Source of the DNA: Trichoplax sp. H2
Taxonomy: Eukaryota
Length of the DNA stretch: 64,000 nt
Reading direction: 5' to 3'
NCBI GenBank assembly: GCA_003344405.1
Contig: NOWV01000010.1
Coordinates: 124,001-188,000, forward strand
Within the stretch, counting starts at the first letter, position 1, and every line of letters begins with the position of its first letter. Positions 1 to 64,000 of this stretch are shown one piece after another. The notes beneath the pieces are model-generated. The model did not search any database. It saw only the letters and a list, made by a program, of their open reading frames with translations, and was not told the DNA's origin. The translations under genes were made by a program, and so were the position numbers.

Positions 1-381
1 CGCTTCCCTCTGGAAATCATCATGAATTCTAGCTACATTATCATCACTAAAAGTTTTATCCACAGCTACTTCCTTTGTAGCATGCAATAGATCCTGAGCT
101 AAGCAGTAACTTAGAGTTACATCAATCCTTTCCAACCAATTAACACCATCGAAAATATCGGAGAGTCTCCGACGCAAGCCTTCCTACGTTTCCGTAAATA
201 AAATAGCAATCGAAAAATTATACGAACAGTACAAGTACAGCATAACTTTCGTAGATTATACATGATATACTCCATGTATATGATCCACTTTCACATCATT
301 ACACAGATGTTCCACTACCAAAAGTTAGAAATTACTGACCGTATCGTTATGCTGTGTTCGATGTTCCGCAGCAACATCCAT
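1..381 (-). CDS. EBNA1BP2: rRNA-processing protein EBP2 (EBNA1-binding protein 2), 5' part; gene runs off the window start
   Basis: Exon 1 381-340 (MDVAAEHRTQHNDT, GT donor) joins in phase 0 to exon 2 183-1 (EGLRRRLSDIFDGVNWLERIDVT...IHDDFQREA). This matches the EBP2 motifs ND..GL...W.ER.DVT and DDFQRE. Not in the ORF track. Confidence 0.85.
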
Positions 382-519
382 TTTAAGACTGTTACGTGGC
401 TAACGCTCTAGATTGGTCTTGTACAAACTACATATATATATGTACTGTATACAGTATATATATCTATATACATGAACTATCACCGGCGAACAGCAAGCAC
501 TGACTAAGCCCAGTATAAT

Positions 520-915
520 CCAGTAAAGAACTGTACTATAGTTTTACTTTTATCAAAAAATATAAATTTTGTACTTGTACTTGTACTGTACAGTACAGTT
601 CTGTAGTGTACAGTACTGTATTTTATTTTGAAATTTTACACATGGTTTTACTGTACAGTACTGTACTGTACCAGGACTGTACTGTACTGTACAGTACTAC
701 TGTATGGACTTGTAAAGACTACCGTGGTATTTACTGTAGAAGTCCCTGACTGTACACTGTACAGTACACTACAGTACAGTAAAACCATGTGTAAAATTAC
801 GACTGTACCTACGAGCCTGACACGCAAACCGTCGCTTTACTGAATAATTAGTTGTACAGTACGCTACTGTACACTATAGTTCAGCACCATGGCATGGGCT
901 ACGGTACTGTGCTGT
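520..915. repeat. Mixed CAGTA/CTGTA pentamer island in the EBP2-WDR36 divergent promoter region
   Basis: Dense TACAGTA/TACTGTA units in both orientations, lying between the ATG at 381 (-) and the ATG at 1168 (+). Confidence 0.9.
632..798. repeat. Fold-back structure with perfect 25-bp inverted arms (632-656 / 774-798)
   Basis: AATTTTACACATGGTTTTACTGTAC at 632 is the exact reverse complement of GTACAGTAAAACCATGTGTAAAATT at 774. Inner GGACTT...AAGTCC arms continue the symmetry imperfectly. Confidence 0.85.
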
Positions 916-1167
916 TTACTTTGCTTTACCAACACCGGTACACTGAGTGTAACAGGGGTAACTTCCAAAATACTGTAGGGCCTATGGACATGGACCTCAA
1001 GATCTCGAGGCCCTTGCACTGTAAGGAAAAAGAGTGATACGCAAAGTACTCAAGCTCCTTTTCTGCACAGGAGGCTGCTGCAGGATGCTGCTGCATATTA
1101 TTAGCTAACAGCATTCAATTCTGATAGTTAGTTGTATCTATTTGCCGCGTCTGTTGGATATGTTGTT

Positions 1168-4100
1168 ATGGCTCTATCCAATACTTGCAGCAATCTTTAT
1201 TCATATTATCGAGCTATAGGATGTATCTGTAACCATGTACCCTATACGATTCAAATTAAAGGTGGTGAACATTTTGTCATTACCTCGATTGGGAAAACGT
1301 TTCACGTATATAATGTGAGATTTTAGTTTTACGACGTACAGCTATATTCTTTAATGAGCTTTACTTTTTATGTATCAACCCATTACACTGCTATATTGTA
1401 CAATTCTTCAAAATAATACCTTTTATTTCGTTACTATTTTGAACTAATTGCAACTGCGAAGTCTTCAAAACTGAAGCTATTATTTGAAGGTACGGTAGAC
1501 TAGCCTTAATGAGATACTGTACAGCGCTGTAATAAAGGAGCGGAAGGAATTTTACTGATATCTTTTTTATATAAATAACTACAGAACCGATCATATCCTC
1601 CATCTCGTCGAATGACAACTTTTAATACTTGTATTTCATTTCAGGACCGCAGCTTCCTAGCGATATCGAATGTCTTACAGTTAACCCTGACCTAATTTTT
1701 GTTGCCTGCTCTAAAGAGATCTTCTCTTTTCATCGCACAGAAAAAGTAATTGCATGCTGACCTTTTTTGCTAGCTCCTTATTCGCATAATTCTCTACTTG
1801 TGCGAGCCGTTCAGATTTTATCGAATGTATCTCTATTCTATGCTCATCAATTAATGATTGTTCTTACTATTTCGCCAGCGCAATTCCTTTATTGGCCACT
1901 TAGGAAGGATTCATTCCCTTGTTACATTCGGAGAATTTCTATTATCAATTGATGAGAGGAGCAACGTTAAAATTTGGTTTATCGAAACTGCAGGTTAATT
2001 TTATACCACTCTGAAACAGATTTTGCTATGTATTGTCATTAGGAAGTAGGAACTGTCAAGTGCTTTACTCACGATTAATGAATGTTTGCCTTATACTTAG
2101 AGCTTTACACAGAGTTTCAGTTTAATAATCAAGAATTTCGTGTCACTTGTGCTATGCACCCAAATACCTACTTAAACAAAGTTTTGCTAGGCTGCCAACA
2201 AGGCATGCTGCAATTATGGAACATAAAAACTCAGTAAGAGTGCTCTTATTAACATTGAACGTGTAAAATTATAATTTATAAGTCTAAAATGACGACTGAC
2301 TGTGAATACATAGATCGATTAATTACTTTTTTCGTACTGATAACTGTAACCCCTTTCGTTGTTTTAATCATACACACATATATCAGCAAGCTTGTGTATA
2401 CTTTTCGTGGCTGGTCATCATCTGTGTTAACCACTGTACAGGTAAATTTGTATTAGTTGCAAAATTATATAAAATTTTATGAGGCATAATCGGTGTTATT
2501 CGGCGCTAAAAGTTCAATGTACTTATGTGCGTATAATTAAAATGCCCAATAGGCTCCAGCTATAGATACTGTAGCTATCGGTCTTGCAAACGGTTCCTGC
2601 ATCCTTCACAATCTAAAATTAGACAAAACTTTAATGAAATTTAAGCAAGATTCGGGCCCAATCACTTCCATATCATTTAGAACAGGTAAATTCACACTGA
2701 GGATATACGTATTACACTTCAAGCTCTTTCATTCGCTGCACTTTTTTTACAAAACATGCCGTCTTAAAAGTGCTAAATGACTTCCGATTTATCTTAAATG
2801 TAATCTCTTAACCAATCAAGATGGAGTTCCAATTATGGCCACCTCCAGTCCATCTGGATACGTATCGTTTTGGAATCTAAATGAACGAACGCTTTCATCT
2901 ACCTTACGAAATGCTCATGGAGGACTTTGTAAGGTAGATTTCGTAGCAGCTCAGCCTTTACTTATTTCCGGTGGTTCTGATAACACACTCAAAGTATGCG
3001 ATAGAATTAAAGAAGTTTACACTCATAGGACAAAATTTCTTCGTTTATACAGTAGCTGAGATAACTAAATTCACTTCTAGGTATGGGTCTTTGACAAATC
3101 CGATGAAAGCGCTAGGATGTTAATATGTCGTTCGGGACATTGTAGACCACCTAATAGAGCGCGATTTTACGGCAATTCCAGTCAATTAATTATAAGCTCA
3201 GGTATTTTATAAAGTTAAAGTTTTTACTATGTTATCGGCTTTTGATATCTAACCAATCCATAGATGCAACTGGTTCTCTAAGAATTTCTTCCGTTGTTAA
3301 TGATGCCTACGCTCACGAATTATCGAAAGGTTCGCCATTGCATCTGATTTTAGTGTTAACAAAGTAATCTTTCATTATTTTAATAACTGAAGCAACGAAA
3401 TAATATTTAATTGTTTTGTATTAACTACATAACGTTCTATTGAAATAATTTCAAAAGGATACGGCAATGAAAAAAGGATTGAAGTTAGAAATGCCAACAT
3501 AACACAAATAACGGCCTTCGCGTCTGGTAATCATAATTTACTTAATATCTTAAAATATTAGTACAAGAGTACATTACTACAGGATATTTACTCACAGTCT
3601 ACTCTAACCAGATTCTGCTAGAGAAAAAGAGTGGGATAGTATCGTATCATGTCACCTCGGTAGAGCTGCAGCTCTTATGTGGAGCTTTCGTAACAAAAGT
3701 ATTGGCAAGCACAGGTTACGACCACCATCGGATCAACTGGAAAACAATGGTCTAACAACTGCTACCGCTGTAACCATCACGAGTTGTGGAAATTTCGCTA
3801 TTGTAGGACTATCTACTGGCTATGTAAATAAATTTAATATACAATCGGGCCAATACAGAGGCTCTTACGGAAATCCGAAAGGTATAGATAATTACTTACG
3901 TAATAGTAATACGAATATGCCAGCACTCTAGAAACCTACACCATTCTTAGATTAAGCTAATGGTAATCTTCATTTTAAAGCTCATGCAGATTCCGTGCAA
4001 TGCATTCTTAATGATGCCTGTAATCGTCATTTAATAACTGGTGGCTCTGATAAAATACTACAGGTTCACTTAGATTCTTTTATTAAAGCTTTTTACATAG

Positions 4101-6367
4101 TACTAAAGTGCACCATTGTTATTTATAACACGCTGTTGATAAATAACTATATAGAATATTCCTAACAAACACAATAATTAATTCTCTATTCTTGACTGTA
4201 CGAGTATAGTGTTGGAATTTACACAGCCGTACCCAAGTTAGTTTAGTCACATTTAACGCCCCTGTAAGTCTTGGAACGATACACAAAGAGAGGTAGTATT
4301 TCAGAATCTGAAAAGCACTTGTCATTCTGTACGTATCTACACTATGGTAACGGTCATTCATTAACAGGAGCTATTTATATTTACAATTAGCTGCCTTGTC
4401 GCAATCGCATGTGAAGATTTTACCTGCTACGTTGTTGATATCGACATGATGAGAATCATCAGATCCTTTTCTGGACATGAAAACTGCATAACAGATTTGG
4501 TAGCTATGCCATTGAACCACAAGTTATCATAATACAGTATATAAAACTTAATTTTTCGTTTATTCTTTAACCCTTATCAAGGCGCTAAGTTTTGACTCTC
4601 GATGGTTAACGACATCTTCAGTAGACGGATCAATTAGAACATGGGATATACCATCGGCAAGGTACCACTCATCTTCAAGCGCAATTGTTGTACATTAACA
4701 AAGAATTTTTGATACCTTATGAGGAAATTCAAATTATTCCCTTTTATCAACCTCACCTGGTTTTATACTATAGGCTAATCGACACATTTCAGCTAGAATC
4801 ACCAGTGACAAGTCTCTGTTTTTCTTCTACTGGAGAATATTTGGTTATAACACTTGCAGACAGTGTCGGATTGCATCTTTGGTAGGTTCTACACACTAAA
4901 ATCTTGATAAATTTATGATGCACACGTATTAAATTTTTTATGTATTTATATTGCAATTGGCGTAGGTCAAGTAAAATTATTTATTCTTCAGTACCGTTTC
5001 TCTCGATATCGCCGACATCTATGGAGCTGAAAGGTAAAGCTAGCTTAATCAGCTAAAACTTATTGGCGCAATGTATCTAACTTCACCTTTCAATCCTACT
5101 GGATACAGTATCTGCTGTAAAAGAATTTGTAGTAATCGAGATAGATGACCTTTAGCGGCATTAGTAAAACATCCATTCTGATTCCGTTAATGGTCTATTT
5201 TCCAATTAAAAATAATAAATGTAAACATTATCGATAGAAATAAACCCAAGAAAACTTGAATATTTTGGAGATCATGCTTCACTTCAAAGCTTGCAATCTT
5301 ATATTTCAGAAAAAACTGTGATCATCGACAATACTGACCATCAGATTAAGCATGTCGGCGCTAGACATAATAATGAGCCTAGTAACCTCATCACGTTATC
5401 CCAATTGCCTCATACACATTGGAGAAACATAACAAACCTGGAAGTCATTCGTGTAAGGATCTAATTTGCAAAATGTGCCATTTCACCTCTTTACATATAT
5501 TTCATCCAATATCAAACTTGTAGCAACGTAATAAGCCGAAGGAACAGGATGTAACAGTGAAGCCAGTGCCTTTTTTTCTACGTCACAGTAAAAGCCCCAA
5601 GACAGATCCTACCAAGTCAGAATCTGAGGTATCAGTAATATTTTCAAGATGGTAATCATTTCTGAATAAATGTATAGAAAAGAAAGAAGCATTGCTTATT
5701 GTTATGGCCAATAATTAACATATGCCATGATTATCACCTAGAAAACGAATCTGCGTGGAGTAATTAATGCTGTTGTAACGTCACGCTCCAGTTTGCAAGA
5801 GACTTTAACTCTATATCCGAAGATTCGAAAGAGTATGTGACAACTTAATAAACACACTACTTATGTAAAGAGTATAGTTACATATTTAACGAAGCATCTC
5901 CACCCTTCAATTATAAACATTGAGATTAGGTTCTGATGGTATTAGCATCATGAAATCTCTGGGACCATCAGCTATAGACTTTGAAATCCGCATGTTAGGA
6001 CCGGATACTGGAGGAAGCCATGACTTACTCGGAAGCTTTATGTTACTTTGTGAAGACCTACTTAAAACTGGAAATGATTACGAAATCGTGCAGTCATATT
6101 TGTCGCTATTCTTACAGGTAGACGGAGGATTCAGAAATCTTGCATGATTCCTGTAATTAGAGAAGAAGATATAATAACTTTTTGATTGATTTATGGCTTA
6201 CTATCCGATAATTGTAGGTTCATATGAAGACAATTACCGACAATCAGATTTTACGCAATCAAGCAAAGTGTCTTCTTGAGGCAATTAATCAAACTTGGCC
6301 CACGACAGCGAAACTACTGGATGAAAATTTATGCCTTGTTTCTTACTGTAAAAATCTCGTACTATAG
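1168..6367 (+). CDS. WDR36: WD repeat protein 36 / U3 snoRNA-associated protein Utp21 (multi-exon)
   Basis: N-terminus LYSYYRAIGCICNHVP...TSIGKTFHVYN; HPNTYLNKV; WD repeats (CGNFAIVGLSTGYVNKFNIQSG); Utp21 C-terminal KSLGPSAIDFEIR and DYEIVQSYLSLFL; ends VSYCKNLVL* (TAG 6365-6367). Confidence 0.95.
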
Positions 6368-7314
6368 GCTACATTATCATGTATCGAAGAATACGAATGC
6401 ATGGTAGAGTAAATACAGCGAATAAAACGATACTATGAAATCATACCAATGCTGAATCTGCAAATTCCTATCAGCCAATACAGTATTTGCCAAATATTAT
6501 GAACCAATAGTTTACAAGTGTTTTAAATTTTACATCAGCAGTAATGTGGCTAAATTTATTAAAATTCTGACAAAGGCGCTCATATTGGAATATCAGTACT
6601 GCACAATATTGTAGCATTCATTAACAGTGACAGTAGGCTTTCGTATTCTCTCAGCAGAATAGTAGTAGTATCCCAGTTGTGGACTAACAAACGCGATTAT
6701 GTACTTCAAAATAATATTATCTCTAAAGACTTTTAACACAATTGAAGGTCATATCTTACTATATACTTACTCTGTCAAAATTTACATCAGTTATATTAAT
6801 TATTAAGAACTACAGAAGCGGAGCACCGAAATATGACATGGTTGTAAAATGATTTGAAAATTTATTCAAACATACGTATGTCTATTACATCGAGATGAAG
6901 CCTGATGTTTCAATTTAAAGAGTTTGGTTCTAAGGTATTAAAATGAAAATAATTATGAATTATAGTGAAACTTGGATTAATTAAAATATATTGCATCATT
7001 AACTAGTAATGATGCCCTTCGTTTCTTGAGCATCTTACAATAAGAATTGTTTGGTTTAATCGATCAGCACTAGGCATATCTAGTAAAAATAGCTACACTT
7101 TTATTGCACGGGTACGTATGAGCATCCGACTATAAAGCCTTTGCACTTACCACGAGCGTTAATTATTATCCTCAAAAAGAGTAATTTCTACAACTAGTAT
7201 ATTGTGTAATCCTGACTTATAACAACTTAAACTATAAATTTACCAACATTATCTTGACAAAAATTCTAAACTACAGCTTTATTATATGGTTATCGATATA
7301 CGGCGCCTTTACAA

Positions 7315-9303
7315 TTATGTCAACTTCAAAATAACAGTAAACTTCTCCCACTTTCCGTGTTCGTCTTTTCTCAGGCTGCCAATAACCTTATCGTTGCTTT
7401 ATAGGGATGAGAAAATAAGCATGTAGGTTTAGAGATAGCACTTAGTCACTAATAGTAATTACAAGTACTGTTTAATTAAATAAATCATTCTTGCATAATG
7501 TAAAGTGTTACTAGCTTTTATATAACAGTAGGTAGTATTCTAATTCATTAAATCAAATATATATTTCCTCCGTGAAATTTTCAAATATTACTAGCTGAAA
7601 TCCTAACCAGTCATCATGATTGATTACTGATATTAACCTTAAAACGAGGCTATCATGTAGAACATGCAGCTGATTTATAGGCTTAAATATCCTTAGCGCG
7701 ACACGTTTCTTTAAATCCTGAACGGTGTCAGTGTCTCTTACAGTGATTCTAAAATATAACAGAATCATGTTTACGTGTAAAGCCTTACAATCTCAAAAAC
7801 TCGTTAGCGAATATGCTACAAAATACAGCATACTGCATTTACACTCCGTACTACGACAAATCCCTAGGTTATTATTACAAATATCTTACTTTATTTCAGG
7901 AATGAGAGTCTCTGTTGAATCGACATTCACAGACTTTATATCTTCAATATCTTCATTATCACTGTCATTGAATTCAGCTTCACCTTTATAATATTATTAC
8001 AGCAATAAGACTGATTTACTACTCTTCAGTAAATAATTTATCTAGTGATAGTTTCTGCACAGATAGTGTAATACGCTGAGGTAGATAATACGAATGATTC
8101 ATTTTTCTAATTATCTGATGCTTGACCACCATAATAATGTATGAATATGACTGGCTGTCATATTACTACAGCATGAGCCAAATAATATAGTATACGAATA
8201 CTGTCCTGAAAACGGTCATTCACTACAAATTAATTATAGATTATTAACCAATTTATTTGATCGCACTAAAAGAGGGCTTCATGTTACTATCCGAAAAGTA
8301 GTTGACAACCCCCTTAATGCGTAACAATACAAAGCTACAACCGGCAATATAAGTAGACCATAAACGCGAAAGTAATAATAAAATCTCGGATTGTAATGCT
8401 CTTGTATCCATCGCATTTTCTTATGGTATCAATGTTGGCTTCGTAATAACTGATTGAAACTAGCAATTAAAAGCTGAAATTGTTAGCGTACCTTCTTGTT
8501 CCGCAAACTGTAACTGATAGTATAGGCAATTTGGATCACGGAACGACTTTGGCCAATTGTATCCCTTCCCTTGCGGCTTATAAGGTTGCTTTCTTATTCC
8601 AGAATCTTTTGCATTGAAACCAATTCCATATACATAATGTAATTGTTTATTTCCGTCTGTAGTAGGTCCTTTAGTGACGTAATGCAGTTTAAAGTTATGT
8701 TGCGCAGGCAAAGCTTTTCCTATAGAAGTATTAACATCCATTAATACCAGCGAAATTTTACGACGTGAAATAAAATAAACTGATTGACTTCATAACTATT
8801 AACCTCTTTCATAGCCTTCTAAATTTGCGTGATAGAAATACCCTGTTTTAACTTTACCATGATCGTCGGCTGAAGAAATAGCCGCATTTTCTTTCGATCT
8901 ATATCTTACAGTACCATGAGTCAAATCGACTATAGGATGAGAATCCAGTGCTGGCTGTTGTAGTAGAAAAGAATACAGTAGTCATCAGATAAAAAATACG
9001 AGTGTTCTATCAAGTTGAGTCATCATAATGTTAAAAACTATAGAAAAATTATAAAATCTGATAGCGGTAATAAATCAATACAATGATCTCATGGTATAGA
9101 TTTCTATTACATGTACGTATAGTCTCAAATCACGCTGTATATAAATATCGCCTGTTATTACGCTATGTATAAACAAGAATAGAATAATCCTAACGTTGTA
9201 AACATTATACCTTCTCATCCCCGATTTTTTGAGCTGTCTTTCTCGCTAGTTCCTCTCGAGGGCTAATCATTAAATTAGCCTGCGTGGAAGCCCCTGTACC
9301 CAT
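7315..9303 (-). CDS. Uncharacterised protein (~250 aa) with N-terminal MGxxxS motif and C-terminal ubiquitin-like domain
   Basis: Six phase-consistent GT-AG exons: 9303-9211, 8954-8804, ~8719-8491, ~7984-7890, ~7748-7638, ~7396-7315. Starts MGTGAS. C-terminus EIKITVRDTDTVQDLKKRVALRIFKPINQLHVLHDSLVLSNDKVIGSL...FTVILKLT* follows the beta-grasp/UBL pattern. Confidence 0.75.
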
Positions 9304-10771
9304 CTGTCATAATTAATATAATTAATTAAAACCAGTCAAAAAGTCCATGAATCTTAAAAGGTATGATCATTTATTTTACGGGAAGGATACCAGAAAAATG
9401 GAATTAGCACCTGTAGGTTTCAAGTAACATACGAACAGTAATGCGGTAATGTCGTTTGCTTCACGGAATTACTATCAACTCTAAGCATAAATATGCAATC
9501 TATAAATTTGAGCATGTTGCACTGCTTGCAATTTTAATGATATTGCACAGCTGCAACATTTGTAATAGTTCTAAAATTATCCAGATAGAATAGTCTATTA
9601 CCTCTTTAATAATGTTAGCATACCTAGCAACTGTATTACATAAGTGTATTAGGAGAAAAAGCGTGAAGTTACTTATAATGTAAGTGTAAATGGATACGTA
9701 TTGAGGAAGTAACTACAGTAAAATGTGTGACACTGCTAACCAGACATGGATAATCTAATGAAAAGAACACAGCTGAGATTCAAACCTTGATGGATTGTGA
9801 TCATACGACAACTATATATAACTTAAATCTAAGATTTGCAATAAAGTAACATATCAATTAATTATTTGCAGTAGCTGAGAATCAAGCCTCGATTTCCTAT
9901 TGTAACTTAATTTATTGCATTTGAAGGAATTCGATTTTTTTTCTAAAACAATCGTTAATAACTTGGCACGATGAAATTGTAAACTTCAGCTTTGTGCTAC
10001 CAACTGTTATACGCGTCTACTCGTATACTGTACTGTAATAAGAATTAAGATTAAACTTACAGTTAAGAATATTAACCTTAATAGTTGACCGTTTCTAGAT
10101 AATTTTTTTGCTTACGTTCCTAATGTGCATAACGCCTTGATACGCGTATAGTACACTGTTTTACTACGTGTATCAAATAAATTATATATTGTCTTCTTTC
10201 AAAATCAATAACAATTATTATTGCATACGATAATGGTCAATGAAGCACAATATTTCGCCTTAACTGCTAGCTAATCGTACGTTATGATAATTATAATTGA
10301 AATAAATAAATAAAATGAATGACCATTACTCTTATATTAAGTATAACAAATAAATACATAATCATATATAATATAATTCATTAAGTAGCACATCACATAC
10401 TGTGCTACAAATCATGTGTACGTATAATTATGAGTATGATCAAAAAAGATTTTCGCCCTACCTTGTTATATCAGATGAGTATAGAAATATCATTTAATGA
10501 TATGATTGACTACTGAGTCCAATAAGTCCTAATGATATAACCACATAAGAGTGAAAACCCAGATGAACCCTGCTAATTAACTGTACTTGTATAATGGCAG
10601 CAATTTATGTGTTGTGCTTACGCATTCATGCTTTCCTCTATCAGCTGTAATTTATTTGAAAAATACTATACAAGTATACATACACTTGCAGTATACGTTA
10701 ACCTTAAATTAGATCGCTTCGAAACCAAACACTGAACATCGAATTGGAAGACATTCCCTAGATACACCAAA

Positions 10772-10779
10772 TGACGTCA
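10772..10779. promoter_or_regulatory. Perfect palindromic CRE/ATF site TGACGTCA
   Basis: Exact match at the left edge of the pentamer island, upstream of the minus-strand UBL gene. Function untested. Confidence 0.35.
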
Positions 10780-10794
10780 CAATTGCGACTTGCA

Positions 10795-12355
10795 AGTACT
10801 GTACTGTAGAGTTGCAAGTTCATAGTACAGTACAGTACTGTACAGTATAGTACTGTACTGTATAATCGAATCCGCTATGCGAAGGTAACAACGTAACAAC
10901 CATACTGTACACTGTACAGTACAGTGTACTGTACAGTACTGTACAGTACTTTACAGTATAACAAATGTAATAGCACAATCCAGGGTATCTACAGTATGTT
11001 AACTTCACGGACACATTCACTAAACTTTACCCCCCCCCCCCAACTGTCTATGCAAGAATTGTTCAATCAACTCATTCTCTTTCATTAGGTATAAAATTTA
11101 TTTGTAAAAAACAAAAATTTTTTTTATACAGTACAGTACATTTGCAAGTACTGTACAAAAAAATGGAAAAATTCACCGTCCACAGCGTACACTGTACAGT
11201 ACAATACTGAGTATGGAAAATACTACCATGTACTGTACTGTACTGCCTTATTAAACAGTTAACTTCACAGAATCACGTACAGTACTGTACTGTACACTGT
11301 ACTGTACTGTACAGTACATAGTACGCGAAGTATCGTAGAATGTTCTGTATAGTACAGTACACTGTACTGCACAGTACAAACTGCGTGTTCTTTCGTCAGC
11401 CGATTCCGACAAACGGTGTAACTACTGTACAGTATGTTAAGCAAGAGTACGAGTACTGTAAGTGTACGCTTGTACACTGTACAGTACAGTACAGTACAGT
11501 AAACGGACAGTCAGGTAGAGATAACTTTCCGCTACTTTATACTGTACAGTACAGATTCTTTACAGGAGAAAGACGTACAGTAGAGTACAGTACAGTAGAG
11601 TACAGTACAGTAGAGTACAGTACAGTACTGTACTGTACAGTACTGTATTAGACAGTACAGTATACTGTAAGACTGTACTGTACTGTACCGTACTGTATAC
11701 TGTAAGGACATACTGTACACACCGTAATGCAAACTACTGTATACTGTACTGTACAATGTTAAAAATGATTCAAAACTGGACAGGTATCATATTACCTTTA
11801 AAGGTACAGTATCGGAGAAGACGTGTAATAGAGGATTGGAAGACCGTTAAGCTCGGTTTATGTTATTAGTTGAAACTCGTTTTCTAGATCAAGATTTCCG
11901 TTAACGAGCAAGCCCCAACTGCCATTGGATACGGCAAATGCAGGATTCCTTTTTTACCACTTCATTATTGGCATACTAGCTAGCTAAAGAGTACGCTTTA
12001 CTTAAATTGTATCTGTATATCGTGCATCGAAGAGTCTAGCTAAAGGTAGGGTACGAAAATGTAATCTAACGACCTATTACAGCTTATTGTTTACTATCTA
12101 GTTGAAATTAATTTGCACTGAAATACTGTAAATTGGGACCTTTTGCAGTATTTGGAAATTATATTATGTTATGAATCAACTTATGATTGGAAAAAATCAA
12201 GCATTGACTGATGCCCTGACACCAACTCTTTGCACCGTTCTAAAGCCATGTTTATATAGTATATACTATACTGTGTACAGTACTGTATGCAGTACTGTAC
12301 AGTATATATTATATATAGTATATACTGTACAGTATAGTATATAAGCGTATACAGT
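10795..12355. repeat. Large mixed CAGTA/CTGTA pentamer island between the divergent UBL gene and KDM4
   Basis: Very dense units at 10795-11760 and a second cluster at 12255-12355. Includes a 15-bp higher-order unit (TAGAGTACAGTACAG)x3 at 11581-11625 and a poly-C run at ~11030-11041. Confidence 0.9.
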
Positions 12356-13793
12356 TCAGCTAACACACGTTTGATATTTACCTTCGCACTCCTAATAATT
12401 CGTAATTTGGAAAATGCATTTAATATAATTTGAGTACAAGTACCATATCCTCATCAACGCTGCATTACATAATAACACCCATACGCTGGAATAAACAACT
12501 GCGTTCAATATAAGTGTCATCTACCATTCTATTTTCAATGACCCTCACCGTACAGTACTAAAAAATGTACAGTGATTATAATTATGCATCTAGTTCTGAT
12601 ACTATGAAACATCTTTCAAGTATTGCAACTTGCAATGTGAATCTACAGCAAGCGTGAACATGGCGTGAAACTGCAAGTAGTCAAGTACTCATTATGACTA
12701 AGAGTAATCAGCTCTATTAAACATTTTCTGTATAAATAAGAACGAATGATTCACGACTGCTCGAGAGTAGAGGTACATCAAGAATCTATTTTGCAATATC
12801 TTATGCTATAATACAAGAATGGCGAAAGCTGAAAATATTTGGATACCGGTGACCCATATGGTCAAGTGGAATGACTCTGTCTATGAAATGCTGTAATTAA
12901 TTAATCAGTAGGCTGAACATTTACCAATCTTATTTAGACTGCTGTATTTATCTGATCCATACAGCGTAAAAGGCGTGTAATGGAGACATTGAAATTTATC
13001 AAAGGCTGATGATATCAATAAACCCATAACCAGTAGTTACGGTCTAAGAAACTTTATACAATACAATACATGTGAACAAAACTGCAATTTATCCATCCAC
13101 TTCAAAACTAATTCGTAGAATACTGTTGAACAAATTCGAATAAATACATTGCTGACTAACTAGTAATAGAAATCACTCGTAGGTACTTGGCATTCCCTTT
13201 ATATTTCATGCAAGAATTTTATTATAACAACTTTTATTTTACTTTTCTATGAGAAACTACAGTAGAACATGCTCTATAACATAGCCTCTGGAAGGGTTAA
13301 TGAATCCTATGCCATCCTTAACTACTCGTTACGATACAGCACTGTGATTCACTCACAAAGTCTACTGTATTAAGTATGCATGACCTCAAGCAGCTATCCA
13401 AGTCCATTTAAATATCTTCCAATGACAGTCGTGCATGGCTGCTAAATTAAATCAATCTGCAGATCCATGCCACTTCGTGCTAAATTTTATAGAAAAGAAA
13501 ATTTCAATACAATTTGGTTGCTGTCAACCAATCCTTTCAAAATTTCACTGTAGAACTTGTTACCTAATTAGCACAGCCAAACAGAAAGAAAATTTATGAT
13601 TCAAATTTTAATTACGATACTATAGATTCAATCGTGAACAATTAACTTATTTACTATAACTATAACCTGAAGACTGTTATGAAGCTGCTAACGTTTTGCA
13701 GTGACAAAACAATCGCTCTTTATCATTCAGCACGCTAACAACGAATTATCTATCGGTATTTCTTCACTAAATCAACGTAGTTAGGTTACCGCA

Positions 13794-19234
<5,441 letters not shown>

Positions 19235-20864
19235 AATTTGTTGGTTACAACTAGTATAGTAGAGTAATTATATGTAAGTCGAATCCGGATTCCAATGGAT
19301 ACTTCGAAATCGTTAATATAATTATTACCAGCCAGAATTTGTAATTCTATATTTGGCTCAATTTCAGATTTTGCTATTTGAGTAAATTCACTAGAATGTA
19401 GATATTATGAAGTTTAAAATTATAGCAACCTTTGTATATAGTAAATTCCAAAATTGATATTTGCTGCTTTATGATGTACTTTCTATAATAATAATATACA
19501 AATTAAGTTTCGTAATTTCCATATAAAATGGGTTCCGTATGCGTATCATGGCCTAAGAAACTGGAAAAGCACGATACCATCCATGACTTACGGTCTTATA
19601 ATTGATGGCAAAATCTCTTATCAAATTGAAATATCATCATAGTACTACTCTATTAGTTAAAACTGATTCTGCTATCAGCCAATAAGTGTGCACTTTATGC
19701 ACCATCACTTTATTTTGCGTAAACCACCATAATGCAATGACTGGTAGTTTCGTACGATCGATTTAGCAATGTGTGGAAAAACTGTACAGTCATGCTGAAA
19801 GGCTGTAGCCGCATACAGTACATGTACGTTATTAAATATTCGAAATTTGTAAGCTAAAGGAGATTATTTATACTAATGGAGTCAGCAAATAAAATTGTGT
19901 GGATTATAATTATAATTATTAAAGTTCGGAGGCATTCAATTATATTCTAAAATATTGATATAAAACTACATACGTTCCTCTTTACTCTCGTCAATGATAA
20001 CAAGCATGAATAGTAAGATTACAAAATGTTCTGTTGATTGCATATACGTACGGTATACAACACTCGGATAAGATTTTAGTTAGTTTAACCAATATTTTTT
20101 ATTCCATTTGGCGTATACAGTACTACTTAATAAATAAGTTATTCAGAAACATTCCTGCTCAAAGCTATCCGTCGATTCCTCAATATTTATTAATTGTATA
20201 ATTATATATAATTAATCATTCGACCGAAGTACTCGATAACTATGGCGATCAACCTTCGGTCGATTACTGCTTATTATGTTGCTTTTATAAATTATCATAC
20301 GTACTATACCCAAACTATTGCTAAGGTACTTCGCAGATGCCCATATTTTATTGTTATCCATTTGCACAGTATATCATAATAAAACAAATCTATTTCGATG
20401 TGCAAAACTTGAAATTAATCTTATTTAAGTCCATAATCACGCCGGTATGTCAACAGTTTATTATAACCGAACTTTATTATTTTAAATAGTTTGACTTACA
20501 TTGCATGATACAGAATGTATCGTACTGAATATCTTACAATTTTTACATTGAAGAGCTGGTACTGTACGATTAAATACAGCAGTTATAATTATTTTACATA
20601 AGCATATGAAACTTGAAAAACCGAACTAACTTGACAGTGTAGTAGTAAATATGTACTGAATAATTTCTGTGCATTATCCAAATTCGTAGAAAATCTATTA
20701 ATTCAGTTTGTAGTCATTACAAAAACAGGACCTACAATATGTAATATACAGTACAACAAGTGTTGATAATAGATATTACAGTCAGATAAGTGTTAAACAG
20801 ACTTTAAGCAAAATTTCATTATTCATTAACCAATACAAAATGATAAAGTGAGGTATTTCTACAT

Positions 20865-23800
20865 TTAACGGTTAGCTATTATGTTGCGGTAGATCATAGT
20901 CACATAAATCAGAATTACAACGATAATTAGTAAATCATCCAATAGCCCAAGTATACCAAAGACTGCCTCCGGAATTATGTCGAAAGGTGATAGCACATAA
21001 ATCATAGCAATCACTACACAAACTACAATTTTAACTCTAAATAGTGCTATCATGCCATTGACAGTAAAGCATTCACGTACAAAGTGCCGAAGTAAAGTAG
21101 GAAAATCTTGAACGTAGTCCCAGAGCTGAAATCGATAAAACACCTAATATTAAGCATTTTTTTACACATTCGAGAATACGCACTAAACTATTGGCATGAA
21201 TCATAACCCTTAAACCTAACACTACCGTAGATGTGCGCTTTGATATCGTAAACCACATCAAAAATTGACGAAATGCAATCCTAATACCAAACTATCAAAT
21301 ATTTAACAGATCTATGCAACATAGTTCTACTTGTATTTTCAAGAGATTAAAACCTGTTAAAGTAGAAATAAGTATTGACATAGCAGTATCACGAATATAC
21401 TGCACCTTATACGCTCGCATGTATATTTCGTAGATACTATACATCAGTGAATAGCTTTGAGGGTTCCCGAATTTCGGGCCACTTTTGCTATTCACTGCTG
21501 TACTGTACATATGTCATCAGAATCAAACTCAGTCTTAGTAAGACATAACTTGTACAAAAACGATCATGTGAAATGATTATAATGCAACAATTAGATTTCA
21601 CCATAATGCGTTTTATCCGGCTGCGTCTAATTAGTGTCAGTTTGTAGAATAAGTTAAGAGCATACTCATACAGTATCCAGCAAGAGCACTGCAGCTTTAA
21701 CATCATATAGCGCCTGAAGTAGCACACAAAACTGCGAACTACTAAATGCGACCATTCACGAATATACAAAATATAGCACTCTGGAAAGTATTAAATATAT
21801 AATACATTACCGATCGCGGTTCACCAGAAAATCTTCTATTGTACGTAGTAATGTCCACTGATACATCAGTTTCTTGTCCATCTTCGTAATTTGGAAATAA
21901 GATCGTAATCTAGCATACATTAACAGCAATAAAACATCATTAAGTTCACAAATACACGAAGCATAGCATTAAAATAAGAAAGTTTGATCTTTAGTACTGT
22001 GCAATAAGTATGTGAGAATTCGCCTTTTCCATCACGCTCACGGTACAGACGAAGTTCTATATTGTTGTATATTGATAGATACATATGAAAAAGCATCTTC
22101 TACCTACTACAAAACTATTTAATCCTACTCATGACTACACTATCAGATTACTACATTCGGAATAATAAAAGCGACTTGTAATTATAATTAACGAAGTCGC
22201 TAATGAAGCTTGTTATGCAACGTTACACATATGTGAACGATAGAGTCAAGAGGCTTTTCAGGGTATTTAGTGCACGATACGTTGCAAAGCGTAAATAGCC
22301 TGGAACACCGTTAAGGATTAACGAAGCAGTGGTCACAAGCTACACTTCCACAACCTTACGGTGACACTTAACATAGCATAAATACACAGTATTTCACTGA
22401 TATGGTGTATGTGTATAATGTGTACTCTGCACACGTATAATAATACAGGTACATTTAGAATTCTAAGACATCTAAGTTGCCTTACCTCTTGTCTACAGAT
22501 TGGACAATTCATGGGACCTAGCCATGAGCCATGTTTCCAATAAGTAATTATACATTCAGCTAATAAAATTTAGTAATTTATGGGATTAGAAATACCAAAA
22601 CAGACAAGCAGACATGTTCGTATATCACTTCTCAATTTGTCAGGTGCAACATACATCTGAATTCAATTTGCAAAACACATTGGACTTTAAAGCAATCATA
22701 ATTCTAACGATTTGAAATGCATCTATGCTAATTGTAATATCAGTGATCCTAACATACCGTATAGTACTTCGCTACAATTGCCACTGATCAAACAAAGTAA
22801 ACGATACAGTACTGTATATTACAGTATAACTTCAAACATCCCCATTTTTTTGCTTTTCGAGAAGATCACTTACAATATTCCTCCTCACAGCTATTTTAAA
22901 GGTTCTACCAGCTAACTAAGGTACTGCAAATTACTATACAGCAGGTTGAGGAAAACCCCCTTTTCAACTTTCATGCTGTAAATATATAAGCAGTATTATA
23001 ATATTTAAAATTAAGTAAGTTATAACATAACACCTATTACTACGAGGATAATGTATGAGTATTTATATGTGCAATAAAACACAACGATGCACCATGTTCG
23101 TATAGTACTGTACAGTGTATAGTATATACTATGTTTGGTATATCAATCTACGGCGGAGAATAATGTACTGTGGTTTACTATTACATTTCTACAACAATTT
23201 TTACCCAAATGCGAAAACTTACGAATACAACACCAAAATATTAATTTAGCCTGAAAACAACATAATATAATTATAACACAATCCAGCCAAATAGAAGTTT
23301 TTCAACTACAAACGTGCTCATTATTGTAACAAAGACCTGAGACAAACTCGCCTCTACTTATTGCTATGCAACTACCATCGAACAAAAACTAACTGTACAG
23401 CAAACGAATACAGTAAAACGTTTGAGACGTCTCAAACTCCGCTGAGTCTTTCATTTGCCATAATCTATGACAGTACGGTGCATTAGTAGTGAATAAACTG
23501 ATTAATTATAAGCGTATTTATAGTATCAAGTAATAAAAGGAATGAGAGTGAAAACGTATGTAATGTTAGCTAGATAAATACTGTACACATTATGAATGTA
23601 GTGAGCCCACCGACAAAATCCAGAACAGTAAAACTAACCACAAAATATGTGACCACAATTAGTTTCCACTGGCGCTCGAGGATCAAGAATGCAAATTGGA
23701 CATCTAGAATCAGCGTTATAAGATACCCTTGGTCTGCCATTGCGAATGCCCTCAGAATGATCACTGTTCGAAAGGAATGATCTAGCTTGTTCAACTGCAT

Positions 23801-23960
23801 GCTCCTGAGAAGGATGTACGCGTACACCCAAGTATCGACATCGAGATTTCCAAAGCTCGAAGAAGATAAAAGCTAAACAAATGCATAGCAATCCGCCAGC
23901 TATGAGTACAGCTTCATCACTTACTCCTTCAACCAGACTGCCCTGCACTGGATGATTCAT
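20865..23960 (-). CDS. RNF170: ER-membrane E3 ubiquitin ligase RNF170
   Basis: Four exons. VEGVSDE followed by a TM segment; RING CPICILDPRAPVETNCGHIFC|AECIITYWKHGSWLGPMNCPICRQ; YNRRFSGEPR; C-terminal YVLSPFDIIPEAVFGILGLLDD. Confidence 0.95.
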
Positions 23961-24119
23961 CCTTCTTGAATTTTACTTTATTTAGGGAAATTAATGTTTT
24001 CCCGTTATTGATGATGTGAGTAATTTATAATTAATAATTTATTTATAGTTAGTAAATCAGCATTCTACACATTGTGTTATTAAATTAACTGGTGCGTATC
24101 GAAGAAAATTTCAACCAAA

Positions 24120-24440
24120 CTACAGTATTGTGCTTTACAGTATACTGTACTGTACTTAGTCGGAGTGGCGTTTACAGAACACTACTGCATAGCAGAGACC
24201 TGCAGTGAAAGCTCTTTGCGCACATTTACATCCTTTTGCACTCTGTGCGGCTACGAATCTCTCGTAAAAATTAATTATGATCAGATTTTGTTCTGGTGTA
24301 CTGTACAATAAAACAGTAAAACGAGCTCTAGTATGATTGTAACTGACTGCTATGGACTACAATATTAAAGTAGCCCAAAACCACTGTATCTCTGTAGTGT
24401 ACAGTACAGTATACGAGTGTACAGTACAGTACTGTATAGC
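24120..24440. repeat. CAGTA/CTGTA pentamer cluster upstream of RNF170
   Basis: Clusters at ~24120-24155, ~24298-24306 and ~24390-24437, 5' of the RNF170 ATG at 23960. Confidence 0.75.
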
Positions 24441-26842
24441 TAATTGATTAGCCATGAACAACTGGAAACCCTGGTAGTGATTTGTAGTAGTCCTCGATAT
24501 AACATTGATTGAATTTTTTCGCTGTTCCCCACAAAAGTGAAATAGTAAAAAGTAACTACTAAAGCCCTTAATAAACAGTATTTTGAGCAATTCGTATAAT
24601 AATTTTGTTAGAGGGCTACGACAGTGCAGTATAATGGTATACTAAACTTTAACAACAATCCAAAGCATTTATACAGTGGACAGCTACTGCATACGTAGTC
24701 TACGGATTATGTAATTAAGGACTACTGCAACACTAGATATTAGTGGATTGCATCGGAGACAAATGTCACTCCGAACTCCGATTGGTGATGAAATACGACC
24801 ACGGTAGTTCAAAGTTGCTCATGCGAGAAATCTGTGTGATTCTTGCAGTCAATTAACCATTGTAATAATTTACTAGTATGTATTACACCGTAGTAATCGT
24901 AATTCACAAGAGTTCGATACCTCATTCTGAACAAATCGTTTTACTGAAAACCTACGAAACAAGTATAATGAACTACGAATGTACTGATTACTTCGCTAAT
25001 TAATTAGCTAGAAGTATGAGATCTTAATAGCGGTAAGTTTACAACACAGGCGTTTTACTGTACTGTGGTTGAAGAGAATTTTAGAAATCATATTTACTAG
25101 CAATAGTTCAATAACCGAGATACCTAAACACTGTAATTATGATATTTCACTTCATTCATATCTTCCTTAATAATAATTTAGCAAGATCAACAGATTGGTA
25201 AAGTAATAATTTCTCTTGTTACAACAGATCTGTACAGACTAGTAAATAGTTATAATTAAATCACTTTAAAAAACGTACAAGAAAATGTAAGCCATAATCA
25301 AGTGTTATATTCCAATCAGGCAGTAGTCAAATGTAACCTACTTAGGAGCAAAAAATTATCCTAACAACTAGTTTTATTATACTGAAAATTCTGTCTACAT
25401 TGTTACAGATACAATTCATGCTAGGAACGATGCAGCACAATGTGAATATTTTAACACATGATATCATAAGAATAGTACCGCCATTCCAATTTATAACACT
25501 GAGAACTGTGCGGATTTCTGATTACCACATATTTTATAGAACCTTAAGATCACATGCACACATGTGCGCTATTTGGTCACGTAGCTACGTCATTATACTG
25601 CCTTAAATACTTAAAGCATAATATAATAGATAAGACGTATTAAGTCTGCTTAATAAACTATGTTACAAATACCAACAAATTTGACAAATTTAATAAGTTC
25701 TATTTAACGATTGTAAAATTATTAACAGATTACTAAACAGAAATTATGAGTAAAACTTATACAGAATATGTTGAGAATACAAAAATACGGAAAGCAGTGA
25801 TAACAAATTCAACTGTACAAGTGATTACTTATCTTAGTGTACAGTATTTAAGATCAGTGATAGAGACTACTGTCATAAATAGTAGATACACAATAATTAC
25901 AATTATTTTTCTAAGTATAACTATAACTATAACGCATAACTACCGAAAATGTTGTTTTACCAACCGAAAAAAAATTCAAAAAATCTCTCGACATTGCTAA
26001 ACAATAAATAAAAACCCAGATCATCAACCTATCATGACATAAATTGCAATTATTTGTTGATATTGCATAACATGTATATATATATAATGCGCAAATGTAG
26101 CACAGTCTCATAATATTTCAAGTATTAAGTTGTATTCTGCTTAGCATATAATTTTTAATTTCACGTCCTGGATTATTATTAAACATTAATGACACGTTCT
26201 TATAGTAATACCTTAGCGATTCATACGCTGTTGCAGTAACTACTGCTTACATGTATATTAATTTGAAATACCTATTATTTATTCATGCGCTTTTATATGT
26301 GTTAATGTAATAACTGTCAAATCAAAATGTGAATTCGAGGTTATGCTGTACAATATTGAATATAACTGATTGTGAATAAATCAGGAGTAAAAATGTGTGG
26401 CTATTGCTCCACTATAATATTACTACAAGAAATTCCTTTGGAATCTTTAGAACAAGGCTTACAAATAATTATAATTCTTACGATAGCTATCATCGAAAGT
26501 AACTAAATCTGTATATTATATATTAAGAATTAGTAATTCATTACAAAAAATCGTCCGCAAAAAATTTCAGGCAATGTCGGAGAAAACATAAAAATTAACT
26601 GATTTAAGGCCTGTGGATTCTTGCATTTCACAAAAAATACGAGCCAATGTTTAACGAGTTAAATCTAACGATGGATTCTTTCCTGTAAAACAACAAACAA
26701 ACCACTTAACTGTACTTATACTATAATAACAAGGCTAAGTTTAAAAATACCATCACCATAAAAAAATATATTATAATAAATGTGATATAATACACTATTA
26801 TTATCCAAGTACCTTTTATTTGAAGATCATAAATTACAGAGA

Positions 26843-29800
26843 TTACACTCCATAAGAATTTGCAAGCCTTTCTTTTAAAGGTTGAGGAAACTGATTAGAA
26901 AAATTTCTCCAATTTTCTTCACCAACTTGCATCTTAAAGCCATGCAAAATCTAAAGCAAAAGCGTAATCTCTTTCAGGATACAATCACAAGAACGACCGT
27001 GTATAATCAGAGTACAATCTACCTTATGAAATGTTTCCTTCAAATCTTCCTTCGGACTATGCCAGGATGCAACCGCATCGCAAAAATACATAAAATCCTA
27101 ATGCACCATAATCGTCATTATGAACAACGTAGTTTAACATGGTAGCTCATAACAGCTTACAGAGAATTTACCTGAACGACACCGCCAGGGTTAACACTAA
27201 TCATCCTACAAATACCACGAAATGCAGAATCTTTTTCTTCATTATCTCTAATGCATCTTAGTGCTTTACACCTTCAAAATATGGCAGGATCAAAGTATAG
27301 TAAGTCTCTAACATTAAATTTTACTAAGTTAATTGATTAATAAAGATACACTACCATTTTTGAATGAAGTTTGGCAATTTAGGAGCAACTTCATGTGGAC
27401 AAACATATCCTAATCGTCCAACCGTAATTGCTAATGTCCAACATTGAAGGATGACTTTTTAGAATAATATCAATCATATACAACATAAAAATATAAAACG
27501 AACCCGTATTTTCTAGTAAAGTTTTGGGTATGTCATCTCTATTAAGGATTTCAATCAGTTTATCTAACACTAAAGGCAAATAGGGTTGCACATCTGGACC
27601 TAAATAAAAAATGCGAACAATTAAATACTGCTGTAATCATATTTTTTGTACCCTAATGGTTTATAGATTTTTCTTTTCAGAAAAGTAGTACATACCCATT
27701 TGCATTGCCATCTCACCGATTGCCCATGCCGAATTATTGCAAACAGACACTAAATCCGGATTTAAATTTTTTCCAAGTAAAGGCATCATATCTCCTAAAA
27801 TTAAAAAATACGATACGAATTTTTTTAAATGGTGTTTCAGTAAAATTGCCAAGAAATCTGAAACATACCAACATATTGTTGTACATGTCCGAAGCATGCC
27901 TTCGTAAGATCACCAAGCAATGCAAATGAGCTCTGTCGTACTTCATCCGTTTGATCCTATATACATTACATAAAATTAATAAACCAATTAAGAAACATTT
28001 GTATCTATTAGCTACAGTATTAAACTCATTAGTCTAAAAAACCAACCTGCATGCACTGATATAGAAGTGCCAGCAAATTACTCTTTCCAATCAGTGAATC
28101 AATATTCTTATCAATTCCTTCCGTTAATCCACTCAGTAAATCTAAAGCAACTATCATGAAATCTTTGTCCGGTTGATCATACTGATCTATAGGTATCTGA
28201 ACTGTACTCTGACTTAAGGTCTGTTCCACCAGAGACACACATCGTTGAAATACTGGCTCCGCATACGGTAAGAACCCGGATTGAAGAGCTATAGCAATTG
28301 ATGACAAACACTAAAGCCAATGCAAATTATTAAATTGCCAAATTAATGCATCTTCGATTAATATAATTTTCATAAAAATGTTAATTGAATCCTACTTCAA
28401 GCAATGGGAATAAATCTCTATCTTGATCATGTAAAGCATTCCACTTTTGTATTAACGGTGGCATCAACATAATAATTAATTCCTAGTCATAATAACATTA
28501 ATAGATTTCAACATGAATACATGTATACTACGAAATTCTTCATTACTACATCAACTACGTACCGGTTTATTAAGATGATGTCCAACAGAGTCTGCAAGCG
28601 TACCAAAGGCATCATACAATATCAGAAGGTTTTTGCGCTAAACAAACGTATATTCACATTAGTAGTCAATAGCAATGGAACTATTCTTGAACAAAGTCTT
28701 ATCTAACCTGATATTTGCTAAACGCAAAGACAAGCGTTTGAATAATATGATCCAGATAAGGAACAAGAGCAGAGCAGGCTTCTTCTTCAAGGGTAGCAAA
28801 TGCACTACATTTACGTAAAATGTATACGATGAACGATAACTCATAAGTGGTTATACTAAACGTGAAAGATTGTCTCAAAGATATCTGCAGTTTACCTGCA
28901 AGCAGCTTCTTGAACCCGCTTATTACTATCTAACAGACTCTTTAGTAACTAAAAATAATAAAATCCGTGAAAGATAATCCACCGTACTACAAGCAAAGAC
29001 AAAATTAAAATCAAACCTCTGTTATCAGATCTTGAAAAAAGCTTTTCTCAGACTGATTTACAACCCAATGTGCGTAACGACTAAGTGTCCAACATGCAAT
29101 TGAACGAACAGGAGCCTATCAAGGATATCATAAAATCTTTCAGTTTCAGCGCCGTCTAGTAACAAATAATAAAACCAACCTTATCATCGGATAATGATTT
29201 TATTAGAAAAGGAATCAAGGTAGGCAAATGTTGATTCAGCCCTCTTAAACACCCTGCAGAAGTAACAGAAACAAGTTCTTGAATTGTGTCACTTAAAAAT
29301 AGCAAATATGCAGTTGTAACCTTCTGCAACAGCCCCAAGAACAAGAATGCCTGATTCTTTAACTACCCAATCACTATTGAATAATACTTCTTTCAGGATG
29401 GGTAGTAGCACTGGCAGAAGATCATTCCCAAAAACACTCGCTAAAATATCTAAAGCCGCAGCTGAGCACTTCCCTATATAGTAAGTTAGAAGAAATAAAC
29501 CATTTTCTCCGAGAAATTATATTACATGAATATATATATATATATATATAGACGAAATCTAATAAAGCAATTACTTAGGTTCCATTCAGATAACATTTCG
29601 TCATCATCTGAGTCGTCATCATAATTATTATCTGTTGTGACGTCACCATAACCTTGGTTATCATCTATCCCATTTACGTGCTGATGACTCTGCAGCTTCG
29701 GTTTATGAAACCGTGGCTTAATATCTTCTTCCTTATCAGGAATTCCTTCATCATGTTCATCATCCTGCAATCAAATCTTTATTAATCTAATGCTATATTG

Positions 29801-32800
29801 TACAATATGCTAAAAAATATCAAATAACATGTTATCAATACGTAATTTTACAACCGTACCTTTAGTAGCATTACATCGATTTCTGAATACTTCATCCCAC
29901 TTACAAGCACAGGAACTAAACTATTCATTAACATAATTTCCAAATTTCAGATATTACAGTTATGCTTGTTTGTTATTGCACACCTAAAACTTAGTCTTCA
30001 AAAACTAATAGGGTATACGCCTAACCTTGGCAAATAAGGGCGTAATGCTTCCTTACAAATGGACTGCTCAGCTATTATTAACCAAAATTCACAAGCTTCC
30101 AGTGCAACATTTCCATCTTCATCTTGTGTGCGAACCAGCATATACTAGCGCAATTTCGAAATACATTGTAAGGTTAGGTACAATAAAACTACTAAAAAAT
30201 ATTTACATTTTAACTTACCTCAATGATGCCATTAAGAAACGGCACCAATTGGCTTATTCGAATCCCTAATAAAGTCACCAAAGCATGACAAACATTTTTC
30301 CGAACTTCACCCGATTCATCGTTAGCAACAGAGAACAAATTCTGAAATGACATACGTACAATCAGGATGAACTTTTATTGAGTAAAGGTTCTTGAATACC
30401 GTAAAGAACTAAATGTTTTCAAGCCAATTATTACACTCTAAATCAACTATATCTAACGAAAATACTCGAAAGAGTACATCGGAGAACATACCTGAATTAA
30501 ATCTTGAATATGCGGCAAAATCGTTGACGCTTGCATAAAGTGGCATATACATGCGACTGCTAATGATCTATAAAATACAGAATGTGTTTCATTAATGCTA
30601 GTAATACTAAATATCAAGTTATATGTTTGCTACAGGTCGTAACTCTGGTAAATGCGATCCGTAAGCGGTATAGTAGAAAATCCACGAAACTTAATACAAG
30701 TACTGTAATTGGATACCTAATTTTAGGACTGTAGTGTTTGATATATTGAATAAACTTTGGAATCATGAAATCCACTGGCAATCCAGATACAACATCGGCA
30801 ACATCAGCAACATCTTCGCAAATGTTATGTAATGCTAGAAAGGCACCCTGCTCGTACAGAAAATACAGGCCGAACAATAAGCATAGCAGTCACATCGACA
30901 AGCGAAATTTCTTTTTGTAATTACTAAATTACATTACTGAAAGCAGGAGTAAATTCTTCGATACCTGATCCAAGCAAAATCAATCTGCTATCATTACAGC
31001 TTATTGCTATTTTGCAATAGCTCCGATACAGTGAAACACGAAATGCTACAGTACGTATCCGACCTATCGTTCCTTATTATGCTATGCATTATAAAAAAAT
31101 TCTATGGCAGGCCCTACACTTTCGATTCGATAAAGTGTACTAATAGTACAGTACATACGAGTATTCGAGTATAGTATTCAGTCCATAAAATTGAAAATAA
31201 TGATTGTGAACATTTATATACAAATAACAAGATCTATATTCGAAATCGCACAAACGTGATAACATTGCACTCATCTTTAAAGAGTAACTGAAATGCTTTA
31301 CGAGCATATGCGTACATCGTAATCCAAGTCGGTCAATCGAGTGATAATGGCCCTTTTGATACAGGCATATTCAATAACATGAAATTAACTGAGTATGAGG
31401 ACTTTGCGAGTACTTGTGATGTTATACTGCACTATAATGTATACCGTCAAACAATATATATATATATATATATATAATTACAATCTACTAAAACCGTGAA
31501 ACGACCGTAATATTAAATGTCAAAAATCAAATTTTCCAGATGACTATGTGTATGTAGAACATCCATACAAGTTACAACAATCTAAAACAATATAAGTATA
31601 ACCCAAGATCTTTTCGAATCTACCATTGCATATGCTCGCACCGTAAATTTTATCAAGGAATAAAAATGAATTCTCATCTTGAGTACACGTATCTCCCAAA
31701 CGGTAACTGAATTACATTATAAACTAAAGATTACAATGCCTGTTTGAGGAACCAGTCAACCACTGTCGCTAAAAATTCTTCACGCGCAAACTAAATAGTA
31801 TTTGAAGATCAGTAAACCGACAAAGATAGAGATTAACTGAATGTAATTAAAAGACTGTGTATGAAATAACAGTTGCAGTTGTAAACTATATTAGCCAGAA
31901 CGTCAGCCAGTCCACCAAATGTGCACAGGTGATTAATGACTATAACTATAAGCTGTTAATAGTCCATACCAGTGGTATAGGTCGATCCGTGCCATAAAAA
32001 GCGGGATTTTTACATTTGCATCTATGAATACGCGTATATAGCACTCTACCACGTAGTACAGTAGTGCAATTAAGAAGGCAATCAACTGGTAGAGTTGAGG
32101 CAGCTTTATAAACCCTTAAGCAGTTCACGATGCATGCAGTGACACCTCAATGTAGTACAGTAAATTCAAGAATAATTTGTATAACGCCGCATGGGATTGT
32201 ACGATACTAAACTTACTGCATCAATATTAGACAATTCTATGCTAATATCCAGCTAACAAGCGTAACTGCTATAGAGAGTCGAATTTCGATTGATAACACC
32301 AAAAATCTTTCAAATTATACTACTACGAGTATAGTGCTAAAATGAAACTTAAGTAGCTATTTTGGTTACTTAATTAAAGGGTTTGATTAACATCATAAAC
32401 CAACAACGCTTTCTCTCATTATTATTACTATGATGACTGAATGACACAACAAGTAAAATGAAGTATACAATATAATACATCTAAGTAACACTAAATAAAT
32501 CATGCAACTAGGCAATAAAAGACAGTTCGCTGAATCGAACTCTTCTATTGAATTGTTAACATCCAAGAATAAACTCCCGATAAAGCGTTATTCGAAAAGT
32601 AGGTTCAATCTAATTAGCTATTACCATAACAGCTAAACTGAAATTTGTATCAAACCCTCACATCCAATTCGCACACCTTTCTACTTCTACGATTGAAACT
32701 TCATTACTACCGCAGTGCACCATGAAATACTGTACTAACACCACGATAATACATTGCCAACAACGTATATCTCACCTCACAAGCCTCATAGTTTCCGCTG

Positions 32801-34608
32801 TCAACCAACTGAAAAAGTGCCGGTATTAGATCTTGCCACTCAGCAAACCCATCGTTTCGAGCAACTGCAGTTATCAAAATAGCAACTATTGCCCTAATCA
32901 AAGGCGAAGGGTCACCAATCGTATGCAGGCACTCATACTTTATCAGTTGCCTTACGTTCTCTGGAAATTTTTCATAATGTGATTTAACGTTGTTTTTAAG
33001 AATTAATCCAGCTAATGAACGAGTATGATCATCTATAACAGTAGAACGTATAAAAGATTTTTATTAGTTTTATTCTATTTATGCTTGTCGTTATACTGCA
33101 ATATTAGATTGTTGATACAAACATTACAGTTTCCATCTACGTATATATTTACTATATCGAGTACTAAGAGTAATTAATCAACGTCGACACTGCTACTGAA
33201 GCTAACCTCTTCAAGCTAAGCTATATCAGATGCAGTGAAATGAGCAATTTTACGAATAACAATACCATAAATGATATAACTAACCTTCTGTTGTCATCTT
33301 AGTTAGTACAAATACCAAATAATTGTTGAAATCCGGATAACAACTTAAACTTTCTAATTTCTAATATTGCCGAATAATTGCAATTTGCATACTTAGTTAA
33401 GAAATTTACATCAAAGCCTCCGTTACACTCTCAATTCTGATGCGAAACGTAAACAATAATTAGCAAAAAAGCGTCATATCATAAATTTAACCCAACTAGC
33501 TAGTAAATCAGGCAGTCAGGGCGATGCTGTCAAGAGAGAATGATCCTATCTTAAAAATACGCCTTTACGATTACGTAAGGTAACATAATCTTGATACGTT
33601 AGATACTGCGAAATAAGTGGAATTGCTACAGTACCTTGTACAGGGCAAGATCATCACATAAGAACTCACATTTAGCACAGTATAAACAAATTTGATGCGG
33701 GTATGAATAGTGAACCTTCTACTAATCAACTAGTAACGTGATAACGAGTGGTAAACTGGCATCAAAAAGATTTGATTATACTAGTTTATGAGATTACTGT
33801 ACACAACTCTTTGAGATTTTACGCAACAGTATTACCTTGCACATGGCAATCGTCCAATTAGTATACAGTATATATACATACATACATACATACATACAAA
33901 TACACACATATTGTACTGATCTTTTTAGTCTTGTTAGCGATAAATTATAAGATACAGTTCGTACTTTTAATCCAACTCAATACTACAGTAAAATGTACAC
34001 GTGCGGTTTAAACATGCATTGTCGCCTTTATACAGTACAGGAAGGAGCAAAACTATAATAACTTTTATGATTGAATCAAACTAAGATTTGGTGCCATAAT
34101 TCATGACTACAGTCTACTCAACAAGCAAACGTTACATCTCAATATTCCATAGAAAGATTTAAACTGTCGTACCTACAGTTTAAAACTTTCAATTGCTAGA
34201 TTACAGAAATATGTGTGGTATCTTTTACGGATCATTAAAACTTAGAACGCAATGATGCAGTTAAAAGGTATCAAATTCTAAAGACTACAGTACTGTACAT
34301 CCAAGCACAACTATCAATAGCAATCAGGTTGTTCAACATTGATTATAAATACTAGAATCAACAAGTAAAATTGCACGAACTATCCACTTTTTATCATTAT
34401 GTATCAAGAATAACGGGTTAATATTATACCAACATAAATACAGACAATATAAATTTGAATTTCGATCATTGGAATCTAGAAATGCCATCGCAGATTGCAT
34501 CAAGGATACGTTCTGTACAAGAGTTTGAATTCCCGTATTAGGGCTTTGACATTCCTTAAGAAGTTGCAAAATTTGCCTTAAATCAACTTCATTCGGCTGC
34601 CACGCCAT
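26843..34608 (-). CDS. TNPO1: Transportin-1 (karyopherin beta-2)
   Basis: [42 protein letters not shown]; acidic H8 loop [13 protein letters not shown]...[30 protein letters not shown]; ends [11 protein letters not shown]. Confidence 0.96.
33361..34509 (-). other. Candidate U12-type (minor spliceosome) GT-AG intron, first coding intron of TNPO1
   Basis: Donor reads GTATCCTTG (U12 consensus RTATCCTTT). A U12-like branch sequence TTCTTAAC lies at 33403-33396, ~35 nt before the AG. Splicing gives the in-frame join ...LVQN|KLESL. Confidence 0.7.
33872..33900. repeat. (TACA)n microsatellite in TNPO1 intron
   Basis: tatacatacatacatacatacatacatac run. Confidence 0.85.
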
Positions 34609-34661
34609 ACTGTCTGAGTAAAGTGTATTAGTATACCCTAACTATTAGAAAAATATCAAGT

Positions 34662-35768
34662 CGATTCCGACTACCTGACAGCCAACACAGGTTCAAATAA
34701 TATAATTATTGAGGACAAAAAATGTGACACGATAGCGGAACGCATGAATTGGAGCGGCTAGCGAAGTTTTTATTTTTTTACTGTCTAGTACGGTACTGTA
34801 CCATGTACTGTACAGTACAGTACTCCATGATTCAGCAGTTCACAGTACACAGTACAGCACTACAGTAGATATACAGTACTGTACATTGTACGGTGCGGTG
34901 CATCCAGTAGTCCATGACTGTACAGTACTGTATGAGTTGATACTGTACTGTACAGTACAGTACTGTAAGTACTGTAGCTCCGGCTGCTAGAAGCTGATAC
35001 TGGACAGTAAATTGTACTGTACGTTACTGTACAGTACTGTAGATCCCCGCCACCATGGGAGCTAGCTAAAAAGAAAGAAACGACCAGTGCAAAACACAGT
35101 AATGTGGAGGCTTTTTATTCATTCTTGGGGTCATTCTACTACACGTACAGTATATGCTACCGATGAAACCNNNNNNNNNNNNNNNNNNNNCGATTCCGAC
35201 TACCTGACAGCCAACACAGGTTCAAATAATATAATTATTGAGGACAAAAAATGTGACACGATAGCGGAACGCATGAATTGTAGCGGCTAGCGAAGTTTTT
35301 ATTTTTTTACTGTCTAGTACGGTACTGTACCATGTACCGTACAGTACAGTACAGTACTCCATGATTCAGCAGTTCACAGTACACAGTACTGTACAGCACT
35401 ACAGTAGATATACTGTACAGTACTGTACTGTACTGTACAGTACACTGTACGGTGCATCCAGTAGTCCATGACTGTACTGTATGAGTTGATACTGTACAGT
35501 ACAGTACAGTAAGTACTGTACTGTAAGTACTGTAGCTCCGGCTGCTAGAAGCTGATACTGTACAGTAAATTGTACTGTACGTTACTGTACGTTACTGTAC
35601 TGTACTGTACTGTACTGTACAGTACAGTACAGTACTGTAGATCCCCGCCACCATGGGAGCTAGCTAAAAAGAAAGAAACGACCAGTGCAAAACACAGTAA
35701 TGTGGAGGCTTTTTATTCATTCTTGGGGTCATTCTACTACACGTACAGTATATGCTACCGATGAAACC
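34662..35768. other. Segment duplicated on either side of a 20-N gap (34662-35170 vs 35191-35768); probably two uncollapsed haplotypes
   Basis: Near-identical unique sequence, both copies ending or starting exactly at the gap 35171-35190. Differences are mostly in pentamer content. Confidence 0.85.
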
Positions 35769-37260
35769 GTATACAATCCAGTCCAAACTTAACAGGCTAA
35801 TAGTAGCTAATTTGGACGTCAATGATAGACAGTATAATGGACCGTTGCAGACATGCGATACACTTGAAATGACCAGTAAAAATAATCAGCCTCCACATCA
35901 TGAGGATACAATCATTCCTTGTCTCGTCTCTTTCTTTTAGCAGTCCCTGCCGCCACTCTATAAATAGTAAGTGGATAGTTTCAGTAATACTGTAGAGGTC
36001 AAAAATACAGTAGAAGAAAAAAAATGCTACAGTACAGTACAGTACAATACAGTACTGTTGGTTTCGTGGTTCCAACTAGTTCCGACGACAGTACAGTACA
36101 GTACAGTACAGTACTGTAGTGGTAATTGTAACAATTAAAGACTTTTTATCAAACTACAGTACAGTACATTCAGTTTACTGTACAGTACTGTACCGTACTG
36201 TACTGTACTGTACAGTACTGTAAGCTTGACAGACCAGACCCGTAAACAGTAAACGTGTTACGTGTTACTGTGTAAGGCGATTGGCCATTACATTTCAAAA
36301 TGAACGATGAAAATGAAGAANNNNNNNNNNNNNNNNNNNNCAGACATGCGATACACTTGAAATGACCAGTAAAAATAATCAGCCTCCACATCATGAGGAT
36401 ACAATCGTTCCTTGTCTCGTCTCTTTCTTTTAGCAGTCCCTGCCGCCACTCTATAAATAGTAAGAGGATAGTTTCAGCCATAGAGGTCAAAAATAGAAGA
36501 AAAAATGCTACAGTACAGTACTGTACAATACAGTACCGTACTGTTGGTTTCGTGGTTCCAACTAGTTCCGACGACAGTACAGTACTGTAGTGTTAATTGT
36601 AAAGACTTTTTATCAAACTACAGTACTACAGTACATTCAGTGTACAGTACGGTACTATACTGTACTGTACTGTACTGTACACTGTACAGTACTGTAATAA
36701 CGTTGACAGATTTTTCATTTTCATTCACTGTCACAGTACTCTACAGTACAATATTGATTTTTACTGTACAGTATGTACTGTAGCCTAGAGCTACCATAAG
36801 AAGTACTGTACTGTACTGTACAGTACTGTAAGCTTGACAGACCAGACCCGTAAACAGTAAACGTGTTACGTGTTACTGTGTAAGGCGATTGGCCATTACA
36901 TTTCAAAATGAACGATGAAAATGAAGAAGCTAATGCCGAATTGAAGGTTTACTATTTGTATCCTATATTACTGTTGATCCGTATCTTGTATTTCAGTATT
37001 CATAATAATGCCTAAATGATTGGCATTACTGTTTCTCTACTACACAATTTTGTCTTTATTATAAACTTCAGCTAGTTTATGTTTGTCTCTGCTACTCTAA
37101 TACTATCTACAGTACAGTACGGTCTTTCGCACAATTGTACACTGCAGTAGTAATACAGTTACAGTATTGCAAGCCCGCGTACGTTTCCATTTCTATTACT
37201 GTGCTGTACTACCGTATACTGGACTGTATGGGTATTTGTTTATTACTTATCTGTACTGTA
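34780..37260. repeat. Mixed CAGTA/CTGTA pentamer island in the TNPO1-YIPF1 divergent promoter, extending into YIPF1 intron 1
   Basis: Densest arrays in the window, for example 35575-35640 and 36090-36220. Confidence 0.92.
35848..36928. other. Second segment duplicated across a 20-N gap (35848-36320 vs 36341-36928); probably uncollapsed haplotypes
   Basis: Both copies start CAGACATGCGATACAC and end ATGAACGATGAAAATGAAGAA. Gap at 36321-36340. Confidence 0.85.
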
Positions 37261-40200
37261 CTTACGAGATTACTCGTACACGAATGCTGCTAAAATACAG
37301 TAACTACATCAAATCATCCACTTCTCAGTCGTAGTTATTCATGGAGAACGCATTAAAGTCTTTTGAAGCAGCTATGCAGTACCGTATTACTGAACAGTGA
37401 ACAGTATACTTGCAGAATCTGCAGACCCGATATTAGCAACAAGTATTGAGTATTTGTATTCGGTAATATTAGGTACTAGCATTTGCAAGTGAAACTGCCA
37501 ACGTGTCGATTGCTTGTAATAGAAATGCTGCGCAATTTGACTACGTAATTTACTGCTCGTCAAATACAATATACACAAATAAAGCCACTATAGTCAATGG
37601 CTAACAGCTTCCACTTTTCGATGCTTGATGAAGCCTGAAACTTGACGCTTTATCCACTACATACAGTACGTGCAATACGTTCATCAGATGCTCACTCACT
37701 TTATGGATAGTAGATTCAAGCACATTTTAAATACCAATTTCTCTGAATACACATCTTCCCATTTACGATTACAAACATTCGTACACTATAGAATCATATT
37801 GCATATACTGTATGCCGTTAATTAACTATAAAGAATTACAAAAATGCTTGAAGGAACAAGCTGTCTTGCACCAACTAAATCTGAATCTGAATACAGTACA
37901 TAGCACTGATTACTGTAGAACTTGAAAGCAGGCTGAAAACTCTACTCTACTGCATATCACGACATTAACACTGGCTATGGAACTATAGGTTCAAGATATT
38001 GTAGAGTAGTCATACAGTATGTTAATGTAAGCGTATACGTCAATATTTCACCAGCAGCTCTTGAAGTTCGTAACGAAGAAACAAATAAATAAATAAGTAT
38101 AATCCTACTACCCAGTGATGTTGTAATCCAGTAATACTATTCAGACGGACCTGATAACGTATGTGTACTGTAGTAGAATGTAGTAACTGAATATTCTTTT
38201 AATGTAATGCCCGGAAACAAATTTTTAAATATGTATCTAGACCCAGAAAGACCAAGACGACGTTTCCGTTGGTAGCTTGCAATTTCAAGGTATTTTATGC
38301 TACTTTTATAATTGAACATTCACAATGTTGGTAAAATTGAAGGAGCTAACTCTAAAAATTTGGCAATAACGACTTTTGAGAAAAAATAGTAATTTGAATG
38401 CAATCGTTTAAAAAATACGGTATGTGATTTGCTAATAACTTTATATAGAGTTTGGAAATGGAAATCCGGCGACAACTATACCATTAGATGCTGGAGAAAT
38501 TGGAGATGCAGGTCTCCAAACAAATCGTGGGGTGCCCATTTCATTTGATAGCGCTGGTAAGTCTAAAGTTTTTAAAATATAGTACGTACAGTGTGAGGTG
38601 TACTGTATAGTATACTATAGTACTGCATATTCTGGTAAATGTATAGTAGATTGATATTGCAAATCAGAAAATTTACTAACGTCAACTTCAGTATAAATTA
38701 ATCCAATGTTAATCGTATAGTATATACCACTCAGTCACTACGGCAAAGCAATCGCCAATACGTATATGTCTAGTATTTGTATGGCCTTTAAATAATATTA
38801 CACATTAATTAATTATTAAGGGTAATGTATGTGTATTCTAAATATATATGATGTTCATTATATCCCCCACTATAGATGAACAAGAGGATACAGCCTCAAA
38901 TGTAAGTTATCCCATAGACACTTTACTATACGTTATGCAACTCGTTCAGTTTGTAGCAAAGGGCAAACGCAGTACTGAGAGAATTGCATTTTATCCCATA
39001 GATCGTAGTGACAAATGTTGCATACGAAATAGCGCCTACGGTGCATATTGTATGATAAATATGTATCTGACTATGATACTATGCGAACGAAATGAGCTGA
39101 TAAAACTTGGAACGATAATATGATAAAACGAATAACTTGATGAACAGTTGAAATTCTATTCCCTATATTGTACACATATCGCTAGTAATCAAAAGTGGTT
39201 ATTACAGAAATCGATGAATACGATAGTACTATACAATTCTGTAAAGATAAACAATGATAGATCCATTCTTCTACTGAGTATCTGCCACCTAAGAGCTTTC
39301 GAAAGTTGGGAGTCATTTACAACAATTGCGAACATAATGCGTATGTCGCGTGTGTAATGTATGTCTAGTAATACGCGTTTTATTCTCGTAATTGATTTCT
39401 TCTTCTAGTTATTGACTAATAAACGAAAGAAAAATATGCCCATGTGGACCTTCGATTACTATATGCAATTCTTCGACATAACCACAACTCAGGTTTCGTT
39501 TCTTAGATAAAATAAGGGTTTTTTAATGTTTTCATTTAATTTTTCTCTTTGTTCAAAATCTCGAAAGTTTCTGTGAGCATGTTGTTAAAAGTTCGGTAAA
39601 ATTCGCTACTGACACTGCAAGCTATTTAACGTAAGGTATAGAACATAAATAAGTAACGCCTGTATTTCAGGTTTTACAGAGAATTACCGGATCTGTTATT
39701 CCATCGTTTCAAGGAAATTATTTAAGAAAATATATACGAAGTAACCCTGATTTTTATGGTCCGTTTGCAGAGATCATAAACTTTGAATCAATATGACACA
39801 ATTGCTTTTTAGCTTCTTTAAATAGTGTACCGTAATGTAATGATCATCAACTGCATTTCGTTCTTAAAGGTCCTTTTTGGATATGTGCTACACTAGTATT
39901 CACTACTGCTATCAGTGGCAATCTAGCTGATTACATCACCCATGCTGGAGATCATCAATGGACATATGACTTTCATAAAGGTTGAATATTTATATCAATC
40001 AATAATGATAATTTGCTGAGTTCCAATTGTTCTTTAAATTAAAATATTAAAATTTTAAGTATTATATGTCGTTGTTTGTTATCTTATTTGGTATTCATAA
40101 AGCAAATTACTTTTAGTTACTGCAGCTGCTGGCGCAATTTATGTCTACGCTTGGCTTTTACCAGTTTTGTTGTGGGGTTTACTCTGGTGGAGGCACGACA

Positions 40201-40947
40201 CTGTTGGAGCGAATATAACAGAAGTTGTTTGTATTTATGGCTATTCATTGTCCATTTACGTGCCGGTGTCGGTAATTAAGTTCATTAATCTTTGTAATGA
40301 AGTGAAAATATGGAAAATAATATTGTATTGAATTGTTTATATATTGATTCAAAGATTTTATGGGCTATTCCGTTCGAATGGTTAAGATGGATATTAGTTA
40401 TTCTAGCAGCTGTCTCATCAGGTATAAATCTTTATACACCTGAAATCGAAACCGCTTATAGCATCAGCACAAGTTAAAACATCTACACAGTATACATCAT
40501 ATTGTCAGATCGAGATTCCAGGTGGAATGTGAACGGAGTCCTTTAGAAATTTAAATTACACTGATTGCAATACGAATCGTTTCATTGTAGGACTTACAAT
40601 GTCGCGTGTTTAACTCGGCAAAATATTAATAGTTTTCGTTCTCCTAGGACTAGTGCTTGTATTTACGATTTGGCCTCTTTTGAAACACGAAAATCGCCAA
40701 ATGGCTACTCTAATTTCTCTAATCGTCCTGGCTTTACACGCTTTACTGGCTATCGGCTTCAAGGTCTGAAGTATACATGATTATTTTAATACCGTCCATA
40801 TGAAAGGGCATGGACCGTTGAAGTTAAGATTTACTGTTAATCCCTTTTCAGGTATATTTCTTTGGCTCCGTCGGGAAAGCTGTTTTAAATAGCACTTCTA
40901 TTGCAAGTCCTTCTACATGGACTACTCTGACGCCTATGACGCTTTAG
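36908..40947 (+). CDS. YIPF1: Yip1 domain family protein YIPF1/2
   Basis: MNDENEEANAELK|TQKDQDDVSVGSLQFQ|EFGN (exon 38241-38289); WTFDYYMQFFD; YIRSNPDFYGPFWICATLVF..ISGNL; CIYGYSLSIYVPVS; TAG 40945-40947. Confidence 0.93.
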
Positions 40948-41606
40948 TATCACAAGCATACAAAAATACATTTATATTTATGATCGTATAATTTGTTACT
41001 TTTCCTAAAATTAAATCATACCGGTCTACAACGAAATCTGTACCCGCAACACCTTCTGCGTAATGTGCAATATATACGAGGTATGCATAATACTCATATG
41101 AGGGAACGCAGTATGGCTATAACTATTGCCGGGCGTGGATTATGCAGAGAATGTATTAACATATCGCATTTACTTAATTTAACTACAGTGCCGAATCTTT
41201 ATAAACCAATTACATATTCTTTATTGCATATTATTTTGACCAGACACATCAAATTTATTAATCTAACTATATAAACATACGCGAAAATCAGTGTCACATT
41301 ACTCATATTACTAAAGTACCAATACAAGATTAATCCTAAGATCGCTGTTCCTAACGTCGGAAGAGACTGAATTGTAATAAAATTATGCGGCAATAAGTAT
41401 TAAAATGTATATCACATTCTGTATTAATTACCCAACATTGGCATTAGCCCAATAATGCCATCAAAGAATCGGTACCGTGATTGAATGGCTGTGTACTGTA
41501 TGGAATCTCCAATTATACGAGTACAATGTAACACCGCCTTTGAGTACTACTTATTCGTGACTGTAATTAAACATAATATTTAGGTGCTAGGTTTAAAGGC
41601 ATCTGT

Positions 41607-44836
<3,230 letters not shown>

Positions 44837-44939
44837 GTTACCGAGCAAAGATTAGGTAGATTGATTTAATAATGGAGAAATTGTTTTTTAATTTCAGATC
44901 AGGAACAAGTTCTTTCAGGTCTCTTTAAAAGACAGAGGC

Positions 44940-45100
44940 AGAGTACGGTGCAGTACAGACAGTAAAGTAAAGTACTTACTGAACTGTACAGTTGCTACGG
45001 ACCAGACCTTACAATACACTACAGCGACTACACCGTTGATTTTACGGCCGCTTGATCATTCGGCCACCCTTCGGATACCTTTCCTTCATACAGTACACTA
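44940..45100. repeat. Sparse CAGTA/CTGTA cluster upstream of FARSA
   Basis: Several degenerate units ~100-260 bp 5' of the FARSA ATG. Confidence 0.55.
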
Positions 45101-46800
45101 TAGCACATAGTATCTATGTAGGACTTCAAAAATGTATGGCTTAGTATAGTAATTCAGCCAATTAATCATCCGGCCACCCGCAGGATTATGGTTAGGGACA
45201 GACGGACTTTTCTTGCCCAATGAAGCCGTAAATATCGAAAAATAGCTACTCAGTATGGATCTTCTGTATCTGTTTTCTAAATCACTGGTACCAATTTAAA
45301 TAACTGTTACGATCTTATATAACTGTTTTCATGCAGAATTTAGTAATGGGTGATAAGATTCAACGTAATATTACTTTCGTAAATATTTCTTTTACGAATT
45401 TATTATCGAGAAGTCCCTGCTGTCATAACGAAGTATTCGAAACAACCTTCTGACGAAATGAAGCCGAAAAGGTCTGTCCGTCCAAGAGTGATTAATTAAT
45501 TAATCAATCCAAGTATTCTTCTTCTAGCGTTATATAGTCCTATTGTAGCAAATAAATTTTACTTTGCAAAGCTATCTGTAATAATCCCCAATGAAGTACA
45601 CTGATCTGTATACTGTATAGTGAGAAGTCTGGTATACTGTATGTATATTACTGTTATTATCAGCGCTCTCTTATGAACTGCTGTTAGAAGAGAGCGTCTT
45701 GTCCTAGTTGTCCATTACGATGGTATAATTATTTATTGATACTATCAATGCTGGAGTTTATTACCTGCATTGTCTATTGCATTTTTTCAACGATAGATGT
45801 AAAAAATGTCTTTCTTACCTATGTTTCCAAGACTAGTTTCGACTACTAATATGTCGCAACAGAACAAAATAAGCGTTTTTCTGGCTAATAGGCAATATTA
45901 ACGATTGCAACCGGAGATCATCTTCAATGAGTTAATCATGATCAAGACCGTCAAAAGCTATAATCAAGTTTACTCGGAGTCCTTTCATATAGTTTTCTTT
46001 TAATTTTTTTTTACAGACTTTAGCATTTACTGTGTAATGTAGTTACTTAACAAGATTATTCTTAAAATCTTAAAACACGCTAATATACGCTCGTATAAAT
46101 GCAATAACAATTATTATAATATTGCTATTATAAACAATTTTTATAAAGGGAAATTAATGATTTAATCGTGAAGTCTACAGCCAATATTAATAATGATCAT
46201 AAATTTAAAATTTTTCATTTGTTCTATAGCTCATGGGAGTCATTTTCGTCCATTAGAGTCAAGACAGGCATGCTGCACATAGCGACTGTGTGCAATACCA
46301 ATTTGTAAATCTGCTAGACGTCGGGACCACAACATTAAACGAACTAACGAAGGTTTACAGTGGCACTTGCTACAGTACTTAGCTCAATCATTGCTTATTA
46401 TTAAGTTAACTGCATGTACTGTATATAGCAGTTCCAAGTTTAAAGTGAAACCCGTCATTCAATAAAGTACCGTAAATTCATGCGAAATACCCATATGGTA
46501 TCAATGCAATCATTTGCGCTACATAAAATTTCTATTCTTTTCACAAAACATACCGTAAATATTCCAGTTAATTAAACGAAATAGGAAGTTGTAGTTGTAA
46601 TTCGCCGCTGAATATTAAGTGATTGTGGCAGTAACAAAATTGTATATAAATTAATTAATTAGTGACGAGTTATTCCATTTCGAAAATGATAACTTGGTGG
46701 CCATTTACAATTCGATACATATCCATATATGGTAAAATATATACATATCGCATTTAAAATATAACAAAAAAATGAATTATAATTACAAATCTATTCAAGA

Positions 46801-49800
46801 CTATAAATTTGTAATTTTGTTATTGCCACTCTCTTTCGAATATCTCGTATTCTTGTTTACGTTATCATCATTTGGCGTGTATGACTGGAGAGTATAAAAG
46901 AAGTAGGTTAATGTTGTAAGTTTTATATGCCGATTAATAGTTATAAGGTTCTTATTAAACTAGGATTTACCGTACTATATATACATTGTGGTACACGTAT
47001 TTTTAGTGTAACGTTGTAAAACTAGAACTCTCTCACTTAATACACCTTGCAACGCTAATAAGGCACCCATGCAAAGACTTAAAATAGCTCCCGGTGCTGC
47101 TATTTATTATCTAACTGCTCACCGCATAAGGTCCCTTAGATTCATGAAAATTTTCTGTTGTATTTCTAGTTACGTAAGTTGCTTTATCATCCGTTCTCGC
47201 AGTATCATTAGGTGATGTCATACGTTTAGTACTGGCAAACTTAACAGTACCACTCGTTCCCAAGATTTGTGATTGCCAAAACTGAGAGCAGATATTGTGC
47301 ATCTAAATAAAAGAGCAAGAAATGATGTTACAGCCTTAGTAACGATAATATTGTGAGATAATTTCGGTTGTAAACGATCAAACATAGATGTACTTCTCGT
47401 ACAATGCTGTATTATACTATCAGATCTCAAAAAATGACAATCAAAATTACCGGTCCAGTAACCACAGTATAAAAGACAAATAAAAAGATTCCCTGAAAGA
47501 ATTAATAAATAATAATAATATTAAGCACTACTAATCAAATCACGACTTGAGCAAAATAATTTAGCTTTTTACCAAAATCGAATTCAGAATTAGATATAGA
47601 ACAGCCATAATGGTGGAAATTTCTCTCATATATAATATAGCAAAGGTCCATGTCATGATGAGCAAAATAATGCTTATAACGGATCCCTGGGCTATCGTTC
47701 TACATTTTTTTGTCAACACGATTTCAGAGAATAGCAAACTTATAATAGATCCTTTTTTAGGCCTGAACAAACACCACAATTCAGTATAATTATATAATTA
47801 TCAACCTGGGGCTCCCCGCATAATTCTCTTGTTCCGTTCTCCTCCTCATTGATACTTCATGCATTACGCGTGAGCACATAATAACGCTTACCTAAAAATT
47901 TTTTAAAATGCCGAATATTAGGTATTGGATATTAGTTCTGTTACATGCAATAATTAGTAAACAGCAGATGCACTCATATTATTATGTAGCAACATACACA
48001 AAATACTTACTACAACAAGCAATAAAACTTCCCCAACAAACAACCAAAATGCTCCGCTACCAATCCTCAGCCAACAACTAAAAGTTATTTTTTAATTAAA
48101 ACATTTATATGCAGTATTTATAAACATTAACACATTCGTAGAGTTGCAAGTAAGCATAAAAAATTTTACTATCCATAGTTAGTGAATCCTCTTTGAAGTT
48201 ACTTTCACATCTCAAGATAATAGTGATAATGTTACTATCATATCAGACTAAACAAACAGAAACGTAGCAAACACGACATGTATATTCATGTCACACTACA
48301 AGTAAGAGATTAATTCTTAATTTAATAACATACAACTTATCCGTGCCAAAATTGTCTGAAGCGGCAAATCCAGCGATGACAACGGTAATTGCCGGAATAG
48401 CTATAAATTAGAACACCCCAAATGAGAATTCTTTTAGATATGAATGCTGCACACTTTAATATTTTGGTAGTATTAAACGCTTATAATTGATACATGCACT
48501 ACAGATAATCTAAATTTAGTTTCAGTATTTGTCATCTTACCGTAGGCGAATATGTAGCAAAATCTTTTCTTTAATTTTTCCATTATATGAAAAGTTCGAC
48601 GATAAATTTCGAAGCTGCTGATAAAGATCCAGAAAAACGTGCACAAAGAAAAGTAATTTATAGAAACCGCCATTGCCAGACAAACGTCCTAATTAAAACA
48701 GAATAAAACCCAAGTTTCCAGTCAAGAAGTCAAACCTCATAAAATTAAAGCTTACAGACTTAAAGATATGCAAAAATAAGATTTAAAAACGGGTTGTAAC
48801 GTATTGTTAAGAAACTGTATATCGTTGTAGGATGATATTAAATTTATCCTTCATATATTAAAACTGGATTAGTAAAAATACTCTTCTGAAAATTACAAAA
48901 CTAAAATGTTATGATCATACCTTATTTTTGGTTTGATATATTGAAAATAGACAAAGTAACTCAAACACAAACAAGGTAAACAGGATGTTTAAACGAATAT
49001 GGTTCATGAACGTATTTTGCGATCTGTAAAAACAAAATTTTTAGTTACATTTGAAAATCCAGCAAGTATTTCACGACAAAAGTAATAAAAAATAAAAAAT
49101 ATAAAGCTTAACAAATGATTTAAAAATTCTTTATCAGAAAGTACAATCATACCGAAACGAAAATAGAATTAACAATGCCGTTACAATCGCACCAGTGGCT
49201 ATACTGCAACCGATAATAGTTATTTCCTTAAGACTTTGAGGAATCTAAGAAAGTGTAAATACGAATATATTCAATCATTTTATGAATGCTAAAGAAAAAT
49301 CATAACAGAATCCACGGTCACTCACTAAATTCTTTCGCATAGTCTCTATGACGGTAAAACTAGTAAGGTGATTGCATCGACAAGTGATATGGGTACTGTT
49401 AAATAATACCACTGAACAACCCCGATTATTCCATAATCCTTGAGCTTGCCTAATCAATGACAAAACATTTTTATTCTTACAATGAATTAAAATCTAATGT
49501 TGCATAGTTATAGGCTTACGAAGTTGAGAAATCCCAATAAACGCATTTTTTCTCCGCATCATCTCTGGTAGCCTAATCAAACAGTCAACAATCCTGTTAA
49601 TTCACGCTGTTAACTTGTTATGCAGGATTGGAAACGATATCTTATCAAAATCGAAAAAATTTTATAAGTAAATAATCCGAACTTCTGTATATTTGATAAT
49701 GTAGATAATGGGATTTTCATTTAAGAACTTTAAAGATAAGGAAGGCTTCGTCGAAATAGAAACGATGGCACCCAAAATTTTTTGATCAACGGCAACACTT

Positions 49801-52800
49801 GTGTTATTTCTAATTTTATTATCACTGTTAAGAGAATTTATTATAACATTAATCGGTACTTCCAACCTACTTATTCGTCTTGATAATGCTGTTTCGGATA
49901 TATTTTTACTTACATTCCAGGTATATATTCTGACAATAAATTAGATATCTGTTTGTAGGCTGCATATGCAAGTTGTGATTCTATTAAAATACCAAGTAAG
50001 AAATTCCAGTTATTTCCGAGATGGCAGAATTTACACAAACTCACTTAGAAAGGGTTTAGGATAGTAAAAATTTACAAGATTTTCACTAAAATTACCTCTA
50101 CACGTAAGAATAATCAAGAGTGACACACAGAAAATTAATCTTTAATGCTAGCAATAACTACCTCCTGAAGTTGCCAACGCTAAAGGAAGATTAACCTTTA
50201 ATGTGCTAGCAAAGCTAGCAGGATTAGTAGTAACTGGAAATGTTACAGACATTGGAAGATTCACTCTCAACTTTGAACTTACAACAACTTGAAAATAAGA
50301 ACAACAGCCATTAATACAGTTTTTAAGCATATATTACACTCATAGCAGAATTTTCTATTAAATACGGATACTTTTCTAGAGTTTATTACTCACCAATGTT
50401 CTTAGTAATTATGGTAATATTGGCTTCAGCAACATTACGCGTATTGTTAGTCCAGAGAAATGCAATGTCATCAATTACACGCATTAAATTTGTGGCCAGA
50501 GCCATTCTTTGTGCCTAGTGAAAGATTAGTAATTTACAGGACATTAACAATATGCTCTAAGTTACAATCGATCAATACTTTGAATACATTATATTTTTAT
50601 CAAAAGTCACTACATCCATTATCAAGTGATTACCTTTTTAAGTCCCACCCATCCGTTATAGTGTAGAGGATCGATAAGGCTACTAGAGCTTTCAATTAGG
50701 TCCTACCCAATGAACGAAATTTGCAAACACGTACGATAACATAGATTAGCGATTAGACTTTTGCTCAATGTTAATACTTCTTTTATAAACGCAATATTCT
50801 GAATTTGAATTGTATAACAACTGTTGATTGCAACGCTAATAATTACTGATCTTAAGCTGTTCTACAATTAGAAATTTCACCTTCAAAAAATTGTTAATAC
50901 TAGACTTTTCAGTTTTCCTGATTTCGTCCCTTTTTTTCGCTAATAATCGATTATATATTTCAATAGCTGTGACGATATCCCCTCCATAGACGGGTTGATT
51001 AAAACCTGTACTGAGTCTAAGTGAAGCCGCTAAAAGTGTGCTATTGGAATCTGGCCTATTAGCCTAAAATTAAAATTAAATTTTATCAAAAATGCCTAGC
51101 AGTTATGACAATTTAACAAAGCTTATTTCTACATTCTGTTTACGCCTTAGTAAGGAAATACGGTAAATTATGTCTCAGAAATCAACATTGCACTAACTTG
51201 ATTTTTAAGGCTAGTGAATCGTGCAGATTTGCATTGGCTAAGATCAGGCCAGCTTTTTGACCAATAATCAGCTGATAGGCAATACCAGGTAGCCGTACCT
51301 TAGATAATTAATGTAGGAATATAACGTAAAAGAAGATAAATAAAGCTATTCATATTCTCTATTTATTTTTTCAAGATATTTAATTGGCTATTAAAGGCTG
51401 AAGGCTATCTTTAACTTAAAAAAAGATGCAATATTATATAGAAATATCATTCTTATCTTTTATGAATGGTAATCTTACCTGTACTACCTGCAGGGCAGGG
51501 CTTAGAATTGATCTTTCCAATCAATGTTCTATCCCAACGGATGCCTAATACTAATGTAGAAGGGCACCACTGAGACGATATCGTACCTTCGGTTGGCGCG
51601 GAACTTTTAGTAGTTACTTGGGTCGTTATAGCGTTAGTGCTAGCAGTAGTAATAGTGGTTGCTGTTGTAACAGGTCTCACTGTAATACCTAAGTGTATAA
51701 GCAGCGTGCTTAGTCTGAAGAAATCTCTAAAACTTCTTAGGATAAAAATTCTAGTTTAGCACTTTACTCTCGTAATAATATCTCTGCAAGAACTGATTCA
51801 ATAATATAATAAATACTATCTCACTTACTCGATACATTAAGGGTCATGTGATAGCGTTGAGCATTCGATATGTTATTACTTGCAGTACATGTATACGTCG
51901 AGCTATCAATTAAGGATGTTTTAGGAATATAAAGATACGAAACTCGAACATAAAGTTTATGATAAGTTTGCCAGGAATAAATTGATGATGAATTTGTAAT
52001 ATCTCGGTTTTGCTTGCTCCAGGTAATATTAGGTATTGGTGAACCTGAGGCGAAACACCGAAGAAGGGCGGCTTCACCTTCTTTGATATTTAATTTGCTC
52101 GTGCTTTCACTAACTAGGATCTTTGGCGGCACTGAAGCAAATAAAAACATAATGCCAGTATTACTTATAATGAAGACTTTATTACATCAATGACAGCGTA
52201 AAATTACTTAATCAAGCCTTCCTAGTATAAATGGCGATTTATAGTAGGATATTAATAATAAATTGCTAACTAGCTACAGATATAACAGTGTTTAGATCTC
52301 ACCTTTTGGACAAGCTCCATTAACAATGTCACACGTAGCACCGTTTGGACAATCACAAGTTAATTTACAGTGATCTCCATAGGTACCTGCTGTGCATGCT
52401 AGAATAATTTAGATAATATTATGAAATAAGTTCTGCGAAGAGCAAAATGATTGTAGCTATGTGATTACTTATTAAATAAAAAAACTAGCGGAATTGTATA
52501 GGCACTATTATACTGTCGTGGGATGTAGAATTTAAAACAGACTGAATAAAGAATTAAGACATACGATCAGTACAGTCATTTCCCTTCCAGCCGGTTACAC
52601 AAGTACAACCACCAGGGCTTCTTGTGCACACTACTTGACTGGTACATGATCCCTTTGGACATCTTTGATCACAATTATGTCCAAAATAACCTGCAGAGCA
52701 AGCTAAGATAAGAATGAGTGATTAGTTTCCGCTAATACGTACAATGGTAATGCACTACTCAAAAGAAAATAAAACGCTCAGGGCGCTAATTGTATGCATC

Positions 52801-55800
52801 CTATGTTTGGAAAAAATTCACAACAGCATTACAATATACAGCGAGAACTCTAGAACTATAAAAATGCATCAAAATTTGTAAATTTTAGTCAACTACAAGT
52901 TTAAAACCTACTTATTTCGCAATTATCTCCAGCAAAGCCAGGACTGCAAATACATTTACCATTAGCTGCATCACAAATGCCACCATTAAAACACGTGCAT
53001 GTGCCATTACAACGACCACGACTAGTTGAATACGTCCCTGCTGAACAAGGTTGAATTACCAAATTTACCCAGGCATTTCGCTCGGCATTGCTTGATTCAC
53101 ATTTATACATTCCACTGTTAAAGGCATCGGCTGAACTGAAGACTATATCTTTCCCGTTATTTTGAATATTAATAGAACTGGAAGTCTGAACTTCTTTACC
53201 ACGTCGAAACCACTTAAATGACCCACTTAAGGCAGTAACGATTTTTAGTGTCGTTCTCTCCTGAACTGCTCTAGCAACATACGGCCGGACAGGTTGAATA
53301 TCTGTAGAAAGAATAAAAGACATACCGTAACGGTAGCAAACCTTATTGCATTACAGAGTATTCCTGCTACACTGTAGCAGGAAATAAAAGATATCAAACA
53401 TTATGTGCCATAAAGATATCCCTTTCAACAAAGCAAAAAAATAATAATTTGCAAAGTTCAATACCTCGATCCTTATTATAGATTGCGTTAGCATATGAGG
53501 TAGTAGCATTAGTTGAAGCAGTGCATCGATATGGCCCAGCTTTAGCACTATCAGATTTCAACCTAATCACTCTTTTAACAATACCATTTTCTTGTATTTG
53601 TGGCTGCACACTATACAAGCTGATACCAGCATAATCAGCATCCCATCGCCATTCTAGCGAGACTTTTTCTGGACCCTCAAAGAAACAAGTAAATTCTACT
53701 ATGTCATTGAAGATGCCACTCGTATTATAGAATATGCCGAAATTGGTTGCATCTGGAATTGATAGCACAAAAGGAATCAATTTTAATCAAAAAAATCTTC
53801 GCAATAATATCATCTACTATAATTAATGAAGATACTGAGTAAAATTCTAAAATCTACCGTAAAGAAGTCTGTTAAGAATATCATAAAGATTCCAATTATA
53901 GTGCTGTCATATGTCTTTTTTTATAAGTAATGTGTAAATCGGAAATGTATCATCTACCATTATCAGTTGTAAAGCGTAAATTTGCTGTAAGTATTTCATA
54001 TTAAGAATTTAAATGGCGCTACTAGCTTTCAGTCATGGCGAAATTTCAAGACTTGTAGTAAAGATGATAAAATAAAGCATAGAAGTACAATCACTATTAA
54101 CTAAAGTAGATTCATAACTCATGAAAACAAAGTAAATAATACTTTGTATTATACATATTAGTTAATTTCACTCAAAGAGGATAAGCCCGGACAAGTATAT
54201 CGCCTCAAATATTCCACAATATGCAATAATAATAAAAATTCATGCAGTCAATAATTATAATGAAATGCTTTAGTTGATGATAGATAGAAATAAAAAATGT
54301 AAATGGAACCACTTGGCCTCTAAAATCTTAATAAGAACGTTGATCAAATACAATTACAAGATCCTACAATCACACGCCGTGCTTGTACTGTATATTGCAT
54401 ATACAGTAGTGGTTCAAGGGCTACTTTTACTGAAAAAACGATACTTTTTGAATGTAGAAGAAACCATTTAACTCTTTAAACTGATTTCCGTCAAAGCAAG
54501 AAAATATGTAGAACGATTACATGTCATCACCAATTTAAAAAATTTGTACATATTGTCTAACATTGCATTTTTGTGTAAGTATACGTATGCAGGTATTTGA
54601 TTTATTATGTTATTAACCAATATTATCATTCCAGTTTACGGTGTAAAAGCAGAGGTAGCGATTCTATATTATTTCAGTTCATTATAAGTACTAAAGACTT
54701 AAATTAAAAGATTGGCTACCGTTGGTGCTATTTTATGCTTGTTAAGCCTACTCCGAACCAAAGTTTGTTATTTTGAAATGGATAACTTAAGATATTCATT
54801 TATTCGAATCACCTAAATTCGCTCAATATAATCAGTTCCTACTCTTCAAACTATTATCGCCTATATAATTAATTAATCAGCAGTCAAATCCACTAACAAG
54901 AACAATTCATGTTTGCTTTACAAATCAACTATCCAATAGTTCAATTAGCAAATCGTTGCGTATACGCGTTTTGTTAAAACACATTTCTAATTCTGATTAA
55001 AAGCTGTTTTAATGTTACTCCAAACTGTGGGCTTTGATAAATCGATAATGAACTAACCGAAATGAGAAGTGAAGACTATGTCAATGGGGAAAACTGGTGT
55101 TATCTGCGATCGTACGCGATTTAATGACTGAATAGGCACAGCAATAGGAGGGTCATCTTAAATTAGTATTCTATTCAAAAAGCCTTGTTTAGCTATTTAA
55201 CGCTATAATGAAAAACATTCACCATAATATATTTTCTATATTAGCAGTAATTTTACAGTATAACAAGATATATTGTAAAGATATGACATTTTCGGTTAGT
55301 ATGTGTATGAGCTATTACAAAAGTATCCCTCAATCTCCTAGCATCACTAATACTCTCAGACTTTTTATTACAACACCATCGATACCATGTCGAGGCGAAG
55401 ACTGTTCCTTCAACATTACTTGTTAACTAGGTTGATCTCCTCGAGAACTTTAAAGATCATATTTCATCGCACTAATTTTTCTTTTATTCAGGGACAAATT
55501 AAACAAAAATTGTAATTAATTCTAGTCATATTAATCAGCGTTAGTTGAGCTTATTAAAATGAGAAGTAGAGTACGAAATAGATCGATAAAAAAAGTCATA
55601 ATTCTAAAATACGAACTAGTAGTAATTGCACGATTACTTCATGCGTTTAAAGTAAATAATATATTATTCATTCGATATGGCGTTTCTTACAATCCAGTAT
55701 AAAATTATCGACGAAATACCAATACTAACTACAAGTGATGCATCATATAAAATAGCGCCAAAGCTTTCAATAATAAAACTCTAAGAAATATAAGATTGAA

Positions 55801-56435
55801 AATTAAAATAAGAGGACGCTGTAGCGTAACTAATTCATCTCATCAATCATCGTGATACAGAAAAATCTGTACGGATACCTATAACATTAGGGTAATTCAA
55901 TGTAATTGAATTAGCTAGATAGATAAAAAGGGATAGTAGCAGCTAAAGATTAGGTGCGAGATTGACTAAAGAAAGGAACTTGACTGACTGACCAACAAAT
56001 AATTGGGTAAATAAGATGATATTTACTTAATATTAAAACATACATTGGGCCGGCATATTTTATCAATCATAAACCTAGTAATAAAGTTTAGGGAAATATT
56101 ATCACTTAGTGATAGCTGAAAGAAACAAATTGTGAGATTTAGGTCTATAGTAAAGCTTGATTATAACCAATAAATGAAAGCGATTACATGCTGTCATCTG
56201 ATATTTGCGATACTAGTAAAAATCGAATAACGACAATGTTGGCCACACTCTAAGGCTATTTACATAAGATATCCCTTAAGCCTCGGCCAATAACTGTATT
56301 ACGATGCGAAAAACGATAATACATACTCACTATAACCACGTTATCAAAAATTCAATTTAAAATTGACTTACCAATTTGGATAGCTAAACAAAGTAATAAG
56401 GCAATAGAATGAATGAAATATGTCAACTTTCCCAT
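46801..56435 (-). CDS. Adhesion GPCR: signal peptide, Ig-Ig-EGFx3-Ig, Thr-rich stalk, HRM, GAIN/GPS, 7TM, C-terminal PDZ motif
   Basis: Putative signal exon MGKLTYFIHSIALLLCLAIQI at 56435 (linkage inferred); Ig exons ~53755-53465, ~53300-53060 and ~52130-51830; EGF exons; HRM WCP...W..T...PCPAGSTGTATWYC...GPDLSQC; GAIN PVYGGDI; GPS CVYWDF...WNNRGC...CRCNHL/TSF; 7TM exons ~49245-47450; ends KITNL*. Confidence 0.88.
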
Positions 56436-59400
56436 TCTTAGAAGCGTTCTAATATACGAGTTGGTCGCTATCGTTGATTACTTCCACTTGGCACTACGCT
56501 ATCAAATAAGTTTTGGTCGCGTAGTCATCGGCTTGACGAGACTATCACTAATTAAAAAATTAACTATAAAATAATTGTTTGTATAGTAATTTAATGTTTA
56601 AACAGAACCAAATTTGCCCTATACCATACAAGATAAGCGAAATCATAAAATGATTAAAATATCTAAACGTTGAGTCACGATAAAATTGAGTCTCGATGTC
56701 TAAAAATAATTATTCTCTTTCGTTCTCAAAGCAGTTTAAAAAAAGCTATGGTGGTACTCTTATAGTATTAGTGCTCATTTAACGACCACATATGGTTTTA
56801 GTTGAGTAAAATACAATATATTTGCAGCATCAAATAACAACGTTCGTAGACTATGCGAAACGTTATTGTTAATCATTTGATCAACTATTTATTATATTGC
56901 TTAATAGGAACGCAATAAATCTATAGTAAGCTAACAGTAAGGGTTCGGGTTCTTTTTGTTATTTCTTTTGTTTATCCAGCCTATACGGCGTATTAGAAGT
57001 TTTGAAGATGGAGAAAAAAGTTCGCAATGATGGGTTGACAAGGCGATAGTAAAGAATAGTCATTTGTTTACTGCAGACTAAAATTAAATTGTTATGCAAA
57101 TAATGAAGATTCAATTATTGTCTACTAGCCTAACCAGCTGATCCATAAATGCTCCTCTGTCTTGTGGGCGGTACATCAAATACACCTATTATACTATATC
57201 AGACATTGCTATTAGCTTTAGTTTTTAGCATTTCATGATAAAATCTGCTATAGAAGATAATACTATTATTAATTACTCTTTTTATTCAAAAGACTACAGT
57301 ATTTGGCTTTCCTGTACGGCACACCGTACATCCAATGTCATAGTTATTCTTTATACCAATAATGATTGATACTAACCTGGTAGAAAGAATCTTGATAACG
57401 GTCGACAATAGATCGCTTTTGATTATATTGTTTGAAATTATACACCACGACCGGTACCTTATCATACCTCCCATTAATTTTACTTTACAGTTAACTGTCT
57501 TCCTTTACACCGCTGCTAAGCGCCGCAGCTAGTTTCTCAATGTATGGATATAGCTCCAATATGCTACATCATTGATTTTCTTAAATGAATTCTAGCCTAA
57601 TGTCGTTCAACTACTTATTATTTAAACAGTCTAAATAGTCCATACTGCCATGAGTTAAAATAGTCCGGATACATGGAAATCATCCTTAATAAACAAAAAG
57701 TATTATAGCTATGAAGTAAATTCTCCTAAAGTCTCTTACTAGAGTATCTAGTGATCGAAAAAATTATATTTCTATTGCCGTTATATATTTTTTATAAGAC
57801 TGAATCCGTTGCTACGAATAGCCAGAGCATATACGTGCACATGCTACATACCTTACGTGTGGTGTGTTATTAAAGAGCTACTATAGTTAGAAGACGTACT
57901 ATATTCTAATATCAGTAATTACTGTATCCATTACTCGAAATGAATTAGATATCAAGCATCGCAGGGTTGTATATATGATATAGGCATGACATAAGAATAA
58001 GCATATCCTATCCTATTAAATTATTAAAACGCTTAACAGCTTTACGTTTTATGGTTATAAGAATAATCGATCTTACTACTGCGCTTCTGGTTTTATTATT
58101 TAAAAATGTCAGAAAATATTAGAAAATTACTTATCAAGTATTTACATTAAGTATCATGTTTTACTTAACTACTGTTTATGAGAATAAATTTACCCAAGTA
58201 CTGTACCATTTATTAGCGTAGTCTTAGACACTCTAGCTGTAATATTTAGAACCAAGTATAGTAGTTTATAGATTAAAATCGTAATATATGAGGTATATAA
58301 CGCTACGGTATTGTTTCTTGGACAATCAAAACAGCAAACATATACTTTTGATATCTCTAGCTGTGATACTGTATTAAGTATAACTGAATGTCAGTGCATA
58401 ATATTCTTATTCTTATACGCGTATATACAGTAATTCGTATGCCGTTCCACGCGATATCGCATGCTTTCTTTATATAGTTGAGCGGTAGATTCATAATTGC
58501 GTAGATATTAATATCGCTACTATATCTTATACGAGTATACTACAGAATATAGTACTATGAATCATGTATAATATGTTAGTGGAACACATTACCTAGCATG
58601 AGAATACGGTAACATAGAGATCATTCCTATTATAGCTATCACATGTTTAGATATAGGCTATACGTGTATGTCTCTTTCTGATATGATATGAATTACTTTG
58701 TTATGTTGTATAAAATGCTGCTGTTGCTCGTGCTACTATTCTATGCTTATCTCCTACTGCAACTTTGAAAAGTCTATAAGCTGCATAATCGATTATGAAC
58801 TCAGTTTTATTCCAATCTTACTATATGCCGTCTGTCTTACATGTGCAGTTATCTCTTTGTTACCTATTTTCTAATAAATTGATTCTCTTCTCAATTTTCT
58901 ATCTCTCATTTGATTAACTGAACCTGACATCGAAATACATTATATGCAGTACATGAGCATGAATATACTATCTAAGATGCTATCAGAGTGATAAGAATAC
59001 ACTTGATTTTCAAGTTATAATAATTAGAAACTATAAGGAACTATCGTATTCTCTACTCCTGTTACGGTAATTAATTATCGCAGAAAACATCACAAGCATG
59101 CAAGTAGTTACGTTTGATGCATTATTACTGACACTCGATAAATGGCTATTGCACAAGCTCTGTACCACTGTTTTTACGTGTACTGCATGTACCATATAAT
59201 GTATGGGTATACAGTAAATCCTGCAGCTGATATTATCAGTATTGAGTCGTGCTACAGGCAAATATCGTGGAGGATAAGCCTGACAGTACTATTCCAGGAT
59301 ACTGTAGTAAGTTCCTCGTGACAAATCTCGATTTGAGATATCATGATAAATAAATCGTTTATATTAATTTGCCTTCTGAGCGATGGTCGATAAAAATTGT

Positions 59401-60984
59401 TTACATACCTTTACAATTAATGCAGCTCTAATCAGAGTCCATCCTCTGAAACTATACATAACTACGGATCATAAGAAAGAATACGTACTGCATATTGTCA
59501 TGCTTTTAATATTTCTAGTGCTTCGTGATAAAACCTATTTATGAAATTATGTACACTATAGATGGTACTGTACGTATATTGTTAAATGTACTGTGGTAGT
59601 TTGCTAAAGAGCAGGGTATTTAAAAATGTGCTCAGCCTGAGGAACGATAATGTCTTATTACTGTACATTGTGAATTGTTACTATTTGTTAGTTTTTTCAA
59701 ATCGTATAATTTGTGCATTTACTGCTATAGGTGGTTTAATATACGACGACGACGTGTATAGTATATAGGTTATTAGCTTTTCTAACCAAAAAGATAGATT
59801 TAAAATAAGACATTTAATTAAGCGGAGGGAAAAATGTTAATAGCAAACATATTTCTTGTAGCAGGAATGATGAACGATACGCAAACAGTAAGGAGTTTGC
59901 CGAAAACTTATCTGAGTTACCATCACCGTATGACTCATACAGTATCGATCGATATCATTTGATTGCAACGAGTATTTCGATAAATTGAATTTTAAGCGTA
60001 TACTATAGATTTAAAAATTTTAAGATTCTTCATACTTAACTTCAAGGTATTAGCACAAATGACAATTGGTTGTCTTATTCAGATTCAAACCAAAAAGTTT
60101 ATGCGGCTGCAAGGATTAATCTTATTGCTAGCGTCTCTACTTGCAAGGCTATTAAAATGATATTTTACAACGCTTAATCATCGCTAAGTACTGCATAAAT
60201 ACTGTCACTCTATAGTACAACCATCAAAGAATATTCTGTCACAATTATTTCTTTGCAACTTTAATTTCAATCTAGGCTTCACTCTTAGAATTATAAAAGT
60301 GCCATAGCTTCGCAGACTCTAGCATCGTGAACACAGAATCGCGTATGAAGTAGGTAATAAACCATCAATAGCTGATATTCATTGAGTATCAGTCTCCAAA
60401 AGATGCATCTTCTTTTTGTAGTAAAATTCATACACAAAAACTGCCACTATATCTAAAGTCAGATATACCCTAAATATAATTATTTAAGTTATAGTAAAAT
60501 ATAGCTCATATATCAGCATGTTCTGTAGGTCCATAACCATCAGTTCGTTATCAGTAACTGCAAAATTTCGGATATTCTAAATAGATTAATGCCTTTTCAG
60601 TAAATGTAATTCGATATTTCCAAAAGCGAATGTATCAGCCTTATACGGACTTAAATATTGGCAAGCACATAGAATATACTTGATTTCGTGCAGCGTGATG
60701 GGCTGAACTAAATCTAATATTGTACGAATTACTTCAAGTGTTCGCAGACACTCATACAAAAGATATTCCTGTAACTTTAAAATTTTCATATGGTATATGC
60801 CCTAAGCGGCACGTAAACCGACATTAATGACACTAGTTTTTCCTTTATATAACTGTAGAATAATATGAATCTATGCTATTAATTTAATTAACAATATCAA
60901 ATTTGCACTATATAACAAGTATTTTAACTGGATTTGTTACACTAGAACTCAACAGCAGTAATATAAAAAGTACGTGCGAAAATT

Positions 60985-63900
60985 TCAAAAAAGTGGCTTA
61001 GCACCAGACTGTTCAAATTCAGTCCAAGCTTCATTTAATTCTACAAATATTGCCCTAGCCAATTTCTCATGTGGCTCTCCAACAACCTAAAGTCAAAGTT
61101 GCATCAATAAAACAAAATTTTCAATCGTTGAACAAACGATGTCATTCCAAAACTTCCTTTACAGTTTTACCTTGTCCGGATGAATGCACAAGCACGCTTT
61201 TCGGTAGTATTTTTTAACCTAATCACATATTAAAGCATTTAAAGATTAGTTAAATGCTCAGTAAAGTCTTATCCAATCTTTTCTTTTATACTAACATTGT
61301 TCGATTCTATCACTTGGTGCATTCCTATTTCCTTCCATTTACAACCTTCCCAAACAGCAGTGTGTAAAGAGCAAAGTAGGGCCCGAATGTTACCCTTCTG
61401 TCCTCCCACCCAATCTTGAATCTAAAAATTATACTATTACATTACTACCAAGTAAAATCCAATCAAAATGATCAATCAAAAACAACGAACTTTTAATTTA
61501 ATAGGGTCAGTTGTCTTTTCGACTTCTTCTCGTCTCATTTCATTGATAGTTACGTGACCTTTGTCATGAGCCTTCGGTATAAATCCTTGAGCACCAAGTA
61601 AATCGCTGAACTCATTCTTAGCAACGTTTGGCTTGACACCTAGAATTTCAGTTGATTTAAATTATATATTTATTGCTGAAATTAAAAGTTACTAAAATCA
61701 TCATTATCCTTTACCGTTAGAACCACGTAAGCCTCGTTCTTCCCTTGATCCAATAACATATGATGCTCTTTGTCCGGTAGGCAAATTTCCAATCGGTGAT
61801 TTCTGTGTCGGTTTTTGAGCTGCCATTGGTTGCTTGTTGCCAATGTTGTTTGTTTGGTTCAGATTAAGATCAAATTTACCCTGTGCAAGTGACTCTAAAT
61901 TACTTCGAAAACCTTGTTTCTTATTATCAGACTCCCTTTTCTGTGGCTTTATGATTGGTTGATTTGAAGTGCTACTTGGTTGCAATAGTTCTGGAGTACG
62001 GCGTTGATTTGTATCGCCCGTAGCTCCAAAAGGATCAAAAATTATGCTTTCAGGACTATGAGTGCGTTGAGCTGATGGACTCGGGGCTCTTTGAGTTGCG
62101 AAGTCGAAGACATCTGGAGAATCCTTTGCCCTTGGAGATATGGATATCAAATCGTCCTTGCCAGAAACACTTTTATTATTATTTTGAGAAAACGGATCAA
62201 AAGCGTCTAGTTGAACAGCGCCAGCAGGGTTTGTTTCAGGTTTCTTTAAAGCATTATTACTAGCTTTAACAGTTGGTGCAAAAGGATCAAAAGAATCGGA
62301 GGAAACTGCTTTCGTAGGTAATTTGTTATCGAAAAAACTTGAAAAAGGGTCAGTAGGCGAGATCGGAGATTGATTTACTAACTCAGATATCCGATCAGCG
62401 CTCTTACTTCGATGCATCCCTTGAGACTTTTGACTTATCTCAAGATTGATCAAATTAACTTCAGAACTTGGAGATACGAGCTTTACTGGCGGGCTCTTCT
62501 GTAAGAATTTATCGTTAGAAACACTCTGATGTGAAGGAGCTGCTGTTACATTCGAAGAGCTAAAATCTAATAATGTGTCCTCTGTCTTCGTAGTTTCCTG
62601 CTCGACGTTTACGACGACTTTCGCTCGGTTTAAAAATCTCTCCTCTGCTTCATCCGCGCGATTTACAGCGTCCGATGTTAAATCAAGGATATTTCCAGGA
62701 TTGGAAGACGATTTACTCAATCCGCTAGTATCTCTAGTAGCTGAAATTGAATCAGCACTTTGCTTTCGCTGTAATGCTTCTGTTCGGGCATTGTCTAATT
62801 TTTCTAACTTTTCATATGAAATAGTATCCATTTGGCCTTAATAAAAATTTTAATATTAGCTGACATCAGTTAAGATCTGTTTATGCAGATATTCAATGAT
62901 ATCCTTACCATACTGTAAACGAATCGTTTCTAGCTCCTTCTTGGATGAGAGACATGGAAATAATATCACACGCTCCTGAAGATGAGTAGCATCTGGAGGC
63001 AGTATCGGATCGGGCTCATCATCACTATCATCATCCATATCTGTTGGACCCTGATGAGTTTTTAATACGCTCACAGCCAACTCTACATGAAATCCAGAAG
63101 GGTACTTATCGGGGTTGTCCTCATCTATATGATCCAGCTTTGATCTAAAACGAACAAATTATTTATGACTTTGTCAATATAACTTAAAAGGAAAATTTAA
63201 TAAATAGATTAAAAACCTACATCGAAAACTTATATCCTTTTGCCTCTGTTTCAACAAAGCTCGTATGAATTTGCAGTTGAAAAATTGGAAAAGATTGAAT
63301 CTGAAAGACATAATTCTTATTTCTAAATTCTTCCTTATTATGCCAGTTGAGACTATTCTTAGATTACCTCTCTGTGTATTTTTGATGACAGCGTCGAGCG
63401 AGCGTGATAGACTGCTATCATTACGTCACCCCTAACAAGAGTTCCTAATGGGAACATAATTTTGCCATCGCTACTATTGTAAACTCTAAAAATGTTGAAA
63501 GAACGTAGTATTATGTTTCCAACTACAGTTATTAACCTTTATGAGTAATAACTACGATTGTAGCAAAATCATCGGACTATAAAGTAAAATCAATACCTCA
63601 TCTCTTCTAAGGCATCCTGAAAAGTACACACCCGCCTCGTGTTGTTCTCAAAAACCTCAATATATGGCCGACACCCGATCCTAAATTAAAACAACGATTA
63701 GTAAGGAAATGCAATCTTAATGGATAATTTTCATGGAGTACATACCGGGCTTTGTTGAACAATGGAACCGGAGTAATAGAAATGCTGTCTAATCGTACAG
63801 TATGCTCATGAAGACTGCTTTTTCCCTTGTTAACAATTGTAGAAAAATACCTAAGGAACCTATAAAATAGTATGCGAAATAGAATTATTAGAAAAAATTT

Positions 63901-64000
63901 TGAAGACTCATCAATATAAATTAATGTCTAAAGAACAGGTATCAACTTACCGACGTTGAGATGGAGAAATTTCAATAACATCTACATCCTGCCTACGCTT
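60985..64000 (-). CDS. GAK: Cyclin G-associated kinase / auxilin, 3' part (C2 domain, clathrin/AP-binding region, J domain); gene continues past the window end
   Basis: Tensin-type C2 (ITPVPLFNK..GCRPYIEV..VRGDVMIAVYHARST); low-complexity exon with repeated DPF motifs; WVGGQKGNIRALLCSLHTAVWEG; J-domain VKKYYRKACLCIHPDK; ends FVELNEAWTEFEQSGAKPLF*. The kinase domain is outside the window, so GAK versus kinase-less auxilin is not resolved. Confidence 0.9.

What the first reader, a model, noticed from the sequence alone, without database searches (positions are those of the whole stretch)
35988..36540. Allelic copies differ by exact Tc1/mariner excision footprints (TA to TA-CAG-TA or TA-CTG-TA)
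Seen: the two copies flanking the gap at 36321 differ at isolated sites. One has AAAAA-TACAGTA-GAAG (36006-36012) where the other has AAAAA-TA-GAAG (36494). One has A-TACTGTA-GAGGTC (35988-35994) where the other has A-TA-GAGGTC (36481). Neither site has an adjacent pentamer to copy, so replication slippage does not explain them. Established: Tc1/mariner elements duplicate TA on insertion, and Sleeping Beauty-type elements with CAG...CTG ends leave TACAGTA or TACTGTA after excision. Inference: these are polymorphic footprints of an element that inserted and then left.
Basis: partly seen in the sequence, partly recalled or inferred. Interest (0 to 1): 0.92.

Follow-up and report, generated by a model that had tools for sequence, protein, structure and literature searches.

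The report
Transposon-like excision scars in Trichoplax
The two 5-base differences are real and belong to the already-published, unexplained ACAGT "microsatellite" of the placozoan Trichoplax adhaerens, whose fine structure looks more like piled-up scars of a TA-targeting jumping gene than a slippage repeat, although no such jumping gene was found here.

Summary
Copy A has TACTGTA (35988-35994) and TACAGTA (36006-36012) where copy B has plain TA (36481, 36494). The two copies abut a 20-N gap exactly and behave as unmerged haplotypes. A second gap (35171-35190) shows the same geometry.

These sites are part of something larger. TACAGTA and TACTGTA are the two commonest 7-mers of the window: 123 each after masking duplicate copies, against 3-13 for composition-matched TANNNTA controls. 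The window is Trichoplax adhaerens, and this is its known, unexplained, super-abundant (ACAGT)n repeat (Wang et al. 2010).

The structure argues against simple slippage:
- The central A or T is random between neighbouring units (43 same, 36 different).
- Arrays end in TA phase (61% of ends against 20% for random phase).
- Isolated heptamers are 4-6 times over-represented.
- Their flanks show an A|TA|T bias.
- None of the six 5-bp allelic indels is an exact tandem copy.

All of this matches Sleeping-Beauty-type footprints (TA + CAG/CTG + TA).

Several points count against or remain open:
- No element with such ends and no transposase lies in the window.
- Published surveys call Trichoplax transposon-poor and inactive.
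- The polarity of the indels is unknown.
- Public short-read contigs break at the arrays.
- Repair synthesis templated by nearby arrays could explain the current polymorphism.

The footprint origin is plausible (about 0.55) and I found it in no searchable paper.

The parts
35988..35994 (.). TACTGTA unit present in copy A only. It is a complex site, because the adjacent bases TA (35985-35986) differ from CC in copy B.
36006..36012 (.). TACAGTA unit present in copy A only. It is a clean 5-bp difference at a TA in the non-repeat context AAAAA_GAAG.
   Evidence: gap can slide by 2 bases only
36481..36482 (.). Plain TA in copy B, homologous to 35988-35994.
36494..36495 (.). Plain TA in copy B, homologous to 36006-36012.
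35848..36320 (.). Copy A of pair 2; it ends exactly at the N gap. Read as one haplotype.
36321..36340 (.). Assembly gap of 20 N.
36341..36928 (.). Copy B of pair 2; it starts exactly after the gap. Read as the other haplotype. A 213-base contig of run X8 lies on 36345-36557 without gaps.
34662..35170 (.). Copy A of pair 1; it ends at the gap 35171-35190.
35191..35768 (.). Copy B of pair 1; it starts after the gap 35171-35190.
35386..35390 (.). One extra unit in copy B of pair 1 (CAGTA-CTGTA-CAG against CAGTA-CAG). It differs from the neighbouring unit only at the central base.
   Evidence: slide 4, not a tandem copy
34920..34924 (.). One extra unit in copy A of pair 1 (CTGTA-CAGTA-CTGTA against CTGTA-CTGTA). 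Its central base is opposite to both neighbours.
35411..35415 (.). One extra TACTG unit at an array edge in copy B of pair 1.
36533..36537 (.). One extra unit with a central C (TACCGTA) in copy B of pair 2.
34786..36830 (.). Cluster of many short TA(CWGTA)n arrays separated by unique spacers. It holds 111 of the 287 heptamers of the window (bins 34001-38000, duplicate copies included). It lies to the right of an importin-beta-like exon (32710-33060, minus strand).
10796..11754 (.). Second cluster of arrays, about 3 kb upstream of the KDM4-like JmjC exon (14957-15328, plus strand). It includes a 15-bp higher-order repeat at 11575-11620.
590..800 (.). Third, smaller cluster, enclosed by a 40-nt inverted repeat (632-671 and 759-798).
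36129..36135 (.). 7-bp allele-specific insertion at a TA. It makes the palindrome AATTGT-A-ACAATT, which fits snap-back templated repair or a non-canonical scar.

Best explanation
The TACWGTA units (W = A or T), including the two in the finding, began as excision scars of a cut-and-paste DDE transposon. The inferred element duplicates TA on insertion, has CAG...CTG termini, and is cut with a 3-nucleotide stagger (Tc1/mariner, Sleeping-Beauty-like chemistry).

Mechanism:
- After excision, the two 3' CAG overhangs pair C:G and G:C around an A:A mismatch.
- Repair of the mismatch gives TA-CAG-TA or TA-CTG-TA with equal odds.
- Each scar turns one TA target into two. Repeated hits in the same open, promoter-proximal regions therefore build TA(CWGTA)n arrays with a random central base.
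- Ordinary slippage and block duplication then stretch some runs, and point mutation erodes them.

The result is the super-abundant (ACAGT)n 'microsatellite' already described for Trichoplax adhaerens. The two allelic differences are a gain or a loss of such units on one haplotype.

Shown: the sequence differences, the array statistics, the species, and the prior description of the repeat. Inferred: the transposon itself, the direction of the changes, the repeated-hit growth of arrays, and whether the process is still running.
For: (1) The unit is identical to the canonical Sleeping Beauty footprint (PMC6943129, passages).

(2) The ratio is 123 TACAGTA to 123 TACTGTA, against 3-13 for the ten composition-matched TANNNTA heptamers. 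Central bases in TACNGTA are A 123, T 123, C 15, G 14.

(3) Within the 43 perfect arrays of 2 or more units, the 79 neighbouring unit pairs split 43 same and 36 different (binomial p = 0.50). The split is even in arrays of 2, 3 and 4 or more units. Single-unit slippage would give mostly 'same'.

(4) Of 334 array ends, 204 (61%) stop at TA with no partial next unit. A repeat with random phase would give about 20%. Another 17% abut a one-mismatch unit.

(5) Isolated heptamers are in excess. With no unit-like pentamer within 50 bp there are 33, against a control mean of 2.6 per heptamer. Within 100 bp there are 11, against 1.4 per heptamer. These have no local template.

(6) The base just outside isolated heptamers is T in 48 of 100 half-sites (background 0.32, p = 8e-4) and A in 12 of 100 (background 0.30, p = 4e-5). 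This is a symmetric A|TA|T target. From memory, Tc1 and Sleeping Beauty show the same preference.

(7) The two haplotype pairs give 21 indel rows. Six are exactly 5 bp, and none of the six is an exact tandem copy of its neighbour. Three differ from the neighbour only at the central base.

(8) Arrays occur as many separate small arrays at different TAs inside regions of about 1-2 kb. This is what repeated local hits would give.

(9) One-mismatch variants are in excess (450 against 257 expected, mostly transitions), which indicates a long history.
Against: - No pair of inverted ends of the form TA-CAG...CTG-TA was found in the window. The screen required 22 of 28 matching bases within 80-6000 bp, and its single hit was array sequence.
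- No transposase family appears among the 25 of 36 Pfam families shown for 104 of the 116 ORFs of 68 aa or more. I left out the other 12 ORFs because they lie in the array and duplicate region.
- Wang et al. 2010 report 0.13% transposable elements and no active element. They found 11 mariner/Tc1 fragments, of which three have complete ORFs but lack terminal inverted repeats and are single-copy. MITEs are rare.
- The internal TAs of an array sit in a G-TA-C context, not the A-TA-T context seen at isolated sites. Array growth by repeated insertion therefore needs an extra assumption: local hopping, attraction to scars, or a structural preference.
- In the two haplotype overlaps, non-slippage unit changes are about as numerous as base substitutions (11 mismatches in 943 aligned columns). 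That would require a very high local hit rate if all of them are new insertions.
- Over about 17 kb of unique DNA in four public runs, none of the 12 indel rows shown is a CWGTA (31 rows in all; 19 were not shown).
- 5-bp changes inside mixed arrays could also be slippage deletions that tolerate the central mismatch.
Confidence: 0.55

Rival explanations
1. Array-templated repair. The arrays, whatever first made them, are fragile quasi-palindromes. Breaks in or near them are repaired by microhomology-primed, polymerase-theta-like synthesis that copies a TA-to-TA unit from a neighbouring array on either strand. Units of either orientation are thus added without any transposon. On this reading the polymorphisms at 35988 and 36006 are templated insertions, or TA-microhomology deletions.
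For: - Both sites lie 15-35 bp from the array starting at 36027, which offers TACAGTA and TACTGTA as templates.
- Copy A shows two insertions that create palindromes with their own flank: CAGTA-A-TACTG at 35982-35992, and AATTGT-A-ACAATT with the 7-bp insertion at 36129-36135. This is the pattern expected from snap-back synthesis.
- The arrays fold into strong hairpins as single strands (z = -4.0 to -5.1 for three arrays).
- Unit changes are concentrated in and beside arrays, while none of the 12 indel rows shown for unique DNA (19 of 31 hidden) is a CWGTA.
- No active transposon needs to be postulated in a genome reported to lack one.
Against: - It does not explain how the arrays started.
- It does not explain the 11 heptamers that lie at least 100 bp from any unit-like pentamer (1.4 expected per control heptamer) or the 33 at 50 bp or more.
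- It does not explain the A|TA|T flank bias at isolated sites.
- Templated insertions usually vary in length and end point. Here six of 21 indel rows are exactly 5 bp and TA-bounded, and 61% of array ends are in TA phase.
- I saw the polymerase-theta paper (PMC4490562) only as a search listing and abstract. The properties of such repair are otherwise recalled, not read.
Confidence: 0.22
2. Ordinary pentanucleotide microsatellite, the published reading. (ACAGT)n arose from chance proto-repeats and grows and shrinks by replication slippage. The mix of orientations comes from A-to-T changes at the central base, for example by correction of quasi-palindromes. The repeat may be kept by selection as a binding motif near promoters.
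For: - Wang et al. 2010 classify it this way. They find 54% of the repeats within 1 kb upstream of genes.
- A Hi-C deep-learning preprint recovers a repeating ACAGT motif linked to chromatin-contact features.
- Some allelic differences are pure run-length changes: (ACAGT)5 against (ACAGT)2 at 36088-36102, and the 40-bp difference at 35587-35626, which consists of run expansions plus a 10-bp block copy.
- A 15-bp higher-order repeat at 11575-11620 shows block duplication.
Against: - The central base is random between neighbours (43 same, 36 different) even in two-unit arrays (14 and 13).
- If the variation came from point mutation, transitions (G or C at the centre, 14 and 15) should outnumber the A/T transversion. 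Instead A and T are equal at 123 each.
- Two-unit arrays show no excess of perfect palindromes (13 different against 14 same), so quasi-palindrome correction is not dominant.
- Arrays are in TA phase.
- Isolated single units are 4-6 times over-represented.
- None of the six 5-bp allelic indels is an exact tandem copy.
Confidence: 0.13
3. Artefact or paralogy. The two copies are a real tandem duplication, or the differences are assembly or sequencing errors, so nothing allelic is being compared.
For: - No public contig bridges the arrays, so the single-copy structure was not seen directly.
- The region is repeat-rich and flanked by gaps.
Against: - In both pairs the left copy ends at the last base before the Ns and the right copy starts at the first base after them. 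This is the signature of two overlapping contig ends that failed to merge.
- Contigs lying inside duplicated segments have single-copy depth. Records 4, 12 and 28 on 35645-35873/9 have depth 53.9, 32.3 and 18.7, against baselines of about 65, 33 and 31. Record 3 on 33912-34855 has depth 65.1.
- The G/T difference between the copies at 34752 and 35281 segregates among runs: T in X1, X3 and X4, G in X8.
- A gap-free X8 contig matches the copy-B form over 36345-36557.
- The same kind of unit differences recurs in both independent pairs.
Confidence: 0.05

Closest known systems
Canonical excision footprint of Sleeping Beauty and related Tc1-like elements (TA + CAG or CTG + TA)
   Same: The 7-bp product is identical (TACAGTA or TACTGTA), both forms occur, the net gain at a TA is 5 bp, and the flank shows an A|TA|T bias.
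   Different: No donor element, occupied site or transposase was found. The units are stacked into arrays sharing TAs, which I have not seen described for footprints. The host is reported to be nearly free of transposons.
The (ACAGT)n microsatellite of Trichoplax adhaerens (Wang, Zhang, Meyer, Bao 2010, Biol Direct 5:18; PMC2871265)
   Same: It is the same species and the same motif. The paper reports that 78% of 7,233 pentanucleotide repeats carry this motif and that it is enriched upstream of genes. This window holds 29 perfect runs longer than 12 bp, against about 3.5 expected from the paper's genome totals.
   Different: The paper treats it as a slippage repeat and a possible transcription-factor site. 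The words 'footprint' and 'excision' do not occur in its main text. The mixed orientation, TA phase, isolated units and allelic unit changes are described here.
Polymerase-theta-mediated end joining with templated insertions at transposon and other breaks in C. elegans (PMC4490562; seen as search listing and abstract only)
   Same: Short insertions are copied from nearby sequence, including snap-back palindromes like those at 35982-35992 and 36129-36135.
   Different: It does not create a fixed 5-bp, TA-bounded unit at sites without a template.
Footprints of fungal Tc1-like elements such as impala and Fot1 (recalled from memory, not checked in any call)
   Same: As I recall, they leave TA plus three terminal nucleotides, a 5-bp addition.
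   Different: They are single scars at known donor sites of identified active elements, not genome-wide arrays.

Membership tests
Tc1/mariner (Sleeping-Beauty-type) excision footprint | The target TA is present on both sides of the inserted bases (TA duplication retained). | tested here: met
   Both sites, and four of the six 5-bp allelic indels, read TA-NNN-TA against a single TA. 61% of 334 array ends stop at TA.
Tc1/mariner (Sleeping-Beauty-type) excision footprint | The three inserted bases are the element's terminal CAG or CTG, with the central base resolved either way. | tested here: met
   TACAGTA 123 and TACTGTA 123; central C 15, G 14. The canonical form is quoted in PMC6943129.
Tc1/mariner (Sleeping-Beauty-type) excision footprint | An element with TA duplication and CAG...CTG inverted termini exists in the genome. 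| tested here: not met
   None was found in the 64-kb window. The whole genome is not held. The literature reports only 11 degenerate mariner/Tc1 fragments and rare MITEs. A genome-wide test is not possible with these tools.
Tc1/mariner (Sleeping-Beauty-type) excision footprint | A DDE transposase of the superfamily is present or expressed. | tested here: inconclusive
   No transposase appears among the Pfam families shown for 104 ORFs of the window. Wang et al. mention three complete mariner/Tc1 ORFs without inverted repeats elsewhere in the genome, and I could not retrieve them.
Tc1/mariner (Sleeping-Beauty-type) excision footprint | The same site is seen occupied, empty and scarred in different alleles or strains. 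| tested here: inconclusive
   Empty and scarred alleles are seen, but no occupied allele. Public contigs break at the arrays.
Tc1/mariner (Sleeping-Beauty-type) excision footprint | AT-rich palindromic target preference around the TA. | tested here: met
   At the first flanking base T is 0.48 against 0.32 and A is 0.12 against 0.30, over 100 half-sites. The preference of known elements is recalled, not checked.
Slippage microsatellite | Head-to-tail copies of one oriented unit, with length changes that are exact copies or losses of neighbouring units. | tested here: not met
   Orientation is random between neighbours (43 same, 36 different). None of the six 5-bp allelic indels is an exact tandem copy. 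Some larger changes are run expansions, so slippage contributes.
Slippage microsatellite | No fixed phase at array borders. | tested here: not met
   204 of 334 ends are in TA phase, against about 20% expected.
Templated-insertion (polymerase-theta-type) repair product | The inserted bases are identical to sequence within a few tens of bases, with microhomology at the junctions. | tested here: inconclusive
   This is met for the two sites of the finding, which have a template 15-35 bp away, and for the 7-bp palindromic insertion. It is not met for the 11 heptamers at least 100 bp from any unit-like pentamer.

The most novel reading that the evidence does not exclude
The dominant 'microsatellite' of the placozoan genome is not a slippage repeat. 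It is the accumulated scar tissue of a TA-targeting cut-and-paste transposon. A rough scaling from this window and the published counts suggests tens of thousands of excision footprints, stacked into arrays because each scar doubles the local TA targets.

The element either persists unrecognised at very low copy number or has been purged by excision without reinsertion. Purging of this kind is what theory predicts for largely clonal lineages. In an animal that propagates by fission, 'somatic' excisions are heritable. The scars have since become promoter-proximal motif arrays that chromatin-contact models pick up.
Probability: 0.4. Interest if true: 0.8.

Novelty: new variant of a known kind. 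Interest (0 to 1): 0.6.

Why it matters
If the footprint reading holds, four things follow.
- It explains a 15-year-old oddity: the only animal genome reported with a pentanucleotide as its main microsatellite.
- It shows that a genome scored as almost transposon-free carries a massive record of DNA-transposon traffic.
- It gives a concrete, countable test of the idea that clonal lineages lose transposons by excision.
- It identifies a new route by which transposons seed microsatellites and promoter-proximal motif arrays.

If instead the arrays spread by templated repair, they would be a natural, genome-wide reporter of that repair pathway in an early-branching animal.

Tried and rejected
- **Whole genome.** None is held for this window, so no genome-wide indel or element search was possible.
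- **Public reads.** Logan contigs of four runs (X1, X3, X4, X8) were laid on 27000-46999.
  - The contigs stop at the arrays (at 34855, 35645-35873 and from about 36801). None bridges either gap, so the long allele at 35988 and 36006 was neither seen nor excluded.
  - The many 'joints' in the array region have sides of only 18-28 bases and are array cross-matches.
  - Only 12 of 31 indel rows were shown. For example, the 5 gap letters of X4 record 21 (37027-38741) could not be inspected.
  - The summed depth of about 14,000 on 35004-35670, against a baseline of about 65, shows only that array-like sequence is very abundant in the assemblies.
- **Inverted-end search.** The search for TA-CAG...CTG-TA ends gave one hit, which was array sequence.
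- **General inverted-repeat scan.** It returned array self-matches, plus the pair 632-671/759-798.
- **Pfam scan.** 104 of the 116 ORFs of 68 aa or more were scanned; the 12 inside 34748-36948 were left out. Only host domains appeared among the 25 families shown (WDR36/Utp21, Ig, EGF, JmjC, GPS/GAIN/7tm_2, importin-beta, RING, PheRS and others). Eleven of the 36 matched families were not shown.
- **Rfam.** No match.
- **Second Pfam call.** It was meant to place the neighbouring genes and named only the importin-beta exon.
- **Earlier findings of this scan.** Nothing relevant.
  - Searches were poorly aimed and gave nothing usable.
  - Searches found no paper linking footprints to microsatellite origin or to placozoans.
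  - One search found five papers holding both 'ACAGT' and 'Trichoplax', of which only Wang et al. 2010 and the Hi-C preprint concern the repeat.
  - One search found no later report of active Tc1/mariner elements in placozoans.
- **Inverted pair of the two footprints.** In copy A the two units form an inverted pair (7-bp stem). I do not count this as meaningful, because any A-type/T-type pair is complementary, which happens half the time by chance.
Full report
**1. The observation**

- Copy A has TACTGTA at 35988-35994 and TACAGTA at 36006-36012.
- Copy B has a single TA at 36481-36482 and at 36494-36495.
- The second site is clean: a 5-bp gap whose placement can slide by only the two bases of the TA.
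- The first site is more complex than described. The dinucleotide one base upstream also differs (TA in copy A, CC in copy B), so copy A reads CAGTA-A-TACTG, a small inverted repeat.

**2. Are the copies alleles?**

Copy A (35848-36320) ends at the last base before the Ns. Copy B (36341-36928) begins at the first base after them. A second gap (35171-35190) is flanked in the same way by 34662-35170 and 35191-35768. This is the geometry of two overlapping contig ends that failed to merge because the haplotypes differ by indels.

Public contigs add support:
- Contigs lying inside duplicated segments have single-copy depth. Records 4, 12 and 28 have depth 53.9, 32.3 and 18.7, against baselines of about 65, 33 and 31. 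Record 3 has depth 65.1.
- The G/T difference between the copies at 34752 and 35281 segregates among runs: T in X1, X3 and X4, G in X8.
- A gap-free X8 contig carries the short, copy-B form over 36345-36557.

No contig bridges the arrays, so the allelic status is strongly inferred rather than seen directly.

**3. The wider pattern**

The two sites are not isolated curiosities.
- TACAGTA (145) and TACTGTA (142) are the two most frequent 7-mers of the whole window.
- With one copy of each duplicate masked, they are 123 and 123. The ten composition-matched TANNNTA heptamers give 3-13, and base composition predicts 14.2 for the two together.
- They form 167 perfect arrays TA(CWGTA)n holding 246 units: 124 singles, 27 doubles and arrays of up to 9 units.
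- The arrays are clustered at about 0.6-0.8 kb, 10.8-11.8 kb and 34.8-36.8 kb.
- Laid public contigs pile up on the arrays to a summed depth of about 14,000 against about 65 elsewhere. Array-like sequence is therefore very abundant in these assemblies.

**4. Species and prior knowledge**

A JmjC exon at 14957-15328 is 100% identical to a record named TRIADDRAFT_27796 of Trichoplax adhaerens.

Wang et al. 2010 (PMC2871265; outline and passages read) reported the following for this species:
- Pentanucleotides are the commonest microsatellite class: 7,233 of 11,697.
- 78% of the pentanucleotide repeats carry the single motif ACAGT.
- 54% of these lie within 1 kb upstream of genes.
- Transposable elements make up only 0.13% of the genome, and none looks active.
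- There are 11 mariner/Tc1 fragments. Three have complete ORFs but lack inverted repeats and are single-copy.
- MITEs are rare.

The authors suggested a transcription-factor site. The words 'footprint' and 'excision' do not occur in the main text. A Hi-C deep-learning preprint recovers a repeating ACAGT motif for Trichoplax.

This window holds 29 perfect period-5 runs longer than 12 bp. That is about eight times the genome average implied by the paper's totals.

The repeat itself is therefore known.

**5. Slippage repeat or scars?**

Several tests on the window argue against a simple slippage microsatellite.

(a) Orientation. ACAGT and ACTGT differ only at the central base. In the 43 perfect arrays of two or more units, the 79 neighbouring pairs split 43 same and 36 different (p = 0.50). 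The split is just as even in two-unit arrays (14 and 13). Slippage copies a unit and would give runs.

(b) Central base. The counts are A 123, T 123, C 15 and G 14. Decay of a one-orientation repeat by point mutation would favour transitions, not the A/T transversion.

(c) Phase. 204 of 334 array ends stop at TA with no partial next unit, against about 20% for random phase. A further 17% abut a one-mismatch unit.

(d) Isolated units. There are 33 heptamers with no unit-like pentamer within 50 bp, against a control mean of 2.6 per heptamer. There are 11 at 100 bp or more, against 1.4.

(e) Flanks. At isolated heptamers the first flanking base is T in 48 of 100 half-sites (background 0.32) and A in 12 of 100 (background 0.30). 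This is a symmetric A|TA|T bias. From memory, Tc1 and Sleeping Beauty show the same preference.

(f) Allelic indels. The two haplotype overlaps give 21 indel rows.
- Six are exactly 5 bp, and none of the six is an exact tandem copy.
- Three of them differ from their neighbour only at the central base (35386-35390, 34920-34924, 36533-36537).

Slippage does contribute. The 15-bp difference at 36088-36102 and the 40-bp difference at 35587-35626 are run or block expansions. A 15-bp higher-order repeat sits at 11575-11620.

**6. Mechanism proposed**

- Staggered cleavage three bases inside CAG...CTG ends leaves two 3' CAG overhangs.
- These pair around an A:A mismatch, and resolution either way predicts the 1:1 ratio and the random central base.
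- Each scar creates a second TA, so further hits at scars would stack units that share TAs.
- One-mismatch variants are in excess (450 against 257 expected, mainly transitions). This points to a long history, with an average age well above the divergence between the two haplotypes.

**7. What speaks against it**

- No element with suitable ends and no transposase domain lies in the window.
- The published surveys find no active element.
- The internal TAs of arrays sit in a G-TA-C context, not the A-TA-T context of isolated sites.
- In the haplotype overlaps, non-slippage unit changes are about as frequent as substitutions (11 mismatches in 943 aligned columns).
- In about 17 kb of unique DNA across four runs, none of the 12 indel rows shown (of 31) is a CWGTA.

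New units therefore appear mostly in or beside arrays. This fits a rival in which breaks at these hairpin-prone arrays (z = -4.0 to -5.1) are repaired by microhomology-primed synthesis templated on neighbouring units.
- The palindrome-creating insertions at 35982-35992 and 36129-36135 in copy A have the look of such repair.
- The rival cannot start arrays or explain isolated units and their flank bias. It may still account for much of the present polymorphism, including the two sites of the finding, which lie 15-35 bp from an array.
- Alternatively, the short alleles may be TA-microhomology deletions of old scars. No outgroup was available to decide.

**8. Verdict**

- The footprint interpretation is partly supported. 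The scar signature is exact and is backed by six independent statistical features of the window. The transposon is missing, the direction of change is unknown, and activity is unproven.
- The repeat is already known as the Trichoplax ACAGT microsatellite.
- The reading of it as stacked excision scars is, as far as my searches reach, new.

My odds:

| Reading | Probability |
|---|---|
| Transposon-scar origin | about 0.55 |
| Array-templated repair as the main generator | 0.22 |
| Plain microsatellite | 0.13 |
| Artefact or paralogy | 0.05 |

Noticed in passing
window 36129-36135: Copy A has a 7-bp insertion at a TA (AATTG-TA-ACAAT-TA-AAG against AATTG-TA-AAG in copy B). The inserted bases are the reverse complement of the left flank, giving the palindrome AATTGT-A-ACAATT. 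It looks like a snap-back templated repair product or a non-canonical scar with a TA duplication.
   Followed up: partly
window 11575-11620: A higher-order 15-bp repeat, (TACAG TACAG TAGAG) x3, carries a mutated unit through each copy. The arrays therefore also grow by multi-unit block duplication.
   Followed up: partly
window 632-671 and 759-798: A 40-nt inverted repeat, 95% complementary. Its outer arms (AATTTTACACATGGTTTTA / TAAAACCATGTGTAAAATT) are unique sequence and it encloses pentamer arrays. It could be a foldback or a MITE-like element, but I did not search for other copies.
   Followed up: no
window 36641-36759: A 119-bp block present only in copy B, flanked by arrays. Part of it (GTAATAACGTTGACAGA) resembles the sequence just right of the next array (GTAAGCTTGACAGAC). 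It may be a local duplication or a recombination between arrays.
   Followed up: no
window 37027-38741 (X4 record 21): This contig of a run labelled organism B carries 5 gap letters relative to the window, in a stretch that holds the isolated heptamers at 37662 and 38013. The corresponding indel rows were among the 19 not shown, so a presence/absence difference there could not be checked.
   Followed up: no
window 44971-45281: All four runs' contigs break here, and the summed depth in the bin 45009-45675 rises to 207-438 against a baseline of about 30-65. The stretch holds degenerate pentamer units at 44940-44995 and a 19-bp repeat at 45278-45325. Some part of it is repeated elsewhere in the genome.
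   Followed up: no
window 29521-29567, 31432-31478, 33863-33911, 11030-11042: Other simple repeats at which contigs are cut: two (TA)n runs, an (ATAC)n run and a run of about 13 C.
   Followed up: no
window, TACACTGTA and TACAGTGTA: The 9-mer TACACTGTA occurs 9 times and its reverse complement TACAGTGTA twice, mostly inside arrays. This is the product expected if one overhang base is lost and the ends are joined without pairing, that is a possible non-canonical scar. The 9:2 strand asymmetry is unexplained.
   Followed up: partly

Follow-up and report, generated by a model that had tools for sequence, protein, structure and literature searches.

A gene on the minus strand of Trichoplax sp. H2 contig NOWV01000010.1 encodes a predicted latrophilin-like HRM-GAIN-7TM adhesion G-protein-coupled receptor (aGPCR), whose N-terminal head is probably a true homologue of the Ig1-Ig2-EGF1-3 module of the Tie receptors, brought in by exon shuffling, with a generic Ig domain and a mucin-like stalk after it. 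Positions refer to the window, the 64,000-nucleotide stretch of this contig that was analysed (contig positions 124,001 to 188,000).

Gene model and domain order

The gene has 26 exons separated only by GT-AG introns, and its translation is letter-for-letter that of the NCBI Trichoplax sp. H2 protein P0001 (1,156 aa), with the order signal peptide, Ig, Ig, three EGF repeats, Ig, Thr stalk, HRM, GAIN/GPS and 7TM. The first-pass annotation had placed an Ig, Ig, three EGF, Ig ectodomain of an adhesion GPCR at 51830..53755, which corresponds to exons 2-6, and this order is borne out by the Pfam domain matches. The peptide text that it quoted is also present, one residue apart, where a phase-1 splice gives EGF2 a Thr instead of an Ala ahead of its first Cys. 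The transcribed 5' leader extends to about 56867, and the coding features are the following:

56372..56435, minus strand: coding part of exon 1, start codon and signal peptide (aa 1-21; hydrophobic 11-29); joint 53752/56372 in three of four RNA runs
53465..53752, minus strand: Ig1 exon (aa 22-117), canonical Cys44/Cys98; Pfam Ig_3 E 0.006, under cut-off
52912..53301, minus strand: Ig2 and EGF1 in a single exon (aa 118-247); Pfam I-set 2e-5, EGF_2 3e-7
52565..52702, minus strand: EGF2 (aa 248-293); Pfam EGF-type models 4e-5, PDB match Tie2
52303..52398, minus strand: EGF3 (aa 294-325), six Cys, ending after the sixth; RNA joints at both ends
51829..52131, minus strand: Ig3, I-set domain (aa 326-426); Pfam Ig_3 4e-16
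51479..51688, minus strand: Thr/Ser-rich stalk (aa 428-465, 50% S/T) and first half of HRM; Pfam HRM E 0.005, local HRM profile E 1e-12 (aa 468-521)
49520..51298, minus strand: rest of HRM and GAIN, exons 8-15; Pfam GAIN 2.5e-17, model against 4dlq
49326..49449, minus strand: GPS exon, His811-Leu812/Thr813 motif and tethered-agonist-like peptide; Pfam GPS
47451..49244, minus strand: 7TM domain, exons 17-24; Pfam 7tm_2 7e-29, seven hydrophobic segments (835-1061), RNA joints
46801..47302, minus strand: cytoplasmic tail, exons 25-26 to stop; RNA joints, model translation

Probable kinship of the head to the Tie receptors

The Ig-Ig-EGF-EGF-EGF-Ig order is common to this receptor and Tie1/Tie2 (TEK; PDB 2gy5, 4k0v, 9lv4), and sequence comparison confirms the kinship within limits, for the end of Ig1, Ig2 and EGF1-3. 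Tie2 was the first of 23 PDB matches for the Ig2-EGF1 exon, at the matching position (2gy5 chain residues 163-230, E 2.8e-7), the first of 13 for the EGF2 exon (chain residues 233-277, E 2.8e-8; next family 0.019), and the second for the EGF3 exon (E 0.063), behind another EGF protein. Over P0001 179-322, the alignment with Tie2 chain residues 163-307 is in register and scores 90 bits (E 1e-24), against 40 bits for the next EGF protein and 62-68 bits for a generic MEGF exon with three repeats from this genome. An N-terminal Tie-type Ig-Ig-EGF3 head is also found in an automated Branchiostoma lanceolatum model (CAH1242710/CAH1242711, 'FCN1', P0161/P0093), the sole homologous gene with the module that was compared. 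P0001 82-335 is 29% identical to P0161 93-349 over about 250 residues, and P0161 106-351 matches Tie2 75-319 with 150 bits (E 3e-43). In one further source, the ESM Atlas, the top match (0.94, 189 of 256 features; second match 0.83) is an echinoderm cluster named 'tyrosine kinase', 12% of whose members carry Ig_Tie2_1; sea-urchin SpTie1/2 (PMC12113024) also counts among the closest known systems.

As in Tie2, Ig2 lacks the canonical disulfide and is continuous with EGF1, and EGF2 has a widened C3-C4 gap and a P-x-G-C-x-C motif. Ig2 retains a single Cys185, the B-strand Cys being missing, and runs directly into EGF1, which has eight Cys; amphioxus Ig2 also has one Cys, the Tie2 alignment text shows none, and the canonical disulfide is missing from all three. 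The Cys spacing of EGF2, 8-3-4-5-6-1-8, is the same in amphioxus EGF2, and the C3-C4 gap is 4 in both and 5 in Tie2, whereas all 31 generic repeats sampled from the Trichoplax genome have a gap of 1-2. EGF1, EGF2 and EGF3 each score best against amphioxus EGF1, EGF2 and EGF3, respectively, among five repeats (113, 98 and 81).

In contrast to Tie, EGF3 ends here after six Cys, Ig1 is outside Ig_Tie2_1, Ig3 is generic, and there are no FN3 repeats (three in Tie), single TM or tyrosine kinase, but HRM-GAIN-7TM instead. The three EGF repeats initially reported are present in order, but the shortening of the third, which had been missed, is real, given the RNA joint 52131/52303 and the lack of a usable frame in the intron. 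The alignment of Ig1 with the amphioxus Tie-type Ig1 is limited to the last strands, the comparison of the two domains giving z 0.6, and Ig_Tie2_1 (PF10430) was not matched in the receptor at E 0.1 or E 1, in a scan whose amphioxus counterpart was P0093, which is without Ig1 and provides no positive control. For Ig3, Tie2 is not among the best 60 of 163 PDB matches, and both Ig1 and Ig3 look generic. What stands of the Tie-like module proposed at first is the part with in-register Tie2 and amphioxus matches (last strands of Ig1, Ig2 and EGF1-3), whereas a Tie origin of Ig1 as a whole and of Ig3, with their generic scores, is unsupported.

The main alternative, to which we give a minor share of probability, is convergent assembly, with generic Ig and MEGF/SREC-type EGF exons joined independently in placozoans into an extended adhesion rod, and the likeness to Tie due to a shared repeat grammar. 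The 8-Cys EGF type is that of the MEGF10/11, PEAR1, SREC/SCARF and Draper arrays (Pfam EGF_PEAR1L matches the receptor with E 5e-6, under cut-off), EGF1 and EGF3 have generic spacing, and phase-compatible repeats occur in several MEGF arrays of the genome. The single-repeat scores are no better than those against generic MEGF repeats, the best of which give 113/103/110 for EGF1/2/3, against 113/98/81 for the amphioxus partners; with Cys masked, EGF2 loses its preference for its partner (28 versus a generic maximum of 44), and Ig2 scores 65 versus amphioxus Ig2 and up to 80 versus generic Ig. The generic Ig1 and Ig3, the lack of Tie2-like packing in a model whose EGF2 is poorly folded, and the extensive shuffling of aGPCR N-termini described in PMC12716839 and PMC6321704, agree with such an assembly. 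However, MEGF/SREC arrays are long tandems of C-x-C type, with a single TM and no flanking Ig, whereas the receptor has three repeats, an atypical EGF2 and 7TM. Convergence would further need several independent events to coincide: direct fusion to EGF1 of an Ig that lacks the B-strand Cys, an EGF2 gap present in none of 31 generic repeats, and an in-register order of three repeats with similarity back through the Ig1/Ig2 junction.

We thus prefer homology of the head with the Tie module. Between the signal peptide and the end of Ig3 lie six introns, every one of phase 1, and this supports an exon-shuffling anatomy; of the earlier suggestion that the module was shuffled between receptor classes this part holds, while its direction and date are unsupported.

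In a first structure model the receptor half folded well and the head badly, the HormR-GAIN part matching latrophilin-1 (4dlq) with TM 0.82 and the 7TM part showing seven helices. In a second one, based on one homologous gene for Ig1-EGF3, Ig1, Ig2 and Ig3 were folded, and EGF2 was not (pLDDT 35-40). With this poorly folded EGF2, Foldseek ranked two Tie2 structures first and second for the head over 433-443 columns, at an rmsd of 23 Å and TM 0.2, and with a lead over titin of only about 1.5 orders of magnitude; the VIA-align top 50 were generic Ig throughout, without Tie2. In the 2gy5 work, the Ig and EGF domains of Tie2 are reportedly packed compactly.

In word-based homologue searches with the head, P0001 was the only protein returned, from 337 candidates in one search and 404 in another; these searches are uninformative on the distribution of the head, since they missed Tie2. 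The head was found in single copy in own-genome searches, with no second Tie-type head among the 19 of 88 candidates scored with the P0093 query. The other EGF matches inspected (contigs C216, C253, C308 and C353) are MEGF arrays. Two alignments that misplaced the module were left out, and a third, of stacked exons, served as profile only.

A latrophilin-like receptor half

A secretin-like 7TM domain, GAIN/GPS, a predicted H-L-(T/S) cleavage motif and adhesion domains on the same transcript place the protein, as judged from its sequence, among the adhesion GPCRs. Whole-protein Pfam scores are 101 bits for 7tm_2 (cut-off 20.6), 63.5 bits for GAIN and 52.4 bits for GPS, which lies directly before TM1, and single exons give 7e-4 for GAIN, 2e-11 for GPS and 5e-4 for 7tm_2; together with the 4dlq model match, Pfam upholds the initial description as a GAIN-7TM receptor. 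In a 20-row alignment the sequence motif His811-Leu812-Thr813 and Phe815 are invariant.

At about 30% identity, this half is latrophilin-like in sequence, with the predicted cleavage motif intact. The Thr-rich stalk-HRM-GAIN-GPS-7TM order and a PDZ-type tail are common to the receptor and the latrophilins (ADGRL, Cirl, LAT-1); the cytoplasmic tail ends in Thr-x-Leu, which we take to be a class I PDZ-type motif. The best PDB match is ADGRL3 (E 7e-69), and when the ten best library matches were examined by name or with Pfam, Lingula L3, insect Cirl and amphioxus L2 were among them (26-30% identity). Since repeat arrays outscored true modules in a control (256 bits for a 15-repeat array), the exhaustive HMMER search was run on HRM-GAIN-7TM, and yielded 3,789 matches, the best 150 of which have 23-33% identity, with no close orthologue among them. 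In the 7TM tree the receptor falls on the latrophilin side (96/92) with a long branch, and grouping with CELSR was not rejected (p-AU 0.108); the trees comprised 52 and 32 of 159 proteins, selected by rank and architecture. A SUEL/rhamnose lectin domain was not matched in the receptor by Pfam or by a local profile that hit 67 of 158 other proteins, nor was an olfactomedin domain by Pfam, so that the teneurin/FLRT-binding parts are absent.

The amphioxus model resembles the placozoan receptor also in its later EGF-Ig-Thr-rich stalk and GAIN-7TM, but differs in its additional EGFs, its fibrinogen domain and its two GAIN-7TM units in tandem, which make it probably chimeric, and in lacking HRM. 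A RefSeq model of the same cluster has only a 448-aa GPCR part. The 7TM domain of the amphioxus model is elsewhere in the tree, and one clade with P0001 was not rejected (p-AU 0.055). Trichoplax sp. H2 is reported to have 28 C-type-lectin aGPCRs (PMC6321704), which likewise carry recognition modules of single-pass receptors on a 7TM domain, with a different head.

Ligand and possible mechanism

The most likely ligand would be a protein of the matrix or the cell surface, not an angiopoietin. According to bioRxiv 2026.05.01.718274, a binder competing at the angiopoietin site contacts Tie2 D152, V154, Y156, F161, S164, R167, R192 and I194. In alignments read by eye, at low identity and in uncertain register, D152 corresponds to Ser, V154 to Lys, Y156 to Phe, F161 to Glu, R192 to Glu and I194 to a gap, with five of the six alignable residues non-conservatively replaced or gapped, and S164 and R167 in a gapped stretch. 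As these residues are not kept, a fibrinogen-domain ligand of angiopoietin type, raised at first as a speculation, is unlikely.

Such a ligand nevertheless keeps a small probability, since Trichoplax sp. H2 has divergent fibrinogen-related intelectins (31 intelectin-like genes, 28 with FReD support; PMC6321704). That the homologous head kept its ligand type, a secreted placozoan intelectin-like FReD, in a FReD-Tie-head pair older than angiopoietins and with G-protein signalling, seems to us very improbable. The angiopoietin fibrinogen-like domains bind Tie2 Ig2 (PMC8560823), and in the amphioxus model a single chain combines a Tie-type head with a fibrinogen domain; against this stand the largely replaced site residues, with the caveat on register given above, and the placozoan FReDs, which PMC6321704 describes as short and intelectin-like, not angiopoietin-like. 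Own-genome family searches (Ig_Tie2_1, Fibrinogen_C, HYR, Pentaxin) gave no candidates, with controls silent or nearly so, and hence are uninformative; FReD genes reported in the literature escape standard models.

The receptor is likely an exon-shuffled adhesion/mechano-receptor. By analogy with aGPCR biology, GAIN would cleave itself at His811-Leu812/Thr813, the two pieces remaining together, and the head, held out on a glycosylated stalk, would bind a matrix or neighbouring-cell protein. A pull on this bond could then expose or reposition the tethered peptide, which would act on the 7TM domain and thereby on a G protein, and the PDZ-type tail may anchor the receptor at junctions. Clustering-driven kinase activation as in Tie2 would not apply.

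Head and 7TM domain on one transcript

The single transcript that the first-pass annotation presumed is confirmed by one spliced contig of 3,819 nt (X10 record 2), which carries the signal-peptide, Ig1, Ig2/EGF1, EGF2, Ig3 and two 7TM exons, with 2,567 coding nt upstream of exon 49023, identical to the model figure; assignment of the head to a separate transcript fails on this contig. Independently, X7 record 18 joins Ig2/EGF1 to 7TM exons over 1,288 nt, as in the model. X10 and X7 were taken as RNA by guess, and their joints skip GT-AG introns. Spliced joints were seen in three of four runs, with none in X6, and number at least 15 among those listed. Head and tail contigs differ in depth, with opposite sign in X5 and X7, and no isoforms were deduced from this. 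That gene prediction fused an Ig/EGF gene with an adjacent aGPCR gene is scarcely credible: run X5 has the head and 7TM on separate contigs, and the records are assembled contigs, not single molecules, but single spliced records from two other studies bridge the two with the exact coding length, no intron between Ig1 and the stop is shorter than 70 or longer than 256 nt, the stalk exon keeps the reading frame, and signal peptide and stop each occur once.

Implications

A description of the receptor was not found in the literature searched, with subscription papers and bioRxiv supplements outside reach; its accession is absent from six supplementary files of PMC6321704, and the accessible portions of PMC8662651, PMC5237311 and PMC4302439 contain nothing on it. 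Tie receptors were traced back to sea urchin in the literature searched.

The gene is an example of a placozoan aGPCR that combines HRM with a latrophilin-like core. According to a review of 2019 (PMC6422961), early aGPCRs of such kind lack HRM, though a pre-metazoan origin of HRM-GAIN-7TM has since been recognised (PMC12716839). Interest in the head is tempered by the fact that head shuffling is common on aGPCRs, especially in placozoans. In an animal without blood vessels, this head appears to share its ancestry with the ligand-binding head of Tie1/Tie2. If homologous, the module would date before the placozoan-bilaterian split and long predate the vessels that are now under its control, and one extracellular unit would serve kinase clustering as well as tethered-agonist G-protein signalling, two different signalling modes.

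A broader reading, which we advance tentatively and at somewhat less than even chances, is that the Tie head was a compact, mobile recognition unit in the placozoan-bilaterian ancestor, before vessels, angiopoietins and possibly the Tie kinase, with the Tie2 fold kept and an older matrix ligand, and that it was placed on aGPCRs at least once, and perhaps twice (placozoan and amphioxus). SVEP1-like proteins would be a candidate class for that ligand, since SVEP1 binds TIE1 (PMC10129328). Should this be true, the receptor would be the one through which to look for the ancestral Tie ligand, and its head a construct with which to ask for a pre-angiopoietin ligand, a question that bears on the non-angiopoietin ligands of Tie1.

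Gene model and transcript

The Ig and EGF domains that the first-pass annotation had read as a Tie-type ectodomain on an adhesion GPCR are the content of exons 2-6 of a minus-strand gene, for which reading of three frames and the splice sites gave a 26-exon model. The following features of the window are considered here:

56435 to 46801, minus strand: the 26-exon gene
50045-50095, minus strand: 51-nt open stretch inside a GAIN intron, phase 1 at both ends, flanked by AG and GT
61704-63158, minus strand: long exon of low complexity, rich in DPF motifs
11300-11900 and 35300-37300: repeats of short period in dense array, with a unit of 5 bases (at 68 and 53 copies for each kb, respectively, versus 7.7 window-wide)
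35171-35190 and 36321-36340: two 20-base N gaps

All 25 introns of the model are GT-AG, and its coding sequence of 3,471 nt translates into a protein identical at every letter to the NCBI model 'Adhesion G protein-coupled receptor L3 [Trichoplax sp. H2]' (1,156 aa, here P0001). The domain order is signal peptide-Ig1-Ig2-EGF1-3-Ig3-Ser/Thr stalk-HRM-GAIN-GPS-7TM-tail. The stalk is 50% Ser/Thr, EGF3 ends after its sixth cysteine, and the cytoplasmic tail ends in Thr-x-Leu, a class I PDZ-type motif. The peptide text quoted in the first-pass annotation was correct except for one junction residue. Neighbouring genes are of housekeeping type (WDR36, JmjC, importin-beta type and Yip1; five of eight ORFs matched in Pfam), with no adjoining paralogue among the neighbours checked in this way. 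The low-complexity exon has no Pfam match and resembles the tail of an auxilin/GAK-type protein.

RNA evidence comes from four runs (X5, X6, X7 and X10, of which X7 and X10 were taken as RNA by guess), as assembled contigs rather than single molecules, with 15 splice joints among those listed and 10 further ones outside the list. Record 2 of X10 (3,819 nt) is spliced and contains the signal-peptide, Ig1, Ig2/EGF1, EGF2 and Ig3 exons together with two 7TM exons, with 2,567 coding nt upstream of exon 49023, the exact model value. Record 18 of X7 has 1,288 nt from Ig3 to the same exon, also equal to the model. These two records bridge head (the Ig1 to Ig3 part) and 7TM with the predicted lengths and establish the expected single transcript; the alternative that the Ig/EGF exons belong to a separate transcript fails, as both sets of exons occur in one spliced X10 record. 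X5, recorded as RNA, has the same joints split over two contigs, and X6 has none.

By length arithmetic the 51-nt stretch is absent from the RNA records, and it is possibly a minor alternative exon, or chance. The RNA contigs also carry non-synonymous variants in HRM/GAIN at 49789, 50469 and 51562 (V732D, D630N and P469L), and all five head-exon variants are synonymous; as variants seen in RNA contigs, they are probably allele or strain differences.

The receptor half

The receptor half finds latrophilins as its best matches: in the PDB this is ADGRL3 (E 7e-69), and the best full-library matches, at about 30%, include Lingula L3, insect Cirl and amphioxus L2. The predicted HRM-GAIN structure superposes on 4dlq with a TM score of 0.82. 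In a 32-row 7TM tree P0001 falls on the latrophilin side (96/92) with a very long branch, and neither its grouping with CELSR (p 0.108) nor with an amphioxus model discussed below (p 0.055) is rejected. P0001 has no lectin domain of the kind by which latrophilins are defined. The top match of the receptor search, Strigamia T1IXT1, has two tandem GAIN-7TM units in its model, probably fused neighbouring genes. In the alignment, the cleavage motif His811-Leu812|Thr813 is intact and the peptide that follows is near the family consensus. The gene product is a real, expressed member of a known receptor class, neither a Tie kinase nor a proper latrophilin.

By analogy with other adhesion GPCRs, for which self-cleavage, non-covalent association, a tethered peptide and G-protein output are established (PMC13197933), the GAIN/GPS would cleave itself, leaving the fragments non-covalently associated, and ligand or force would bring the tethered peptide into use, leading to G-protein output.

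Relationship of the head to Tie receptors

In PDB searches with single exons, Tie2 heads the list both for Ig2-EGF1 (23 sequences; E 2.8e-7 at chain residues 163-230) and for EGF2 (13 sequences; E 2.8e-8 at chain residues 233-277, with E 0.019 for the family ranked next), and each match is in register. The joined stretch 179-322 of P0001 scores 90 bits with Tie2; a MEGF exon of three repeats from the same genome reaches 62-68 bits. In the ESM Atlas the single match above 0.9 is an echinoderm tyrosine-kinase cluster (0.94, 189 of 256 features), of whose members 12% have Ig_Tie2_1. Among 158 proteins fetched via the receptor half, one carries the module, the amphioxus model (98 bits, E 5e-30), whose longer isoform (P0161, Branchiostoma lanceolatum CAH1242710) shares 29% identity with P0001 over residues 82-335, a stretch that runs from the last Ig1 strands to EGF3, and aligns to Tie2 75-319 (E 3e-43). 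Each EGF repeat of P0001 scores best against its positional partner among the five amphioxus repeats. The EGF2 cysteine spacing, 8-3-4-5-6-1-8, is the same in amphioxus and differs by one residue in Tie2, and 31 of 31 generic repeats of this genome have a C3-C4 gap of 1-2, which is 4 in this EGF2. The B-strand cysteine of Ig2 is missing from P0001, the amphioxus module and Tie2, and Foldseek over the whole head ranks Tie2 first and second.

Against this, a generic origin draws on the best generic repeats, which score 113, 103 and 110 with EGF1, EGF2 and EGF3, versus 113, 98 and 81 for the amphioxus partners; with cysteines masked, the preference of EGF2 for its partner is gone, and Tie2 comes second in the EGF3 exon search. 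Ig1 has no Ig_Tie2_1 match in Pfam, finds MuSK first and is not significantly similar to amphioxus Ig1 (z 0.6). Ig3 belongs to the generic I-set type; the best 60 of its 163 PDB matches do not include Tie2, and the VIA-align lists for the head are filled with generic Ig. The Tie2 head has a compact shape; in the head model, built on a one-gene alignment, EGF2 has a pLDDT of 35-40, and Tie2 leads titin by a small margin in Foldseek, with a global rmsd of 23 Å. Because several Tie-type features occur together, we consider the core formed by the end of Ig1, Ig2 and EGF1-3 likely homologous to the Tie head. The evidence for the proposed Tie kinship, from the PDB ranks, the amphioxus alignment and the EGF2 spacing, covers this core rather than Ig3 and most of Ig1.

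The genome also has four MEGF-type EGF-array genes, on contigs C216, C253, C308 and C353 (L002, L004-L007, L009 and L029); that on C216 has an LDLa-like start, and its repeats lie in a single 388-aa open frame.

Possible ligands

Tie2 is bound by angiopoietins at its Ig2 domain (PMC8560823), and a competing designed binder touches residues that include D152, V154, Y156, F161, R192 and I194 (bioRxiv 2026.05.01.718274). At these positions the alignments, judged by eye, give Ser, Lys, Phe, Glu, Glu and a gap in P0001, and because of these replacements an angiopoietin-type ligand seems unlikely. A small chance for one is left by the 31 intelectin-like genes of Trichoplax sp. H2, whose fibrinogen-related domains are divergent (PMC6321704) and escape a fibrinogen family search of the genome. 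A matrix or cell-surface protein is a better guess; SVEP1 binds TIE1 (PMC10129328), so such partners exist for Tie receptors.

Origin and novelty

The part of the gene that runs from the signal peptide to the end of Ig3 has six introns, each in phase 1, as would be expected for a shuffled cassette. Shuffled heads are common on adhesion GPCRs (PMC12716839, PMC6321704), and the HRM-GAIN-7TM arrangement is already pre-metazoan. The literature searched (listings and selected passages) yielded no account of a Tie-type head, whether joined to a GPCR or from a placozoan, and the deepest Tie found cited was sea-urchin SpTie1/2 (PMC12113024).

The amphioxus protein (CAH1242711/CAH1242710) is an automated model whose single chain combines a Tie-type head with a fibrinogen domain of ficolin/angiopoietin-like type; behind these come an Ig-Thr stalk and then two GAIN-7TM units in tandem. 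It may be chimeric, and is thus a lead, rather than proof, for a second Tie-head adhesion GPCR. If the link between head and fibrinogen domain is real, this protein would unite the receptor module with a ligand-type domain.
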